From the IMG/VR virus record IMGVR_UViG_3300044695_004869: a stretch of DNA of 64,000 nucleotides. One strand, 5' to 3'. Both the position numbers and the translations under genes were made by a program. Origin of the DNA: a virus (taxonomy: Duplodnaviria; Caudoviricetes). This document shows positions 1 through 64,000 of the stretch, piece by piece (the stretch's first letter is position 1; each line of letters starts with the position of its first letter). The notes under the pieces are model-generated. The model saw nothing but the letters and a program-made list of their open reading frames with translations. It was not told the origin of the DNA and did not search any database.

Positions 1-1
1 C

Positions 2-1453
2 TCTAATTTCATCATAAGTTCCGTCATAACTTGCCAATGTACCATAATCCGATTCACTTACTAATTGGTCCTTTAAACCTCTCACATCTACAAATTGTTG
101 ATACTCCATACCATAGTCGTCCAACCATCTAACTGGATCATCTTTTATTTCATCCATTTTTTCTTCAACTTCTCTTTCAACAGTACTGTCATCAAGATCT
201 CCATCCGGATTATCTTTTATTGTTTCTATCTCATCATTAATATCAACAATTCTTTCAGAAATATTTTCTGACATTTCATCCCAATCAATATCTTCATATA
301 CCGGATTCTTGAGAGTTGGTGTCCCATTTAATAAAACCGTACTACTACCGTCTTGGTTGGAAATAAAGTTTATTTTATTTCCGACACCATCAGTGTACTC
401 CCAATTATTTTCTCGGTTAACAACCAATTCTAATGGTGGTATAATACCATAGTTTAATAAAAATAACTCAACCTCTAATTCTTTTATTTCGGTTTCTTGA
501 GATTTGGACAGATATCTTGTCACATCATAATTATCCGGGTCATCATAGATCCATTCTCTTATTGTTTCCTCAAAATATTCAGCCACCTCATCACCATCAA
601 TATAATAAGATAAAGTATTTTTATCAAAATTACTTAAATCATCCACCATATCATCATAATAAGTTTCAAGAGATTTATCCGCTTCGTATTCGGTACCAAC
701 CGCATATGTATTTCCATTTGTATCATCATGAATTGATCTAAATGTATCCATCTCATAATGATTATAACCGGTTGGAATTAATCCGTAAACATCATTATTT
801 TTAGATTTAAGTTCGTCAATATCATATTGTAACTCATCATAATCATTTGTTAATTCATCAACCACATCAGCATCTGATTCAACATCAATCCTATCTTGGA
901 GTTCCTCTAGTTTTTGTTCTAAACTTTTTAACTCTTCAATTTCATCTTCATCTAACTCATCAATATCACCCTCATTAACCATAAATCGGAATACCGCATG
1001 AGCCATTTCCCCAGTATTATCAGTATCGTTTAAATTCCACTCATCATCAATTCTTCTCTGATCGGCATCGTCTCTTTCTTTTTGTTTTTTACGTCTTTCA
1101 ATTTCTTCCGAATATGGCGTACCATAATAAGTCCCAAGGACACCATATTCAACACCCTCTAAACTTTTTATATTTGTATTCCTAAAATCTAACTGTCCAG
1201 TTATTGATAATTCACCCAAACTTTTAATAGGTTTATCGGATAAATTTAAATTACCATTAACTCTAAGTTTTTTACCTTTAAACATTGGTAACTTAGGTAT
1301 TGCCTGAGCCACATAATTAACAGATCGTAACAATTTATAATACTGTTCAGGTGAAAGATCATAATAATCATTTTGATCTTCAGTTTCCTCAAATATTATA
1401 GTTTTTATTAGATCAACTAAATCACTTTCCTTTATCTCTACTATTCTTGACAT
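2..1453 (-). CDS. Acidic hypothetical protein, partial (runs off left edge; missed by ORF track)
   Basis: Manual translation from ATG at 1453 (MSRIVEIKESDLVDLIKTIIFEE...) stays open to the window edge (...YGTLASYDGTYDEIR). Very D/E-rich, with a short LRR-like stretch (LRVNGNLNLSDKPIKSLGELSITGQLDFRNTNIKSL). Confidence 0.85.
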   Translation of the reverse strand, partial: MSRIVEIKESDLVDLIKTIIFEETEDQNDYYDLSPEQYYKLLRSVNYVAQAIPKLPMFKGKKLRVNGNLNLSDKPIKSLGELSITGQLDFRNTNIKSLEGVEYGVLGTYYGTPYSEEIERRKKQKERDDADQRRIDDEWNLNDTDNTGEMAHAVFRFMVNEGDIDELDEDEIEELKSLEQKLEELQDRIDVESDADVVDELTNDYDELQYDIDELKSKNNDVYGLIPTGYNHYEMDTFRSIHDDTNGNTYAVGTEYEADKSLETYYDDMVDDLSNFDKNTLSYYIDGDEVAEYFEETIREWIYDDPDNYDVTRYLSKSQETEIKELEVELFLLNYGIIPPLELVVNRENNWEYTDGVGNKINFISNQDGSSTVLLNGTPTLKNPVYEDIDWDEMSENISERIVDINDEIETIKDNPDGDLDDSTVEREVEEKMDEIKDDPVRWLDDYGMEYQQFVDVRGLKDQLVSESDYGTLASYDGTYDEIR

Positions 1454-1498
1454 ATAATAATAAATATTCAATTCTTTACAAATATAATAATCTTTAGA

Positions 1499-1505
1499 TA
1501 TTTAT
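1499..1505 (+). promoter_or_regulatory. TATTTAT motif (candidate phage late promoter)
   Basis: GATATTTATA about 25 nt upstream of the small ORF at 1531; the motif recurs before many starts. Confidence 0.5.
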
Positions 1506-1530
1506 AGATAAATAAACCTAATAAAAACAA

Positions 1531-1671
1531 ATGATCATGGGATGCGGATGTAAAAAAAATCAAGCACAAGCGGCACCTCAACCACAAGCACAACCTCAGC
1601 CAGCACCACAAAATGCTACGGTTCAGGAATCTGTGAAAAAAATTGTTGAGAAATATTACAAGAATAAGTAA
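1531..1671 (+). CDS. Small protein with N-terminal MGCGCKK and a Q/P/A-rich linker (missed by ORF track)
   Basis: MIMGCGCKKNQAQAAPQPQAQPQPAPQNATVQESVKKIVEKYYKNK*; flanked by a TATTTAT motif and a terminator. Start may be 1537. Confidence 0.7.
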   Translation: MIMGCGCKKNQAQAAPQPQAQPQPAPQNATVQESVKKIVEKYYKNK

Positions 1672-1692
1672 TAGGTGTTATGCTAATTGTTG

Positions 1693-1722
1693 AGGTGGAG
1701 AATTATTTTTCCACCTTTTTTT
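1693..1722 (+). terminator. Intrinsic terminator
   Basis: AGGTGGA/TCCACCT stem followed by a T-tract, downstream of the 1531 ORF. Confidence 0.7.
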
Positions 1723-1739
1723 ATATTTATTAATTAGAT

Positions 1740-2825
1740 ATGGATTTAAGACAAATTATACAAAATTTTAATGATGGTGATTGGGAAGATATATCACCTA
1801 TTTTTAATCGTAAAATTACGACTTTTTTAAAATTTTTAAAAGGTAAAAACTTATTAGATAGAATTGATATAAATCAGATACCGGAAGATGATTTTCCTGA
1901 AATGGAATTTTTGGATTCTTTAGGTCTTTTAGATAATTTAGAATATAGATCAGTTCCAGACGAATCATCAAATAAATTTCTTTTGTATAAATTAGAGAAA
2001 AATCCAAAAGAAACTTTGTCATTTATTTGTGATGACCTTTTATCAGACGTTGAGCTAAGGGGTGAAGATTATTACCTTCGTTTAACAGACCGAGAAGAAT
2101 TATCTCAATTTTTTAAAGATTATGGTAGAAGTACTTCTCCCCGTGATGTTGCAAAATCAGTTTTAGGTGAAGATGATATATTTGAACCATATTGGGACAC
2201 AACTAATGATGTTTATAGGGATGTTATTGAAGTTTTAGATAAAGAAAATTTAGAAGTTATCTCTCATTATATAGTTGATCGTATTGGTAATCAGGTTTTA
2301 TCAATTGATGATTATGAAACTGAATTTTTTGATAGTATTTCAAATGAATCGGGAGAATTTACAATTACAACGGAAAATGTCGGTGAATTACTCAGAGATG
2401 AAGAATCAATGAAACTACTTCTTAATGACGATCTTGATGATTTAAAACAAGAATTGTACTCACTACACAGTAACTCATATAACAGTGCTTATGAAAGTGA
2501 AATTTATGACGATGTTAGATCAGAATTAGAAAGATTATTTGTTGGTGACATAACCGAAGAACAGTCAACAAAGAATGATAGAACTTATTATACCCCATAT
2601 ATTAAAATACGAGATTTTTATAATGATGTACACAGATTTCTTAGTTCATTTGAAGGTTCAGGATATAACGAAGATAACCTTGACTATCACGGATCATATA
2701 CCGAAATGATTAAACATTTAATGGATTCGGAAATAATGGATTACTTAGATTTTAGAATACCAGATTATCCTGACTACCGTGAAGTTGAGAAGAATATAAA
2801 TGATATGTTATCAGATTATATTTAA
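1740..2825 (+). CDS. Acidic hypothetical protein
   Basis: 361 aa, D/E-rich; TATTTAT at 1724-1730. Confidence 0.85.
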   Translation: MDLRQIIQNFNDGDWEDISPIFNRKITTFLKFLKGKNLLDRIDINQIPEDDFPEMEFLDSLGLLDNLEYRSVPDESSNKFLLYKLEKNPKETLSFICDDLLSDVELRGEDYYLRLTDREELSQFFKDYGRSTSPRDVAKSVLGEDDIFEPYWDTTNDVYRDVIEVLDKENLEVISHYIVDRIGNQVLSIDDYETEFFDSISNESGEFTITTENVGELLRDEESMKLLLNDDLDDLKQELYSLHSNSYNSAYESEIYDDVRSELERLFVGDITEEQSTKNDRTYYTPYIKIRDFYNDVHRFLSSFEGSGYNEDNLDYHGSYTEMIKHLMDSEIMDYLDFRIPDYPDYREVEKNINDMLSDYI

Positions 2826-2886
2826 CTAAAAATCATTAACTATTTAGATATTCATTTAAAATCCATATCAATTGTAAAAAAAAGGT

Positions 2887-3582
2887 ATGAGATTAATAAA
2901 TAAAAATTCAAAAAGAGGCATTGTTAATTTATTTGCCGATTTCATTTTATCTAAAATTGATAAGAATGAAAATTCAATAATACAAGTTTCAGATGTGGGA
3001 TCTTTTTATGTTATAAATGGTATAACCACAAGTGAAACATTTTTAGATGTAAATTTAATAAGAGATGAATTTACGGAAAAATTTCAAGACATCTTAACGT
3101 CATTAGAAATAAAATCACTTAACGTTATTGATATTATCAAATATAACCAAGAAATTGGTAACATTGAGAAAGGATGGGTTAAAGTTAATAAACACCCGTT
3201 CGTTGAAGAACCTGAACCTTTAAGTGAAATATCAATCAATTCTGAATTCCCCTACGGTCATAGTTTAAACTGTGGTAGATTAATGGTTTACTACACCCAC
3301 TATATGTTTAACCAAGTTTATAGCACAATAATGACTGATGAGGTTCACTTTTTCTTTAGTAAGAAAATTGATTCCAATGAAGATTTTAAAATTAAAATAG
3401 TGACAGATAAAGGATTAGATAAAAATATTATTAAATCTTTAATATTAGACCTATTTGACTTTGATTTAGAGGACTTTAAAACTAAAGTGGATGGATATAA
3501 TATAATTCAAGATATATTAGATCCTATGGGAGAAAAACCATATCTTATCCAAGATAGATTGGAAGACGTTATTGTCTTCTAA
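2887..3582 (+). CDS. Degenerate, internally deleted S-adenosylmethionine synthetase (MetK)-like protein
   Basis: By eye, the N-terminal part aligns to MetK (VINGITTSETFLDV vs VGGEITTSAWVDI) and the C-terminal part to the MetK C-domain (GRLMVYYTHYM...TDEVHFFFSKKI vs DRSAAYAARYV...ADRCEIQVSYAI; LILDLFDF vs LVREFFDL). HPDK, GAGDQG and GGGAFSGKD motifs are absent. Confidence 0.6.
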   Translation: MRLINKNSKRGIVNLFADFILSKIDKNENSIIQVSDVGSFYVINGITTSETFLDVNLIRDEFTEKFQDILTSLEIKSLNVIDIIKYNQEIGNIEKGWVKVNKHPFVEEPEPLSEISINSEFPYGHSLNCGRLMVYYTHYMFNQVYSTIMTDEVHFFFSKKIDSNEDFKIKIVTDKGLDKNIIKSLILDLFDFDLEDFKTKVDGYNIIQDILDPMGEKPYLIQDRLEDVIVF

Positions 3583-3583
3583 T

Positions 3584-3868
3584 CTATCTTTCAAAGAATT
3601 CTTTAATGATTTTAGCACCCTGATTGATATCTTCAAAATCTCGGTCAGGGGCAAATAATCTAGTAACAGGATTATTCTCAGGTGATTCAATCAACATAAA
3701 CGCAGGAACAAACTCATTTTCTGTTACTTCAACAAATAAGTTATACTCTTCCTCATATTCGTGTATGTCACGATCAACATATTCAACACCCTCTTTGTCT
3801 AACATTTCTTTTAACATATGACAAAAAGGACATTGTTTCATCGTAAAAAGAACCGCTACCTTATCCAT
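3584..3868 (-). CDS. Glutaredoxin-like protein
   Basis: CPFC active site after VLFT; 94 aa; FVP motif. Confidence 0.85.
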   Translation of the reverse strand: MDKVAVLFTMKQCPFCHMLKEMLDKEGVEYVDRDIHEYEEEYNLFVEVTENEFVPAFMLIESPENNPVTRLFAPDRDFEDINQGAKIIKEFFER

Positions 3869-4175
3869 TAATTAATTCAGTTAACATACCTTTTAGTTGT
3901 CCTTCGTTAAGAACACCAACTTTTGTGTCAATAACTTCACCAGAATTGATTACCTTAATCGTAGGGATACTTCTAATACCTAACGATGCCCCAACTTCTC
4001 TATTTAAATCAACATTCATTGTATACATTTGTACGTCAGATGTATTTTCAGTTGAGATTCTCTCAAAGATGGGTTTCATCATTCTACATGGCCCACACCA
4101 TTCAGCCCAAAACTCAATAATAAGTTTTTCACCTTTGTTGATTTTTTCTTGTAATTCTACACTCGTAATTTCCAT
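3861..4175 (-). CDS. trxA: Thioredoxin
   Basis: FWAEWCGPC active site and IRSIPT motif; 104 aa. Confidence 0.92.
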   Translation of the reverse strand: MEITSVELQEKINKGEKLIIEFWAEWCGPCRMMKPIFERISTENTSDVQMYTMNVDLNREVGASLGIRSIPTIKVINSGEVIDTKVGVLNEGQLKGMLTELING

Positions 4176-4180
4176 TTTTT

Positions 4181-4516
4181 TTACTTTAATTTTAACAAAT
4201 TTTTTATGAAGAATTTTACCTCTTCTAATTGATCAACATCATAATAAACTCTAACACTAAAATTTAATTCTGTTGCCGTAATCTTAGATAAATATATATA
4301 AAAACCAGATCTATGTCTAAAAATCCCTTCATTATATTTTATCTCCCCGTTGTACTCATCCCCATTAAGATATTCGATATCAAATTCTTTTTGGATTAAT
4401 AAATCAGGAGTTAAAATAAGATGACTATTAACTTTTATTATACCATATAATTTTTGGTGTTTATCCTTAAGGATCCCCAAAAAGTCATTTTCCTTTAAAA
4501 AATATTTATCTTCCAT
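4181..4516 (-). CDS. Hypothetical protein
   Basis: 111 aa, tightly packed in the operon with trx. Confidence 0.7.
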   Translation of the reverse strand: MEDKYFLKENDFLGILKDKHQKLYGIIKVNSHLILTPDLLIQKEFDIEYLNGDEYNGEIKYNEGIFRHRSGFYIYLSKITATELNFSVRVYYDVDQLEEVKFFIKNLLKLK

Positions 4517-4521
4517 AATTT

Positions 4522-4546
4522 AAAAAATGGGGTCCGTAGACCCCAT
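4522..4546 (-). terminator. Intrinsic terminator with UNCG tetraloop
   Basis: Minus strand ATGGGGTC-TACG-GACCCCAT followed by a T-tract, directly after the DUF932 gene. Confidence 0.85.
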
Positions 4547-4551
4547 AGTAT

Positions 4552-5307
4552 TTACAACATCGATTCAGCAGTTTCCCAAAGTTTTGTGTTAACATAATTC
4601 AAAGATGATATGTTTTTCAAACTTCTTAAACTTGATCTACGACCTGTTTTTGTCTTATACTCAATACCCCCTCGGACAAATTTTTCCTGAACCATATTGA
4701 ATGTTGACCAAAGGTCATCTCCAGAATCTTCGTGTCTTAAAGGTGTTAATATTTCTTCAATATTTAACTCCGCAGGTACAGATCCCATTGACCATCTAAA
4801 CTTAGAGGATTTTTCAACAAAATCAATCTTCTCATCAATTGTTAATGTTCTTGCCATCATTCTACCAACAGAATGTTCAATCTTAGGTAATTTCTTACTA
4901 AAACTTTCAGTCAATTCTTTAACCTCATCTAAAGTAAATGCCTTATGACGAATATTAAATCTTTCAGAAACAGACGTAGGGACAACAAGACCATTACTAC
5001 AAACCAAACGATAAAGACCAGCCCCCAAAGAAAACCCTGAAGTACCATTGTGTGAGTTACGAACAATCGCCTCAACTAAGGTATCACCAACTGCCGGTAA
5101 TTGTTTGTTACGGAATTTAACTTCATGTAAAGCATGGATACCTCTACCCGTTTGATGTGCCGAAGAAACATCCCAACCTTCTCTTACAAAATATTCAATT
5201 ACCTGATCCGTAGGTACAAAAGAATATTTGTTAGTTAATTTACTTGAAGGTTCTGTTGCGAACACCGATGGTGCCACTTGTTTAATTAATTCTGGTGTGT
5301 AAATCAT
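4552..5307 (-). CDS. DUF932 family protein
   Basis: NSHNGTS...GLYRLVCSNGLV and DLWSTFNMVQE motifs characteristic of DUF932. Confidence 0.85.
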   Translation of the reverse strand: MIYTPELIKQVAPSVFATEPSSKLTNKYSFVPTDQVIEYFVREGWDVSSAHQTGRGIHALHEVKFRNKQLPAVGDTLVEAIVRNSHNGTSGFSLGAGLYRLVCSNGLVVPTSVSERFNIRHKAFTLDEVKELTESFSKKLPKIEHSVGRMMARTLTIDEKIDFVEKSSKFRWSMGSVPAELNIEEILTPLRHEDSGDDLWSTFNMVQEKFVRGGIEYKTKTGRRSSLRSLKNISSLNYVNTKLWETAESML

Positions 5308-5330
5308 AAGTATAAATTTTAATTATACCA

Positions 5331-5360
5331 CAAAGATAATGCTTTTTTTAAAAACCACAA
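5331..5360 (-). promoter_or_regulatory. Bacteroidota-type sigma-A promoter
   Basis: TTG (5360-5358), 19-nt spacer, TATCTTTG (5338-5331); matches the TTG-N19-TAnnTTTG consensus. Confidence 0.65.
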
Positions 5361-5379
5361 TAACTTTTTTACTTTTTTT

Positions 5380-5676
5380 TTAATTTAAAAATATATCTCC
5401 GAATTTTGTTTTCATAATATGTTGTTCAATTTTTTCAATTGATCCTAACTTTTCCGTTAATTCAGGTGCCTTTAACTCTAATACAATATCTAAAATTTGT
5501 TGTTTAGTTAAAATAAAATCTTCACCTTTTTCAACATTTTCTAATGATTTTTCTTTCATTTTTTGAAAGAACTCATCTTTTTGTGCGGTACCAACTAAAT
5601 CCATAAAATCACTAGGATTGTTTTCAAAAAAAGTGATCATTTGACTTATGTAAACCTCAACATCTATGTTTTTCAT
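5380..5676 (-). CDS. Hypothetical protein
   Basis: 98 aa ORF in gene-dense context. Confidence 0.75.
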   Translation of the reverse strand: MKNIDVEVYISQMITFFENNPSDFMDLVGTAQKDEFFQKMKEKSLENVEKGEDFILTKQQILDIVLELKAPELTEKLGSIEKIEQHIMKTKFGDIFLN

Positions 5677-5686
5677 ATTTTATAAT

Positions 5687-7750
5687 TTAGAACCCTACCA
5701 TTCCGGTACAGTGTTTTTTCATATTTTCAGGGAAGTGTAGTAAGAAAAAATCTTCATCCGGTGTCATATAATCCTTTAATTTTTTAGGTATTTTAATGTT
5801 TGGATCTGATCCCATAATTGAGAAGAACTCCAAACAAGTTAATTTAGAAATAGATCCCGGCAATTTATCCAATTGACTATTATTAGTTAAATTTAAGAAT
5901 GACAATTGTCTACAATTTCCAATACTTTCAGGTATTGATTTAATATAATTATCAATTACCAATGTTTTAAGTTCAGTAAATCTTCCTATTGATTCAGGTA
6001 GTTTCTCCGCAATCACATCATTTGATTTATTCTCTATGTTAATAAATTCAACATTATCAGGAATAGAATCAAAATATTCCTCAAAACCAAATAGAGCAAC
6101 ATATTTAGACGCATCATCTTTAGGGTATTCTAATTGAACATATGATCCCATATCCTTAGAAACTAACTCCTTAGAGAATTTTCTTTTTAACTCTCTTAAA
6201 TAAGGTCTCATTTCTAAGGTCTTAATTGTTTCAATATCACTTGAAGTTAACTGACTTAATGTCTTTGTAAGTAACTTCTCTTTTTTCTTTGACACATAAT
6301 AACCTAGTGCCCCACCTTTAAGGACTTTAACCATCCCACCACTTAACTCAGTTCCTAAACCAATATATTTTCTTTGTAATTCTTCAGGTAATTTACCAAA
6401 TATTACATCACCATTACTCATATGACTAAAGTCAGGACCTCTTAATTCTATCCATAATTCAACTTCTTCAACACTACCTAACTCTTGTATTGGGTCATCA
6501 GTTTTTAAGTTATAAGATTTGTATCTCTGCATTTTTTCTTGATCCTCATTACTAAATGGTTTTGGTTCAAGATATTCTTTCTTATCTCGTAATGTAGGGA
6601 CCTTTCTAATAATTTCAGACCAATCAATTTCTTGTCCACCAGCATATTTACCTGAATTGGTACCATCCGCCAATCTCATTCCTCCCCATCTATCAACAAG
6701 AACAACAACCGCATAGTTCACATCAGATTCAGGTAAATTCTTACTAATAACATAATATAATGTTAAGTTTTGATTTAATCTATAATTGTAGTAGTAATTA
6801 CTTGATCCTTCCCAAGATGTACACCATTTTCTATCAGGAGCGTGTTTTTTTCTAATGTTAATACATTTTTGTTTTTCATCAGGAGCAAAAATTAATATGT
6901 CATCATCTTCATACGCAATATCAACGTCATCTAAATCAATTTCAGGTAAACTATATTCATCTTCACCCATTGGTGTGTAACCATCAACTAAATGTTCAAA
7001 GTCATCAAATGTCATAAACGCACTTAATTTAGCGTTTAATGGAATTAATTCAAAGTGATGTACAAATCTTTTAACCCTTGGTAATATTACGGTAAGTGGA
7101 TCATCATCCGGATTTTCTTTAGAAAACTTTTCCGTCATCCTTTTTGTTAACTCATTTTCCCCTCTTTCATTAAATTTAGAAAAGAATTTACCAACTAAAT
7201 CACTCAACTGAGATGGTGTTAATTCAGTTATCTCTCTTTTGAATAATTTTTGTTCAGGGAACAAAGTTTTTAACTCAAAATATTTTTTAATATTTGTTTT
7301 CACTAATTGTAAGTCAGCACCTTTATGTTTGGTAACAAATTCTTGAGCTATACTTTCAAGATCTTTTTTGGTTTTTTGTTTTGTGGATTTATCTGCGGTC
7401 AGATTTTTTAAACTCTCATAGTCGTACTTGAATATGTCTAAGGTATCTTGTACTCTTTTGTTTAAATCACGAATTCTATTTTGTAAATCTATATACTCTT
7501 GAGAAGACGGTTCTAAAGTTTTTAACTCGTCGTTAAGTTGTTTAAGTTCATTTTTTTCATCTATAGCAAAACCACCTTTAAATCTTTCAAAATCAGATAT
7601 TGTTTTCTTGATTTCATCCTCAGTATCATCAGTTTCTCCAGAAAACTTATCCAATAGTTTTTTAACCGTTGATTCGGGATATTCTAATAATATTTTTTTA
7701 ATATTTACGTTTTCTTTAATAACTTTTGATAAAATTCTTACTAATTCCAT
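5687..7750 (-). CDS. Large protein with C-terminal leucine-rich repeats
   Basis: LPESIGRFTELKTL / IPESIGNCRQLSFLNL / LPGSISKLTCLEFFSI repeats; central WCTS-containing region. Confidence 0.8.
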   Translation of the reverse strand: MELVRILSKVIKENVNIKKILLEYPESTVKKLLDKFSGETDDTEDEIKKTISDFERFKGGFAIDEKNELKQLNDELKTLEPSSQEYIDLQNRIRDLNKRVQDTLDIFKYDYESLKNLTADKSTKQKTKKDLESIAQEFVTKHKGADLQLVKTNIKKYFELKTLFPEQKLFKREITELTPSQLSDLVGKFFSKFNERGENELTKRMTEKFSKENPDDDPLTVILPRVKRFVHHFELIPLNAKLSAFMTFDDFEHLVDGYTPMGEDEYSLPEIDLDDVDIAYEDDDILIFAPDEKQKCINIRKKHAPDRKWCTSWEGSSNYYYNYRLNQNLTLYYVISKNLPESDVNYAVVVLVDRWGGMRLADGTNSGKYAGGQEIDWSEIIRKVPTLRDKKEYLEPKPFSNEDQEKMQRYKSYNLKTDDPIQELGSVEEVELWIELRGPDFSHMSNGDVIFGKLPEELQRKYIGLGTELSGGMVKVLKGGALGYYVSKKKEKLLTKTLSQLTSSDIETIKTLEMRPYLRELKRKFSKELVSKDMGSYVQLEYPKDDASKYVALFGFEEYFDSIPDNVEFINIENKSNDVIAEKLPESIGRFTELKTLVIDNYIKSIPESIGNCRQLSFLNLTNNSQLDKLPGSISKLTCLEFFSIMGSDPNIKIPKKLKDYMTPDEDFFLLHFPENMKKHCTGMVGF

Positions 7751-7766
7751 GTTGACTTTTTTTAAT

Positions 7767-7773
7767 ATAAATA
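7767..7773 (-). promoter_or_regulatory. TATTTAT motif
   Basis: GATATTTATA 16 nt upstream of the 7750 start. Confidence 0.5.
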
Positions 7774-7791
7774 TCTAAGAAATAAAAAAAA

Positions 7792-8631
7792 TTAGTAATT
7801 CATTATAAGTAACTCTTCACCCATATTTTGTTTCTCCCCTTTCTTAGCTGCCGCCGCTTTTGCAAACTCTTTTCTAACCCAAGTATATTTATCCTCAGGG
7901 AACCATTCACGAAGTAAGTCAAAGTCATAGTAAGACAATGAAAACTTACCTTTAACCTCATCTAACACATTTGCTAAACGCTCATGATCGTCACGATCAA
8001 AGTCGTGGTTGGAGTAGTAGTTCTCAGTTTTCCAATAAGGCGGGTCCAAGTAAATGTATGTTGATGGTGAGTCGTACTTATTGATTACATCCGCAAAATC
8101 CATGTTTTCAACATCTGTAATCTTTAAGAAATGATCTACCCAATCAGGTTTCATTAACTTGTCTCTAAAGGTAAGGTATTTTGACTTATATTTTCCTTTT
8201 AAGTCAATAAATTTTGACGTTTCTGGTTTTGACCCACTAAAAACCTGAGTTAACACGTAAACATATTTAGCCGCAGCATCATAATCAACTCCATCAATTT
8301 TGAATCCGTCATTAAATAACTCACTTTGGAAAGAAACAAATTGTTCACGATATATTTCAGGTGTTACCTCATTACCAAATTTTTGACAGTCAATTGAGTT
8401 GATTGACCTTAATAATTCAGTTGGGTTTTGAACACACTTAAATAAATTGTGGTTGAGTGGGTTAAAGTCGTTATACACAACTTTATTTAAATTGGGAAAT
8501 TGTTTTAAATCCATGTTATAAAAACACCAAAACATACCTCCAAATGTTTCAAGATATGTTTCCATATTTTTATCATAGAAAGGGACAATCCACTTTCCAA
8601 TTTTACTTTTACCTCCGATATATGATAGCAT
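7792..8631 (-). CDS. dam: DNA adenine methyltransferase (D12 class, Dam-like)
   Basis: SYIGGKS, VYNDFN, DPPY catalytic motif, LSYY. Target sequence unknown. Confidence 0.88.
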   Translation of the reverse strand: MLSYIGGKSKIGKWIVPFYDKNMETYLETFGGMFWCFYNMDLKQFPNLNKVVYNDFNPLNHNLFKCVQNPTELLRSINSIDCQKFGNEVTPEIYREQFVSFQSELFNDGFKIDGVDYDAAAKYVYVLTQVFSGSKPETSKFIDLKGKYKSKYLTFRDKLMKPDWVDHFLKITDVENMDFADVINKYDSPSTYIYLDPPYWKTENYYSNHDFDRDDHERLANVLDEVKGKFSLSYYDFDLLREWFPEDKYTWVRKEFAKAAAAKKGEKQNMGEELLIMNY

Positions 8632-8645
8632 AATTTTTTAGTGTA

Positions 8646-8674
8646 AAAATAGTTATTTTATATTTATATGTCAA
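8646..8674 (-). promoter_or_regulatory. Sigma70-like promoter for dam
   Basis: TTGACA-N17-TATTTT upstream of the 8631 start. Confidence 0.55.
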
Positions 8675-8706
8675 TCAATAATATTTATTATTAATAAAAA
8701 GAAATC

Positions 8707-8874
8707 ATGGAAGACGAAATGAAAACTGAAGCAACTCAAGTAACCGGATGTAGAAAATGTAACCAAACAACAGGAAGAACTCAAAAATTTGTTTTTATAA
8801 CTGGAGGTTTAATGTTGATGTTATCAATCTACGGATTAGTATCATTAATTTATGATATTAAATCCTTATTCTAA
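8707..8874 (+). CDS. Small CxxC membrane protein (missed by ORF track)
   Basis: MEDEMKTEATQVTGCRKCNQTTGRTQKFVFITGGLMLMLSIYGLVSLIYDIKSLF*; TATTTAT at 8682-8688. Confidence 0.65.
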   Translation: MEDEMKTEATQVTGCRKCNQTTGRTQKFVFITGGLMLMLSIYGLVSLIYDIKSLF

Positions 8875-9800
8875 CCTCTATTATATTTTAAATATTGATT
8901 AATTAATAAATCACCTTGTGGTTGATATTTGAACCCTTTACCCTTAACTCTTAACGGCATTGAGGTATCTATATTATTAGGAAACTTAATACTTATTGAT
9001 CCATCGGGATGAGGTACCTCAAAATCCCCTTTTTGAAAATCTCCAATATTTAAAAATGCATTATATATTAAATTAGGTCCATCCTTTTCAAAATTTCCCT
9101 CATTTATCGTTCTTATTCTCACAACTAAATTACCGTAACCCCCATTTCTGTAATCACCAAGTCCTTGTAACCTTAAAAATTGACCATCATCAATACCATG
9201 TGGTAATTGTACTTCTATTGTGTTTATTGTGTTTTTAGCCCCTTGTCCACCGCAAGCATAACAAGCGGCGGTTGTTATTTTTCCAACACCATTACAAGTT
9301 CCACAAGCAACCTGTACAATTTGAATGAACATACCTGAACCCATTTGTTTAACTGTATATCCTTGTCCTCCACAAGTGTGACATACTTTCTTTTCACCAC
9401 CTGTTCCATTACAAGGATTACATTTATCCTTTCTATTATATGTCATTGTTTTCTTTCCACCCATATAAGATTCTATCACACCAATATGAACATCAATAAC
9501 AGTATCGTGAACTCTAGTTTGTTGTCTACGATTACCACCAAACATACTGTTCATCATTTCTTCCATAGATGCTCCACCAAATCCACCCATGTTACCAAAT
9601 GGATTGTTTTTTTGTTGATCGTACTGCCTACGTTTAGTTTCGTCACCTATTGTATCATAAGCCGTTGAGATTTTTTTAAACTTCTCTTCATCCCCTCCTT
9701 TATCAGGATGGTTCTCTTTTACTAACTTTCTATATTCTCTTTTAATCTCCTCTTGGGTCGCACTTTCATTAACCCCCAAAACACTATAATAATCTTCCAT
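8871..9800 (-). CDS. dnaJ: DnaJ co-chaperone (type I)
   Basis: J-domain with HPD, G/F-rich linker, four CxxCxGxG repeats and a C-terminal domain (LRVKGKG). Confidence 0.95.
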   Translation of the reverse strand: MEDYYSVLGVNESATQEEIKREYRKLVKENHPDKGGDEEKFKKISTAYDTIGDETKRRQYDQQKNNPFGNMGGFGGASMEEMMNSMFGGNRRQQTRVHDTVIDVHIGVIESYMGGKKTMTYNRKDKCNPCNGTGGEKKVCHTCGGQGYTVKQMGSGMFIQIVQVACGTCNGVGKITTAACYACGGQGAKNTINTIEVQLPHGIDDGQFLRLQGLGDYRNGGYGNLVVRIRTINEGNFEKDGPNLIYNAFLNIGDFQKGDFEVPHPDGSISIKFPNNIDTSMPLRVKGKGFKYQPQGDLLINQYLKYNRG

Positions 9801-9851
9801 ATTTATTTTAACTTATTTACACTTATATTTAACAGATATATAATAATCAAA

Positions 9852-10487
9852 ATGGATAACTATATAATCGTATTGTTTAAAAATAAAACAAAAAAGAAAA
9901 TTATCAAGAAATTTAAGACATTTGATAGGGCTAAAAAATTTTATGATAATTTAGTTAAGGAAAGTCAATCGGTTATATTTGGAATGAAAACGGAGAATGG
10001 TAAACCGTGTGAATATGAAATTGGTTTTCTGGAACGAGTAATTGCTCACAGACCTTATTTTGTAAGAGACCAATTTGGTAGACAAATTAAAATTGATCTT
10101 GATGATCCTGATTTTAACATCACGGTTATTAATCAATATAATAAGGAAGAATTAATATATGATCTTAATAAATCAAAGAAGATAACCGTTCCTACATTAT
10201 TGAAACAATACTTACCTAAAGTTGGAGTTAAATTAGTATCTAAACTTAACAATAAAATTGTTATACAAAACGATGATAAGATATTTCTTTTTTCACTTAA
10301 GAGTGAGGATGATTGTGATCGGTTAATGGATTGTCTTTCTTCCCATATGTTAAACGAGGGAAGGATTGATTGTCTTTTAGTTAAAGATTCTTCAAAAGAA
10401 CAAAAGAAATATATGTACGATCTTTTGTCAGAAAATGGTTATTCTAAATCAGTTCTTTACCGTAGATTTACCACGTATAAGAGATAG
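9852..10487 (+). CDS. Hypothetical protein
   Basis: Start moved to MDNYIIVLFKNK (9852) to avoid overlap with dnaJ. Confidence 0.75.
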   Translation: MDNYIIVLFKNKTKKKIIKKFKTFDRAKKFYDNLVKESQSVIFGMKTENGKPCEYEIGFLERVIAHRPYFVRDQFGRQIKIDLDDPDFNITVINQYNKEELIYDLNKSKKITVPTLLKQYLPKVGVKLVSKLNNKIVIQNDDKIFLFSLKSEDDCDRLMDCLSSHMLNEGRIDCLLVKDSSKEQKKYMYDLLSENGYSKSVLYRRFTTYKR

Positions 10488-10769
10488 TACTTTAGAAAAA
10501 AACCCTTGTTTTTTAATTTCTTTTGGTGGTTCAACAATTTTAAATTCCCCATCTAAAATAAAAATAACTTCAACACCGGATAGATCAATTTTAAATTGTT
10601 TAAAACCTTGATCTATTTGCCTAAAATTTGATTGCACTTTTTTAAAGTCATCAAAAGGTAACTCAAGGACTATAGCACTTTTACCATTTGGAAATAGTGT
10701 TTGAGTCGCGTCTGTTATCATTGCTAACTTTTCAATTATCCCATCAATACTTTTTTGATCTTCTGCCAT
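10449..10769 (-). CDS. Hypothetical protein
   Basis: 106 aa ORF in a run of small minus-strand genes. Confidence 0.7.
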   Translation of the reverse strand: MAEDQKSIDGIIEKLAMITDATQTLFPNGKSAIVLELPFDDFKKVQSNFRQIDQGFKQFKIDLSGVEVIFILDGEFKIVEPPKEIKKQGFFSKVLSLIRGKSTVKN

Positions 10770-10906
10770 ATGGTTAGTTTTATTTTCTTTTTAACGGGAA
10801 TAATATCTTCTTTATTAATTTTTTTAATTTGATTAATGAAACGATTTTTTTCGTTTATCAAATCAAGTTGGTCTTTTTCAATTTCATTATTTAGCCATTG
10901 TTGCAT
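10736..10906 (-). CDS. Small basic hypothetical protein
   Basis: MQQWLNNEIEKD...; start uncertain (ORF track gives 10942). Confidence 0.5.
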   Translation of the reverse strand: MQQWLNNEIEKDQLDLINEKNRFINQIKKINKEDIIPVKKKIKLTIWQKIKKVLMG

Positions 10907-11324
10907 TCCCTCCAACCGGCTTGATGGTTTCTTCTGTGTCATCTAACATAATTTTTTCTTCGATGATTTCAAATTTTAATGCTTGTAGATCATCTAACTT
11001 TTCTTTTTCAAACATCTTTTTAAGTTCATCCACCTTTACTTGGAATAATTTTTCCTTTTCTTCTCTTTCCTTATTATATGCAATTATATTTTTAATGTTT
11101 GATATAATCTCATCAACTGATTTTTCATCAAATTCTGAAACAAATGAAAAGAATCTAAACCCTTGTTTTGATTTATCATTTTCAACCACTTTTTCTTCAT
11201 TCACATATTTTTTAGGTAATTTCCAAGTATCGGGAAATTCAATATCAAACGATAAGTATGTCTTTAATTTCCTAACCGATTGTAAATATGGGAATAATAT
11301 TGTAAATTCCTTAAATAAGCTCAT
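10887..11324 (-). CDS. Hypothetical protein
   Basis: 145 aa with a coiled-coil-like C-terminal half. Confidence 0.75.
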   Translation of the reverse strand: MSLFKEFTILFPYLQSVRKLKTYLSFDIEFPDTWKLPKKYVNEEKVVENDKSKQGFRFFSFVSEFDEKSVDEIISNIKNIIAYNKEREEKEKLFQVKVDELKKMFEKEKLDDLQALKFEIIEEKIMLDDTEETIKPVGGNATMAK

Positions 11325-11513
11325 TTATACTTGTATTAAATATGTTATTATATAACTTAATGCTAAACCGTTGAATAAAATCTCCTTACTACTTAAAACC
11401 ATTCTTTCAGGATTTGTTTGTAATAAGGAGATAATAAATTTGAACGTTGTTCTCACCAATAAGATTGCCGAGAAAACAAAAACAAATAAATATATTGTAT
11501 TAATATTAGTCAT
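11325..11513 (-). CDS. Small two-TM membrane protein
   Basis: MTNINTIYLFVFVFSAILLV...LFNGLALSYIITYLIQV; start at 11513 overlaps the stop of the upstream Hc1-like gene. Confidence 0.65.
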   Translation of the reverse strand: MTNINTIYLFVFVFSAILLVRTTFKFIISLLQTNPERMVLSSKEILFNGLALSYIITYLIQV

Positions 11514-11679
11514 TTTTTCTTGTTTCCAAAATCTCACCTCTAAGTGTTTGTAACAACGCTTTCAATTCTTGTGATGTTTTTCTAGCACGTGTTCCAGCAC
11601 TTTTATTACCACCGTAGAATTTAGTTACATCAACATTTAATTCTTCTGTCAACGTTTTAATTTTTTCTAAAGTTTCCAT
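11506..11679 (-). CDS. Histone H1-like (Hc1 family, Bacteroidota type) protein (missed by ORF track)
   Basis: METLEKIKTLTEELNVDVTKFYGGNKSAGTRARKTSQELKALLQTLRGEILETRKND*; GNKSAGTRARK matches the GNK(A/S)AGxRARK signature. Confidence 0.75.
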   Translation of the reverse strand: METLEKIKTLTEELNVDVTKFYGGNKSAGTRARKTSQELKALLQTLRGEILETRKND

Positions 11680-11746
11680 TGTTTAAAATAATAATTGTTT
11701 ATTTTTATATAATCAAATCTAAATCAATAAATGTCGTTTGTAAATA

Positions 11747-12214
11747 CTATAAGAGTATATTTTTATCTAACGACTTATATATACTAGATATCATATCTAA
11801 ATCAGATTTTGTAAACGGTTTTTTTCTATCAAAAACATCCGTAAAAAAAGTAGGTATAGAATTCTTTATCTTATCCTCTTTTTGTAAATAAAATATCTCC
11901 ATAAAAAAATCTAAGAAGTAATCAAGATGATCACCCTTCTCATTAAAAATGAGGCTTTCTTTATTAAAATTTTCTATTGTTTTTTTCCAACACCATTGAA
12001 AATGATTTTTCTTGTCGTCATCTGTCATGTTGATCTTTGTTTCAGATCCGTTGTTGTCATCACCCAAATATGTCTCAACTATCAAATAATATAGCGAAAA
12101 GGTGAAATCATAATATAAATCCATTTTTTCAGGAATTATATTATTAATCCTAAACCAAATATCAACATCCTCAGGTTTCATCGGTTGGGTTATATAGTTA
12201 AAAAAATTCTCCAT
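11747..12214 (-). CDS. Hypothetical protein
   Basis: 155 aa ORF. Confidence 0.8.
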   Translation of the reverse strand: MENFFNYITQPMKPEDVDIWFRINNIIPEKMDLYYDFTFSLYYLIVETYLGDDNNGSETKINMTDDDKKNHFQWCWKKTIENFNKESLIFNEKGDHLDYFLDFFMEIFYLQKEDKIKNSIPTFFTDVFDRKKPFTKSDLDMISSIYKSLDKNILL

Positions 12215-12234
12215 AGATTTATGTCTATGGAGAA
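12201..12234 (-). terminator. 11-bp hairpin plus U-tract overlapping the start codon of the 12214 gene
   Basis: TTCTCCATAGA (12207-12217) and TCTATGGAGAA (12224-12234) are a perfect inverted repeat; six A at 12201-12206. Confidence 0.6.
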
Positions 12235-12262
12235 ATTATAATAAAGATATGGTATATGTAAA

Positions 12263-13672
12263 TTATTGGGTCTTTTGGTTATACCCAATTAAACTTTTCA
12301 TTCTGTTAAACTCTTCGTTTAATTTTTCTGTTTTTTTATCAACACTTTCAAGTTTAATATTAACACCGCTTCCTGAGTTCTCACCCGTACCATCACTTAT
12401 AGGTTGTTTAGATTTTCTATAAGCAGTTTCTTTAGCTTTGTGGAATTTTTTAGCCTTTTGTTTTTTAACTAATTTTTCACCTAAATCGGTTTCTTCCGCA
12501 TTAGCCCACTCAGGGTTATTACCAGTTCTTGACGAGCCTTTGATGTTATCTTTTACCCAATCTTCATCATATGTGATTTCTTCAGGTACAAGATCCTCCA
12601 TACCAGGACTCATATAATCATCTAAAAATTCTTTTCCACCATCAGACATAACATAAGCCTTTTTACTCATCTTTTCTAATTCACCGTTACCTTTGGGGAA
12701 ATGTTTTGGATCTGTTGTAAATTTCTCTTTAGACCCATCTTTCTGATATTCAGTAATTTTCTTTGTGAATTCTTTCATGTATTCTTTATTCTCTTTACCC
12801 GATCCTTTGTGAGCCTTTTCATACGCTTCTAAACCTGCCGGTGTTTTTCCTTTCTTAATATTATCTTTTTCTTCCATAATAATTTGTTCTATCATATCAA
12901 CAATTTCACTTTCAGTAAATAATTCAGAATCATTACCTGATTGTAATTTGTATAATACTCCCTCTTCTAATGAAGAATTATCAGTATATTCTTTATTACC
13001 AAGTTTAAATTTACCACCTTTTGGTGTGTTCCTTAATTTATCTGTAAATGCATTACCTTCCGAAGTTTCTTCCTCTTCCATTGACCATTTGTCACCACAT
13101 TCCATACATTCACCACGATTTTCTTTTGTTTCTTTTTTCTTTCTTAACATTTTAAAATCTTCCGCATCAATTTTATTGTGAGGTTTTGCTTGTTTTGCGA
13201 TAAATTTTTGTCCTTTAGATAATAATCTTTCAGTAATTTCCTCAATATCAATTTCATCAATTTCATCAAAATCATCTAAACCTTCATCAGGTATTAACAT
13301 ACCCATCATATCATCTTGGAATATGTTATGTTGAGTTCCTCCTTGTGGGTAATTAGTCCTACCTTTATAAGATAATTCTTTTCCACTTTCTTCTCTCTTA
13401 AACTTTTTCGGGTTGTATTTATATTTTTTGTCCATTTCAAGATCATCTAACCCAATTTCTAATACTTCACCGTCTTTCATATAACCACACTCCATACATT
13501 GCCCTTCAACCATAGGTGACCCACATTCGCAAGTTTCACCTTCCTCAACATAATCAAATGAAGAACCTGGTTTATTAAATTTTAATTTTTCCATTACTTC
13601 ATTTGCCTTATCTTCTAAAGTTTCATTGAGGATTTTTTTCAATAAAACATCATAATATTTGTTATTTTTCAT
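12263..13672 (-). CDS. Charged hypothetical protein with CxxC motifs (possible head/scaffold-associated)
   Basis: CECG and two CMECG motifs; C-terminal KLNEEFNRMKSLIGY. Confidence 0.85.
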   Translation of the reverse strand: MKNNKYYDVLLKKILNETLEDKANEVMEKLKFNKPGSSFDYVEEGETCECGSPMVEGQCMECGYMKDGEVLEIGLDDLEMDKKYKYNPKKFKREESGKELSYKGRTNYPQGGTQHNIFQDDMMGMLIPDEGLDDFDEIDEIDIEEITERLLSKGQKFIAKQAKPHNKIDAEDFKMLRKKKETKENRGECMECGDKWSMEEEETSEGNAFTDKLRNTPKGGKFKLGNKEYTDNSSLEEGVLYKLQSGNDSELFTESEIVDMIEQIIMEEKDNIKKGKTPAGLEAYEKAHKGSGKENKEYMKEFTKKITEYQKDGSKEKFTTDPKHFPKGNGELEKMSKKAYVMSDGGKEFLDDYMSPGMEDLVPEEITYDEDWVKDNIKGSSRTGNNPEWANAEETDLGEKLVKKQKAKKFHKAKETAYRKSKQPISDGTGENSGSGVNIKLESVDKKTEKLNEEFNRMKSLIGYNQKTQ

Positions 13673-13687
13673 TTTCTTGTTTTTTAT

Positions 13688-13694
13688 ATAAATA
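13688..13694 (-). promoter_or_regulatory. TATTTAT motif
   Basis: GATATTTATA 15 nt upstream of the 13672 start. Confidence 0.5.
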
Positions 13695-14459
13695 TCAATG
13701 TTTATTCAATTTTTCCATCTCCAAATAAATTATGTTTCTAATATAACTCTCTGTGAGACCATAAGATTCACTTATATTTGATATTACTTTCTTTAACCCT
13801 TCATTTTCAAAGATTTTAAGCGCATTAATATCACCCTGATTACAATAAGGAAACTTTTTACACTTTTTCTTAACTTGGACAAACTTACCACCAGGTAATT
13901 GTGTTTTACGGCTTGGTCCCCAATCTTTTTTACTAGTTGACTTCGCCCACATCTTGGGTCCTGAATATTGACCTGATGATGTGGTACTTGCACCTTCTTT
14001 TGTTTCAACCTTTTTAGGTCTATTACAAACACATTTAGATTTAACTCTATCACAAGAATCACAATACTCTTCTTCTTTCATCTCTTTGGACGTAAACAAT
14101 TGACCTGAATATGCCCCCGCAGATACTGCACCCATTTCTTTAGGTTCTTCTTTTTTACCTTTAGTGACTTTTAATAATGAATTAAGGAAATCATTAAGAT
14201 CTTCCGGATCCTCCAACATTTTTTTCAATTCAACCCTTGTTTTATTTGCCGATAATCTTTTATTTTTTACCAACACTAAAATGTCTTTTAAATCATTCTT
14301 ATCTTTAAGATAATCCTGAGGTTTTGTTTTTTTCTTTTTTTCGTTCTCTTCGGCCATTGGTTGGAAATTTTTTCTTTGTTTAGCCAATTCAGTTCCAGTA
14401 ACTCCCAAATCGGTAGCATTTTTATTATATTCTTTATTAAATAAATCAATTAAATCCAT
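13695..14459 (-). CDS. Basic hypothetical protein
   Basis: 254 aa; CDSC..CVC, CKKFPYCNQG and a duplicated YSG motif. Confidence 0.8.
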   Translation of the reverse strand: MDLIDLFNKEYNKNATDLGVTGTELAKQRKNFQPMAEENEKKKKTKPQDYLKDKNDLKDILVLVKNKRLSANKTRVELKKMLEDPEDLNDFLNSLLKVTKGKKEEPKEMGAVSAGAYSGQLFTSKEMKEEEYCDSCDRVKSKCVCNRPKKVETKEGASTTSSGQYSGPKMWAKSTSKKDWGPSRKTQLPGGKFVQVKKKCKKFPYCNQGDINALKIFENEGLKKVISNISESYGLTESYIRNIIYLEMEKLNKH

Positions 14460-14704
14460 TATGAACTTTTGAATTTAGATTCCCAGAAACTTCTTTGCTG
14501 GTACATTATGGTATAAAACTCCCTAAATGATTTAATAATTAACTCCTTAACGTCTTTTTCCAACTTACCTCTTTTCATCTCCTTAGAGATTCTTTCCACT
14601 AATTTGTCTTCAAATTGTTTGGCGGTAGAAGATCCTAAGAAATCTTTAATTTCTTTTTTAATAAGTGTTTCAATTTCTCTTTTATCTGCCTGTGTTAACG
14701 CCAT
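14459..14704 (-). CDS. Hypothetical protein
   Basis: 81 aa helical ORF, 1-nt overlap with the next gene. Confidence 0.75.
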   Translation of the reverse strand: MALTQADKREIETLIKKEIKDFLGSSTAKQFEDKLVERISKEMKRGKLEKDVKELIIKSFREFYTIMYQQRSFWESKFKSS

Positions 14705-14705
14705 C

Positions 14706-15119
14706 TTAATTACTTACTACTTCGTATGTTAATGCTCCTATAATTACAGCGGAAACTATCTGTATGATTGTATTTTTTCTCTTTAATTTTTTGTTATCTG
14801 AAGTAAGGTCTTTATTGATGTTATCTACAATTTGAAACTTCTCATTTGTTTTTTGTATAATGGTTTCACTTGTTTTAACCTTTTCTTCCATGGTGGTAAT
14901 CACCGATTGTTGTAGATCAATTTTTTTATTTAACTCAATCACTTCCTCCTCAGTTAATTTTAAAATTGCTGTAGTTGAATCTAATTTATTTAAATCCAAC
15001 ATAATTTGTTTTCCCACAGTATACGGTAAACAAATTTCAGTTGTATCTTCCTTCTTAATTGTTTGACTGAAAGAGGTAATCCCAATTGCCATGAATACTA
15101 TTAATAATAAATTTTTCAT
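14706..15119 (-). CDS. Exported coiled-coil protein with C-terminal hydrophobic helix
   Basis: Signal peptide MKNLLLIVFMAIGITSFS/Q, heptad region, IIQIVSAVIIGALTY. Confidence 0.75.
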   Translation of the reverse strand: MKNLLLIVFMAIGITSFSQTIKKEDTTEICLPYTVGKQIMLDLNKLDSTTAILKLTEEEVIELNKKIDLQQSVITTMEEKVKTSETIIQKTNEKFQIVDNINKDLTSDNKKLKRKNTIIQIVSAVIIGALTYEVVSN

Positions 15120-15122
15120 TTT

Positions 15123-15476
15123 TTAAAAATTATATCTTGATCGTAATAAACTATCAACTTGTTTAGCGTTAGAGTTTTTAATTTCTTTACCTTTTTGTTC
15201 GTAGTAATTATTAACAACTTCTTTTTTAACTTTTATATTTGAGATTGTTGAATCTATCTTCAAAATCTCTTTATTGTATTCGGTTATTTTTTCATCTAAC
15301 TGTTTCTGATATTCAATCATACTGTTAATATCTTTATCAAGTTGTTCAATTCTTTTTTTATCTTCCTTGGACATACCATTATCTTTACTTGTTAGATCAT
15401 AAATTAATAACCCAATTAAGATTAATAATATTGGTGTCATAATATATTTGAAATTTTCACTTAAAAACTTTCTCAT
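15123..15476 (-). CDS. N-terminally anchored coiled-coil protein (i-spanin-like topology)
   Basis: MRKFLSENFKYIMTPILLILIGLLIY followed by coiled coil; ATGA overlap with the upstream gene sets the start at 15476. Confidence 0.75.
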   Translation of the reverse strand: MRKFLSENFKYIMTPILLILIGLLIYDLTSKDNGMSKEDKKRIEQLDKDINSMIEYQKQLDEKITEYNKEILKIDSTISNIKVKKEVVNNYYEQKGKEIKNSNAKQVDSLLRSRYNF

Positions 15477-16102
15477 AATCCACTTGTTTCCTTTCTTGTT
15501 GATACGATTTTTGACCATTTTGTTTTAAACTTTTCATAATATGTTTTTAGTTTTGTTGACATTTCACTAAATTCATCATCAAGTTTAATCATGGTACCAT
15601 TAATATAAACTCCGTTTCTTTCCGCAATTGAAAAGAAAAACTCAATATCTAACTCTGTTATTTTACCTGACCATTCAACATTTGTTGGATATAAATTTAA
15701 TTTATTGAAGTCAGCCATTTCAGTAACTCCTTGTTTAAACTCATCCATAGTTTCTTGGAACGCCAACTTGTCATCTGTTGTTAATTGTAAGTCGCTAGTA
15801 TTTTTACTGTGAATTACTAAAATCGCACCTGAAATTCTATATGCCTTTTTTTTATCTGATTTTATTTCATCGTAATCCTCATCTTCTTCAGGTTTTTCAG
15901 CGGTTTCATATTCGGTATCATCCTTAATCTTATCATCAATATCTTTCATTATATTAATACCCGCGTCAGGATCTTCAACTGGTTGTTCAATTAATAACCC
16001 ATAAGTTTTTCTTATGCGATTATAATCTTCATTTAATTTATCACCCCCAATTAATTTTCTTGAAGCCGATAATAATTGTTTTAATTCGTCGTAATTACTC
16101 AT
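15473..16102 (-). CDS. Acidic hypothetical protein
   Basis: 209 aa ORF. Confidence 0.8.
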   Translation of the reverse strand: MSNYDELKQLLSASRKLIGGDKLNEDYNRIRKTYGLLIEQPVEDPDAGINIMKDIDDKIKDDTEYETAEKPEEDEDYDEIKSDKKKAYRISGAILVIHSKNTSDLQLTTDDKLAFQETMDEFKQGVTEMADFNKLNLYPTNVEWSGKITELDIEFFFSIAERNGVYINGTMIKLDDEFSEMSTKLKTYYEKFKTKWSKIVSTRKETSGL

Positions 16103-16694
16103 CGTATAATTGTTTTATAAAATATTCAAAATTAAAAGCCGGACTAACATCAGTAAAATCACTATCAAAATTACTTCTTGTCACAATACCTTCAACTTTT
16201 TCTACACCATTTATTTTCGTATTATGTTCAACACTTTTTAAAGGAATTAACGTTTCTTTTGTTATTTCAACACATAGTTTAGCAGTTATTTTTAACTGTT
16301 CTTCAACATAAGGTTGCCAAAAAAAATAATCTCTCCATTTACGTTCAAAAACCTTTTGATTATAAATATCTCCAATCCAATTAATGTGTGAATTTTTTAA
16401 TGGTTCTTTTTCTAACCATCCTAAATTTTCTAACGATATAACAATAGAGTTCATATCAACCTTATCATTACCATTATATTTACCATACTCATCGTTCTCC
16501 AATAACTGTAAAATCTTTCCATCTCTGGTAACAATATAGTTTGGTATCTTATTATACTTACCGTTATATCTATATTTTAGTGATTGTAAATAATCCTTTA
16601 CGTTTCGGGATGTGTTGGTTAGTATAATTTGTTTTTTGTTTTGGTTCTTCCCGACTGATTGGAAGTTCCCGTATTTCATCAGTTCATCCAGCAT
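16095..16694 (-). CDS. N-acetylmuramoyl-L-alanine amidase (Amidase_2/PGRP)-like protein, catalytic residues apparently lost
   Basis: YIVTRDGKILQLL, NSIVISLEN, EQL..TAKL and TDVSPAF follow the AmpD/T7 lysozyme fold, but both Zn-binding His and the catalytic Glu positions are substituted. Confidence 0.75.
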   Translation of the reverse strand: MLDELMKYGNFQSVGKNQNKKQIILTNTSRNVKDYLQSLKYRYNGKYNKIPNYIVTRDGKILQLLENDEYGKYNGNDKVDMNSIVISLENLGWLEKEPLKNSHINWIGDIYNQKVFERKWRDYFFWQPYVEEQLKITAKLCVEITKETLIPLKSVEHNTKINGVEKVEGIVTRSNFDSDFTDVSPAFNFEYFIKQLYDE

Positions 16695-17763
16695 TATTTT
16701 TAGTGTATCTTAAAACTTTAGGACCTTCTTGAGTCGTTGTTGTTGTAGTCGTAGTTTCATCATCCAACATTATATCCATATACAAATTGTCAGATTCAAA
16801 TAATTCCTCAATATTAGGAACTACCTTTCCTTTTTCCACAAATACTTCAACAGGAACCTCAACAATCTTCTCAACCTCTTTAATTACCTCAACAGGAACC
16901 TCAACTATCTTTTCAATTATAATAGGATCAACTTCATCGGTTACTTCATCGGTACTTGGTCGTTTTCTATTTGCCTTAAACGCCTGATTAGTCGCAATAA
17001 CTAATGTGATTGCCAATGGATCAAATACAAAAATCAAAATAAGAATAAATAAATTTGCAACTTCATTAAGTCCCCAACCACTTAATTCACTAACATATTT
17101 AATTGCTCCAAGTTCATTACCTTCAATCTCTTGGGATTCCATGTCCAATATTTTAATGTCTAATCTAGTTATACTGTCGTTCATTGCATCAATTTTACCC
17201 GACACAATATCTCGGTTGTCTTGAGCAGATTTTAACTGTTTCTCAAATGATTGTCTATTTGCATTATTTGCTCTTGTTACAATTTGACCTGTTTGTCTAT
17301 CCACAGTTTGAGTTGTTGTATTGCTTGATAACCCGTCTCTCAACTTTGAGATGTCCTTATCCAATATTGTTTTTTCTTTAGTGTACTCTAATTTAATCTC
17401 CTCAAACCTGTTTTTTTTAACCTCAATGTTTTTAATCTGTTTATCATTGATCTCTAATTTTGCAATGTTTGATTGGAATCCAGTACTCAATAAACCGTAT
17501 ATTCCGATGGATGTGATAATTGACAAAATAATTAATGCCATTGTTAAATAAATCTTCAATGCTCCGTAAGTTTCTTTCCATTTATCGTGTAAATAAGTCG
17601 CAATTGCTATCTTGGAAACTTCCAAAAACCCACCCATAATAATAACAGGTATAGCAACCCCCACAAACACTATTGATAGTCCAACAACACTATAATAAGC
17701 CGCAGTTCCCGATAGACCCAACGCACAAAATAATAAAAACCAAGGTAAAAATTTTTCTTTCAT
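16684..17763 (-). CDS. Multi-TM membrane protein with coiled coil and EKIVEVPVE repeats
   Basis: Three N-terminal TM helices (AAYYSVVGL..IIMGGFLEVSK), coiled coil, a further TM (FVFDPLAI) and a poly-Thr tail; start set at MKEKF (17763). Confidence 0.8.
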   Translation of the reverse strand: MKEKFLPWFLLFCALGLSGTAAYYSVVGLSIVFVGVAIPVIIMGGFLEVSKIAIATYLHDKWKETYGALKIYLTMALIILSIITSIGIYGLLSTGFQSNIAKLEINDKQIKNIEVKKNRFEEIKLEYTKEKTILDKDISKLRDGLSSNTTTQTVDRQTGQIVTRANNANRQSFEKQLKSAQDNRDIVSGKIDAMNDSITRLDIKILDMESQEIEGNELGAIKYVSELSGWGLNEVANLFILILIFVFDPLAITLVIATNQAFKANRKRPSTDEVTDEVDPIIIEKIVEVPVEVIKEVEKIVEVPVEVFVEKGKVVPNIEELFESDNLYMDIMLDDETTTTTTTTQEGPKVLRYTKNNAG

Positions 17764-17781
17764 AATAATTGTTATGTGTTT

Positions 17782-17807
17782 ATAAATATCAATAATAACA
17801 TATTTAT
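17782..17807. promoter_or_regulatory. Back-to-back TATTTAT motifs for divergent genes
   Basis: Minus-strand copy at 17782-17788 before 17763; plus-strand copy at 17801-17807 before 17814. Confidence 0.55.
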
Positions 17808-17813
17808 AATCAT

Positions 17814-18263
17814 ATGTCATTACTTAGGAACACAATATTAAAACATTTACTTATTGAACGGACTATTGGTAATATGTCAGTTAATTTAAATTCTGATTTT
17901 TATCTTGAGATAAATAGGGAAAATCACGCTTGGGCAAGAAGAATGAGGCCTGATTTGGAGGGTAAGGGTAAAGATTTAACAGGTAAATATAGTTACGATT
18001 ATAATCAAAGAGAAATAACTAATTCCGAGATAAATGAAGTATTACTTAAAGCAAAAAATAAAATAGCCGAAAAAATAGTTTCCCACCATATAGTCACAAA
18101 TGTAAGATTTGTTGTTAAATCATTAAAATGGGAGATTGCAATTGCAATTCAACCTGTTCAAAAAAATGACTTAGAATGGACATTAAATGTGATCACTGTT
18201 TTTAGAGAATCAAAAGAAAATCCTTTTAGAGTTGCCGGTTGGCAAACAGTTATATGGGTATAA
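17814..18263 (+). CDS. Hypothetical protein
   Basis: 149 aa ORF, own TATTTAT motif. Confidence 0.75.
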   Translation: MSLLRNTILKHLLIERTIGNMSVNLNSDFYLEINRENHAWARRMRPDLEGKGKDLTGKYSYDYNQREITNSEINEVLLKAKNKIAEKIVSHHIVTNVRFVVKSLKWEIAIAIQPVQKNDLEWTLNVITVFRESKENPFRVAGWQTVIWV

Positions 18264-18291
18264 AAAACCCCCCACCGGTACCAGTGAGGGG
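18262..18291 (-). terminator. Intrinsic terminator
   Basis: Minus strand CCCCTCACTGGTACCGGTGGGGGG followed by six T, between convergent genes. Confidence 0.8.
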
Positions 18292-18301
18292 ATGTAGTTT
18301 C

Positions 18302-18390
18302 ACTATACCATATAGATATAGTTGAGGAATTTCACCCAGGGAACCTCGTGTCCCATTCCGCCGAGTTATAAGGGTAATCTCGGTTCAACC
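18302..18390 (-). ncRNA. Candidate structured RNA (unassigned family)
   Basis: GC-rich island with stems GGUUGA/UCAACU, CCGAG/CUCGG, GGAAU/AUUCC and GGGA/UCCC, plus a possible UUACCC/GGGUGA pseudoknot. Confidence 0.45.
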
Positions 18391-18396
18391 CTTTTC

Positions 18397-19197
18397 TTAC
18401 AAATAATCAAATAGTTCCGAACTATCGTTTCTTAATCGTCTTAACGCCTTTTCTTTAATCTGACGTACTCTTTCTTTTGTGAGACCAAAATCACTACCAA
18501 TGTCCTCTAAAGTTCTTGGAGTTCCTGTTAACCCAAAGTAATCCCCAATGATTGACTTCTCACGATCATCTAAAACATCCAACAAGGTCATCATTTTTTC
18601 TTTTAGAATATCTTTTGTATGAAAAGAAGCATCAGGAGCCTCAGCATCTTGATTCGCAATCATATCAATAAGAGTATCTCCCTCATCATTAATTCTCATG
18701 TCCAAATCAATGATTGATGGTAATGTGGAAAATTTGTCTTCCAACTTCTTACCTGTCTGTTCCAACTCTTTCTTTGCTCTATGAAGATCTTGAACAACAT
18801 TCACCGGTAATCTTATTGTTCTCGCATTATCATTTAACGATTGAATAATTGATTGTTTAACCCACCATACCGCATAAGATATAAATCTAAGGTCTTTTCC
18901 CCAATCAAAGTTTTTGATTGCCTTCATCAAACCATAATTACCCTCAGCAATTAGATCTTGTAAATCTAAACCTTGGTTTTGGTACTGCTTCGCCACAGTA
19001 ATGACAAATCTTAAGTTACCTATAAGAAGTTCTTCCTCAATTTGTTTTCTCTCTTTGTCTGAAATCTCATTTGATTTCATCTTAACGGCTAACTCACGCT
19101 CTCTGTCGGGAGTCATTACTTTGATTTTTCTGATGTCTTTAAGGTAGTGGTAAACTTCGTCTTGGTTAATAGGTATTCCTAAGTTTTTGTCCTTCAT
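18397..19197 (-). CDS. RNA polymerase sigma-70 factor, RpoD-like (Bacteroidota type)
   Basis: NLRFVITVAKQYQNQG, DLIAEGNYGL, FISYAVWWVKQSI and region 4 TLEDIGSDFGLTKERVRQIKEKALRRLR. Confidence 0.95.
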   Translation of the reverse strand: MKDKNLGIPINQDEVYHYLKDIRKIKVMTPDRERELAVKMKSNEISDKERKQIEEELLIGNLRFVITVAKQYQNQGLDLQDLIAEGNYGLMKAIKNFDWGKDLRFISYAVWWVKQSIIQSLNDNARTIRLPVNVVQDLHRAKKELEQTGKKLEDKFSTLPSIIDLDMRINDEGDTLIDMIANQDAEAPDASFHTKDILKEKMMTLLDVLDDREKSIIGDYFGLTGTPRTLEDIGSDFGLTKERVRQIKEKALRRLRNDSSELFDYL

Positions 19198-19200
19198 TTA

Positions 19201-19692
19201 TTAATTTTTGATTGATTGTGAATAATTATCTAATTTTTCTTTTTCTTCTTTTGTTAAGGATTGTACTCCCTGATCTTTAATTTTCTCTAAAATCTCGTCT
19301 ATTGTTAGATAACAAATACTGTGATTTGACCCACTAAAACTTTCCTTTAGAAACTCAATAAAGTTAGGGGATATATCTCCACTATCTTCATTTTGACTAT
19401 TAACCGCCATAAGGTGTTTGAGATGATCTGGTTCCATGTTTGAAGCAATCACCTTTGGTGTTGGGATTAAAATATACTTAAAATAACCGATATCTTCTGT
19501 TATAATATCAACATACATTGATAATTCACTATGTGACATCTCAGTCACAAAGTTAAAAACTACGTGTGATGGACCGAATACATATTTAATCTCATCCGAA
19601 TCAACGATTGGTGATAATTCTTCGGCAATTTGGTGAATATCATCTTCGGTTTTTTCTCCTTCCGAATAATAAACAAAAAGTAAGTACTTCAT
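19201..19692 (-). CDS. Hypothetical protein
   Basis: 163 aa; C-terminal IDEILEKIKDQGVQSLTKEEKEKL. Confidence 0.75.
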   Translation of the reverse strand: MKYLLFVYYSEGEKTEDDIHQIAEELSPIVDSDEIKYVFGPSHVVFNFVTEMSHSELSMYVDIITEDIGYFKYILIPTPKVIASNMEPDHLKHLMAVNSQNEDSGDISPNFIEFLKESFSGSNHSICYLTIDEILEKIKDQGVQSLTKEEKEKLDNYSQSIKN

Positions 19693-19717
19693 ATATTTGT
19701 GTTTTTAATTAATTCAA

Positions 19718-19725
19718 CAAAGATA
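19718..19725 (-). promoter_or_regulatory. TAnnTTTG -7 element
   Basis: TATCTTTG 25 nt upstream of the 19692 start; no clear -33 TTG. Confidence 0.55.
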
Positions 19726-19755
19726 CTAAATTATTTAGTATATGTACTAATTTTT

Positions 19756-20289
19756 TTAGGCATTTATACTATTTTTTTTCAATTCCTCAGGTATAACAGA
19801 ATATTCTTTATCATTATTAAGTTTATTCCTTTGGTCACTTAATGACATATTACAATGACCACATATATAACCAAGAACTGTATCATCTATATGATGTTTG
19901 TGCCAGTTACCAATCCAAGATCTATCACATTTTGGACAAACATCTCCTTTTTTTGGTTTAGGTATTTTTTTAGAGTTTTTAAAAACCTCACTTCTACCAT
20001 TATTAATTTTTTTTGAGCAAGTTAGACATATCGCATTTGATCTCATCAAATAACCATTTTTATCTACCCTACCTTGATAAAAACTAAATTGTGTGGCCGG
20101 TAAAAATTCTAAACACTCCCTACATTCCAAATGACCCTCAGGGATCCCCATTGTTAAAATCAATTTAACGTTTTCTAAATTTTCCGCAATAATTGCACCA
20201 TTTGATTTAGTATTTGTTAAAAGATCTCTATTTGATAGTTCCTTTATAATTTCATCTAAAGAAACATCAGATAAGTCAACTTTATCCAT
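19756..20289 (-). CDS. His-Me finger endonuclease, endonuclease VII-like (possible homing endonuclease)
   Basis: CPKC...HKHH....VLGYICGHCN; N-terminal CREC...CLTC zinc finger. Confidence 0.65.
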   Translation of the reverse strand: MDKVDLSDVSLDEIIKELSNRDLLTNTKSNGAIIAENLENVKLILTMGIPEGHLECRECLEFLPATQFSFYQGRVDKNGYLMRSNAICLTCSKKINNGRSEVFKNSKKIPKPKKGDVCPKCDRSWIGNWHKHHIDDTVLGYICGHCNMSLSDQRNKLNNDKEYSVIPEELKKNSINA

Positions 20290-20290
20290 G

Positions 20291-22666
20291 TTAATTTAAC
20301 ACTCTTGATACATTATTTTCCTTTTCAATTTTTACAATAGTATCGCCCCACTGACTAATCATTGGGTTGTGGCTAATTAGGAACACTTTACCAAAATACT
20401 CTTTAATTTTTTGGAAGAACTCAGATACCATCTCAAGGTTATCATTTGATATTTTTCCAAATACCTCATCAAATACTACAATATTTGGTTTCGGTAATGT
20501 GCAAATTTTACTTAGTACCGAACGTAACGCTAAAGACGCAATTGTTCTTTCATAACCTGATCCCGAAACCATTAATTTTTCAATACCAGTGCTATTATCG
20601 ACCATCAAAAATTCAACTTCATTTTTGTCATTAATTCTAATTTCTAATTTGAAGTAACAACTATCTTCCATCAATCTTTGTAGTTCTGAGTTAATCAGTG
20701 GCATCATTGTTTTCATAATAATTTTTGATAACCCATTTTTACCGTACGCCTCTAAATAAATTTTGTAAATTTTTTCTCTACCCTCTTCTAACTTAATCTT
20801 ATCAATTAATCCTTCGTTATTAACAATCTTCTCGTTAAATGATTTGATTTGATATTCATTATTTGAAATTTGAGAGTTTTTATTCTTTTTAATGTTTTCA
20901 AGTTCATCCAATCTTAGATCCGCCTTAATCAACATTTCATCAATTTTAGTGTTCTCTTTGATTTTATCCTGAACTTTACCCCAACTATCCAATTTACCTT
21001 TTAAGGTCCCAATCTTCAAATCACAACTTTCAATACTTAACTCATATTTTTCTTTGATAAGTTTGTTTTTTTCATACTCATCAAAATCTTTTTTAAGTTG
21101 TACGAACTGTTGTTCTCTGCCGGATAAATCCGTCATTAAGGTTGTTTTTTGGTCTCTATGCGTGATATAAACGGCAAGTTGACTAATTTTTTGTTGAGTT
21201 ATTGAAGCGTTCATTAACTCAATTCCACAGTGCTCACATTTGATACCATCACTCACAGAACTCTTCAATTTCTCAATCTCATTGATCTGTGTATCAAGCT
21301 CAATTTTCAACTTAAAGGTATCGTTATACTCCTCTTTAATTTTATCATGTTGGTCTTCGTGATAAAATTCTTTTGGTTCAATAACTTTAAGTTCTTCTGA
21401 TTTCTTTTGAAACCCTGTTTTCTCTCGTTCCAAAGAATCAATTTCCTCCTGAGTTTTAGTCGGGTTCATCAAACTGATTTCATGGTCAATGTCTCCGTGT
21501 TTTTTCTTCAACATATCGTCACGATACTCTTTCCCTTTCAGGATTTTCTCATCAACATCACCAATCTCTGTTTTTAATACCTCAATTTGATCATTTAATT
21601 CAGCGATTTGAGTTACATAAGTTTCATTATCTGTTTTCAACATTTCAGAATTATAAATGTTAGATAATTTTGACTTGTTGAAGTCCGAATAAACTTCTTT
21701 TGCAACTTCCTCTTTCCGTTTCAAAAACTCAAGTCCCATAAAACGAGACAACACTTGACCTCTTGCCGTTGGTTTTGATTCCAACAATTCCTCAAGGTTT
21801 GTTGCCGTAGTTAAAATGGTCATAAGGAAATCTTCCTTTGTACCGATGGAATTCTTAATGAACGCCTCAGTTTCCCTTCTTTGTTCTCCAGTGAAGTTTT
21901 GTAAACTACCGTCAGCCAATTTTTTGAAGAAGTCCAATTCTGTCTTAACATTCCATTCACCTTTCTTAGAAAGTTTTCTTTCAATGTTTCTAACTATGAT
22001 GTACTCCTCACCATCAATTGTGATCTCACCTTTAACCGTTACTTTATTTTTGTCAGTAAATCGGTTGAAGATTTCCTCCGCTTTAGTAGTTTTTGTCGTC
22101 TCATTAAAAAATAAGAACATTAACAAATCCACCGTAAGAACTGTTTTTCCCCCAAAGTTTGGTGGGTTTGATTCTACAACCACAACACCATCACACTTAT
22201 CAAAATCCAATCTTTGGTTCTCACCATATGATAAGAAATTAGAGAACTCTATGTTTCTGATATACCATTTCTTGAATTGTGTGGTTTCAACTTCCTCTTC
22301 TTGCATTTTGTTCTCAACCATTCTGTTGATCCCTAAAACGTCATCCAAGTGACCGTCATAACCTTTTGATTCCAAGAATTTTTTCAACAAGTCAAGTTGG
22401 TAATTAACGTCAGCAACATTCACCGATACATCAATAGTTTGCATACTATCTTTCTCAATGTTTTTAACCTTAGTTAATACATTCACATTAGTCGTGTTAT
22501 ATTTCTTTTGGAAATAATGTTTAACACTCTTAATCTTATCTTGTGTGAAATTTTCAGGTAAGTCCTCCCATACAACTTGAATTGATGGGTTTTCAAACGT
22601 AGAAAAATCTAAATCTTTTATCATTATATTGTAATTGAATAATTTTGGGGGATTGAATAAATCCAT
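20291..22666 (-). CDS. SbcC/Rad50/gp46-like recombination ATPase
   Basis: Walker A NFGGKT, zinc hook CEHCG, signature SGSGYE, Walker B VVFDE, ISHN; long coiled coil and an N-terminal extension of about 130 aa. Confidence 0.92.
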   Translation of the reverse strand: MDLFNPPKLFNYNIMIKDLDFSTFENPSIQVVWEDLPENFTQDKIKSVKHYFQKKYNTTNVNVLTKVKNIEKDSMQTIDVSVNVADVNYQLDLLKKFLESKGYDGHLDDVLGINRMVENKMQEEEVETTQFKKWYIRNIEFSNFLSYGENQRLDFDKCDGVVVVESNPPNFGGKTVLTVDLLMFLFFNETTKTTKAEEIFNRFTDKNKVTVKGEITIDGEEYIIVRNIERKLSKKGEWNVKTELDFFKKLADGSLQNFTGEQRRETEAFIKNSIGTKEDFLMTILTTATNLEELLESKPTARGQVLSRFMGLEFLKRKEEVAKEVYSDFNKSKLSNIYNSEMLKTDNETYVTQIAELNDQIEVLKTEIGDVDEKILKGKEYRDDMLKKKHGDIDHEISLMNPTKTQEEIDSLEREKTGFQKKSEELKVIEPKEFYHEDQHDKIKEEYNDTFKLKIELDTQINEIEKLKSSVSDGIKCEHCGIELMNASITQQKISQLAVYITHRDQKTTLMTDLSGREQQFVQLKKDFDEYEKNKLIKEKYELSIESCDLKIGTLKGKLDSWGKVQDKIKENTKIDEMLIKADLRLDELENIKKNKNSQISNNEYQIKSFNEKIVNNEGLIDKIKLEEGREKIYKIYLEAYGKNGLSKIIMKTMMPLINSELQRLMEDSCYFKLEIRINDKNEVEFLMVDNSTGIEKLMVSGSGYERTIASLALRSVLSKICTLPKPNIVVFDEVFGKISNDNLEMVSEFFQKIKEYFGKVFLISHNPMISQWGDTIVKIEKENNVSRVLN

Positions 22667-22668
22667 TT

Positions 22669-22911
22669 TTATTTTTGTAACTCAGAAACTTGGTCTTCAA
22701 CTTGTGATTCATTAACCTCTACTTCTTCAACAACTTGAAACCCTAATTCTTGTCCGTTTAATTCAACATTTAGGTTTTCTTCATTTTCCATTGCCATTTT
22801 TCGTGCCTCAAACATTCGTTCAATTGCCTTGTTCATTGCGTATTTGTCTTGTGCAATTTTTCTGTTTCGTTTTTCCACTTTTGCTCTGTGAGCCTTTGCC
22901 GCTTTTCCCAT
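22669..22911 (-). CDS. Hypothetical protein
   Basis: 80 aa; basic N-terminus, acidic C-terminus. Confidence 0.7.
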   Translation of the reverse strand: MGKAAKAHRAKVEKRNRKIAQDKYAMNKAIERMFEARKMAMENEENLNVELNGQELGFQVVEEVEVNESQVEDQVSELQK

Positions 22912-22928
22912 TGTTATATTATTTGTTA

Positions 22929-23282
22929 TTATTTATTACTCGGTCTATTTTCTTCAAACCATTCAATTATTGCATTAATCCCCCAAACTGAACCTGCGGA
23001 TAACATTCCATCAAAGAATACGGAATAATATTCATTAAGTCCAATAAAATGTGAAATTGGTGAATAAAAAGTTAATGATAGGAAAAACCCTACCCATGTT
23101 CCCGTACATAACATACAAGAAATTAAGTCAGATACAAATTTAAAAAATGGTCTAGTTAAGAACCATCCTTCATTACTACCCGCTTTTTTAATATTATTTC
23201 TCAACCCATTAAAGATTGATCCATACACTAATATTGTGGTCATACCATATGCCACAATCATCCAAATTAATAATTCTATCAT
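22929..23282 (-). CDS. Membrane protein, DUF1360-like
   Basis: LISCMLCTGTWVGF (CxxCxxxW) motif between TM helices. Confidence 0.65.
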   Translation of the reverse strand: MIELLIWMIVAYGMTTILVYGSIFNGLRNNIKKAGSNEGWFLTRPFFKFVSDLISCMLCTGTWVGFFLSLTFYSPISHFIGLNEYYSVFFDGMLSAGSVWGINAIIEWFEENRPSNK

Positions 23283-23908
23283 AATCTATTATTTAAATTT
23301 GATCCCCTAAGAAAAACAGCCCCTTTATTTGAACTGATGTTCTCAAGATCTCGGTTTATTTTTTCTAATTCTTTTATTCTTTCGTTTTTTGTTTGAAGTT
23401 CTTTTCTTAAGGTAAGTAATGTTTCTTGTAACATTTCCATCCTATCATCCGGTTTCTCAACCTCTTTAATGACTTCAACGATTTTCTCCACCTCTTTGAT
23501 TACTTCAACCGGTGGTTTGTCTACAATTATGTCTAAATTACGTCTAAGTTCGTCTAATTCTTCATCCTTTTTAGACATTTCATTTTCCAACTTGGTAATT
23601 TTTTCAACAAGTTCGTTTTCGTTATTTTGGTCACGTATGTATTCTATTTTTGTAATAACTTTTTCAACAGGAACCTCAACTATTTTCTCAACCTCTTTGA
23701 TAATTTCAACAGGAACTTCTACAATTTTTTCTTGTTCGGTTTCCCCTAAAAATCCATATTTCTTTATATCAAACCCTTGTTTGAAACATAAATACATAAA
23801 GTTGTTTACGTCTTTTATTTCTTGGGATTCACAAAATGCCATTACTAACTGAATCGTTTCCTTACTAAATATTTTGGAGTTTTTCTGTTCCATTTTCAAT
23901 GTCTTCAA
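23279..23908 (-). CDS. Coiled-coil protein with EKIVEVPVE repeats
   Basis: KIVEVPVEIIKEVEKIVEVPVEKV and PVEVIKEVEKIVEVIKEVE; start uncertain. Confidence 0.75.
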   Translation of the reverse strand: MKTLKMEQKNSKIFSKETIQLVMAFCESQEIKDVNNFMYLCFKQGFDIKKYGFLGETEQEKIVEVPVEIIKEVEKIVEVPVEKVITKIEYIRDQNNENELVEKITKLENEMSKKDEELDELRRNLDIIVDKPPVEVIKEVEKIVEVIKEVEKPDDRMEMLQETLLTLRKELQTKNERIKELEKINRDLENISSNKGAVFLRGSNLNNRL

Positions 23909-24644
23909 ATGATTTTATGGAGAACTTTAAAAATGGTTTTGGGTTCGGTAGATCAACATACGAATATTCTTTTTTGACAATGTCATAAATACCATATCCA
24001 TGTTTGCCAATACTTTCTCCAATATTCTGTTGAATAGGGCTTCCAATCATATAACCTTTACCGGTTTTGAATTTGAATTCCTGTCTTTTATGTATATCAC
24101 CACATAGTACGGCTTCAAGTCCGTTGAACTTATCCACATCATATGCTTCTTCTCCAAAATCAAAACCAAGATCGGTTTTCATTCCTTGAATTGGTCCGTG
24201 AAATAAACCAATTTTAATTCCCGTGGCAACATTCAAATCCGGTGGGATATTAGCCTGATATTGCGAATAGACACACCAACTAATATTCTCATCCTCATAC
24301 ACACCTCTATCTCGGTAGTACACAATATCCTCATTCCTCAAAGAATTAATAATAGGAGTAAGAGCATCTAATCTTTCGGTATTGTTTACCAAAAAGTCGT
24401 GATTACCAGGTATAATAACAGTTTTAGCAATGAATGAACATTCAGTTAAAATCCAAGCAACAATCTCAATAAGTTCGGGTGTTATTTGGTTTTTAGAATG
24501 AACTAAATCACCCGTAAATATTATACGGTCAGGTTCTAATTCTTTCCATTGTTTAATTGCCGTCTCTAATATTGATCGGTATAAATCGTGATCTTTAAAT
24601 AATCTGATATGTAAATCAGAAAAGTGTACTATTTTCTTAATCAT
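23865..24644 (-). CDS. SbcD/Mre11/gp47-like metallophosphoesterase nuclease
   Basis: HFSDLH, TGDLVH, PGNHD, LFHG, CGDIHKRQ and GSPIQQ motifs. Confidence 0.92.
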   Translation of the reverse strand: MIKKIVHFSDLHIRLFKDHDLYRSILETAIKQWKELEPDRIIFTGDLVHSKNQITPELIEIVAWILTECSFIAKTVIIPGNHDFLVNNTERLDALTPIINSLRNEDIVYYRDRGVYEDENISWCVYSQYQANIPPDLNVATGIKIGLFHGPIQGMKTDLGFDFGEEAYDVDKFNGLEAVLCGDIHKRQEFKFKTGKGYMIGSPIQQNIGESIGKHGYGIYDIVKKEYSYVDLPNPKPFLKFSIKSFEDIENGTEKLQNI

Positions 24645-24882
24645 TTAATTGTGTTTTGTCTCTGCAATATATTTCAAATGGTGGTTTAAATGGGTCATCA
24701 GTTTTAGGAAATGGGTTAACCGGTATTGGTATTCTGTTAGGATCAAACATACCAGGTTGGTTCACTTCTTTAACTTCTTTCATTTTATTCTGAATTCCCT
24801 CAATGTCGGATTGTTGAATAACTGTCCAACTTCTATTGGTCATAAATCCTTCTAACCAAATGTAAAATTCTTTGTATGTCAT
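24637..24882 (-). CDS. Hypothetical protein
   Basis: 81 aa (MTYKEFYIWLEGFM...). Confidence 0.7.
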   Translation of the reverse strand: MTYKEFYIWLEGFMTNRSWTVIQQSDIEGIQNKMKEVKEVNQPGMFDPNRIPIPVNPFPKTDDPFKPPFEIYCRDKTQLND

Positions 24883-25025
24883 ACTAATTCTCTACTATAA
24901 AGGTTTGCTAAAATAATTCTTGCTAACTTAAAATCTTTTGATCTGTTTAATCTTAAACCATACGCAAGCGATATAGTTTTCAAATGAGGATATACCTCAC
25001 TTATTGTCATTTTTCCAATTTCCAT
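24879..25025 (-). CDS. Small hypothetical protein
   Basis: MEIGKMTISEVYPHL...; start trimmed to abut the upstream gene. Confidence 0.55.
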   Translation of the reverse strand: MEIGKMTISEVYPHLKTISLAYGLRLNRSKDFKLARIILANLYSRELV

Positions 25026-25026
25026 T

Positions 25027-25239
25027 TTAATCAAATAATATGAAGTCCTCATTAACAAACCCACATGAATTACACATATATGTTGGGAATGGTACGATCG
25101 TATCTTCTGAACTTCCGGTTAATAACTTTGGTACTTTTTTTAATAATACCACTTCTTTGAAGTACTTTGACCCACAATCCTCACAAGTAACCGTTGGTTG
25201 TTGTTTAAGGTCAATTCTTGGTTTTAAAATATCATCCAT
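25027..25239 (-). CDS. Zinc-ribbon protein
   Basis: CEDCG and CNSCG pairs. Confidence 0.75.
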   Translation of the reverse strand: MDDILKPRIDLKQQPTVTCEDCGSKYFKEVVLLKKVPKLLTGSSEDTIVPFPTYMCNSCGFVNEDFILFD

Positions 25240-25258
25240 TTAATATAATTTTTAAAGT

Positions 25259-26113
25259 TTATTTTTTCAAATATTGTTTAACATTCATCTCTAAGATAGT
25301 ATTAATTGTCTTTTTATCAACTCTATGTTCAACATACTCTCTTTCTTCTGTTATTAGAACAATAATACATCCTAATAGTTGGATATTCTCATATTTAGAT
25401 CCCTCTAACATTTTTAACAATAACTTACCATATAGTGGAAGTTGTGTTTTATAGTGACCAAGAGCATTATCCGGTAAGTGATCAAGAGGTGTCTTCATTT
25501 GCTTTGTAAACTTATTGGTTTCAAAGTTTTTTGGTTTGTTTGTTTTCCAATCCGTGATAAGTATACCAACTTGACCATTAACACCAATAACTAACCAAAC
25601 CTTATCAGGTTGTCCTGTATATCCTAATTCAGGGTGACCCAATACAATTTCAGTATCTAATAATACACATCCTCGTTCTTTAAGAAGATCAATGTATTTT
25701 TTGCCGGCCACTATCATCGTATCACTTTTAACGATTTGTTCGGCATCACATTTAAAAACAGGTTGTCTCAATTCTTTCTCAAGACCGAACTCATTTAACG
25801 TATGTTCTTCTAAAAAGAAGTGAGATCTAGATCCAATGTTTACCGAGTACTCACCAGCCGCCGCCCATTCTTCTAATAGTCGTTGTTGTTCGTACGGATC
25901 TCCATTTGCCTTTCTGTATGAAATTCCTTCAGAATCAAATTCCTCATAAAATGATTTAAGAACTTTTGAAACAGATGGGAAATCATCTCTTAATTTACCA
26001 TCAACATCTATCATCGTATACTTATGAGAATCCTCCTCAAACGTTAGTTTAAGTTCTTTTTGCTTCTGAGCAATTATCTCACGTATTTCGTTAGCAACTT
26101 CTTTTAAATCCAT
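25259..26113 (-). CDS. PD-(D/E)xK (RecB-family) exonuclease
   Basis: E...YTGQPDKV...ITDWKT...QLPLY motifs. Confidence 0.8.
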   Translation of the reverse strand: MDLKEVANEIREIIAQKQKELKLTFEEDSHKYTMIDVDGKLRDDFPSVSKVLKSFYEEFDSEGISYRKANGDPYEQQRLLEEWAAAGEYSVNIGSRSHFFLEEHTLNEFGLEKELRQPVFKCDAEQIVKSDTMIVAGKKYIDLLKERGCVLLDTEIVLGHPELGYTGQPDKVWLVIGVNGQVGILITDWKTNKPKNFETNKFTKQMKTPLDHLPDNALGHYKTQLPLYGKLLLKMLEGSKYENIQLLGCIIVLITEEREYVEHRVDKKTINTILEMNVKQYLKK

Positions 26114-26133
26114 ATTTTATATAATTAATTTCA

Positions 26134-26141
26134 CAAAGATA
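26134..26141 (-). promoter_or_regulatory. TAnnTTTG -7 element
   Basis: TATCTTTG 20 nt upstream of the 26113 start. Confidence 0.55.
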
Positions 26142-26154
26142 ATACTTTTTTTTA

Positions 26155-27054
26155 TTAATCTCTAATTTTTACAAAAAAATCTTCAATTTTTCCTCGTAGG
26201 TCACAAACATCTTGATCCATAGGTAAATGAACTATCTTAATTCTATCATATAATTCACCCCCATTTAATTCACGATATAGTTTAACCGCATTGTCCCAAG
26301 CATCCCCATCCAACGCAATGATAATATCACCTTTCGCTTTGGTATATATCTTCTCAAATAAAATTTCGGACATATGTTTTCCTAACATTGGGATTGAATT
26401 ATCTAAGAAAAATCCATCAAACACACCTTCTACTAAATAAATGTCTTTACCCCAATCAATTAATCTCTCATTGAAGATGATCTTATCTTTTTCTGCTTCA
26501 GGGTTTTTATACTTGAACTTACTTTTGGTGTCCCAACTTCTGGCAATATAATAATTTAATTCTCCTTTACTGTTATAGGATGGAACGACAATGCGACCTG
26601 TATGACTACCACGATCACAAAAGCCAATATTATATTTTTCAATAATTTCATCTGTTATCCCTCTATTTTTTAGGTAATTATACGCTTGTCGTCTAACCGG
26701 ATAAACCACACTTGAATCCTTAAATAAGGTAAATCCTTCAGGTAAGGTAAGTTTCTTTGTTTTTCTTTGTTTTGGTTGTACGGTCTCAGGTTTCAAAACA
26801 TTATATAGTTTCTTTAACTTTTTATTACCGTACTTATCAAATAATTTACCTAAAGAACCATGCGTTCCATCAACATCCCCACATGACCAACATTTATAAA
26901 CATTATTTATGTAGTTTATTTCTAAATTATGTTTATTCCTACCCTCATCACACACAGGACAATTAAAAGATATTTGACCTCTATTAGGATAATGTAATCC
27001 ATGATCCCCTAAAAGATCCTCAAGTAATTCAACTATTGCTTCGCTTTCATCCAT
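26155..27054 (-). CDS. DNA primase (DnaG/gp61-like)
   Basis: CPVC...CWSC zinc finger, YLKNRGI, TOPRIM VEGVFD and DGD; start at MDESE (27054). Confidence 0.9.
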   Translation of the reverse strand: MDESEAIVELLEDLLGDHGLHYPNRGQISFNCPVCDEGRNKHNLEINYINNVYKCWSCGDVDGTHGSLGKLFDKYGNKKLKKLYNVLKPETVQPKQRKTKKLTLPEGFTLFKDSSVVYPVRRQAYNYLKNRGITDEIIEKYNIGFCDRGSHTGRIVVPSYNSKGELNYYIARSWDTKSKFKYKNPEAEKDKIIFNERLIDWGKDIYLVEGVFDGFFLDNSIPMLGKHMSEILFEKIYTKAKGDIIIALDGDAWDNAVKLYRELNGGELYDRIKIVHLPMDQDVCDLRGKIEDFFVKIRD

Positions 27055-27115
27055 TTTTAGTAATATAGACAAAATAAAAGAACATATCAACTTCACAAGT
27101 TTTTAATAAGTTCTA

Positions 27116-27122
27116 TATTTAT
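27116..27122 (+). promoter_or_regulatory. TATTTAT motif
   Basis: 4 nt upstream of the 27127 start. Confidence 0.5.
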
Positions 27123-27126
27123 AGAT

Positions 27127-27348
27127 ATGCCAACAAATATAACAATAAACAATGTTACTGGTGCACAACCATTTGATATATATGTGTGTGATTCACCAAT
27201 AACAACTTGTATTTATGTCGCTACCATTAATACAATTGACATACCATATAGTTTTGATATTCCTGTTGTTTATTCAAGTTTAACAGAATTTGTTGTAAAA
27301 GTGGTGGATAATAATAATTGTATCGTTACGGATACTTTAAATATATAA
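27127..27348 (+). CDS. Small beta-rich putative virion protein
   Basis: 73 aa; VTGAQPFDIY...VKVVDNNNC resembles a single SprB-like module. Confidence 0.7.
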   Translation: MPTNITINNVTGAQPFDIYVCDSPITTCIYVATINTIDIPYSFDIPVVYSSLTEFVVKVVDNNNCIVTDTLNI

Positions 27349-27349
27349 T

Positions 27350-28936
27350 ATGAGTTGTAGTACAAATATTTGCATAAGCGGTACCGGAGTATATGATGAC
27401 ACATATACCATTGATGGTCTATATAATAGTTTAGATTACTATACGGGAGCCACTAATGGTTACTATATTTTTTATTCAACATCAGAAAGTAGGTGGTGTT
27501 TAGCATCTAATTTAGGTGACCCTTGTATTTTATTTGGTCCAAACCCAACATCAAGTAGTTGTCCCGATTTTTATCCATCAATTTTGTCTGATGGGGTTTG
27601 TGATCCAACACCTCCCACACCAGCACCTTGTGATATTGATTTTGATGCAGAATTTGATTGTGATGTTCCACCAACTCCAACCCCTACCCCAACCTCAACT
27701 TTAACTCCAACCCCAACAATGACTCCCACGCCAACTAATGTATGTGGTGGGGTCTCATTAGATGTCACCGCAAACACATATTCACCCACCCCCACACCTA
27801 CACCAACAAACACACCAACACCCTCATCACCAATTGATAGACCTTGTAATTATGATGGTGTTGCAAAATTTAATAATGTTGATGGATTTATTGTTTGTGC
27901 CACAAGTAAGAAATTTGAAGATTGTTTTACTGGTATTGAATACTACACAACACAAACTTTATTTGACTCAGTTGGTAATATATTAGTAGTTGGGGATGTT
28001 TATGGTGGTACAATAAACGGTAAATCATCTTGTTTTATATTCCAAACAATAGTTGATAATATAAGTGGTGGTGATAAAATTGTTATTACTACAGAATATG
28101 GTCCTTCTAGTGATGGTAGTTGTTTAGATTGTATTCCAACCACCTCTACACCAACACCAACACCAACAATGACCCCAACACCAACAACACCTTGTTCGTG
28201 TAACGCATATACAATATCAAACTTTAATTCTGCGGCTCAGATTGGAGTTATTACATTTAACGATTGTTCAGATAATAGATTAGTGGATTTAAGACCGTCG
28301 TCTATGGGTTGGCAATTTTGGGCTGATCGAGTAGTTCGTATTTGTTCCACCACAATACCAACTATTTCAGTAGGTAGCGCCGTAATAACTAATGTTGGTA
28401 TATGTTGTAATAGTAATCTTTGTGTTCAATATTTATTAAATAATAATAGTCCGGTTAATGGTCAATCATATATTTATACCGATTTATCAGGACTATCCAC
28501 AACTCAAACATTAAATGCATACCAAAGCATAATTGTTAATTCATTATCAACACCATATTCATTGTTTGGTGGAATAATTGTTAGTGAAACAGGTATACCT
28601 TGTTTCCCAAGTCCAACACCTACTCCAACACACACACCAACACCATCATCCACAAACCAAATTACAAGTTATAATTGGACTAGTGGAGCAAATTGGTGGT
28701 CTACGGATATATTGGCTTGTAGTAATTATGTATCATTTGCAAGTAATGGATGGATTACATCTACTTCATTACCTGTTGTCGGAATTCCATTAATCGATGC
28801 TTTATCAAATTTACCAATAACAGGTCAAAATAATCAATGGATTGCAATATCATCTGTATTAGCACCATCAGTTGTGGTTTATGCCGTACAAGTAGATTCT
28901 ACAGGAACAATAATTGACGTAGTACTTTGTCCATAA
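27350..28936 (+). CDS. Cys-rich putative virion/fibre protein with four (PT)n linkers
   Basis: Repeated PTPTPT tracts separating Cys-containing beta modules. Confidence 0.8.
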   Translation: MSCSTNICISGTGVYDDTYTIDGLYNSLDYYTGATNGYYIFYSTSESRWCLASNLGDPCILFGPNPTSSSCPDFYPSILSDGVCDPTPPTPAPCDIDFDAEFDCDVPPTPTPTPTSTLTPTPTMTPTPTNVCGGVSLDVTANTYSPTPTPTPTNTPTPSSPIDRPCNYDGVAKFNNVDGFIVCATSKKFEDCFTGIEYYTTQTLFDSVGNILVVGDVYGGTINGKSSCFIFQTIVDNISGGDKIVITTEYGPSSDGSCLDCIPTTSTPTPTPTMTPTPTTPCSCNAYTISNFNSAAQIGVITFNDCSDNRLVDLRPSSMGWQFWADRVVRICSTTIPTISVGSAVITNVGICCNSNLCVQYLLNNNSPVNGQSYIYTDLSGLSTTQTLNAYQSIIVNSLSTPYSLFGGIIVSETGIPCFPSPTPTPTHTPTPSSTNQITSYNWTSGANWWSTDILACSNYVSFASNGWITSTSLPVVGIPLIDALSNLPITGQNNQWIAISSVLAPSVVVYAVQVDSTGTIIDVVLCP

Positions 28937-28939
28937 AAA

Positions 28940-28993
28940 AAATATCGTCTATAAAGACGATATTTAAAAATATCGGTCAAAAAGACGATATTT
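28940..28993. repeat. Two tandem near-identical palindromes
   Basis: AAATATCGTCT-ATAA-AGACGATATTT and AAATATCGGTC-AAAAA-GACGATATTT, between convergent genes. Confidence 0.8.
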
Positions 28994-29046
28994 AAATTTA
29001 TATGTTAATTATCATATAAAGTAAAATATATGTTGTTTAACATATA

Positions 29047-29655
29047 TTATTCCCATATACCTTTTGATCTCATATAACCTAACACACAGGTATATGCATC
29101 TGTTTGATCAAAATTCTCTTTCTTAAGTGTTTGATTTTTTGTATATTGCCATTGGATCTGTGGTTCTCTTTTAGCAACTAATTCCCATATAACCATTTTC
29201 TTATCAACGTCTTTTGGGAGACCCCCAAATAGTACGTGTTTCTTCTTATCATTTTCTTTAACCAATTCAGGAAAAGCAAATTTCCTTGAATTATATGTAG
29301 AAATGAATTCAGGCACAATACCAATAATATCATAAATCGTTTTACATATTAATGTATTAAACCTTAATAAGGTTTGAATGGTATATACGTTATTTGAATT
29401 AAGTAATGGTTCTTCAATGATCACACTAACGATACCTAATTTTTTATAATCCTCTAATTTTGTTTTAAAAATTTCAGATTTAAGTATTAACTCTAACATT
29501 TTATTATCCTCAGTATCTTTTGATTTTGGTCTTGGTGATACATGAGTTAATTCTAATAGTTCTTGTGTCTTGATATCAAATAAGGCCCATCCTATTGTTT
29601 TAGTGGAAATATCTAACCCTAAAACTTTAGGTGAGTTTTTAATTGGTGTTCTCAT
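29047..29655 (-). CDS. RuvC-like Holliday junction resolvase
   Basis: VLGLDIST, VIIEEP and DQTDAY acidic motifs of the RNase H fold. Confidence 0.8.
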   Translation of the reverse strand: MRTPIKNSPKVLGLDISTKTIGWALFDIKTQELLELTHVSPRPKSKDTEDNKMLELILKSEIFKTKLEDYKKLGIVSVIIEEPLLNSNNVYTIQTLLRFNTLICKTIYDIIGIVPEFISTYNSRKFAFPELVKENDKKKHVLFGGLPKDVDKKMVIWELVAKREPQIQWQYTKNQTLKKENFDQTDAYTCVLGYMRSKGIWE

Positions 29656-29709
29656 ATAATGATTATTTTATAATAATATAATTAGACGATAATAAAACTA
29701 AAGTTTTTA

Positions 29710-32244
29710 TTATAAATCAAACTTAACTAAGAACTGTTGTATCCCTTGTCTTAAAACAGGTGATTGTAGTTTTGATACAACCAACACGTCTTTTTTGTCA
29801 TCTAATAACGCAATTTCAGTAATATAAGATTTTGTTCCTGGTGTCCATGTCGGATTTGACGTATTTTGGAATTCAGTATAATTTAAATTAACTTTATACA
29901 TCATTTCATAAATCGTTGCTTGAATATCGGTTTCAATCCCACCATAAAAATAATATTCATCACCAAAATTTAATTTTGGACTTGTATTACCAAGTGGGGT
30001 TAAATCAATATAGTCATTTAAGTTATAATATGGAGCCGAATTATACAAAGATTCCGTTACTATAAATGTGGTACCTGTTAAGGCATCTTCAGTAATATAA
30101 CCATTAATTGTGTCTCCACTAATACTATTTGTAAAATCTATTAACCTCCAATTAGATGGATTTGGTCTAGTACCTGTTGGTACTTTTTGTGCCAAAACTT
30201 CAAATTTAGTAGCATAAAAACCATTTGGTATATCACAAGTTGGGCAGAATGTGGTAGTAGTTGTAACAGGACTATATACTGTTGTTGTAGTTGTTATTGG
30301 ACTATACGTTGTTGTGGTTGTTGTTGGGTTGTATCCCGGTACAACTAAACATCCAAATTCACCACCAAATCTTATCGCCACGTTTTTAGACGTATCAGGG
30401 AAACAATCGTTATTATTACCCGTTATCTTAATATAATAATTGGAATGTAATGAATTTGTAAATCCGTAATCATTAGTTAAACGATATGTAATATACATAG
30501 TTTCATTACTACCCGTTAATATACCATTAATCGTAGATGAGGTTGTATCACATATATTCGGAGTTATTAATGATACTTGAGGTGCCGGTAATGTCCAATT
30601 TCGATTTGCTTTATATGACATTGCCGCAACAATTTCTTCATCATCAATAATAATAGTTTGACTATCAGGGAAAACTTTACCTATTCTACTTGGTAATCCA
30701 TTAGCATTAGGGTGAGTATCCCATAAGTGATAATATCTTAAACCAGGGTTATTCATATCATTATTAAGATTAGATTCCATGAAATGAACCTCAAATAATC
30801 CTTTACCATCAAATCCCGGAGGATCTACCCAAAATGTATCACCAAAACAACATTCAGGATTTTTATGCCACATAATCCAAGGAATGTGAACCTTAAAGTT
30901 TCTTGCCTGACCGGTTGTGTCGTCAGGGTTAGATGGATCATACGGTTCTAACGCAAATTTCTCACCATAGAAGAAGTCAATCGTTTGATTTGTATAATGT
31001 ATTATCGCAATCGCTTTTTGTTCTTCAGGTTCAACTTTTACCACCTCATCAAATGAGTTGTAGTAATATGTGTCAGTAGTTTCAGCACTTAAAGTTGAAT
31101 TAACATAAAAGGTTTGTCCTGAATTTGAATTATATCCAAAATACTCCTTACTTCCTATATAATTAACTGATCCAAAATAAGTATAGTCCTCAAATTGAGT
31201 TGATCTTAGACCCGCAGGACTTTCAGTCCAAGGAATATTCATATTCCAAATTTTAACATCAAACTGATCAACATCACATATTGTTTCATAGTTAATAACA
31301 TCATTATCCCAATGTGGACTTGGCGTTATACTATCATATAATTCTGTCATGGTTTTAGGGTATACTAAAGCCCTAAAACAACATTCATTACTAATTAAAC
31401 CAAAATTTGGTGTTGTTCTATCTAATGTAATTTTATTTTCACACACCGCAATGATTCTATAGGTTAATATTGGATAACAACTATACATAGACATTAAACA
31501 AACAGGATCCGGTGGAGCCGGACATTGTCTACTTGGTGTTGGTGTTAAACATTGAGTTTTTGATGGTGTTGGTGTAGGGGTAGGACTAGCACAATTTATT
31601 GTTCCACTAGTCGCAGAAGGTGTTGGGGTTGGAGTTGGGGTTGATCCTTGAGATGCCGTTGGAGTTGGGGTTGGTAGATTAACACAAGTACAATTGTTAC
31701 AACCCAAACCATCGAAATAAATTGTAATGAAATCACCAACATCAAATGATCCGGTTAAAAATGTATTACAACCAGAATAAATTAAAGTAATTTCATTAGT
31801 ACCATTTAATGAAAATGGATCAACTAAATAATTGGATGTTTTAACATAATTACTACTTGTTAATGCACTCCATGTGATTGTACTAGCGGTTGTATTACCC
31901 GTAAAAAACCCTCTCAAAGGAGCCCTATTAAAAACGTTTTCAACAGTAGAATCCATGTATGGAATACCATAAGTGTTACCGTCATTTCCATCAACATAAT
32001 ATGGATATTTAACATTTTGTTTGTTTGATTTTGGTATACCGTCACTATTTTGACTACCAAATGGTGGTATTAATACAAAACTATTTGCTTGATTATAAGT
32101 ACTAGAAACTTTATCGTAAGAAACTTCACTATCTCCAATTTGGAAATATGATATATTGAAATTGCCTTGAGACATTTTCAATCTACCTGTATCTGTCATT
32201 CTAGTGTTAACAAGTCCTGATGTATTTTTTATTATATATGCCAT
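29710..32244 (-). CDS. Putative tail/baseplate structural protein with PT and Thr tracts
   Basis: C-terminal YITEIALLDDKKDVLVVSKL..P resembles tail-fibre/collar attachment motifs; TATTTAT at 32252-32258. Confidence 0.75.
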   Translation of the reverse strand: MAYIIKNTSGLVNTRMTDTGRLKMSQGNFNISYFQIGDSEVSYDKVSSTYNQANSFVLIPPFGSQNSDGIPKSNKQNVKYPYYVDGNDGNTYGIPYMDSTVENVFNRAPLRGFFTGNTTASTITWSALTSSNYVKTSNYLVDPFSLNGTNEITLIYSGCNTFLTGSFDVGDFITIYFDGLGCNNCTCVNLPTPTPTASQGSTPTPTPTPSATSGTINCASPTPTPTPSKTQCLTPTPSRQCPAPPDPVCLMSMYSCYPILTYRIIAVCENKITLDRTTPNFGLISNECCFRALVYPKTMTELYDSITPSPHWDNDVINYETICDVDQFDVKIWNMNIPWTESPAGLRSTQFEDYTYFGSVNYIGSKEYFGYNSNSGQTFYVNSTLSAETTDTYYYNSFDEVVKVEPEEQKAIAIIHYTNQTIDFFYGEKFALEPYDPSNPDDTTGQARNFKVHIPWIMWHKNPECCFGDTFWVDPPGFDGKGLFEVHFMESNLNNDMNNPGLRYYHLWDTHPNANGLPSRIGKVFPDSQTIIIDDEEIVAAMSYKANRNWTLPAPQVSLITPNICDTTSSTINGILTGSNETMYITYRLTNDYGFTNSLHSNYYIKITGNNNDCFPDTSKNVAIRFGGEFGCLVVPGYNPTTTTTTYSPITTTTTVYSPVTTTTTFCPTCDIPNGFYATKFEVLAQKVPTGTRPNPSNWRLIDFTNSISGDTINGYITEDALTGTTFIVTESLYNSAPYYNLNDYIDLTPLGNTSPKLNFGDEYYFYGGIETDIQATIYEMMYKVNLNYTEFQNTSNPTWTPGTKSYITEIALLDDKKDVLVVSKLQSPVLRQGIQQFLVKFDL

Positions 32245-32263
32245 TTTGTATATAAATAGTTAA

Positions 32264-34327
32264 TTATTGAATTTTTGGTGGTTTAGGATTAACAACTCTT
32301 ATTGTATCACAATCATTATTAATTCTCACATTGTTTATGAAAATATAATATGATGAAGTTGCAACAAAACAATGTGGTGTTGGTAATATAGGTGAAATCG
32401 TGTTAGTAAATGACCCACCTATTGTTGTTCCAAATGTCATATTTAAACTAACCCAAGTAAATTGTTTTGTTGTATTATATTGGAATGATCCTTGACAAGG
32501 GAATGGTTGTGGTATTGGTGAAAGTTGATTCAATACCGGTGGTGGGGTATAAAGAACTGGAACACCATTAACATTTAAAGTAACCGTATTATTATAAGTC
32601 GCACTTGATGGAGAAGGACCAACATTAAACGTATTTTGATGTATAACATCAAAAGTAACTGTAGTACCAATAGGTAATGAAGGAGAAATACTCACTCCAA
32701 ATGTATTACCAGGTAAATAAGACATAGTTAAAATATAATTAACGGATAGTGTTGGAGCAGATAAAGACACAGTTTCTGTATATGTAAATCCTGAAGAATC
32801 TCTTACATAAACAACATAAGTACCTTGACATAAATTATTATAAATTGTTGTTGGTGCGTAAGTACTTCCCCCATTAATTGAATAGGTATATGGTGGTGTA
32901 CCACCAAAAGGAGTTAATAACAAACTTCCATCACACCCACATTCCGGATTATTAACAACTATATTTAAATTAGGGGTACTTATTAGTTGACATAACCCTA
33001 AAACCGCAGTTATTGATAATATTCTATTTGGTAATGTTGACCCTAAAGAATCCCAACCACTAAGTGGTGGTGTGGCAGGATTTGTATTAATTATTTGACC
33101 TGTAGTCCAACCAGATATTTCCCATTGATTATTTGATTCATTCCAAACAATATCTAACCCATCCGTAATATCTGTCCAAGTAGGATAATCCCCAATATAT
33201 CCATTAAAATCAAATTGATAATATTCCACAAAAGAAGTTTGTTTATCCCCTCTAATAATTGTAATACATATATCTTCATAAGATGGTAAAGGTTCTTGAG
33301 TTGTTGTTGTGGTGGTGATTGGTGTTTCAGCACTTAAAATACAAGTGGTATACGCCGTAAAATCACCATAATAATCAGTAACGACTGAACTATATTCCCC
33401 CACACCAATATTACTTAAAGATTGAGATAAAGATCCATTTTCCCAAACAACTTCATATGGAGGAGTTCCCCCTGTTATTCCTAAAGTTATTGCCCCATCA
33501 AAAGAATCCGCACTTGTAGGATCCACGGTAAAACATTCAACCCCAAGAGGAAAAATAGTTATTACAGAACATTCATTTTTTGGTTCAATTGGTGGGATAG
33601 GGGGGGCAAATGTTGTTGTGGTTGTTACAACGGGTTCAGTTGTTGTAGTTGTAATTACAGGACAATCAGGACAATCACCATTATTAATTACCTGAACATC
33701 CCCACCTAAAATTTTAATCCCACTTGAACTACATAATGAAATACCTGTTTGGTATTGAATAAAATATGGTGATTTTTTAGTTTCACCACAACAAGGTGTA
33801 AATTCAATTGAAGTTTTAACATTTGGTGCCGATTGGTTAGTTACAAAATAATTTACACAACAACTGTGATCAACAATACAGTTATTACAACTATTATATG
33901 GGGTACTATCAAAAGAAACAACACTAACATTTTCAGACCCATTTACACTACAAGAATGTGTATTTACGCTACCGATACTTATTAACTCATAACAACCTGT
34001 TTTATAGTTATTAGGATTTGACGATGAGATCGCCTGATCAAAATATATTGTGTCACCAATTTGATAAGTACTAAACGGATATTGATCACTTCCATCAAAA
34101 TCAATAATCTCCCCGTTACAACAACTTTGAAAACAATACCTGAAATCCTCTTTACCTAAATTAAGTACCGTAATAAATACGGCTGGCGACACAACACTAT
34201 TACCATTTATATAATAAGAAACATTTGGTAATAAATCCATTGATTTACTAACCCCATTACCATCAACAAATGTGAAGTTATTGTATATAACCGGGTTTAT
34301 ATTTTCTACCTTATATATTATCGCCAT
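32264..34327 (-). CDS. Putative virion fibre protein with SprB-like repeats and Thr tracts
   Basis: GGTPPYEVVW and GGTPPYTYSING..NLCQGTYVVYVRDSSG; TATTTAT at 34348-34354. Confidence 0.75.
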   Translation of the reverse strand: MAIIYKVENINPVIYNNFTFVDGNGVSKSMDLLPNVSYYINGNSVVSPAVFITVLNLGKEDFRYCFQSCCNGEIIDFDGSDQYPFSTYQIGDTIYFDQAISSSNPNNYKTGCYELISIGSVNTHSCSVNGSENVSVVSFDSTPYNSCNNCIVDHSCCVNYFVTNQSAPNVKTSIEFTPCCGETKKSPYFIQYQTGISLCSSSGIKILGGDVQVINNGDCPDCPVITTTTTEPVVTTTTTFAPPIPPIEPKNECSVITIFPLGVECFTVDPTSADSFDGAITLGITGGTPPYEVVWENGSLSQSLSNIGVGEYSSVVTDYYGDFTAYTTCILSAETPITTTTTTQEPLPSYEDICITIIRGDKQTSFVEYYQFDFNGYIGDYPTWTDITDGLDIVWNESNNQWEISGWTTGQIINTNPATPPLSGWDSLGSTLPNRILSITAVLGLCQLISTPNLNIVVNNPECGCDGSLLLTPFGGTPPYTYSINGGSTYAPTTIYNNLCQGTYVVYVRDSSGFTYTETVSLSAPTLSVNYILTMSYLPGNTFGVSISPSLPIGTTVTFDVIHQNTFNVGPSPSSATYNNTVTLNVNGVPVLYTPPPVLNQLSPIPQPFPCQGSFQYNTTKQFTWVSLNMTFGTTIGGSFTNTISPILPTPHCFVATSSYYIFINNVRINNDCDTIRVVNPKPPKIQ

Positions 34328-34355
34328 TTAAGTTATTTGTTTAATATATAAATAA

Positions 34356-35336
34356 TCAATTTATTGTTTTTTGAATAAATGATTTCATTACTTCAATATA
34401 TTTTATTGTAGTACTGTTCTTTTCAATGTAATCAAAATGTGATGGATTCTCTTTCAATTTTTCTATTGGATCAACATTTATATATTCACCCTTATAAAAT
34501 TTAGTACCTCTCAAATTATCCGTAACTCCAGCCATATGTAAAATTGGTCTTTCTTCGTAGATTTTTATATCATCTGTCGCCCAAGAAAAATTTAAATCAT
34601 CCACTACTTTGGTTTCATAATTATGTAACCATAAATTCCATAATAAAGACCACATTTCCGCAGTCCAAAATTGTATTTCACCAGGACTTATTGGATGTCT
34701 TTTATGATAATCATGCATTTGTTTATATAATGGAACACAATCTAAATATATTTTTTCCCAAAGTTCATACGTCATATTTTTTAACAAATATTGACCACCA
34801 CCCGAACTTTCTTGATTTGTTTTTATGACATCAACATCCAAACCAACAACATCCGCCATTTCTTTTAATAATTGACCTTTTTCTGATTTAGGATGAGCTC
34901 TTTCATATCTATCACAACAATCGGTTATATAATTGTATCCAATATAACCTATGGTGTCAGATAAATAACAAACATTATCTTTCATCAATTTATCAAAATC
35001 AGGCAATTCCCTAAAAATAATGTCGGCATCATGTAAGAAAAATACTTCACCATATTGGGGATGTTCATATAACCATCTTGATATTAAATATGGTTTAATA
35101 CTTGGGATATAATTTTTACCAATTCTTTCATCATAATAAAAATGTACATTAAACCCATAATCACATAATTCTAAAGCCCCTTGTGATGGTTCTTTTTGTC
35201 CATTAGTTAATCCGAAAATAACGTGAATTTGACATGGGTTAATTCCTTTTTCAATAAAATTATGAGTATAAAGTTTTACTTGCCAATGAAAATATGGTAC
35301 GTCAGGTTGGGCAGTAACAAAAATGATATCCTTCAT
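34356..35336 (-). CDS. GT-A fold glycosyltransferase resembling GT96 (SGT1)/GT95 (HPAT) protein O-glycosyltransferases
   Basis: YFHWQ, YIPSIKPYLISRWL, HDADIIFR (DxD), GYIG, WTAEMW motifs in the same order as plant SGT1. Confidence 0.78.
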   Translation of the reverse strand: MKDIIFVTAQPDVPYFHWQVKLYTHNFIEKGINPCQIHVIFGLTNGQKEPSQGALELCDYGFNVHFYYDERIGKNYIPSIKPYLISRWLYEHPQYGEVFFLHDADIIFRELPDFDKLMKDNVCYLSDTIGYIGYNYITDCCDRYERAHPKSEKGQLLKEMADVVGLDVDVIKTNQESSGGGQYLLKNMTYELWEKIYLDCVPLYKQMHDYHKRHPISPGEIQFWTAEMWSLLWNLWLHNYETKVVDDLNFSWATDDIKIYEERPILHMAGVTDNLRGTKFYKGEYINVDPIEKLKENPSHFDYIEKNSTTIKYIEVMKSFIQKTIN

Positions 35337-35377
35337 GATATAAAAGATATGTAACTTTTTAATAAAGTGAATTTATT

Positions 35378-37954
35378 TTACGCACTACAACTATAAGATG
35401 CAATACAAGCATCACAATCTCCAACAAATGTTATACCCGACCAACTTAAGTTAGGGGATTGAGGGTCTAATGATTGTACTTCGTAACATTGATTATCTGT
35501 ACCAATTATAATAGATCCAAGAGATGTGGATGTTGGTAAAATTACCCATTTTTTAGTTACACTGTCACAACAATATATTACCTCAAATACCGAGAAATCA
35601 CCACTTTTTGTTGGTGTCATAGTTGGGGTTTTAGTTACTGTTGGGGTTAGAGTTTTAGTTACTGTTGGAGTAGGTGTTAGAGTTTTAGTTACTGTTGGTG
35701 TTAGAGTTTTAGTTATTGTTGGAGTTGGTGTTAATGTGTTTGTTGGTGTAATAGTTGGTGTTGGTGTTATTGTTGGAGTTGGGGGTGTAACGTCACATTG
35801 TACACAAGAAATATCATAATTAATGATTAAATTAATAATGACTTTAGCATCCGCTAGTGTGTTAAATTTTGTTGGGTTACAACTTTTGTTAACATCTTTA
35901 CAATCATTAACTATAGTTATTTTATTTTTGGTAATATCTATATCTACTTCACCAATATCGGGGTAAGATAATAACACACTCTTTACAATATTAGCCCATT
36001 CAGTATCTGTTGGGTAATCATATATTCCTGTTGAGGTATAAAATAAATTTTGTTTAACCTCTCCATTAACAATTGTTTCAATTATAAATTGACCACTATT
36101 AACAATACAATTTAGATCATTTTCTGTCAAATCAAAAAACCCTTCATTATACATTTGACCAATACCTCTTCTACCATCAATTCCACTATTAACAAAATTA
36201 GTATCACTTATGTTATAAACCTGATAATTACCTAAAAGTATTGTCCCACTTAAAACAACAGTTTTATTATATGTACACCCAGAACTATCCACAACTTGTA
36301 AACTATATGTCCCGGCACTTAAATTTGTCACAGTTGATCCAGTTTGTAAATTTACATTTGAGGACCAATTATAGGTAAATGGTGGTGTACCACTACTAAT
36401 AAAAGCAATTATTTGACCATCATTACCATTAACAGGTTGAATTGTTAATAAATTAAAAAATACAGAACTTGATGGTCCGACATATGTTGTTGTAATTTGT
36501 GAACATCCATTCGCGTCTGTGACAGTAACTGTATAAAATCCTGATGGTAAGTTATTATAACTATTAATAGGTGAAACCGCATATCCTGTTATTTGATAAC
36601 TATATGGTAATGTTCCACCAGTCGTAGTTAATATCTGAATAGACCCATTATTTAATCCACAAGTTGTATTAGTTGTTAACGCCGTTATTGAAAATAAATT
36701 AACATTTGTAATAGTTGCCGACCCCGTATAAACACAACCCGAATTATTATCTATTAATATTGTATATGTATCTGAAGGTAAATTACTAAAAGTAGCATTA
36801 GTTCCAACCGTAATAGCATTAACCGTATTACCTGAAGAATCCAATATTGTATAAGTAAAAGTACCTGTTGGGGACCCGGTGTTTACTAAAATATTTATAG
36901 TTCCATTATTACCACAATTTGAGTTTGTTGATGTTATGGATGATACCGCAAATCCATTTGGTGTTATTAACGATATTGATTGAGTGTCGCTACATAATCC
37001 CGCATCTTTAACCGTAACTACTAAAGTACCCGAAGGTAGGTTATCAAACGTATAAGTGTTAGAAAAAGTTATTGACGTATCACCATTAGATCCCGAAAAA
37101 AAGAATGGAGCTGTTCCACCAGTTACCGTCACTTCAACGGCACCATCACTATTAAAACACGTACTTCCGGTCGTTGTAAATGACGCAATTCCTATAGGTG
37201 GTACATTATTAACAGATGCCCCCTCTGTAACAGAACATCCATTTGAATCTGTAACAGTAACGGTATAAAACCCAACAGTTAATCCCGTTGCCGTTGATCC
37301 AGTTTGACCATTACTCCAAAGATATGTGTACGGTCCAACACCTGTTTGACCCGTAACAAATATTTTACCTGATCCACCGGAAACATTACAACTAGCATCA
37401 TCAACAACATAAAACCCATAATCTAAAGTTGTTGATGTTAAAATAACAACACTTGCACTTAATCCTGTACAACCACCACCATCATCACCAATTATATAAT
37501 AAGTTCCTCCCGATAAGTTTGTAAATGTTAATCCACTTGTTGATGTTGCTCCACTAGTTATATAACCATTTGTTGTTTCATATAATAATCCGGTGCCGTA
37601 ACCATAAAAAGGCGTAAATCCAAAAGTTATTTCACCATTATCAACCCCACAAGTAGTATTTAATGCCGATTCAACACTTATTGTTGATCCTGAAGATATT
37701 GGTATATTAAGATATTCGGTAGTCGCACCAGAAAGACAAGAATCTTGTATCGCTAAAACATAGGTATCGGCAGAAAGACCACTATAATAATATGTGGTTG
37801 TTGCCGCGGATGTTGGTAATAATCCTGTTGATGTAACCTCATAAACAGTATACGGAGACGCACCTCCCGCTATTTCAACATAGATTTCACCAACGTTTGT
37901 ATTAGTACAATCGCCGGTTATGTATAAATTATATAGTATTTGTCCACAACTCAC
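35378..37954 (-). CDS. Putative virion fibre protein with multiple SprB-like repeats
   Basis: GVGPYTYLWSNGQTGSTATGLTVGFYTVTVTDSNGC and similar units; long PT/TK linker and Cys-rich C-terminal module. Confidence 0.8.
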   Translation of the reverse strand: MSCGQILYNLYITGDCTNTNVGEIYVEIAGGASPYTVYEVTSTGLLPTSAATTTYYYSGLSADTYVLAIQDSCLSGATTEYLNIPISSGSTISVESALNTTCGVDNGEITFGFTPFYGYGTGLLYETTNGYITSGATSTSGLTFTNLSGGTYYIIGDDGGGCTGLSASVVILTSTTLDYGFYVVDDASCNVSGGSGKIFVTGQTGVGPYTYLWSNGQTGSTATGLTVGFYTVTVTDSNGCSVTEGASVNNVPPIGIASFTTTGSTCFNSDGAVEVTVTGGTAPFFFSGSNGDTSITFSNTYTFDNLPSGTLVVTVKDAGLCSDTQSISLITPNGFAVSSITSTNSNCGNNGTINILVNTGSPTGTFTYTILDSSGNTVNAITVGTNATFSNLPSDTYTILIDNNSGCVYTGSATITNVNLFSITALTTNTTCGLNNGSIQILTTTGGTLPYSYQITGYAVSPINSYNNLPSGFYTVTVTDANGCSQITTTYVGPSSSVFFNLLTIQPVNGNDGQIIAFISSGTPPFTYNWSSNVNLQTGSTVTNLSAGTYSLQVVDSSGCTYNKTVVLSGTILLGNYQVYNISDTNFVNSGIDGRRGIGQMYNEGFFDLTENDLNCIVNSGQFIIETIVNGEVKQNLFYTSTGIYDYPTDTEWANIVKSVLLSYPDIGEVDIDITKNKITIVNDCKDVNKSCNPTKFNTLADAKVIINLIINYDISCVQCDVTPPTPTITPTPTITPTNTLTPTPTITKTLTPTVTKTLTPTPTVTKTLTPTVTKTPTMTPTKSGDFSVFEVIYCCDSVTKKWVILPTSTSLGSIIIGTDNQCYEVQSLDPQSPNLSWSGITFVGDCDACIASYSCSA
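35620..35785 (-). repeat. Coding tandem repeat (TPTVTKTL / PTITPT units)
   Basis: Imperfect 24-30 nt repeats with core GTTAGAGTTTTAGTTA(C/T)TGTTGG. Confidence 0.85.
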
Positions 37955-40900
37955 GGATTACATAGTATATCAAAGTTTATCCCAACATTTAATTCAAAGT
38001 TTTGGGTAGTATCTAACGGTAAACAGTTATTATTATATATAGTTATAGTTTGATCATCGGTGTTAATAATATAATCCAAACCATAATCAAGTAAACCAAC
38101 TAAAGCGTCATATAGACCATTAATCCAGTCATTTGCCGTTGGAACACTTAACGATGGGTTTGAATATCCAACACCATTAAAGAATTCATAAATTATTATT
38201 GGTGTCCCGTCAATTCTAATATCAATATACCAATCACTTTCCAATGTATTCAATAAACAATCATTATTAATATCCACATTAATATCATTTCCATAAGTGG
38301 TTAATGAACTACCTAAAAGAGCCCCAAAAGACGTAATAGATGGATTTGTATCCCAAGGATATAATCCAACAACAGTTTGCTGTACAGGACAGTCATATGA
38401 GAATATTTGAGTAATTAACTTACAAGGTTTACAAGGGACAGGAATAATTTCACAACCTCTTTGTCTTCTCCACACAAATTTTTGTCTGTGGAAAATTGAA
38501 TTCTCGTACTTAACACCAGTATTCCATATTGTTGTTGCCGGAATCATTTGTTCAACTAATCTAATCCAATAATCGCCCATACCATTAACATAATCAATCA
38601 TTGTTTGATAATTGAAGTTATCGTTAGGAACATTAATTGCTTGTTCGGACTCTAAATATTTCCAATATATTGATGATAATGTTGGATATCCACTAGTTTT
38701 ACCATCGGTCATAAACTGTCTATTCCTTACATTTATCATATTCTTCCAAAACGTTTGAGCAAACTCAAAAAATGTTTTTTGTTTTGGTTTTGGTACTATT
38801 ACCGTCCAATCTATACCTCCTCTGTTTGGATATTCAATATTTGGATATGGATTACAATAAGTGGGGTCTACATAGAATAAACCTTGTTCCGGTATTGGGT
38901 AATTATATCTTCTTGACATTGACCAAACATCATAAACCAACCCTTGAGCAGGATTCATAAAAAGATCAACATTTTTTACATTTATAACCAATCTATCATC
39001 AGAAACCCCATAGTAAGCATTAAAGTTACCATCAAAATTTTTTCTTAGATATTTTTCATTATCAGTCCAACTTTTTTTGTTATCCACAGTTTTTCTAAGG
39101 TTAAACCCTAAGTTCATATAAGGGAAACTACGATATCTTTCCAAATATTCTTGACCATAATTAAATGGTAATAATTTTGTTTGATAATTAGGGTTAGCCC
39201 CCGTAAACACACTATTTGTTAAATCTACTTGTTCCGGCATCCTATGTTGTGGGGTTGATTCAAACCAACCTCCTCCAATTTGAAAGAAATACGTATCTGT
39301 TGGTACAGGCATACTTGGGAAACCATAACTATCAATCGGATAATCATTTATCGTTAATGATACATCCTGACTAATTGTTGTTGTTGTAAACCCTGTGTAC
39401 TGAACACCCATTATAGAAAACAAATCATTCGTATCTAAAACAGGTAATTCTTGGGAATAAGTTCCTCCCGATATTTGAGCATATTGTATATTAAATTGTC
39501 TTAAATTAATTTTTTGATCAGCAACATATACGTGTTCATTAAATTCAGTTAATGCTTCAGGAGCTCCAACCATTCTTAATAAAATTTCTATTGATTTTCT
39601 TGTACCTTTTGATTTGAATAAAAAAGCGGAATTTAATATTAAGTTTCTAAAATATTGGTAGTTTAATTCCTCAGGTGTTTGACCTTGAGGCAAACCTGTA
39701 AAAGCATTACTACCGTCACTAAATACAGCATTTAATAACTGATCATTAGTGATCGGGGATATGTTAATATTCCACCCTAGTGTTTGTGCTAAGTTTTTAA
39801 GTAATTGTGATGGTATATCATTTTTAACATTATAATTAACTGAATTCATGTTGGCAAGAGCCGTAATGAATTTTCTTGTCTCATCAAAACTTCTACCATA
39901 AATTTGTAAAACCTTTTCCATTTTTCTATCCGAAGTATCAAATTCTTTGATTGCATCTGCGGTTAAAAATCTTGTTATTAAGTTAGTTTTATATAAATCA
40001 ATATATTCAGCAATGGTATTTAATTTTGTTAAATAGTTTGTAAATTTTGGTGAAACAATATCTAAGTTCCACGTACCAATTAATGGAAATATTGCAACTT
40101 CTTGACCATATGAATATGTACCGTCTTCATTCTCTATAGGTACTTGAAAATACGCACTATAAATCGGAACCATGTTTCTATTAAGTAGGAAATTTTCTAC
40201 CTGATCTAAATTTTCATTAAAAACTTTATTTACATAAAGTTGTTTTGGTCTTATTAAGAAGTTATCACTACTTGTTGTATTACTTAAAAATGGATTACCA
40301 TTAACGTATATTTTAAAAACTGTATCTGTTGGTTGCGCAGGTATAAAATCAGAAACAGGATATTCAACATCATTTAAAAATAACGAGTATTTCAAATATT
40401 GAGTTGTAAAGTTTCTTAAATAAGAAACAGGAATTTCTCTTAGTTCTATATTTCTTGTGGCATCAACAGTGTAGTCAATACCAAATGGATTCCTAATAAC
40501 TGAAATAGGTATTTCAAAATATGTTTCATCCTCAACACTATTATATGATGCATTTTGTACTGTTAAAGATGTAACAAAATTAGGTTGAGTACTTTGTATG
40601 TCTAACGCAGCCGGAAAATAATTTATTATATTACTTACCGAAGTTGACATTCTTTTTGTTAAAGACCCAAACATGGTAAAATTAGTTACCTGACTTAAAT
40701 CAAAATTAGGATAAACCCTAAAATTATCGGCAATTAATTTTTTTGATTCCTCAATACTATTAATATTTAACGTATCTAAAGATATTGGATCAGAAAAAGA
40801 TCCTATAGAAAATGTTCTATTTTGTTTTTCGGTAATATTTGTTGTAAACTCAAAATTTGCTTGGGTAAGACCTCCCCCATCAACTAATTGTAACCCAACT

Positions 40901-40968
40901 AAGTTGTCAGAAAAAGTGCCTTGACCGCTGGCAGGCTGAGGAGGACATTTATATTTATTTACCGCCAT
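37951..40968 (-). CDS. Putative baseplate wedge protein (gp7/P2 gpI-like segment)
   Basis: LLKNLAQTLGW...RNLILNSAFLFKSKGTRKSIEILLRMVG motif. Confidence 0.7.
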   Translation of the reverse strand: MAVNKYKCPPQPASGQGTFSDNLVGLQLVDGGGLTQANFEFTTNITEKQNRTFSIGSFSDPISLDTLNINSIEESKKLIADNFRVYPNFDLSQVTNFTMFGSLTKRMSTSVSNIINYFPAALDIQSTQPNFVTSLTVQNASYNSVEDETYFEIPISVIRNPFGIDYTVDATRNIELREIPVSYLRNFTTQYLKYSLFLNDVEYPVSDFIPAQPTDTVFKIYVNGNPFLSNTTSSDNFLIRPKQLYVNKVFNENLDQVENFLLNRNMVPIYSAYFQVPIENEDGTYSYGQEVAIFPLIGTWNLDIVSPKFTNYLTKLNTIAEYIDLYKTNLITRFLTADAIKEFDTSDRKMEKVLQIYGRSFDETRKFITALANMNSVNYNVKNDIPSQLLKNLAQTLGWNINISPITNDQLLNAVFSDGSNAFTGLPQGQTPEELNYQYFRNLILNSAFLFKSKGTRKSIEILLRMVGAPEALTEFNEHVYVADQKINLRQFNIQYAQISGGTYSQELPVLDTNDLFSIMGVQYTGFTTTTISQDVSLTINDYPIDSYGFPSMPVPTDTYFFQIGGGWFESTPQHRMPEQVDLTNSVFTGANPNYQTKLLPFNYGQEYLERYRSFPYMNLGFNLRKTVDNKKSWTDNEKYLRKNFDGNFNAYYGVSDDRLVINVKNVDLFMNPAQGLVYDVWSMSRRYNYPIPEQGLFYVDPTYCNPYPNIEYPNRGGIDWTVIVPKPKQKTFFEFAQTFWKNMINVRNRQFMTDGKTSGYPTLSSIYWKYLESEQAINVPNDNFNYQTMIDYVNGMGDYWIRLVEQMIPATTIWNTGVKYENSIFHRQKFVWRRQRGCEIIPVPCKPCKLITQIFSYDCPVQQTVVGLYPWDTNPSITSFGALLGSSLTTYGNDINVDINNDCLLNTLESDWYIDIRIDGTPIIIYEFFNGVGYSNPSLSVPTANDWINGLYDALVGLLDYGLDYIINTDDQTITIYNNNCLPLDTTQNFELNVGINFDILCNP

Positions 40969-41876
40969 TATGAAGTTATATTTGAGAAGTTTTTACTAAA
41001 ATCAATGTTATCACCTCTATCTTGTCTTACCTCATATAATAAATTATTAAATTGATCTCTAATCTCATAAAGGTTGTATTGTTTGTAGATATTGTTATCA
41101 CTATCGTAAATGGTGTATATACCATCATCCATAGATTTGGTTTGATTACCGTATAACGCAATCGCCAATGTTGATATATCGTGTTCAACAATTTCAATTT
41201 CAACCGTTGTTGGGTTGAAGAATGTATTTGAGATTATAATATTTTGATCAGGTTGTCCAATAAATGGTGTTGCATTTGGTTTATTGGTTGGTGATGATGA
41301 TGGTGATAACGTACAAAAAATCAAGTTTGTTGACGCTTCTACATATCTATATCTTATCGCTTTTTGACTAGTGTTTGTTAAATTTTCAACCACAGGTTCA
41401 CAATAAAATGATGAGGTTATTATCCTAAAGAAGTTAGGAATTTTTGTTCCATCAGAATTTAAATATTCAACTCTAAAACCAACTAAACCTTGATTAATAA
41501 ATTTGTTTCTAAAGTTAGATGGTACATTATTGATGTCTACAACGATACCTTTAACATTTGGTAATGCAGATAAAATACCACAGTCAAGAATTTTAGTTCT
41601 AATTTCCGCAGGTCTTATATATAGTGTGTAAATCCCTAATTGGTTAAATTGATCGGTTGGTAATTTAAGATTATATAAACCCCCAAGTATTTCAACATTC
41701 GCATTACCACCAGTAGTTCCATTGTGGAAATATGGTCGTAATACAGTACTAGCATTTAATTTTGTTAGTACGAAATTGTCCGTTTCGTCTCTTGATGGTG
41801 TATAATTTAAAATTATTTCTACGTCATCAGGACTCACATCAGCACTTCTTATTGTTCCGTAATTACCTGTAGCCAC
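40968..41876 (-). CDS. Putative structural protein (GTG start)
   Basis: 302 aa within the baseplate cluster; TATTTAT at 41913-41919. Confidence 0.75.
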   Translation of the reverse strand: MATGNYGTIRSADVSPDDVEIILNYTPSRDETDNFVLTKLNASTVLRPYFHNGTTGGNANVEILGGLYNLKLPTDQFNQLGIYTLYIRPAEIRTKILDCGILSALPNVKGIVVDINNVPSNFRNKFINQGLVGFRVEYLNSDGTKIPNFFRIITSSFYCEPVVENLTNTSQKAIRYRYVEASTNLIFCTLSPSSSPTNKPNATPFIGQPDQNIIISNTFFNPTTVEIEIVEHDISTLAIALYGNQTKSMDDGIYTIYDSDNNIYKQYNLYEIRDQFNNLLYEVRQDRGDNIDFSKNFSNITS

Positions 41877-41926
41877 AATTATTAGTTTTTAAAATTTGTT
41901 TATCGTTTAAATATAAATACTCAAAA

Positions 41927-43099
41927 TCATTGTTTTTCAACATTAAAAAATCCATATCCATATTTTTCTAAGTCCCCAACATTATCCACTTCACCAAGTC
42001 GTTCAACGAATTCTAATGCTGAATTTTTACCTCTTTCAACATATACATCTGTTTGAATTTCGGGTTGATCAACCACATTAAGCAATGCCTCATTTTTAGT
42101 TATCGCCGATAATATTAAATCATTTTGCGTAAATCCAGATGAATCAATGACATATATTGTAGTACCATCATTATAATCATAATAAAGAATATCATTAATT
42201 GTATATGCAGTATATGTATTTGTTGGATCTGGTCCCCAATAAGTCCCAACAGATTCTGATGTACCCGTAACTTGTATACCTAATTTAAATTTACCACCAA
42301 ATAAATTATATGTTGGCCCATACACTCTTAAATCATTAACATTTGATTGTGTTAATCCTGTAATTACAAATGGTACCGTAGTATAATTAGAACTTATATA
42401 ATCATTTACATTTGTATTTGAATCCCCCGAAAAAATGTAATCATAACTAAATGATGTATTTGCCCAACTTCCACCAGCAGGAGTAAAAGTCGCCACACCA
42501 TTAGGATTTAAAATTGGTACATTAGTAAATGGTACCGTAACTGTTTTGGTTATAATAGATATCCCCCAAGGTGAAGTCGCCTTTAATGTAATTGTAAAAG
42601 TTTGATTAACAACAGGGTAAACATGGGTATATTGTGTTGGACTTGTTACAGTTTGTATAGGTGACCCATCACCCCAATCAACAGTATACGTTGAGACGGA
42701 CAAAAACTTTTTAAACTCCGTATCCGAAGTATTAAAGAAAAAAAACGTGTATGGATTACTTGTTGTTGCCGAAAATATAAAATTAGTAATAACTTCTTTT
42801 TGTAATATTGCTCCATCAAAAACAGAATAATAACCAATATCAGTTGCAACCTCAGTTAAAAGGATTGGAATGGTTAATCCCGTTAACAGTGATTGACCAT
42901 TTGTCCCCCCTGATAAAATCTGAGACATACCTGAGTACACACCCGTAAATCCAGTCAATGTCGTGGGGGTTACCGAAGTAATAGAACAACAAGGATCAGC
43001 ACTATACGCATATCCGGTATTCTCAATATACGTAACTTCCACAATGTCTCTCTTAACATTTTCGGGAGATATTTTAAAATAATATTTTTGTTCTTCCAT
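41927..43099 (-). CDS. Putative structural protein with PKD-like domain
   Basis: YTVDWGDGS...THVY...FTITLKA motif. Confidence 0.75.
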   Translation of the reverse strand: MEEQKYYFKISPENVKRDIVEVTYIENTGYAYSADPCCSITSVTPTTLTGFTGVYSGMSQILSGGTNGQSLLTGLTIPILLTEVATDIGYYSVFDGAILQKEVITNFIFSATTSNPYTFFFFNTSDTEFKKFLSVSTYTVDWGDGSPIQTVTSPTQYTHVYPVVNQTFTITLKATSPWGISIITKTVTVPFTNVPILNPNGVATFTPAGGSWANTSFSYDYIFSGDSNTNVNDYISSNYTTVPFVITGLTQSNVNDLRVYGPTYNLFGGKFKLGIQVTGTSESVGTYWGPDPTNTYTAYTINDILYYDYNDGTTIYVIDSSGFTQNDLILSAITKNEALLNVVDQPEIQTDVYVERGKNSALEFVERLGEVDNVGDLEKYGYGFFNVEKQ

Positions 43100-43100
43100 C

Positions 43101-43922
43101 TTACGGGTTTACATATTCATACCACAAAATTGGGAATCCATCAATACCAACTCTTTGTGTTAAATTAGAAGTCGCATAAACTTCATAAGTTTTATTTATA
43201 TAATCTAAATTCACTTTGTAGTAAAAGTATTCATTAGGATTAAATGTGAATTTATTCGCAATGTTTGATTGTGGCGTGTTTGTCATTTTAACATAAACAC
43301 CCAATCTTGCATCAAAAAATTTAGCACTCATATAGAATTCACTTATATCAATATATTCTTGTTTTCTTAACCAATATATATGAAATCCCTCTTTATCACC
43401 AACATAATCCAAACTAAATTTTGGTATTCTTATATCAACATTAGAAAGTAAGGTTGTTAATGATACAGATTGGGTAAATCCTTGTTGTACAGGTAAAATA
43501 ATCGTTAAATATAATACTTGAGTTTTTTCATCATCAGTATCATATAAATCCAATTTAAAAAATGATTTAGTAAATGGTTTTGAGTAATAATAAACCTCAT
43601 CAACTGTAAAACCTTCATCTAAATAACTATTATTCCAATTTGTACTAGTAACCAATGGTGAGGTTATAGGTGATACATTATCATAAAAATAAAATTCATA
43701 ATTTATATTTGTTTTTTCAAAATTTAAATTATCAACATACTCATTATGAGAAAACTGAAGTACCTCAAAATCATTTACGGAACCAATTACCTCTTTGATC
43801 ATTGTTTCCTGATAAACTTCAATACTATCATCCCTTCCAAGAAAATCCCAATTCATTTCCAAAGGAATATTAAGATACTGATCGTTCTCAGGTAAAACTA
43901 TTTTATATTTATTCACAATCAT
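43101..43922 (-). CDS. Putative structural protein
   Basis: 273 aa, aromatic- and Asn-rich, in the structural operon. Confidence 0.7.
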   Translation of the reverse strand: MIVNKYKIVLPENDQYLNIPLEMNWDFLGRDDSIEVYQETMIKEVIGSVNDFEVLQFSHNEYVDNLNFEKTNINYEFYFYDNVSPITSPLVTSTNWNNSYLDEGFTVDEVYYYSKPFTKSFFKLDLYDTDDEKTQVLYLTIILPVQQGFTQSVSLTTLLSNVDIRIPKFSLDYVGDKEGFHIYWLRKQEYIDISEFYMSAKFFDARLGVYVKMTNTPQSNIANKFTFNPNEYFYYKVNLDYINKTYEVYATSNLTQRVGIDGFPILWYEYVNP

Positions 43923-45678
43923 CTACTATTGGTTCTGCTATTACGGTTATGTCATCAATACCCACATTATCACCTTCAGGTGTTATTCTAAAAATGGTGT
44001 TTACAAATGGGTAATGTTTACCATTTATAAATGGATAGTCAACTCCAACCCCATCGTTATCAACAAACCCATATGGATATATATCTCTCCATCTAAAACT
44101 ATTTGATAAGTTTGAATAAAAAGCGTAATCAGGAATGTTAACAACTTTTAATGGGTCTCCTTCCTCAACATATGTTGAATATCTTCTTATTACTATTGGG
44201 TCATGGGGTTTATAATAATAACCAAATTGATTAGATTGTGGGGCATCTGTATTTAACCCAAAATAATTTTGATTAAATGTAATTTTTTGATTGTACCTCG
44301 AAATCACCCTTTCAGTTTGTTCATAATCATTCCACTCACAATAATCACCATCAATTAAGTCACCAGATTTAAGATTTTCATTAAAAATAAATGGTCCAAC
44401 CGGTGGAACTGTTAAACTATTGTATGTATTAGTTGAGATATTTGTATTAGATAAAGGGTTTGAAACGTCCCACCAAGGATTGGGTATCGTATTACTAAGT
44501 GGTGTATTAAAATCCCAACCTTGTTTTAATCTTTTTGTCCACCCAAAATATCCTTTCCATACCGTTGTAAAGTATAATTCGGATATAGGTCTGTTTTGAT
44601 TATCCCTAAGTGGTTGTACATCAATATCCACATTAAAAGAAAGAGAATATGCTTGACCCCCTTCTTTAACAGATGATCTTGACACATTATTTGGTGTCAA
44701 CACCGCGGTTTCAAATTTAGTTTTTGGAATATAAATATTTTGTTCAAAACCAGCCTTTACTAAAACCGCATCTTCAGCGTTTGTTAAAATTTTATGAACT
44801 CTTACATAATATTCCGATTTAGTTTCATTAAGGTTACTTCTATTAATAACCCTTTTAAACGTACCAATGTTACCATTATTAAACGTTGTACCAATATATC
44901 CAATATTATATATGTTAAAAATATATTCATTACTACCAAAAGCCGGATCCCCCAAACTAATTACCTGAAATATACTTGTGTTATTATAAGTTAAAGATAG
45001 TTCAACAAACTCATTAACATTTAAACCATGTTTCATTGGACATCTAAATGAAATGACGGGTCCGAAATCATCATTACCTTGACTAATTATAAATGGTATA
45101 CCATCTGAAGCAACCCAAGCCCAACTTGCGGTTGTTATATTATCAATAGCATACATTTGTCTATTGGGTTCATTAGTAAAACCATAACTGATATAATGTG
45201 TCCAATTATATGTACTGGCACTTTTATTAACAAAATTTATATGGTTATTTGGTGGTACGGTATAACCAACAATATTATTGTCGGTTCTTATAAAATCAAA
45301 TTCAAAATATTGAGGATATCCCTCCCAAAGCACACTTAAGTTAGGTTGTATTGGGGGTAAGTTACCATTAGGAAACGTAGAAATTGTGTTAGCAATTGCA
45401 TTAGTGTAATATAGGTTGTTTTTAAAAGGAGCATAATTTGTTGTTCCCGTATATGTATTTTTAAAAATGACCGAATATTTTGTCACAGGTCTAAAAATAG
45501 TCCCCCTTTGTCTTTCATCACTAAAAACTTGTTGTAACCCCAAATCAACATTTCTATCAAATTCAATTAATTCTTTTTCATTTTGATTTAAATCAACATT
45601 TACGGACAATACCGTATTTGGGGACGCTTTGTATCTCAAAGACCCTAAAACAATTTTTGTTGTGTCATTTACTCCCAT
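43909..45678 (-). CDS. Putative structural protein
   Basis: 589 aa, overlapping neighbours in the operon. Confidence 0.75.
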   Translation of the reverse strand: MGVNDTTKIVLGSLRYKASPNTVLSVNVDLNQNEKELIEFDRNVDLGLQQVFSDERQRGTIFRPVTKYSVIFKNTYTGTTNYAPFKNNLYYTNAIANTISTFPNGNLPPIQPNLSVLWEGYPQYFEFDFIRTDNNIVGYTVPPNNHINFVNKSASTYNWTHYISYGFTNEPNRQMYAIDNITTASWAWVASDGIPFIISQGNDDFGPVISFRCPMKHGLNVNEFVELSLTYNNTSIFQVISLGDPAFGSNEYIFNIYNIGYIGTTFNNGNIGTFKRVINRSNLNETKSEYYVRVHKILTNAEDAVLVKAGFEQNIYIPKTKFETAVLTPNNVSRSSVKEGGQAYSLSFNVDIDVQPLRDNQNRPISELYFTTVWKGYFGWTKRLKQGWDFNTPLSNTIPNPWWDVSNPLSNTNISTNTYNSLTVPPVGPFIFNENLKSGDLIDGDYCEWNDYEQTERVISRYNQKITFNQNYFGLNTDAPQSNQFGYYYKPHDPIVIRRYSTYVEEGDPLKVVNIPDYAFYSNLSNSFRWRDIYPYGFVDNDGVGVDYPFINGKHYPFVNTIFRITPEGDNVGIDDITVIAEPIVDDCE

Positions 45679-48600
45679 TATATGTCTGCAGTATCAATAT
45701 ATTTTTTTATGAATCTATTCATCGCCGTTTTTCCATTATTTAACCCAAAATAAAAATGACTTGGAGCTCCAACCAAATAAACATTACCATTTACTGTGAA
45801 TGAAGGCTCAGGTAATCCTGTATTTTGATTAAAATTTGTTATAAAACCTTGAGGTAATAACGGTAATGGATTACCAGGTTGTAATGCCGGTGTTGTAAAA
45901 TAAGGATCAACACTATAATCTAAATCTTGATACCCTTTTTTGAAGAATCCAACACCACCACTTTGGTTAGGGTTTGTATACCAATTATTAGATTCCGCAC
46001 CAAAAATAACATTAGATGGTTGTAATATCCATTTATAATGTGGTACCACTTGAGTTTTAGGGTGTCCATAAGCATCTTGTAATAAAGGCGATATGTTATA
46101 AATTTCAATTCCTGGCGTTAATTTTCTTCTATATGAATATTCAACATTTGATGATCTATAAAACACTCCGAATACTGGTCTACTTGTTGGTGGTGTTTGA
46201 CCATCATCACCAATAAAAATATCCACATTACCATAATTTTCATCAATAAATGGACTTATTTTAAATTCAGAGTTAATTGATAATGCCTGAGCAAAATCAC
46301 CATCAATTCTATCTCCACCTCTACTACTATTAAAAAATTGAGTTATACCTTTACCTTCCGAATTATTACCTCCGGTTGTAATAGGTATCATTCTTTGTCT
46401 AAAGCTTTCATTCAATATTCTTGATAAAAATCCAATTTGTATAATATCAGAATTATCATTATAACTAGTTGATCTATATTGATCACTCATATATCCCTTA
46501 AAATTAGGATTATTACAAATTTCACTTATATATGAATCTCTTGGTCCCATGTCTAATATTGTAGTTGGGAACATTATATTTTTATCGTTATATCCAGGTT
46601 TAAAATTAAGTGTTATCCAATTTGGTGATTGTGGTATTTCTTTACCAATAAATTCTTGTGAATTATCACTCCATGGTGAACTTCTATAATAAAAATTATT
46701 ACTTATATTATTGTATACAACAATATCTTTACAATATACATAATTAGGTGTTGATATATTGGTGAGATTATTTGCAGGATATATTGATCTCTTATTAAAT
46801 GATGGCATATATAACGTACCATTTATCCAATTGTTTTGGAAAGTTTGTGCGAATACTCCTCTACAAGTTGCAAATACTAAAGTAAACCTTGTTTTCCACT
46901 CCATAAACAATCTAGCATCATCACCAAACGCCTTTCTTATTAAATAATAATGTTTATCGTTATCACTATTATCTTTATTTAGTAAACAATAACAACCTTT
47001 AGTAACTCTATTTTCAGCAATAGAACATTGGTTAGCCGGTATAACTCCCACATTATTTCCACTACCTGAATAACATTCTAAGGAAATTAAACCTTCACAA
47101 GTTAATGTTTGTGTTAAACCTGTATTACCACTAAACTGATCTAAATTTTCCGCAATTTCATAAATACTTGCAAAACTATTTGTTTCTTGATTTATTACCC
47201 CATCTGTTTTATAATAACAAAATTTATTATTTTGATGTAAGGCATACGCAGTTCTATTACCAGGTGCAGTGTCAACACAAGTAGACGTTGGTAACCTATC
47301 ACTTCTCATAACAATTCTACCACTATTACTAAAGTTAACACCTAATAATGAAGTATACTTGAAATACGCCGGAGAATATAAACCATAAAACTGATTAGAC
47401 CCTATTGGGTATCCATACGTATCTTCATTTGGAACTGTTGTGTAAAAAACACCAGCTGTTGTAAATGAAGTATTAAATGAAGCCGCAATAAATGGTCCAC
47501 CACCAATATAATCTGGTTGTAATCTTGGTAACGTAAAGTTTGTATTACCAAGTAAAGTCCATGGGTTTGAGGAAAGTAGTGATTTTTGTTGGAATGGTAT
47601 TCCCGCCACGGGTGTATATGGGTTTGTGTTGGCATTATACGGGGTTGTCGTCGTATCGTCTGTTGATAAATAATAATATGGTAATGTTGATGTAAATCCA
47701 GTGTAATTTGATGGAGTTATATTAAATGTAAATGATGGGAAATATAAATTGTTTACTGTGTTATTTGATGTATTATGACTTAATGGTGCGGATCCAACAG
47801 GTTTAATTGGTTGGTTAAGATAATAATCACCAATAACCGTTAATCCCGGAACGTTCCATGTTGTATTACCAAAAATACGAGAAAGATCGTAACTTATATT
47901 TTGTTTTTCTGTATGTGGATCCACACCTCTAACAAACATTATTACCTCATAATTTAAATTATTGGCCAATGAATCGAGTGAATCGAAATTATTCACTTGG
48001 AGTTGTGGTATATTATTTACGTTATTATATGTGTTACCGTTAATAAATGTAGGTGGTGTAATTGGAAATGATATTGAATAAGATGCCGGAGTATTGGGTG
48101 ATACAGATGACGGACGAGATATTATATAACTTATTTTGTGTCTTAAAAATCTTTCAGGAAATAACGTATTATTTGTAAAATTTGCCATTGTTATAAATTG
48201 TGACACAGTAACTCCCGTTATAACTTGGAAATATTCCATGTCTGTTGGGTATTTTAAATAATCCGATTTAGTTGTTGCCGTGACTGTATCACCAGTTTGT
48301 ATAATATTAATGAAGACATTGGATGCCGCACCATTAGTTGCTGCATACTGTAAAGGAACTGATATTGGTACGACGTTAGCAGTTGTATTTGGCGCCGCAG
48401 ATAAAACGGTTGTTCCTGTCACCGAATTATTACCAAAATCATTTAATGTTGCCCCCGTTAAATTTATATTTCTTTTTATAACTAACCCATTATCAAAATT
48501 AGGGTCTTGAAAAGTAACAATTTCCCCTATACCTAACTGTTGTGCTGTACCAGGATTAGCCAGAACAACAATAATTTGATCCGTAAATGTTGATTGGGTT

Positions 48601-51344
48601 CCTAAATTATATGGAGCCACACTTAATTGTGGATTTACGGTTGTCCTAATGACATTAGGTGAATTATTCCCAAAATATTTATCTCTTGTATTAAATTCAT
48701 TTAATTTTTGTGGATAAGTTTCAGTTCTAGGAAATCCAAACCACCTATAGTGAACACCAAGATCTTTTTCCGCAGCAAATAAAAATGGTTGAGGAGCATG
48801 ATACTTATTAAAAGCATTTGGATCAGTAGTAGATGAAAGTATGTCATATCCCGAAAATAATCTTCTAAAATCTAAAACCGCATCAACAACAACATCACCA
48901 CCTACCTGATCATCTACCACTCTATTTAGTAATGATTTATACTGTATACTTGGACCAAAAGATCCTGCCGCATAAAAATACCCTTTATCATTATCATCAC
49001 TATCTTCACCAGGGAAATTTTCTAAGTTAGGGTGATTAACATTATAAGCCGAAGATAAATTGACAGGTGCAATAAATGATGTTGATTGAGCGTACTGTAT
49101 ATTACTATCATCTAAACCGTTTTGTTGTTCTTCAATACTTGCGTTAACCGTATTTTCATCAATATCGTCATCTATTTCGGCGTTACCACAATCACAATCA
49201 CAACTTGTACATTCAGGATAAGATAACATAGGTAAACCTAATCTTGGAAAATTATTTATCTTAACTAAATAAATCGCGGTAAACGCAATGAAGGCCAATG
49301 ATAAAGCTAATTTAAATAATGCGGCTAAAAGTTGTGCGGCAACTCTTAATATTAACCCCGCATTAATAACAGGACCTCCCGGAATCGAAACTGCCGTGAA
49401 TTCTAAAAGTGAATTAATAACATCAATTCCTTGTTGTACCGCCTGATAACCAAGATAAATACCTAAAACTATTAATAGATATTTTAAAACCGGCCAAATC
49501 AAAGCAATAAAATGGGCAATCCATAATATTATTAATATTGGTATTGCCAAAATATTCATTAACAAATTAAATAAGAAAAATATAAAATCAAAGTTTCTAA
49601 TTATATCATTAACAGGAAATGTATTAACTGTAGATTTACAAGCTCTATCATCAATCTCTTTAATACCTAAGTGTTTTGCCCTACCAGCACCCTTTTTATA
49701 TCGATCCAAGAACATTGATGTTGTATAAATTTTATTATAATTAAATTCATAAAATTTATCTTCACAATTAATTGCTTCTTGTATCATTTGTTGTCCAACA
49801 ACAGTTGTGTTGTCACCATAATCATTCCAATCTAAACTAAAAGCGTATGACCTTAACGCATCAAATGTTGGTTGTTGATAAAAAGTATAGTTAAATTGAG
49901 TTAATGTTCCGGGGTTAGTAGGAACAACATTTATTGTAAAAGTTGTGGGAATTACGGTAATTGGAATACTTTCTAAATCACCAAAATAAGGGTTACCATT
50001 TAATAAAACCGTGAAACTTTGAACGTTAATTTTATTATCTAAAACTAACCCCCCTGTTGAGGTATTATTTAATGAAAAAGTTGATGTTAAAGTACCATTT
50101 GGTAATGTAAATTGATATTGTGTAGTAGGATAGTTTATTAATGGATCTATAGCTGAGGTTACCCATCCGTGTTCTTTTATATTTGGAACCAAAAAATGAC
50201 CTCTTAAAAATGAATTTTGTAAACCTTGTTCATTTTGCCATTTAAATTTAAATCTGTATTTACCTTTAGTTGGTATTCCTTTCTTTGGGTCGTTGGATAA
50301 AACCTGTTCACCAAATTCATTTGTAATAATATAATTTAAGTTCATTGGCACATTTATTAAAAATGCACCATCAGTATCAATGACTTTACCGTCCTCATCC
50401 AATTCATGTGTTTCAAGAATTGGTCTTCCATCTTGATCAATATCAATAGTTTGTCTAATTGTTAGTATTTGACCAGGACCCGCAATTAACTCACATAAAT
50501 TACCTGTATCATTTTTTGGTTTACAAGTTGTTGCTCTAACTGCATCATCATCAGTTGTTGAGATTAACGACCCCATAAAAACAGCGTTTGGTTTTATAGA
50601 AATATTTGCACTTGCAGTTAAATCAAAATCGGCTCTTGTAATACCTAATAAACATATCTCAGGTTCACCCCATAACGGAGCAACCTCAATAATTTTATTT
50701 AAAGTAACGATTTGAGGTAATTCACTAAGATTAGTTGATGTTTTAAATTTAGAACCATTAACTTGTGATTCAACCGCAACACCCGAATCAATTAAATCTT
50801 GTGGTGAAAGTGAAAAACAACCAATATCCGATAAATCAACATCCATTAATATTGTTTGAGTTCCGGTTGGAACACCAAATATCATATAGTCACCACTATC
50901 ATTTGTTCTTACGGAAAATCTATAATACTTGTCATAAACCTCAACATATGATTGATCAGTTAATATTTCTTCTTTAGACGGGAAAGTCCCTGTTGCTGCA
51001 TGACCTGTATATGATGGATCTTTAGGGAGTAAATTATATCTATACCCATCGGCACTAACATCAGATAATGTTTGATACGGATAAAGTTCAGAAATTATTG
51101 GATTATCTATGTCAATATCATCAATTGGAATAAAGACAGATACTCTAGCATTTGGTACACCGTATCCGTTATTAACCAATACTCTACCAATAATAACACC
51201 ATAATCAGAACACATTCTATTATAGATGTCCCCTTGATTAATCTTAAGTGATAATATCTCTAAGAATTCAAAATCCTGTTCTAATTGAATATTTATTGTC
51301 TTCTCAGTACCAGGTGTTGTACGTATTCTATATGATTTTGGCAT
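45678..51344 (-). CDS. Very large putative baseplate/tail protein with an internal hydrophobic segment
   Basis: 1888 aa adjacent to the gp6-like gene; GRVLVNNGYGVPNARVSV beta-sandwich-like N-terminal region; TATTTAT at 51361-51367. Confidence 0.75.
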   Translation of the reverse strand: MPKSYRIRTTPGTEKTINIQLEQDFEFLEILSLKINQGDIYNRMCSDYGVIIGRVLVNNGYGVPNARVSVFIPIDDIDIDNPIISELYPYQTLSDVSADGYRYNLLPKDPSYTGHAATGTFPSKEEILTDQSYVEVYDKYYRFSVRTNDSGDYMIFGVPTGTQTILMDVDLSDIGCFSLSPQDLIDSGVAVESQVNGSKFKTSTNLSELPQIVTLNKIIEVAPLWGEPEICLLGITRADFDLTASANISIKPNAVFMGSLISTTDDDAVRATTCKPKNDTGNLCELIAGPGQILTIRQTIDIDQDGRPILETHELDEDGKVIDTDGAFLINVPMNLNYIITNEFGEQVLSNDPKKGIPTKGKYRFKFKWQNEQGLQNSFLRGHFLVPNIKEHGWVTSAIDPLINYPTTQYQFTLPNGTLTSTFSLNNTSTGGLVLDNKINVQSFTVLLNGNPYFGDLESIPITVIPTTFTINVVPTNPGTLTQFNYTFYQQPTFDALRSYAFSLDWNDYGDNTTVVGQQMIQEAINCEDKFYEFNYNKIYTTSMFLDRYKKGAGRAKHLGIKEIDDRACKSTVNTFPVNDIIRNFDFIFFLFNLLMNILAIPILIILWIAHFIALIWPVLKYLLIVLGIYLGYQAVQQGIDVINSLLEFTAVSIPGGPVINAGLILRVAAQLLAALFKLALSLAFIAFTAIYLVKINNFPRLGLPMLSYPECTSCDCDCGNAEIDDDIDENTVNASIEEQQNGLDDSNIQYAQSTSFIAPVNLSSAYNVNHPNLENFPGEDSDDNDKGYFYAAGSFGPSIQYKSLLNRVVDDQVGGDVVVDAVLDFRRLFSGYDILSSTTDPNAFNKYHAPQPFLFAAEKDLGVHYRWFGFPRTETYPQKLNEFNTRDKYFGNNSPNVIRTTVNPQLSVAPYNLGTQSTFTDQIIVVLANPGTAQQLGIGEIVTFQDPNFDNGLVIKRNINLTGATLNDFGNNSVTGTTVLSAAPNTTANVVPISVPLQYAATNGAASNVFINIIQTGDTVTATTKSDYLKYPTDMEYFQVITGVTVSQFITMANFTNNTLFPERFLRHKISYIISRPSSVSPNTPASYSISFPITPPTFINGNTYNNVNNIPQLQVNNFDSLDSLANNLNYEVIMFVRGVDPHTEKQNISYDLSRIFGNTTWNVPGLTVIGDYYLNQPIKPVGSAPLSHNTSNNTVNNLYFPSFTFNITPSNYTGFTSTLPYYYLSTDDTTTTPYNANTNPYTPVAGIPFQQKSLLSSNPWTLLGNTNFTLPRLQPDYIGGGPFIAASFNTSFTTAGVFYTTVPNEDTYGYPIGSNQFYGLYSPAYFKYTSLLGVNFSNSGRIVMRSDRLPTSTCVDTAPGNRTAYALHQNNKFCYYKTDGVINQETNSFASIYEIAENLDQFSGNTGLTQTLTCEGLISLECYSGSGNNVGVIPANQCSIAENRVTKGCYCLLNKDNSDNDKHYYLIRKAFGDDARLFMEWKTRFTLVFATCRGVFAQTFQNNWINGTLYMPSFNKRSIYPANNLTNISTPNYVYCKDIVVYNNISNNFYYRSSPWSDNSQEFIGKEIPQSPNWITLNFKPGYNDKNIMFPTTILDMGPRDSYISEICNNPNFKGYMSDQYRSTSYNDNSDIIQIGFLSRILNESFRQRMIPITTGGNNSEGKGITQFFNSSRGGDRIDGDFAQALSINSEFKISPFIDENYGNVDIFIGDDGQTPPTSRPVFGVFYRSSNVEYSYRRKLTPGIEIYNISPLLQDAYGHPKTQVVPHYKWILQPSNVIFGAESNNWYTNPNQSGGVGFFKKGYQDLDYSVDPYFTTPALQPGNPLPLLPQGFITNFNQNTGLPEPSFTVNGNVYLVGAPSHFYFGLNNGKTAMNRFIKKYIDTADI

Positions 51345-51417
51345 TATTTATTCTTTCTTGATAAATAGTTTATTTCCTATTTTCAAAAAATAATTCTTTT
51401 ATTTGAAAAATAAATTA

Positions 51418-53256
51418 TCAAGAGAAATTAATCGTTCTGAAGTTAAGGACATTAACCGTAATATCCTTGTTTGGGAACCTAATTTGGTATATTTGGGTAG
51501 GTTCGGCAAAGACAGTATCCGCAACTAATTTTATCATTTTTGTAGACGGGTCTTCATATTGTTGAGAAGTTTGTGAAGATGAGTATTGTCCCCCAACCTT
51601 ATTATAGACAAAAATACCCGAAATAGATATTACCCCATTTTCACTTTGTATTAATCGTCTTATTTCAGATATATAAACATTTTGTCCTAACCCTCTAACC
51701 GCTGGGCTAAAATAAGCGGTAATAATATTAATAATCTTAGCAACAATAGACCCTTGATTTTGACTAGAATCTAAAACAACATCAACATCAATCGCTAAAT
51801 CAATAACATTTGCCGTCTCAACGGAGATATAGTCATTAATCATTCTATAATTAGATAAATAATTAGCAACATTATTCTTAAGTGTGTTAGAAACTACTTC
51901 AGTTAAATTACCACTAGTGTCGTAAGATAACATTTTAATTTTTATTTTATTATTTTCTTCAACAATAGAAACTTTACCGGGTGCACCAAATTGTGATGGC
52001 ATCGTTCTTAATGCCGATTCATAATCATTAATGGTTACCGCCCTATTTTGTGCGGCAAAATTGTAAGTTACATATTGTCTTACTTCTTCTGTTGTTGGGG
52101 GATTTGATCCACCTATAGCTGCAGTTACATTGTTTACTCTAAGTGAATTCACCACAGTTGAATTAATCGATTCTGACGGACCATTAACAAAAAATGATAC
52201 CGTACCTATTTGAGTGATGATGTTAACCCCCAAGTTTGTTGCTTGACCTCCACCGACTCTGTATTGTACGAATAAAGTAGAGTTTGATTTCAACGCACTA
52301 CCTAAAGCTAAATTATTAACATATTTGTTTAAGTCAAAACCAACACCATCTCTTGCAAATTCTCTTAATTGTTCTTCTGCCGATACATTTCCACCACCAA
52401 AGGTTAATTTACAAAATCCTTCAGGTGTAAACTCACTAATAAATTTAGTATTTGTTACAACATACTTTCCAACCTTTATACCCGGTTGATCGGATGGTTT
52501 AGTTGGATCCTCAATAAATACTCTATCTTCAGCCAAAGCTTGTACTTCATACCATCTATTCTCTAACCCCAAAAATTCTTGAGCCGAAGGTGGTGAAGTG
52601 TATTGTGTTCCATCCTTAAGTAAAACACTTGTAATACCTAAAACATTTTTTTCAGGTAAAAATAATTCAAAGAATGGTTTAACATCATTTGGGGTAATTA
52701 CTCTTTTGAAAACTTTTGTTATACCATTAACGATAACTTCTCTTTTGGTTATTGTATAATTAATGATATTATTATTTGAATCAAAATTTGGTACTTTCAA
52801 TCTATTTGGTGACCCCTCAGCATTCGTTGGAGATGCAAAATCAATATCGTATACTGTTTCAAATGGTTGTCCCGCACCATTTACTTGAGATCCTCGTCTT
52901 AAAATACCACAGTATCTTAAATCTTCTTTATCCCCAAAAGCAGGAACAGTAATAGAAAAATCAACTAAAGCAACAGATGGTCTTGATCCGGGAATCTTTA
53001 AACCATACGTTCTTGCAATATTATAAACTGATGATTTTTGTTGAGCGTATTGTAGAACAGTTTCTTGTATACTTCTATCAATCTGAAACTGTAAGTTATC
53101 AGTTACCGCAGCATTTAAATCTAATAAAACCGAGAATACCCCAGCATCATTAAAATTCTGAACAAGGTCAGGGTAATAAGTTCTTGTGAAATTAATAAGT
53201 TCAGTTCTTATTCCCGCAAAATCTCTCGTTGTGTACGATATTTTTTTATTCGCCAT
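51418..53256 (-). CDS. Baseplate wedge subunit (T4 gp6/BpJ-like)
   Basis: YTTRDFAGIRTELINF, YRVGGG..TN, AQNRAVTINDY motifs. Confidence 0.85.
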   Translation of the reverse strand: MANKKISYTTRDFAGIRTELINFTRTYYPDLVQNFNDAGVFSVLLDLNAAVTDNLQFQIDRSIQETVLQYAQQKSSVYNIARTYGLKIPGSRPSVALVDFSITVPAFGDKEDLRYCGILRRGSQVNGAGQPFETVYDIDFASPTNAEGSPNRLKVPNFDSNNNIINYTITKREVIVNGITKVFKRVITPNDVKPFFELFLPEKNVLGITSVLLKDGTQYTSPPSAQEFLGLENRWYEVQALAEDRVFIEDPTKPSDQPGIKVGKYVVTNTKFISEFTPEGFCKLTFGGGNVSAEEQLREFARDGVGFDLNKYVNNLALGSALKSNSTLFVQYRVGGGQATNLGVNIITQIGTVSFFVNGPSESINSTVVNSLRVNNVTAAIGGSNPPTTEEVRQYVTYNFAAQNRAVTINDYESALRTMPSQFGAPGKVSIVEENNKIKIKMLSYDTSGNLTEVVSNTLKNNVANYLSNYRMINDYISVETANVIDLAIDVDVVLDSSQNQGSIVAKIINIITAYFSPAVRGLGQNVYISEIRRLIQSENGVISISGIFVYNKVGGQYSSSQTSQQYEDPSTKMIKLVADTVFAEPTQIYQIRFPNKDITVNVLNFRTINFS

Positions 53257-53262
53257 ATACTA

Positions 53263-53721
53263 TTAAATATTGATAATTACAAAATCGCTTGAATTGAAAG
53301 CGTTATTAGTGTTTCTATAATCAATTCTTACTTTTGCCGTATGTTCTAATTGAGCAATGTTTGGAACTGTAAATTCTTTCTCACCATATTGGTTTATATA
53401 AGTTCCTTGATTTTCTTCCCCCATTGAAGCATCTGTGATCTTAATGTTAGTAATCAGGATACCTGGCATATATTTACCAACCGAATCCCTTATCTCACTT
53501 TCAATTTCACTAAATGTTGGTCCATCTAATGGTTCAAAAATATATTCATACAATCTTGACCCAAAATCAGGTAAAAAATACCTTGTTCCTTTTTTACTTA
53601 ATAATAAGTGTACAAGATTACTTCTTATTTCCTCATCACTATCGTTAGAAGTATCCAAATATCTACCAACGAATGAATCTCTAAACGGGAAAGTTAAACC
53701 ATATGTTATTCCATTTGCCAT
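53263..53721 (-). CDS. Baseplate gp25/GpW-like sheath initiator
   Basis: IRSNLVHLLLSKKGTRYFLPDFGSRLYEYIFEP; start at MANGITYG (53721); TATTTAT at 53727-53733. Confidence 0.88.
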   Translation of the reverse strand: MANGITYGLTFPFRDSFVGRYLDTSNDSDEEIRSNLVHLLLSKKGTRYFLPDFGSRLYEYIFEPLDGPTFSEIESEIRDSVGKYMPGILITNIKITDASMGEENQGTYINQYGEKEFTVPNIAQLEHTAKVRIDYRNTNNAFNSSDFVIINI

Positions 53722-53770
53722 ATTCAATAAATATACTCTCAATAATTTTTGAATAAATACATTAGAAAAT

Positions 53771-53795
53771 AAAAAATCCCGACTTAGCCGGGATT
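53771..53795 (-). terminator. Intrinsic terminator after nrdA
   Basis: AATCCCG/CGGGATT stem followed by a T-tract on the minus strand. Confidence 0.8.
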
Positions 53796-53817
53796 CTCTG
53801 ATGATACGCAATCCATC

Positions 53818-56250
53818 TTACGATGAACACCCAAAACACTCAAACTCTGAACTATCAGGTTTTGGTGGTAAGTTCATATTTGTATAATCAACTTTTGGTG
53901 GTTCTGGTGTAACTTTTGGTTTATCTCTTTTAGTCATATCCAACGCCAAGTGTTTCGCCCCTGTCGAAATTGCTTTAGTTCTAACATAATAACATAAAGT
54001 TTTCAATCCTTTTTCCCATGAATGGAAGTGTGATGAGGTAATTTTTGATAATGTTGGGTTTGACATATAGATATTCATTGATTGTGATTGATCAATAAAT
54101 GGTGCTCTGTCTGCCGCCATGTCAATAAGTTGTTTTTGCGAAATCTCCCAAATTGTTTTGTATTTAGGGATTAAATGTTCAATTCGTTTTACTTTCTTAT
54201 TGTAATTCTTATCCTCAGGATCTAAATAATTATTAAAATTGATGTTTTGAATAGAACCTTCATTCATGATGATTTCATTTTTTAAGTCCTCAGACCATAT
54301 TCCAATTTTCTCAAAGTCAGCGATTAGATATTTGTTTACAATCATAATCTCACCTCCAACCACACGTCTGTTGAATAACGCCGAGTGAGCCGGTTCAGTC
54401 ATTTCAAAAGATCCGGTAATTTTTGCGGAAGATGCTACAGGCATTTGTGCCGTAAATAATGAGTTACACACTCCATATTCACTAACATCATTCTTTAATT
54501 TATTCCAATCCCAATATCCTGATAAATCATTTTCAGTTAACCCCCACATATCGTATTGGAAAACTCCTTTTGACATTGGCGACCCTTTAAAGAATTTATA
54601 TGGTTTGTACTTACCTTTTTTACACAAATCATTACTTTCATAAATCGCCCCATAATAAATGGTCTCAAAAATTTGTTTATTTAAAGTTTTTGCTTCTTCT
54701 TCAGTAAAGATTAAATCAAGTAAATAAAACACATCTGCTAATCCTTGAGTACCAACTGCAATTGCTCTTTGTTCTAACCCACCTTTTAATCCTTTTTGTG
54801 TTGAGTAGTTATTAATATCAACAACTTTATTCAAAGTTCTAACAACTTTTCTAACCTCTTCAAATAACAATTGGAAATCAAATTTATTACTTTTAACGAA
54901 GTTTTTTAACACGATTGAAGATAGTGTACAGATCGCAGTTGTTTCTTCATCTGTGTATTGATAAATTTCATTACATAGATTTGATTGTTTGATTACCCCA
55001 ATGTTTTGATGATTTGTTTTTCTGTTAGCACTATCTTTAGAACATAAATATGGGACACCTGTTTCAACTTGAGATTCAATAATTTTAGTCCATATTGTTT
55101 GTGCTGAAACTTTTTTACCTAACCCTATTTGTACCGCAGTATCATATACCTGTTCGTATTCATCACCATAACATTCTTGTAATGGTTTTAAACCAGCCTT
55201 TTTAATGTCATTAGGACAGAACAAATACCAATCGGTATTTTCTTTAACCGCCCTCATAAAGTTATCAGGTAACCAAAGTGCCGTAAATAAATCACGAGCC
55301 CTTAATTCTTCCGCTCCGGTGTTCTTTTTAATGTCCAATAGATCCAATATATCTTTGTGCCAAGGTTCAAGATAAATTGCTGCCGATCCAGGTCTACGAC
55401 CTTGTTGATTAAAGAATCGTAATGACTCATTAACAATTTTAAGGTATTTTAACAAACCTCCCGCATATCCACCTGAACTTGAAATCCTACTTTCTTTACT
55501 TCTAATGTTTGACATTGATAAACCAATGCCAGCCGCGTCAGAAGAATACGTTGAAATGTCGTTCAAAGTATGTAATAAACCATTACGTGAATCTGAATTG
55601 TTGTAATGTAATACACATGATGCTAATTGAGGTACTTTTGTACCCGAATTAATCATGATTGGGGTTGCCTTAGATATAAGTTGATTTGATAGTGATTTGT
55701 AATACTCTACCGCCTCAACAAAAGTATCTGTAACCCACAATGCTATTCTCATATACATATGTTGTGGTCTTTCCACCGTAATACCATTAGGTCTCTTTAA
55801 AAGATACATTTCTTGTAGTGATCTCCAAGCAAAATAATCAAAATTATAATCATTATCGTGATTAATAACCGCATCAATTGTATCTTCACCATACTCTTTA
55901 ATGGTTTCAATTAATTTTTCATTAATGATACCATCACCATAAAGTAACATCATAGTTTCAGAAAAACTAGGATTTGTCTCTTTATGATATGATGAGATAG
56001 CAACTGAAGACGCCAATCTTGAGTAATCGTGGTGACTACCGGTATATGATGCGGCAATCTCATATACAAGTTTATCTAATTCTTTTGTTGTTATTTCACC
56101 TTCAGTAGGTACTGAAGTAATAACTTTAATAAAAATCTCATCTGAATTTACGTTCAGACCTTTTGCCGATCGTTTAACACGATTGTAAATTTTTTGTGGG
56201 TTAAATGATACATTATCCCCATCTCTTTTAAGTATTTTAAGTGACATCAT
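53818..56250 (-). CDS. nrdA: Ribonucleotide reductase class Ia alpha subunit
   Basis: N-terminal ATP cone, ATP..INSG, SNLCNEI, QMPVASS, YYVRT and C-terminal CxxC. Confidence 0.97.
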   Translation of the reverse strand: MMSLKILKRDGDNVSFNPQKIYNRVKRSAKGLNVNSDEIFIKVITSVPTEGEITTKELDKLVYEIAASYTGSHHDYSRLASSVAISSYHKETNPSFSETMMLLYGDGIINEKLIETIKEYGEDTIDAVINHDNDYNFDYFAWRSLQEMYLLKRPNGITVERPQHMYMRIALWVTDTFVEAVEYYKSLSNQLISKATPIMINSGTKVPQLASCVLHYNNSDSRNGLLHTLNDISTYSSDAAGIGLSMSNIRSKESRISSSGGYAGGLLKYLKIVNESLRFFNQQGRRPGSAAIYLEPWHKDILDLLDIKKNTGAEELRARDLFTALWLPDNFMRAVKENTDWYLFCPNDIKKAGLKPLQECYGDEYEQVYDTAVQIGLGKKVSAQTIWTKIIESQVETGVPYLCSKDSANRKTNHQNIGVIKQSNLCNEIYQYTDEETTAICTLSSIVLKNFVKSNKFDFQLLFEEVRKVVRTLNKVVDINNYSTQKGLKGGLEQRAIAVGTQGLADVFYLLDLIFTEEEAKTLNKQIFETIYYGAIYESNDLCKKGKYKPYKFFKGSPMSKGVFQYDMWGLTENDLSGYWDWNKLKNDVSEYGVCNSLFTAQMPVASSAKITGSFEMTEPAHSALFNRRVVGGEIMIVNKYLIADFEKIGIWSEDLKNEIIMNEGSIQNINFNNYLDPEDKNYNKKVKRIEHLIPKYKTIWEISQKQLIDMAADRAPFIDQSQSMNIYMSNPTLSKITSSHFHSWEKGLKTLCYYVRTKAISTGAKHLALDMTKRDKPKVTPEPPKVDYTNMNLPPKPDSSEFECFGCSS

Positions 56251-56261
56251 ATTTTTTTTAT

Positions 56262-57209
56262 TTAAAAATCTTCTTCAAATGTAATTGTTTCATTTAATTT
56301 CGCCTTTTGATATTCCATTGTTCTGGATTCAAAGAAATTACCTTTTGTTTCAACCGCAATTTGTTCCATGAACTTAAATGGTTGTTCAACATTAAATTCT
56401 TTACTACATCCAAACTTAAGAAGTAATCCGTCAACAACAAACTCTAAGTATTGTTTCATTAGGTTTGAATTCATTCCAATTAATGAAACAGGTAATGATT
56501 CTGTGATAAATTCTTTTTCAATCTCCAAAGCGGATAACAAAATTTCTTTAATTCTTTTTTCAGACGGTTTCTCATCACAATGATTATTCAATAAATGGAT
56601 AGCAAAATCACAATGTAAATTTTCATCTTTAAATATTAGTGAATTAGCGTTACATAATCCTTGCATAATCCCTCTTGATTTCATCCAAAAGATAGAACAA
56701 AATGACCCTGAAAAGAAGATCCCCTCAACCGCAGCAAACGCCACTAATCTTTCTTGAAATGATGAATTATCTATCCAATTTAATGCCCAAGTTGCTTTCT
56801 TCTTAACTGCCGGTAAGTTCTCAATAGCATTAAAACACTCATCTTTTTCTTTAGGATTACTAATGTAAGTATCAATCAATAATGAGTACATTAATGAGTG
56901 AATATTCTCCATTGCTAATTGGAATCCATAAAAGAATTTTGCTTCAGGATACTGAACCTCTCGGTAAAAGTTCTCCGCTAAATTCTCATTAACAATTCCA
57001 TCTGAAGCCGCAAAAAACGATAATACGTTCTTTACAAAGAATTTTTCATTATCCGTTAATTTTTCCCAGTCACGAATATCATTCGTTAAATCAACCTCCT
57101 CAGCCGTCCAAAAAGCCGCTTGATGCATTTTGTAATATTCCCAAATATCATTGTGTTCAATTGGGAAGATGACAAACCTATTAGGATTTTCAACTAATAT
57201 TTTTTCCAT
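56262..57209 (-). CDS. nrdB: Ribonucleotide reductase class Ia beta subunit
   Basis: [35 protein letters not shown] diiron motifs. Confidence 0.97.
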
Positions 57210-57225
57210 TTTCTTTAAATTTTTT

Positions 57226-58617
57226 TTAATTGTTTTTTGTTTCGTCTTTTTGTTTTTGTTGTCTTTTTTCCAACAATTCTCTAACTCTTTGTCTTTGTCT
57301 TTCTTCTTGTTTTTCCTCTAACCCTAAGAATGTCATTGAACTTTCAGTGTCAATATCAATCATCGCATTATCAAATTTACAATTTTCAAAGACAACACCA
57401 TCATCACCGATTCTTGATTTAGTGATGGCAATAGTTGCTAATTTCATTTCTTTTTGTTGTAATGTCTTTGCTATGGAAATGATAACGTGTCCAACTTGTG
57501 CTTTCTTAATAGATCCACCCATTTGGTCAGTGGTAACAACCTCAGAAGATATAGAACTTCTATTCCCTTGTGTTGCTGTCCATCCAACTAAATTAAGTTC
57601 GTGACACATCGCTTCAAATCCTCTCATTACAGATCCTTCACTCTTCCATTCATCCCCCAAGTTCTTATCAGGAACAACACAGTCAATGTAATCAAGTAAA
57701 ACCATATCAACCTTCAAACCATCTGCAATCATCTTTCTAATTTGATTCTTAATTTGTAACATTGTTACAGTATCAGATGGTAATTTTTTCATGATTAACT
57801 TATTACTCATGGTTTCCTCAATCTCTTTAACTTTTTGGATAACTACATCTCTTTTTTCTGACAATTCGTCAGGATGTATCTTAGTCCAAAGGGTGTAATG
57901 TTTTCTTTGAATTACCTTTGGGTTATCCTCAAAAAAGATTTGTAATACGTTAAATCCTAAGTTAAATGCGTGGTTAGCAATTTTAGTTAAGACAGTTGAT
58001 TTACCAACCCCTGTTGGTGCTAAAATCACACCGATCTCTCCTTTAGCCAAACCACCTTTCATTAGTCGGTCAATACCAGGTATTCCCATTGGAATTGGAT
58101 GTCTGTAATCGTCATCTAACACCTGATCCATGTTGGAGAAAACATCCAAAATACTTGTATCTTTTTCTCCAACTTGTAATGCTCCTCTGACCATTTCTTC
58201 AAGGGCATCGTAGTTCTCAAATTCACCACCGTCAATGATCTTTTGTGCCTTACCCATTACTTTCTGTAACTCTTGTTGTTTACAGAACTTTAATGCCTTT
58301 TCTTGTACAAAATCCACTCCGTCGATAGGTGCATCCTTGATTTTCTTAATTGTGTCTAACACAACTTTAGACGCAATTTCTTGTTGTAATTCAGATTTTG
58401 TGATCTGTTCTAATGTTTCAAATGATGGTGTATGATTGTATTTTGAATAATACTCTCTGATCATTTGTACAATTATTTTAAAGTATTTATTCTCAAAATA
58501 ATTGTTCTCAATCACATCAATAATTGAGTGTGAAAAGTCCTTGTCTAAGACCATTTGATTTAATAATTGTAATTGGAATACATTCCCCAAATACTCAAAA
58601 TTTTTGTTTGTCGCCAT
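57226..58617 (-). CDS. Replicative helicase (DnaB/T4 gp41-like)
   Basis: APTGVGKS Walker [19 protein letters not shown]. Confidence 0.93.
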
Positions 58618-58651
58618 ATAATTTTCCTTCTGTTAGTAAAGATAAATACTA

Positions 58652-59101
58652 TTAGTTTTGGATAAATTCGGGATAATAAAAATTAAAATTTTTGCCTGAA
58701 AAAATGTCAGTCAGGTCACTTAGTATACCTTTTAGTTGTGGGCGTAGGTCTACGGTGTATCTTACCTTTGGTGGGTATAGTTTAGCATCAAAAGTTCTCT
58801 GACAAATTGTCATGTCCCCAACCTTAATATATACATTAAAATTTTCAGGACCGTCTGTAATTGACGTATTTAACATCTCAGGGTTCTCCCCAATTTCATA
58901 TTGATTGTCTAACATATAGACAATACTTCTCATCTTTAAATTGTATTGTAGTTTTTCTGTAAAACTACGGATATAATCGTAAAACTCTTCTGATTTGTGA
59001 GCACTTCTATTAAAACCTTTCACATTAAAAAATCGTTGTACTACGATGTTATCATTACACATTAACAAAAACTCTACCTTTGTTACATCTTGATCTCTCA
59101 T
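58652..59101 (-). CDS. Hypothetical protein
   Basis: 149 aa in the replication operon. Confidence 0.8.
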   Translation of the reverse strand: MRDQDVTKVEFLLMCNDNIVVQRFFNVKGFNRSAHKSEEFYDYIRSFTEKLQYNLKMRSIVYMLDNQYEIGENPEMLNTSITDGPENFNVYIKVGDMTICQRTFDAKLYPPKVRYTVDLRPQLKGILSDLTDIFSGKNFNFYYPEFIQN

Positions 59102-59111
59102 AATTTTGTTT

Positions 59112-60119
59112 TTACTTTTTGTTTCTAAATTTTGTTTTTTCTTTTCTTGATAATTTCAAAAATGGTTTTAAGAAATTAACCCAATTATCATCTCCTTTTG
59201 GTAGGTATTTAAAGAATCCATCCTCCATCATCATTCTAATTAGATTTCTATGTCCTCTACCGTCGGGATCCATCGACTCTGATTGGTACATTTCAACTAA
59301 TTCTTTTCCCTCATCGGAAATTAAAGGTTCTGATAAATCAACTATTTTTTGATTAACTACAAAAAACTCATCCCCATAAATCCCCTCCTTTGTTTTCCCA
59401 CTGAGTAAATTCTGTAAGACAACAACGTCTTTATTTTCTTTCAGTAATTCCTCACCTTTTGTTAAAATATCGGTAAAAGAAACCTCTGAATCAAGTATCT
59501 CAGGAAAAAACTTAACTAAAGTTTTCTCACCAAGATAAAAGATACCATCGATGTTGTCTGAACTATCCCCCGTTAAGATCTTAACAGTTTTAATATTATT
59601 GTGCGGAAACTCATAATCTTTAAGTTTAATTTTGTCTCCGAACTTATAATAACGTTTTGCTTGGGGGGAATAAATAGATACCTTTTCAGATATCAACTGA
59701 GTTAAATCTCTATCACTTGAGAATATCGTTTTTTCTTCTTCTAACGATACTTTACAGTAGTGTGCGATAAGATCATCGGCTTCTGAATTTTCCGTCTCTA
59801 ATTGTCTCACAAACATCTCTTCAAGATATTGTTTAACTCTTTGTTTTTGATTGGTGAAGGATTCTTCCTTACTTTCGTTTTCCAAAGGATTACGATTGAG
59901 TTTATATTTTGGGTATAGTATTCTTCTCTGTGATGAGCTTGTTTTACTATCCCAAAATACAACTACTTTATTGAAGTTTGTTTCTTCTAAGAATTTACGT
60001 AACGTATTTAAAAAGTGCCAAATACCTCCTACGTGTTCACCTTTGTTAAAAAGATCACGAGCCCCGTGAAATCCTATTTTTAATAAATTGTTACCGTCAA
60101 CCAATAAGGTTTTTGACAT
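59112..60119 (-). CDS. 5'-3' exonuclease / flap endonuclease (T4 RNase H-like)
   Basis: LLVDGNN, EADDLIA, SSDRDLTQ, LTGDSSDNIDG. Confidence 0.93.
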   Translation of the reverse strand: MSKTLLVDGNNLLKIGFHGARDLFNKGEHVGGIWHFLNTLRKFLEETNFNKVVVFWDSKTSSSQRRILYPKYKLNRNPLENESKEESFTNQKQRVKQYLEEMFVRQLETENSEADDLIAHYCKVSLEEEKTIFSSDRDLTQLISEKVSIYSPQAKRYYKFGDKIKLKDYEFPHNNIKTVKILTGDSSDNIDGIFYLGEKTLVKFFPEILDSEVSFTDILTKGEELLKENKDVVVLQNLLSGKTKEGIYGDEFFVVNQKIVDLSEPLISDEGKELVEMYQSESMDPDGRGHRNLIRMMMEDGFFKYLPKGDDNWVNFLKPFLKLSRKEKTKFRNKK

Positions 60120-60140
60120 TTTGTTTTACTTTAAATGTTA

Positions 60141-61148
60141 CTACTCTACTTCTTCTTTTTCTGTTTTCAAATCAAAGTCACCATCAACTCCGATTATGTC
60201 TTTCCAATAGTCAGCATATTCTTTCTTATACTTTTCTATTGATGCCTTTTCTTCTGTGGTATCTTTACCCGGTAAAAATCCGTGTGGGGTTACAATGATT
60301 TTACCATCTTCAAATCCAAGTCCATTGATGTGGTTTTTCATAACCGACACTTTTGTTCTTGAAGCAAACTTAACTGTTCGTTTGTCTTTTGTTGCGGTAA
60401 TCTTTGTTGTACCCGCACCTTTTTGATTCCCAAATAAGAATACCAAAGAAGAGTTCAACCAAATTGCCTCACCACCTTTAGCTTTAATTTTTGGTTGTCC
60501 AAATGGATTGTCAGGTAATTCAACCCAAGGTTGATTAACAATGATTAAAGTATTCTCGTATTTAGAATCCGCTTTACGAGATCCTGAAATACGTTGGTTA
60601 ATACCCATACCAATTTTATCCGCCAATGTGGAAGCGTTATGTTGTTTACCTCCTTTACCTTCGTAAGTCATTTTACAAGGAACTGATCCAACTGAATCCC
60701 ACATAATACAAAGTGAATAATCTAATTCACCTTTTTCTTGTGCATCCAATAGTTCATTAATGTAATCTGTAATTTGTTCAATATAACTGAAATTGTTATT
60801 AAACAAGAAGAATCCGTCCCAAGTTAATTCACCTGTTTCTTCATCGACTACTTCTTCACATTCAAACCCCATTATTTTTGAGTGTTCAAAGGACCATTTT
60901 TGTTCGGTAATAATGAAAACAGGAAGAATCCCTTTCTTTTGAGCATCAACCGCAGTTTTAATAAGTGCTGTTGTTTTACCAGTGTCAGAATGACCCAACA
61001 ACATATTAAGGTGTCCAATAGCAGGACCAGGTAAACCTACCGCATCCAAGAAATCAGATCCAAGATCAAAAAATCTTTGTGGTTTATATTTTGCGTCTGA
61101 AGAGAATTTTTTCTTCAATGAACTAAAATCTGTTTTCTTAATTGCCAT
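60141..61148 (-). CDS. RecA/UvsX-like recombinase
   Basis: GHSDTGKT Walker A, WDSVGS, IIVNQ, KGG. Confidence 0.92.
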   Translation of the reverse strand: MAIKKTDFSSLKKKFSSDAKYKPQRFFDLGSDFLDAVGLPGPAIGHLNMLLGHSDTGKTTALIKTAVDAQKKGILPVFIITEQKWSFEHSKIMGFECEEVVDEETGELTWDGFFLFNNNFSYIEQITDYINELLDAQEKGELDYSLCIMWDSVGSVPCKMTYEGKGGKQHNASTLADKIGMGINQRISGSRKADSKYENTLIIVNQPWVELPDNPFGQPKIKAKGGEAIWLNSSLVFLFGNQKGAGTTKITATKDKRTVKFASRTKVSVMKNHINGLGFEDGKIIVTPHGFLPGKDTTEEKASIEKYKKEYADYWKDIIGVDGDFDLKTEKEEVE

Positions 61149-61149
61149 A

Positions 61150-61371
61150 TTAATTGAAATTATATTTATGGAATGTTTCTAATGCATTCATTTTATCTTG
61201 TGCGTTAACCATTTTCTCAACCAATTTATCCATTTCCTCAATGTGTTGTGGATGTTCTCCAATACCAACAGGATTTGTAAAATAAACTAACAAGGTTGCT
61301 TCCGCTTCCGCCATTTCCGAACGATACTTTAAGGTCAATGCCTCATACATTTTTTCTGAAATCTTATTCAT
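61150..61371 (-). CDS. Conserved phage hypothetical protein
   Basis: YFTNPVGIGEHP motif recalled from T4-like phage small proteins. Confidence 0.75.
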   Translation of the reverse strand: MNKISEKMYEALTLKYRSEMAEAEATLLVYFTNPVGIGEHPQHIEEMDKLVEKMVNAQDKMNALETFHKYNFN

Positions 61372-61384
61372 TTTATTTTGATTT

Positions 61385-61425
61385 AAAAATACTAGGACAC
61401 CTTGTCTATGTAAGTGTCCTAGTAT
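61385..61425 (-). terminator. Intrinsic terminator after ssb
   Basis: 12-bp stem ATACTAGGACAC/GTGTCCTAGTAT followed by a T-tract on the minus strand. Confidence 0.8.
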
Positions 61426-61440
61426 AAGTTATTATTTTAA

Positions 61441-62304
61441 TTAGAATGGTAAATCTTCGTCTTCGTCATCATTTACCTGAGGATCTGCAACCTCATTAAT
61501 TGATTTTGGTGTTGAACCTCCCATAGATACTTCCGATTCACTACTATTTGAGTAGATGTATTTACCTGCGTCTGTATCCCAACGAGGAGTTTCTCCTCTC
61601 GCAATTGATTCAAGATATTCAACAGGTTTTTTAGAATATACGTCCTCCCAAGTCAACTCATCGTTGATCCAAGTAGATGACTGTTCAGCGTCTTCATGTG
61701 TTGGTGTTGGATCGTCATACATTACGGTTTGAATTACCGTGTATGTTGCACCTTTTGGTGTCTTTGCCTTTGTAAGTTCAAGGATTAAGTCACGACCATT
61801 ATCTGAATCGGTAACATCTCCTTTAGCTCTAAGGATTGGAATGATTTTATCTAAAATTCCTTCTTGTTTGTAATTGTGTTTAAATCTCCAAAATTTAACA
61901 CCGTCTTCTTCGTGATCACGGTCAACCACTTTAACAATGTAAAACTTACGAGCTTTATATTGTGTTGCCAATTGTTTGTCTGATTCACGACCTGTTGACA
62001 TTAACTCTTCGTAAACCTCGTTTAAAGGTGAACGTTCGTTGTCATTTTTTCCCGGATCATAAAATTTCTGCCATTTACCATCAACATTGATTTCGTGGAA
62101 CCATACCTCTTTAAAAGGTGATGATCCATCAGTTGTTGGTAAAATACGGATTTTTCTTTGTCCTTGTTTTTCGCTGTCTTTAAGGATTGCTGCGAAATAC
62201 TTTTTCATTCTTTCGTCCTGAGACATTTTTGAAGTGGATGATCCACTTTGTTTTGAACTCTCGTACTGGTCCAACATTGCTTTTAAGGTTTCGTTTGTCG
62301 CCAT
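61441..62304 (-). CDS. Single-stranded DNA-binding protein (gp32-like)
   Basis: IRILP..., FYIVKVVDR...GVKFW, GRDLIL and acidic DDEDEDLPF tail. Confidence 0.88.
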   Translation of the reverse strand: MATNETLKAMLDQYESSKQSGSSTSKMSQDERMKKYFAAILKDSEKQGQRKIRILPTTDGSSPFKEVWFHEINVDGKWQKFYDPGKNDNERSPLNEVYEELMSTGRESDKQLATQYKARKFYIVKVVDRDHEEDGVKFWRFKHNYKQEGILDKIIPILRAKGDVTDSDNGRDLILELTKAKTPKGATYTVIQTVMYDDPTPTHEDAEQSSTWINDELTWEDVYSKKPVEYLESIARGETPRWDTDAGKYIYSNSSESEVSMGGSTPKSINEVADPQVNDDEDEDLPF

Positions 62305-62336
62305 TGTATATATATTTATTAAAGGTTTACGTAGAA

Positions 62337-62365
62337 AATATAGTTATAAAAAATAGAGTAGTCAA
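62337..62365 (-). promoter_or_regulatory. Sigma70-like promoter for ssb
   Basis: TTGACT-N17-TATATT(TT). Confidence 0.6.
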
Positions 62366-62376
62366 TAAGGTATGTT

Positions 62377-62408
62377 AAAAAAAGAGAGAGATGTTAATGT
62401 CTCTCTCT
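62377..62408 (-). terminator. Intrinsic terminator
   Basis: AGAGAGAGA/TCTCTCTCT stem followed by a T-tract on the minus strand. Confidence 0.75.
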
Positions 62409-62414
62409 AAAGTA

Positions 62415-63032
62415 TTATATCATTTCATCTTCTTCAAAATCGTTGAAACTTCCCTTAATTTCACTAGGGGAATATTCTTCAACTTCATCAGTAGTTAAAA
62501 CATATTCATTTTTTCCTGATTTTTCCATGTCATCCATCTTATCATCAAAAAATTCACTTAGTTTTTGATTAAATGGCCCCGAATCTAAACTTCTAAGTTC
62601 TAATTTTTCTTCAGGTGTTTTTGGTCTAATTTTTTCAATTTTTGTTTCTAAATTATTTACCGTATTAACTAAATTATCCATTTCACCTAATTTGGTTTCA
62701 AGATTTTTTAATTGATCAAATAAATTGTTAAAATATTCTTCTTGTTTGTCAGCAAATGTTTTTTGAGTATCAACTAAATCTGTTATGTCAAGTTCTTCAG
62801 TTTCCTTACCCACCTCTTCAACATCAGGATCATTTTCAATATCAACAGGTTGTGGAGTATTTGTTGGAGGTACGGGTGCTTCAGGAGCTATTGCGGCTTC
62901 AGGACTTACAGGGGCAACAGCCGCCGCAGGATCCGGAGCCGGTGGGGGAGGTAATTCACCTTGTTCCAAGATATACTTATTAATGTTATTATATCTTTTT
63001 ATTTCTTCTAGTATTTTTTTATCTATTGACAT
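62415..63032 (-). CDS. Acidic protein with Pro/Ala-rich linker and coiled coil
   Basis: MSIDKKILEEIKRY..., PPPPAPDPAAAVAP, heptads. Confidence 0.8.
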   Translation of the reverse strand: MSIDKKILEEIKRYNNINKYILEQGELPPPPAPDPAAAVAPVSPEAAIAPEAPVPPTNTPQPVDIENDPDVEEVGKETEELDITDLVDTQKTFADKQEEYFNNLFDQLKNLETKLGEMDNLVNTVNNLETKIEKIRPKTPEEKLELRSLDSGPFNQKLSEFFDDKMDDMEKSGKNEYVLTTDEVEEYSPSEIKGSFNDFEEDEMI

Positions 63033-63033
63033 A

Positions 63034-63258
63034 TTATCCGTTTAATAATTGTTTTATTCCAGTTTTAGTTTCAACTTGAATTTTTTTATTGGTATTCATC
63101 GTGTTATCCACACGCTCAATTAACCCATCTTTCATTCTTATAGTATAACAATCACCGGTATCTAAATCACATACCTCTTTAAATCCGTTACCCGCATCTT
63201 TTTCTGACATTCTTGTATTCTTACCAAGATAATTATCTAAAATTAATTTTGTGCTCAT
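63034..63258 (-). CDS. Small hypothetical protein
   Basis: 74 aa with CDLDTGDC; TATTTAT at 63272-63278. Confidence 0.75.
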   Translation of the reverse strand: MSTKLILDNYLGKNTRMSEKDAGNGFKEVCDLDTGDCYTIRMKDGLIERVDNTMNTNKKIQVETKTGIKQLLNG

Positions 63259-63307
63259 AGTTTTTTTTATTATAAATATCTAACAAAACGAAAAAAACAC
63301 TTTCATA

Positions 63308-64000
63308 CTATATTGATTTAACAGTATTAAACGCCTCTCTAAATTTATTTTCAACAGTTTTTTTATCTTGTTCTGTCATTTTATCATAAACATTATCAGG
63401 TTGATTAATAGGCCATCTTAATATAAATGTTTTAGCCAACGCCTTTATTTGTTCATCTTCAGTTGTTAATGGTTGATTTTTTATGTATGGTAATTTCTCT
63501 TTGAACTTAGTTATAGCAAATCTAATAAACGCAGTATCGCTAATAAAAATCGCCAAAGGTATATTTTGAGTTGTACCTTGATTTACACAATAATATTTAT
63601 TTTCCATAATTGCGGATGCTCCACCATAAGAAACATCCAATCTTATTGATCCGTAATTATGTCCATATGCTTCAAATTTGTTGGACTTATATGAATCAAT
63701 ATACATTATAGAAAATAAAAAAGCTAACATTAACGTTTGATTATCTGTTGTAATATTAGCGTTATTCATTTCAACTTTTATTATATCAACAGCGTTCTTT
63801 AAAGTTAATGTTGTTTTAACAGGAGTTTCATTAGTGTAATTAACATAAGAACTATTCAATTTATCGGAACAATTTTGATTAGTAGTTAATGATCCGTTAC
63901 CATTAACAGTATTATTTATTATATCACTTTGTTCTTGTAAAATATTACCTTCAGATTCAAGTAACGCCGTTTCTTCCTTTACAATCTGTTCTTTTATTGT
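63308..64000 (-). CDS. Hypothetical protein, partial (starts beyond right edge)
   Basis: Frame stays open from 64000 (TIKEQIVKEE...) through the ORF-track TTG start at 63859. Confidence 0.8.
   Translation of the reverse strand, partial: TIKEQIVKEETALLESEGNILQEQSDIINNTVNGNGSLTTNQNCSDKLNSSYVNYTNETPVKTTLTLKNAVDIIKVEMNNANITTDNQTLMLAFLFSIMYIDSYKSNKFEAYGHNYGSIRLDVSYGGASAIMENKYYCVNQGTTQNIPLAIFISDTAFIRFAITKFKEKLPYIKNQPLTTEDEQIKALAKTFILRWPINQPDNVYDKMTEQDKKTVENKFREAFNTVKSI

Follow-up and report, generated by a model that had tools for sequence, protein, structure and literature searches.

A glycosyltransferase encoded among the fibre genes of a bacteriophage probably glycosylates Thr hydroxyls in Thr-rich tracts carried by virion proteins of that same phage. 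The gene lies in a 64,000-nucleotide stretch of viral DNA (IMG/VR record IMGVR_UViG_3300044695_004869; hereafter, the window) and belongs to a family that recurs beside poly-Thr tracts in other phages, a pairing that suggests a widespread, so far undescribed form of phage virion sugar-coating. An earlier note on this DNA had read the locus as that of a phage glycosylating its own fibre linkers. The fold of the enzyme and the coupling of its family to such tracts support that reading computationally, with glycosylation itself still a proposal. Our literature search found no published reports of glycans on these phages or of this system, nor of anomalous masses for the structural proteins of phage 1706. 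The features of the locus are collected in Table 1.

Table 1. Glycosyltransferase gene, candidate promoter, and candidate acceptor tracts in the window.
Feature	Position	Strand	Evidence
phrog_4417 GT-A glycosyltransferase, HPAT/SGT-like fold, 326 aa, predicted soluble	34356..35336	-	HMM, AF2, Foldseek
Bipartite element TTCACTTT-N14-TATCTTTT, candidate own promoter of the enzyme gene, Bacteroidota-like -7 box	35342..35371	-	kept in relatives
SprB-repeat adhesin/fibre, 858 aa, 25 Cys, directly upstream of enzyme; candidate acceptor	35378..37954	-	PF13573 E 1e-19
60-aa PT/TKTL tract of the 858-aa protein, aa 723-782	35609-35788	-	translation
SprB-repeat fibre, 687 aa, directly downstream of enzyme; candidate acceptor	32264..34327	-	PF13573 E 3.7e-11
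Poly-Thr linkers of the 687-aa protein, aa 220-249 and 335-348	33581-33670, 33284-33325	-	
Structural-type protein, 844 aa, three PT and two poly-T tracts; candidate acceptor	29710..32244	-	translation
PT tracts of the 844-aa protein, aa 191-230	31555-31674	-	
Poly-Thr tracts of the 844-aa protein, aa 640-669	30238-30327	-	
Cys-rich modular protein, 528 aa, four (PT)n linkers; candidate acceptor	27350..28936	+	translation
(PT)n linkers of the 528-aa protein	27668-27736, 27767-27832, 28136-28192, 28589-28654	+	
T8 run, 15 residues from the C-terminus of the 378-aa ORF 16684-17820; possible further tag	16732..16755	-	

The enzyme gives a full-length HMM match to phrog_4417 (E 3e-70; residues 6-319 against profile positions 3-290 of 293), a family annotated as of unknown function that spans more than 800 clusters at 50% identity. 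The motifs listed in the earlier note occur in the order claimed, with YFHWQ at residue 15, YIPSIKP at 76, RWL at 87, DADIIFR at 103, GYIG at 130, WTAEMW at 224, and KVVDDL at 243. In an alignment of 62 family sequences, most of them hold invariant or near-invariant residues (W18, Y76, D103, D105, Y131, W224, M228, and W229), while KVVDDL is unconserved. D105, H267, and K282 are invariant and D103 is nearly so, the DxD motif being D103-A-D105. The AF2 model (pLDDT 97.2) identifies the product as a metal-dependent DxD glycosyltransferase with a Rossmann-like GT-A fold and a downstream His. More than 400 GT-A matches to the model were recovered from the PDB at E≤1e-3, and the structure search returned retaining GT-A enzymes with protein or glycan substrates, among them glycogenin, UGGT, and XXYLT1. 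A PDB search with the protein sequence yielded a chance match only, and the Pfam search of the window enzyme returned no family at E≤1, PF23452 and PF01501 included. The first β-strand of the catalytic domain begins at residue 5 and therefore leaves no space for a membrane anchor; an N-terminal hydrophobic segment is absent from both model and translation, and the enzyme is predicted to be soluble, with no N-terminal anchor. Domain fusions in the family involve other glycosyltransferase domains (PF11397 GlcNAc-T, O-FucT, and GT6). No DNA near-identical to the window was found among GenBank phages.

Best structural matches to DNA or LPS enzymes had been set beforehand as a refuting test; in Foldseek, the best matches are peptidyl O-glycosyltransferases of families GT96 and GT95. 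The top match among reviewed proteins is Arabidopsis SGT1 (GT96; Q8VYF9), with E 4.7e-11, TM 0.62, and 15% identity over residues 3-324. The GT95 enzymes RDN1, PLENTY, NOD3, and HPAT1-3 reach TM 0.59-0.62 (rmsd 5.1-5.9), and RDN2 and the Chlamydomonas SGT reach 0.55; E values over the GT95/GT96 matches range from 4.7e-11 to 3.6e-7. AFDB clusters labelled 'HPAT-like domain' rank straight after the enzyme's own family (TM 0.52-0.63). Enzymes of the GT8 kind (glycogenin, the UGGT catalytic domain, XXYLT1, and galactinol synthase), several of which act on proteins or protein-bound glycans, share the fold class, the DxD motif, and the downstream His, but score lower (TM only 0.42-0.48), and their family PF01501 is unmatched. 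PF23452 (HPAT; curated cut-off 23.9 bits) is the sole Pfam family matched by more than two of the 62 family members (3/62, best E 1.3e-4) and also marks neighbouring Atlas clusters; in three near-complete relatives of the window it had no match at E≤10. By sequence threshold, then, the enzyme is not a member of GT95 or of Pfam HPAT.

The likeness to SGT1/SERGT1 (GT96) and to HPAT1-3, RDN1, PLENTY, and NOD3 (GT95) thus lies in the GT-A fold, the DxD motif, and the rank of these enzymes as best structural matches, whereas the phage and plant sequences share only about 15% identity, and the window protein and its lineage fall below any PF23452 threshold. SGT1/HPAT-type enzymes place single sugars on hydroxyl side chains of Pro-rich, low-complexity extensin repeats (PMC4908140), and the acceptor proposed for the phage enzyme is of the same low-complexity kind. 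The plant enzymes reside in the ER/Golgi, whereas the phage protein is predicted to be soluble and unanchored and is encoded by phages of bacterial hosts. The phage tracts are Thr-rich, in contrast to the Ser-Hyp4 motifs of the plant system. The earlier note had given Ser/Hyp as the acceptors of the plant enzymes and prolyl hydroxylases as genes to look for; prolyl 4-hydroxylase (PF13640) gave no match in three relatives that are 93-100% complete, with control genomes responding. Given a score below the HPAT threshold, the predicted lack of a membrane anchor, and relatives without prolyl hydroxylase, the acceptor is probably Thr rather than Hyp or Ser.

Across phages, homologues are linked to Thr-rich structural genes in about 15 deeply divergent lineages, with matched negative controls. 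Thr runs of at least six residues lie within 6 kb of the homologue in 9/9 divergent GenBank lineages (VPE25, SA2, phiFL1A, iLp84, phiCTP1, bIL285, 1706, Iacchus, and MA9V-3), compared with 10/235 random viral control loci (P about 1e-11). In these nine lineages most runs form the C-terminal tail of a capsid or tail-tube protein whose gene lies directly upstream of that for the enzyme, and some occur in small ORFs. A blind poly-Thr scan of IMG/VR recovered the enzyme at 9 of 118 loci, each time immediately downstream of, and abutting, the tract gene, versus none of 235 poly-Ser and poly-Gly control loci (Fisher P 4e-5); these nine enzymes are just 30-36% identical to that of the window. Seven homologous structural modules that lack the enzyme have no Thr run of five or more, and their matched tail or capsid homologues, up to 60% identical, align through the core as far as the start of the tail. 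A lack of linkage between homologues and PT-rich genes had been named beforehand as refuting; linkage to Thr-rich structural genes is present, and the partner that recurs across the family is poly-Thr rather than (PT)n.

In the window, all five ORFs are present as the earlier note described them, and the four Cys-rich fibre or adhesin neighbours carry (PT)n or poly-Thr linkers. The label 'fibre-like' is reasonable because both enzyme-flanking ORFs contain SprB adhesin repeats (PF13573) and lie downstream of a Baseplate_J gene. Only 5 of the 52 genes in the window bear tracts, four of them at 27.3-38.0 kb. A syntenic orthologue of the 844-residue protein in the relative L005 retains both tract types, and the four PT tracts of the 528-residue protein are also found in its orthologues in L005 and G001. 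The T8-bearing ORF adjoins an amidase gene; it and several other window ORFs went unmatched in PHROG and Pfam. Flexible linkers of the PT type are common irrespective of glycosylation, and fibre genes cluster anyway. A predicted complex of the enzyme, Mn, and the PT tract of the 858-residue fibre scored 0.01, with a pLDDT of 29 for the partner, values too low to count for or against the pairing.

Within the window's own lineage, the linkage of enzyme and tract is regional, not strict. PT or poly-T ORFs lie within 10 kb of the enzyme in 76/80 relatives, with a tract in the gene immediately upstream in 12/38 and immediately downstream in 24/47. In G001 (291 kb), which with G002 and G003 makes up the near-complete relatives used for whole-genome searches, five of nine tract genes lie no more than 7 kb from the only copy of the enzyme gene and the other four are more than 45 kb away. 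The relatives measure 274-318 kb at 31% GC and encode DnaJ and many glycosyltransferases, including seven or eight GT2 genes whose products could be the actual protein glycosylation enzymes; they also carry SprB/Bacteroidota signals. The window comes from a jumbo phage of freshwater type that probably infects Bacteroidota. Size, DnaJ, glycosyltransferase number, and Bacteroidota signals resemble the published description of the 'Moraphage' jumbo phages. These are freshwater phages of 200-307 kb, predicted to infect Flavobacteriia, that have DnaJ/DnaK genes and a core of four glycosyltransferase orthogroups assigned no specific role or acceptor (PMC12619734).

We propose that the gene product, a cytoplasmic DxD GT-A enzyme, would move a sugar from a nucleotide sugar to Thr hydroxyls in low-complexity, Thr-rich stretches of virion proteins that the phage itself encodes, either ahead of assembly or while it proceeds. 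In the window phage, it would modify the linkers between domains of the Cys-rich fibre/adhesin proteins with SprB repeats that are encoded near the gene, with (PT)n possibly used beside poly-Thr. For the small phages of Firmicutes, the targets of the family would be the poly-Thr tails at the C-termini of the major capsid protein and the tail-tube protein. Linkers or the particle surface would thereby gain a mucin-like coat of sugars, for which stiffening, protease or antibody shielding, and adhesion are candidate roles.

The enzyme gene may also have a promoter of its own, as the earlier note suggested from a host-type element just upstream. TATCTTTT indeed occupies 35349..35342 of the minus strand, which is the coding one, and 5 nt separate it from the ATG. 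The pattern TAnnTTT[GT] within the last 30 nt is kept by 23 of 38 non-redundant relatives, mostly with ATTCACTTT, and the bipartite site is the only one of its kind preceding a gene in the window. It resembles the TATCTTTG boxes that precede non-structural genes; fibre genes carry TATTTATA. A generic sigma-70 promoter scan returned sites no more frequently than in shuffled sequence. Conservation and resemblance to non-structural-gene boxes partly support the promoter claim, and as to timing we infer only that the enzyme may be expressed ahead of the fibre genes.

An alternative target of the enzyme is a glycan of the host envelope (LPS, capsule, teichoic acid, or the phage receptor), altered for instance to block superinfection; the Thr tracts would then be ordinary unglycosylated linkers. 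WbbM appears among the PDB matches, GT8-type LPS enzymes have the same fold, some carriers are temperate (phiFL, bIL285), and the enzyme gene of Iacchus adjoins a glycerophosphodiester phosphodiesterase gene. We nonetheless regard this reading as quite unlikely. Lytic and temperate carriers alike have the gene within late structural operons, immediately behind that for the capsid or tail tube, and in matched homologues the poly-Thr tail comes and goes with the enzyme; the predicted lack of a membrane anchor and structural matches clearly better for GT95/96 than for GT8 also speak against it. Another cytoplasmic target (a host or non-virion phage protein, or a small molecule), with placement beside fibre genes a moron-like accident in each lineage, is likewise unlikely. 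The virion function is still a proposal from sequence and models, linkage in the window lineage is loose, and poly-Thr tails also occur in phages without the phrog_4417 family (G004-G007, one of them 99% complete). Such an explanation, however, needs repeated independent coincidence in about 15 lineages, and all nine enzyme loci of the blind scan place the gene immediately next to the tract.

There is very little to recommend the idea that the enzyme glycosylates DNA, as a hypermodification shielding the phage genome from restriction. Glycosyltransferases of phages do often act on DNA, a point made in general terms for moraphages (PMC12619734), and a Dam-type methylase is also encoded in the window. 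Against this, DNA glycosyltransferases are absent among more than 500 structural matches of the enzyme model, small temperate lactococcal and enterococcal carriers have the gene in the structural module, and the poly-Thr coupling would be left unexplained. A related idea, based on a supposed hexose modification of VPE25 DNA, was set aside; the literature search gave no support for it, and the genomic context pointed to structural modules.

To our knowledge, phage virion glycosylation has been demonstrated in only a few mycobacteriophages, where it alters antibody recognition. In Che8, Rita, and others, phage glycosyltransferases are described as decorating C-terminal regions of capsid or tail-tube subunits and forming a glycan shield (Freeman et al. 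2023, as cited in PMC12619734, PMC11256854), and Maravista (cluster F1) has its glycosyltransferase genes close to the genome's 3' end (PMC11256854). We read virion glycosylation by the phrog_4417 family as a variant of that system. At the genomic level, the same pairing of a glycosyltransferase with low-complexity candidate acceptor regions is found in about 15 lineages, and Firmicutes members likewise adjoin capsid or tail-tube genes with C-terminal poly-Thr tails. Unlike in Maravista, the enzyme gene is embedded in the structural module; unlike in mycobacteriophages generally, the hosts belong to other phyla and the proposed acceptor is explicitly marked by poly-Thr or (PT)n, tracts that in the window form internal fibre linkers rather than capsid or tube tails.

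If virion glycosylation holds, the task known from mycobacteriophages falls to a different family of enzymes in phages of lactococci, enterococci, staphylococci, clostridia, and lactobacilli, and in abundant freshwater jumbo phages. Several such Firmicutes phages are used or considered for therapy or are relevant to dairy fermentation. A poly-Thr tail together with phrog_4417 would then be a simple sequence rule for predicting coated virion proteins, phrog_4417 would gain a testable function, and a short, genetically encodable tag would become available for glyco-engineering phage particles. A family of plant cell-wall glycosylation enzymes would also be linked to bacterial viruses. A broader reading, to which we give even chances, is that phages of at least two bacterial phyla share a portable two-part 'glyco-tag', in which a soluble HPAT/SGT-like transferase is paired with a poly-Thr/(PT)n tag appendable to any virion protein (capsid, tail tube, connector, or fibre linker) for a mucin-like coat, the family being a prokaryotic-virus branch of the plant/algal extensin enzymes, whose own origin would then become a question.

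The open reading frames, motifs and linkers listed in the earlier note were all found in the window sequence. A Pfam search returned no match for the 326-aa candidate glycosyltransferase (the enzyme), and PHROGs placed it in phrog_4417, whose function is not annotated (E 3e-70). In an exhaustive search, this family comprised 826 clusters (50% identity). When 62 diverse members were aligned, residues Y76, D105, Y131, G180, W224, F250, H267, G270, K282 and Y313 were invariant, and D103 was among the near-invariant positions; the conserved residues amount to a DxD motif with a His further downstream, as is usual for the metal site of GT-A enzymes. AlphaFold2 modeled the enzyme from this alignment with a pLDDT of 97.2 and a pTM of 0.94. 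The first strand of the model begins at residue 5, and the enzyme is therefore predicted to lack a membrane anchor. The likeness to plant extensin glycosyltransferases that the earlier note had proposed from motifs was supported by the predicted structure: among reviewed proteins, the top match was Arabidopsis peptidyl-serine alpha-galactosyltransferase (E 4.7e-11, TM 0.62), followed by RDN1, PLENTY, NOD3 and HPAT1-3 (TM 0.59-0.62). RDN2 and Chlamydomonas SGT reached a TM of 0.55, and GT8-type enzymes only 0.42-0.48. The AFDB clusters search returned the enzyme's own family first and algal 'HPAT-like domain' proteins second; PDB matches were glycogenin, UGGT, XXYLT1, GTA and WbbM, and BFVD yielded family members, then giant-virus GT8-like proteins. 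No DNA glycosyltransferase was among the matches from reviewed proteins, AFDB clusters, PDB or BFVD.

PF23452 (HPAT) was the sole Pfam family to match more than two of the 62 members (three members, best E 1.3e-4). It also marks neighboring Atlas clusters, but even with the threshold at E 10 its model did not detect the window lineage. We conclude that phrog_4417 enzymes form a separate and distant branch within the HPAT/SGT-like GT-A group; by the curated criterion, the window enzyme is not a member of GT95. In some family members, the domain is fused with a PF11397 GlcNAc-transferase, O-FucT, GT6 or methyltransferase domain. In the multidomain proteins P0155, P0156, P0143, P0230 and P0171, the phrog_4417-type domain is joined to these or to an F5/8 type C lectin domain, and one of the five is labeled as originating from a Bacteroidota MAG.

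Of 50,697 GenBank phage records, 77 contain the family; from these we opened nine lineages, whose enzymes mostly share less than 50% identity. In 9/9 of them, stretches of 6-12 consecutive Thr lie no more than 6 kb from the enzyme, in line with the link to PT-rich structural genes that the earlier note set out as a check. Typically, such a stretch is the C-terminal tail of the capsid protein, the tail-tube protein or both (capsid and tail of phiFL1A and 1706; tails of bIL285, VPE25, SA2, iLp84 and phiCTP1). The enzyme gene comes after the capsid gene in VPE25, bIL285 and iLp84, and after the tail-tube gene in phiFL1A, phiCTP1, 1706 and SA2; for Iacchus and Chryseobacterium phage MA9V-3, the two ORFs directly preceding it contain long tracts of Thr or of Thr/Ser. 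Because runs of at least six Thr occur in 10/235 random viral loci, the chance of 9/9 is P ~1e-11 if the lineages are independent, a status assigned by enzyme identity only, both here (n = 9) and for the IMG/VR loci (n = 9). In 1706, capsid and tail both end with HHD after a Thr run. The lactococcal capsid and tail proteins share such an ending, 9-10 Thr and then HHD or RHD, which suggests a modular, transferable tag.

Starting from the tract, we searched IMG/VR for uninterrupted runs of nine ACN codons. The enzyme was present in 9 of the 118 loci listed, compared with 0/118 and 0/117 among those listed by equal poly-Ser and poly-Gly scans (Fisher P 4e-5). At all nine loci, its gene directly adjoins the tract-bearing gene on the 3' side of the latter, which encodes a Cys-rich protein of 558-2069 aa with poly-Thr linkers. 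These enzymes are 30-36% identical to that of the window and mostly below 45% to each other, adding about seven further lineages.

Modules without the enzyme provided matched negatives. About 200 records homologous to the bIL285 tail protein lack the enzyme; in four that we opened, from Ruminococcus, Streptococcus, Leuconostoc and Bacillus phages, the conserved core is intact to the last motif and is followed by unrelated short tails, and stretches of at least five Thr are absent over 14 kb. For the tail and capsid proteins of phiFL1A, the alignment with a Streptococcus relative (60% identity) stops only a few residues short of the C-terminus, and only enzyme-bearing phiFL1A has the poly-Thr extension; two Lactobacillus relatives follow the pattern of the Streptococcus phage. 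In total, 7/7 modules without the enzyme had no poly-Thr. Conversely, poly-Thr tails occur without phrog_4417 in four records, one of them 99% complete, and two of the four carry a GT2 gene; such tags may be the substrate of glycosyltransferases from other families. In a siphovirus-like module (L096 on the IMG/VR contig G004; L194 on G005), three consecutive proteins end in 12-17 Thr, namely a DnaT_2-like connector, a 64-aa ORF and a probable tail protein. The contig lacks a phrog_4417 enzyme, and both G004 and G005 have a GT2 gene elsewhere.

In the window, the enzyme gene lies inside a co-oriented run that begins with the baseplate gene and continues with ORFs of 1888, 589, 273, 390, 302, 1005 and 858 aa; after the enzyme come ORFs of 687 and 844 aa and, as the last member, a resolvase gene. 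Both directly flanking ORFs contain SprB adhesin repeats. Tracts occur in 5 of the 52 window genes, four of them at 27.3-38.0 kb. Each of these four proteins has 20-25 cysteines, and the tracts are positioned between Cys-containing modules.

Features of the window and of compared loci
Location	Strand	Feature	Remark
4552-5307		non-structural gene	TATCTTTG upstream
5687-7750		leucine-rich-repeat protein, 687 aa	structural; TATTTATA-like box upstream
7792-8631		D12 Dam-type methylase	
8871-9800		DnaJ	full: J, CXXCXGXG and C-terminal domains
12263-13672		structural gene	TATTTATA-like box upstream
16095-16694		Amidase_2 gene	
16684-17820	-	378-aa ORF, no assigned function	T8 run 15 residues before C-terminus; overlaps start of Amidase_2 gene; may be a further tagged protein
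18397-19197		sigma-70 family protein	regions 1.2, 2 and 4
19201-19692		non-structural gene	TATCTTTG upstream
25259-26113		non-structural gene	TATCTTTG upstream
27350-28936	+	tract-bearing ORF	convergent with 29047-29655
28940-28965		hairpin, 11-bp stem, then T-run	likely terminator
29047-29655	-	gene	
29710-32244		tract-bearing structural gene	TATTTATA-like box upstream
32264-34327		tract-bearing structural gene	TATTTATA-like box upstream
34356-35336	-	enzyme	
40968-41876		structural gene	TATTTATA-like box upstream
45678-51344		structural gene	TATTTATA-like box upstream
51418-53256		baseplate gene	
G001:C1:121854-122561		NAD-dependent sugar epimerase/dehydratase	
G001:C1:218992-222152, 271701-280704		two clusters of GT2 genes	
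L093: 2468-4528, 5238-5975		1706	9-10 Thr then HHD/RHD at extreme C-terminus
L092: 8129-8737		bIL285	as for 1706
L096: 4640-7255		G004 Thr-tailed module	

The 41-nt gap before the enzyme ATG reads, on the coding strand, TTCACTTT, 14 nt, TATCTTTT, 5 nt, ATG. TAnnTTT[GT] is kept in the last 30 nt in 23 of 38 non-redundant relatives, mostly along with ATTCACTTT; the background of 2.7 per kb per strand predicts ~6%. The bipartite site is unique within the window. TATCTTTG, found upstream of non-structural genes, fits the Bacteroidota -7 consensus TAnnTTTG, whereas the fibre genes are preceded by TATTTATA-like boxes, which may be late promoters. Since the element is conserved and unique and the fibre genes carry different boxes, the separate expression proposed in the earlier note survives in this form: it is plausible that the enzyme gene has its own promoter, of a class different from its neighbors'.

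Judged by its gene content, the window phage is a tailed, contractile-type phage, since it encodes a Baseplate_J wedge protein along with class I ribonucleotide reductase, DnaB helicase, FEN-type exonuclease, UvsX-like recombinase, sigma-70 family protein, DnaJ, Dam-type methylase, primase and RuvC-like resolvase. Its GC content is ~31%, and no GenBank phage was close at the DNA level. Hundreds of relatives of the enzyme (57-95% identity) lie on viral contigs from metagenomes, the longest being 318 kb, including three near-complete genomes of 274-318 kb, of which G001 (291 kb) has 31% GC. In SprB repeats, DnaJ, genome size and many glycosyltransferase genes, the lineage resembles the freshwater, Bacteroidota-infecting moraphages of PMC12619734.

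Within this lineage, enzyme-tract linkage is regional: PT or poly-T ORFs lie within 10 kb of the enzyme in 76/80 relatives, with a tract in the immediately upstream ORF in 12/38 and in the immediately downstream ORF in 24/47. G001 has a single enzyme copy and tracts in 9 of 293 genes, five of these within 7 kb of it. Hydroxyproline is an unlikely acceptor because the three near-complete relatives contain no prolyl 4-hydroxylase. They also have no NTP-transferase, and two of them encode a single NAD-dependent sugar epimerase/dehydratase; the host probably supplies the nucleotide sugar that serves as donor, which the epimerase may modify. Seven or eight GT2 genes are present, and further enzymes may elongate the primary sugar.

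The model shows a soluble DxD GT-A enzyme whose closest structural relatives O-glycosylate low-complexity Pro-rich repeats, and genomic comparison shows a family-wide coupling to Thr tracts on virion proteins. An enzyme that modifies a host glycan, glycosylates DNA or acts on an unrelated target would fit less well with the operon position, the co-variation of tail and enzyme, and the structural matches. Virion glycosylation is established in mycobacteriophages (Freeman et al. 2023, cited by PMC12619734 and PMC11256854); our literature search found no paper tying GT95/96-like enzymes or poly-Thr tags to phages. We propose that, in the cytoplasm and ahead of assembly, the enzyme would O-glycosylate Thr residues of the poly-Thr and (PT)n tracts. 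In the window phage, the acceptors would be the fibre linkers, which the sugar coat would stiffen or protect, or it would mediate adhesion.
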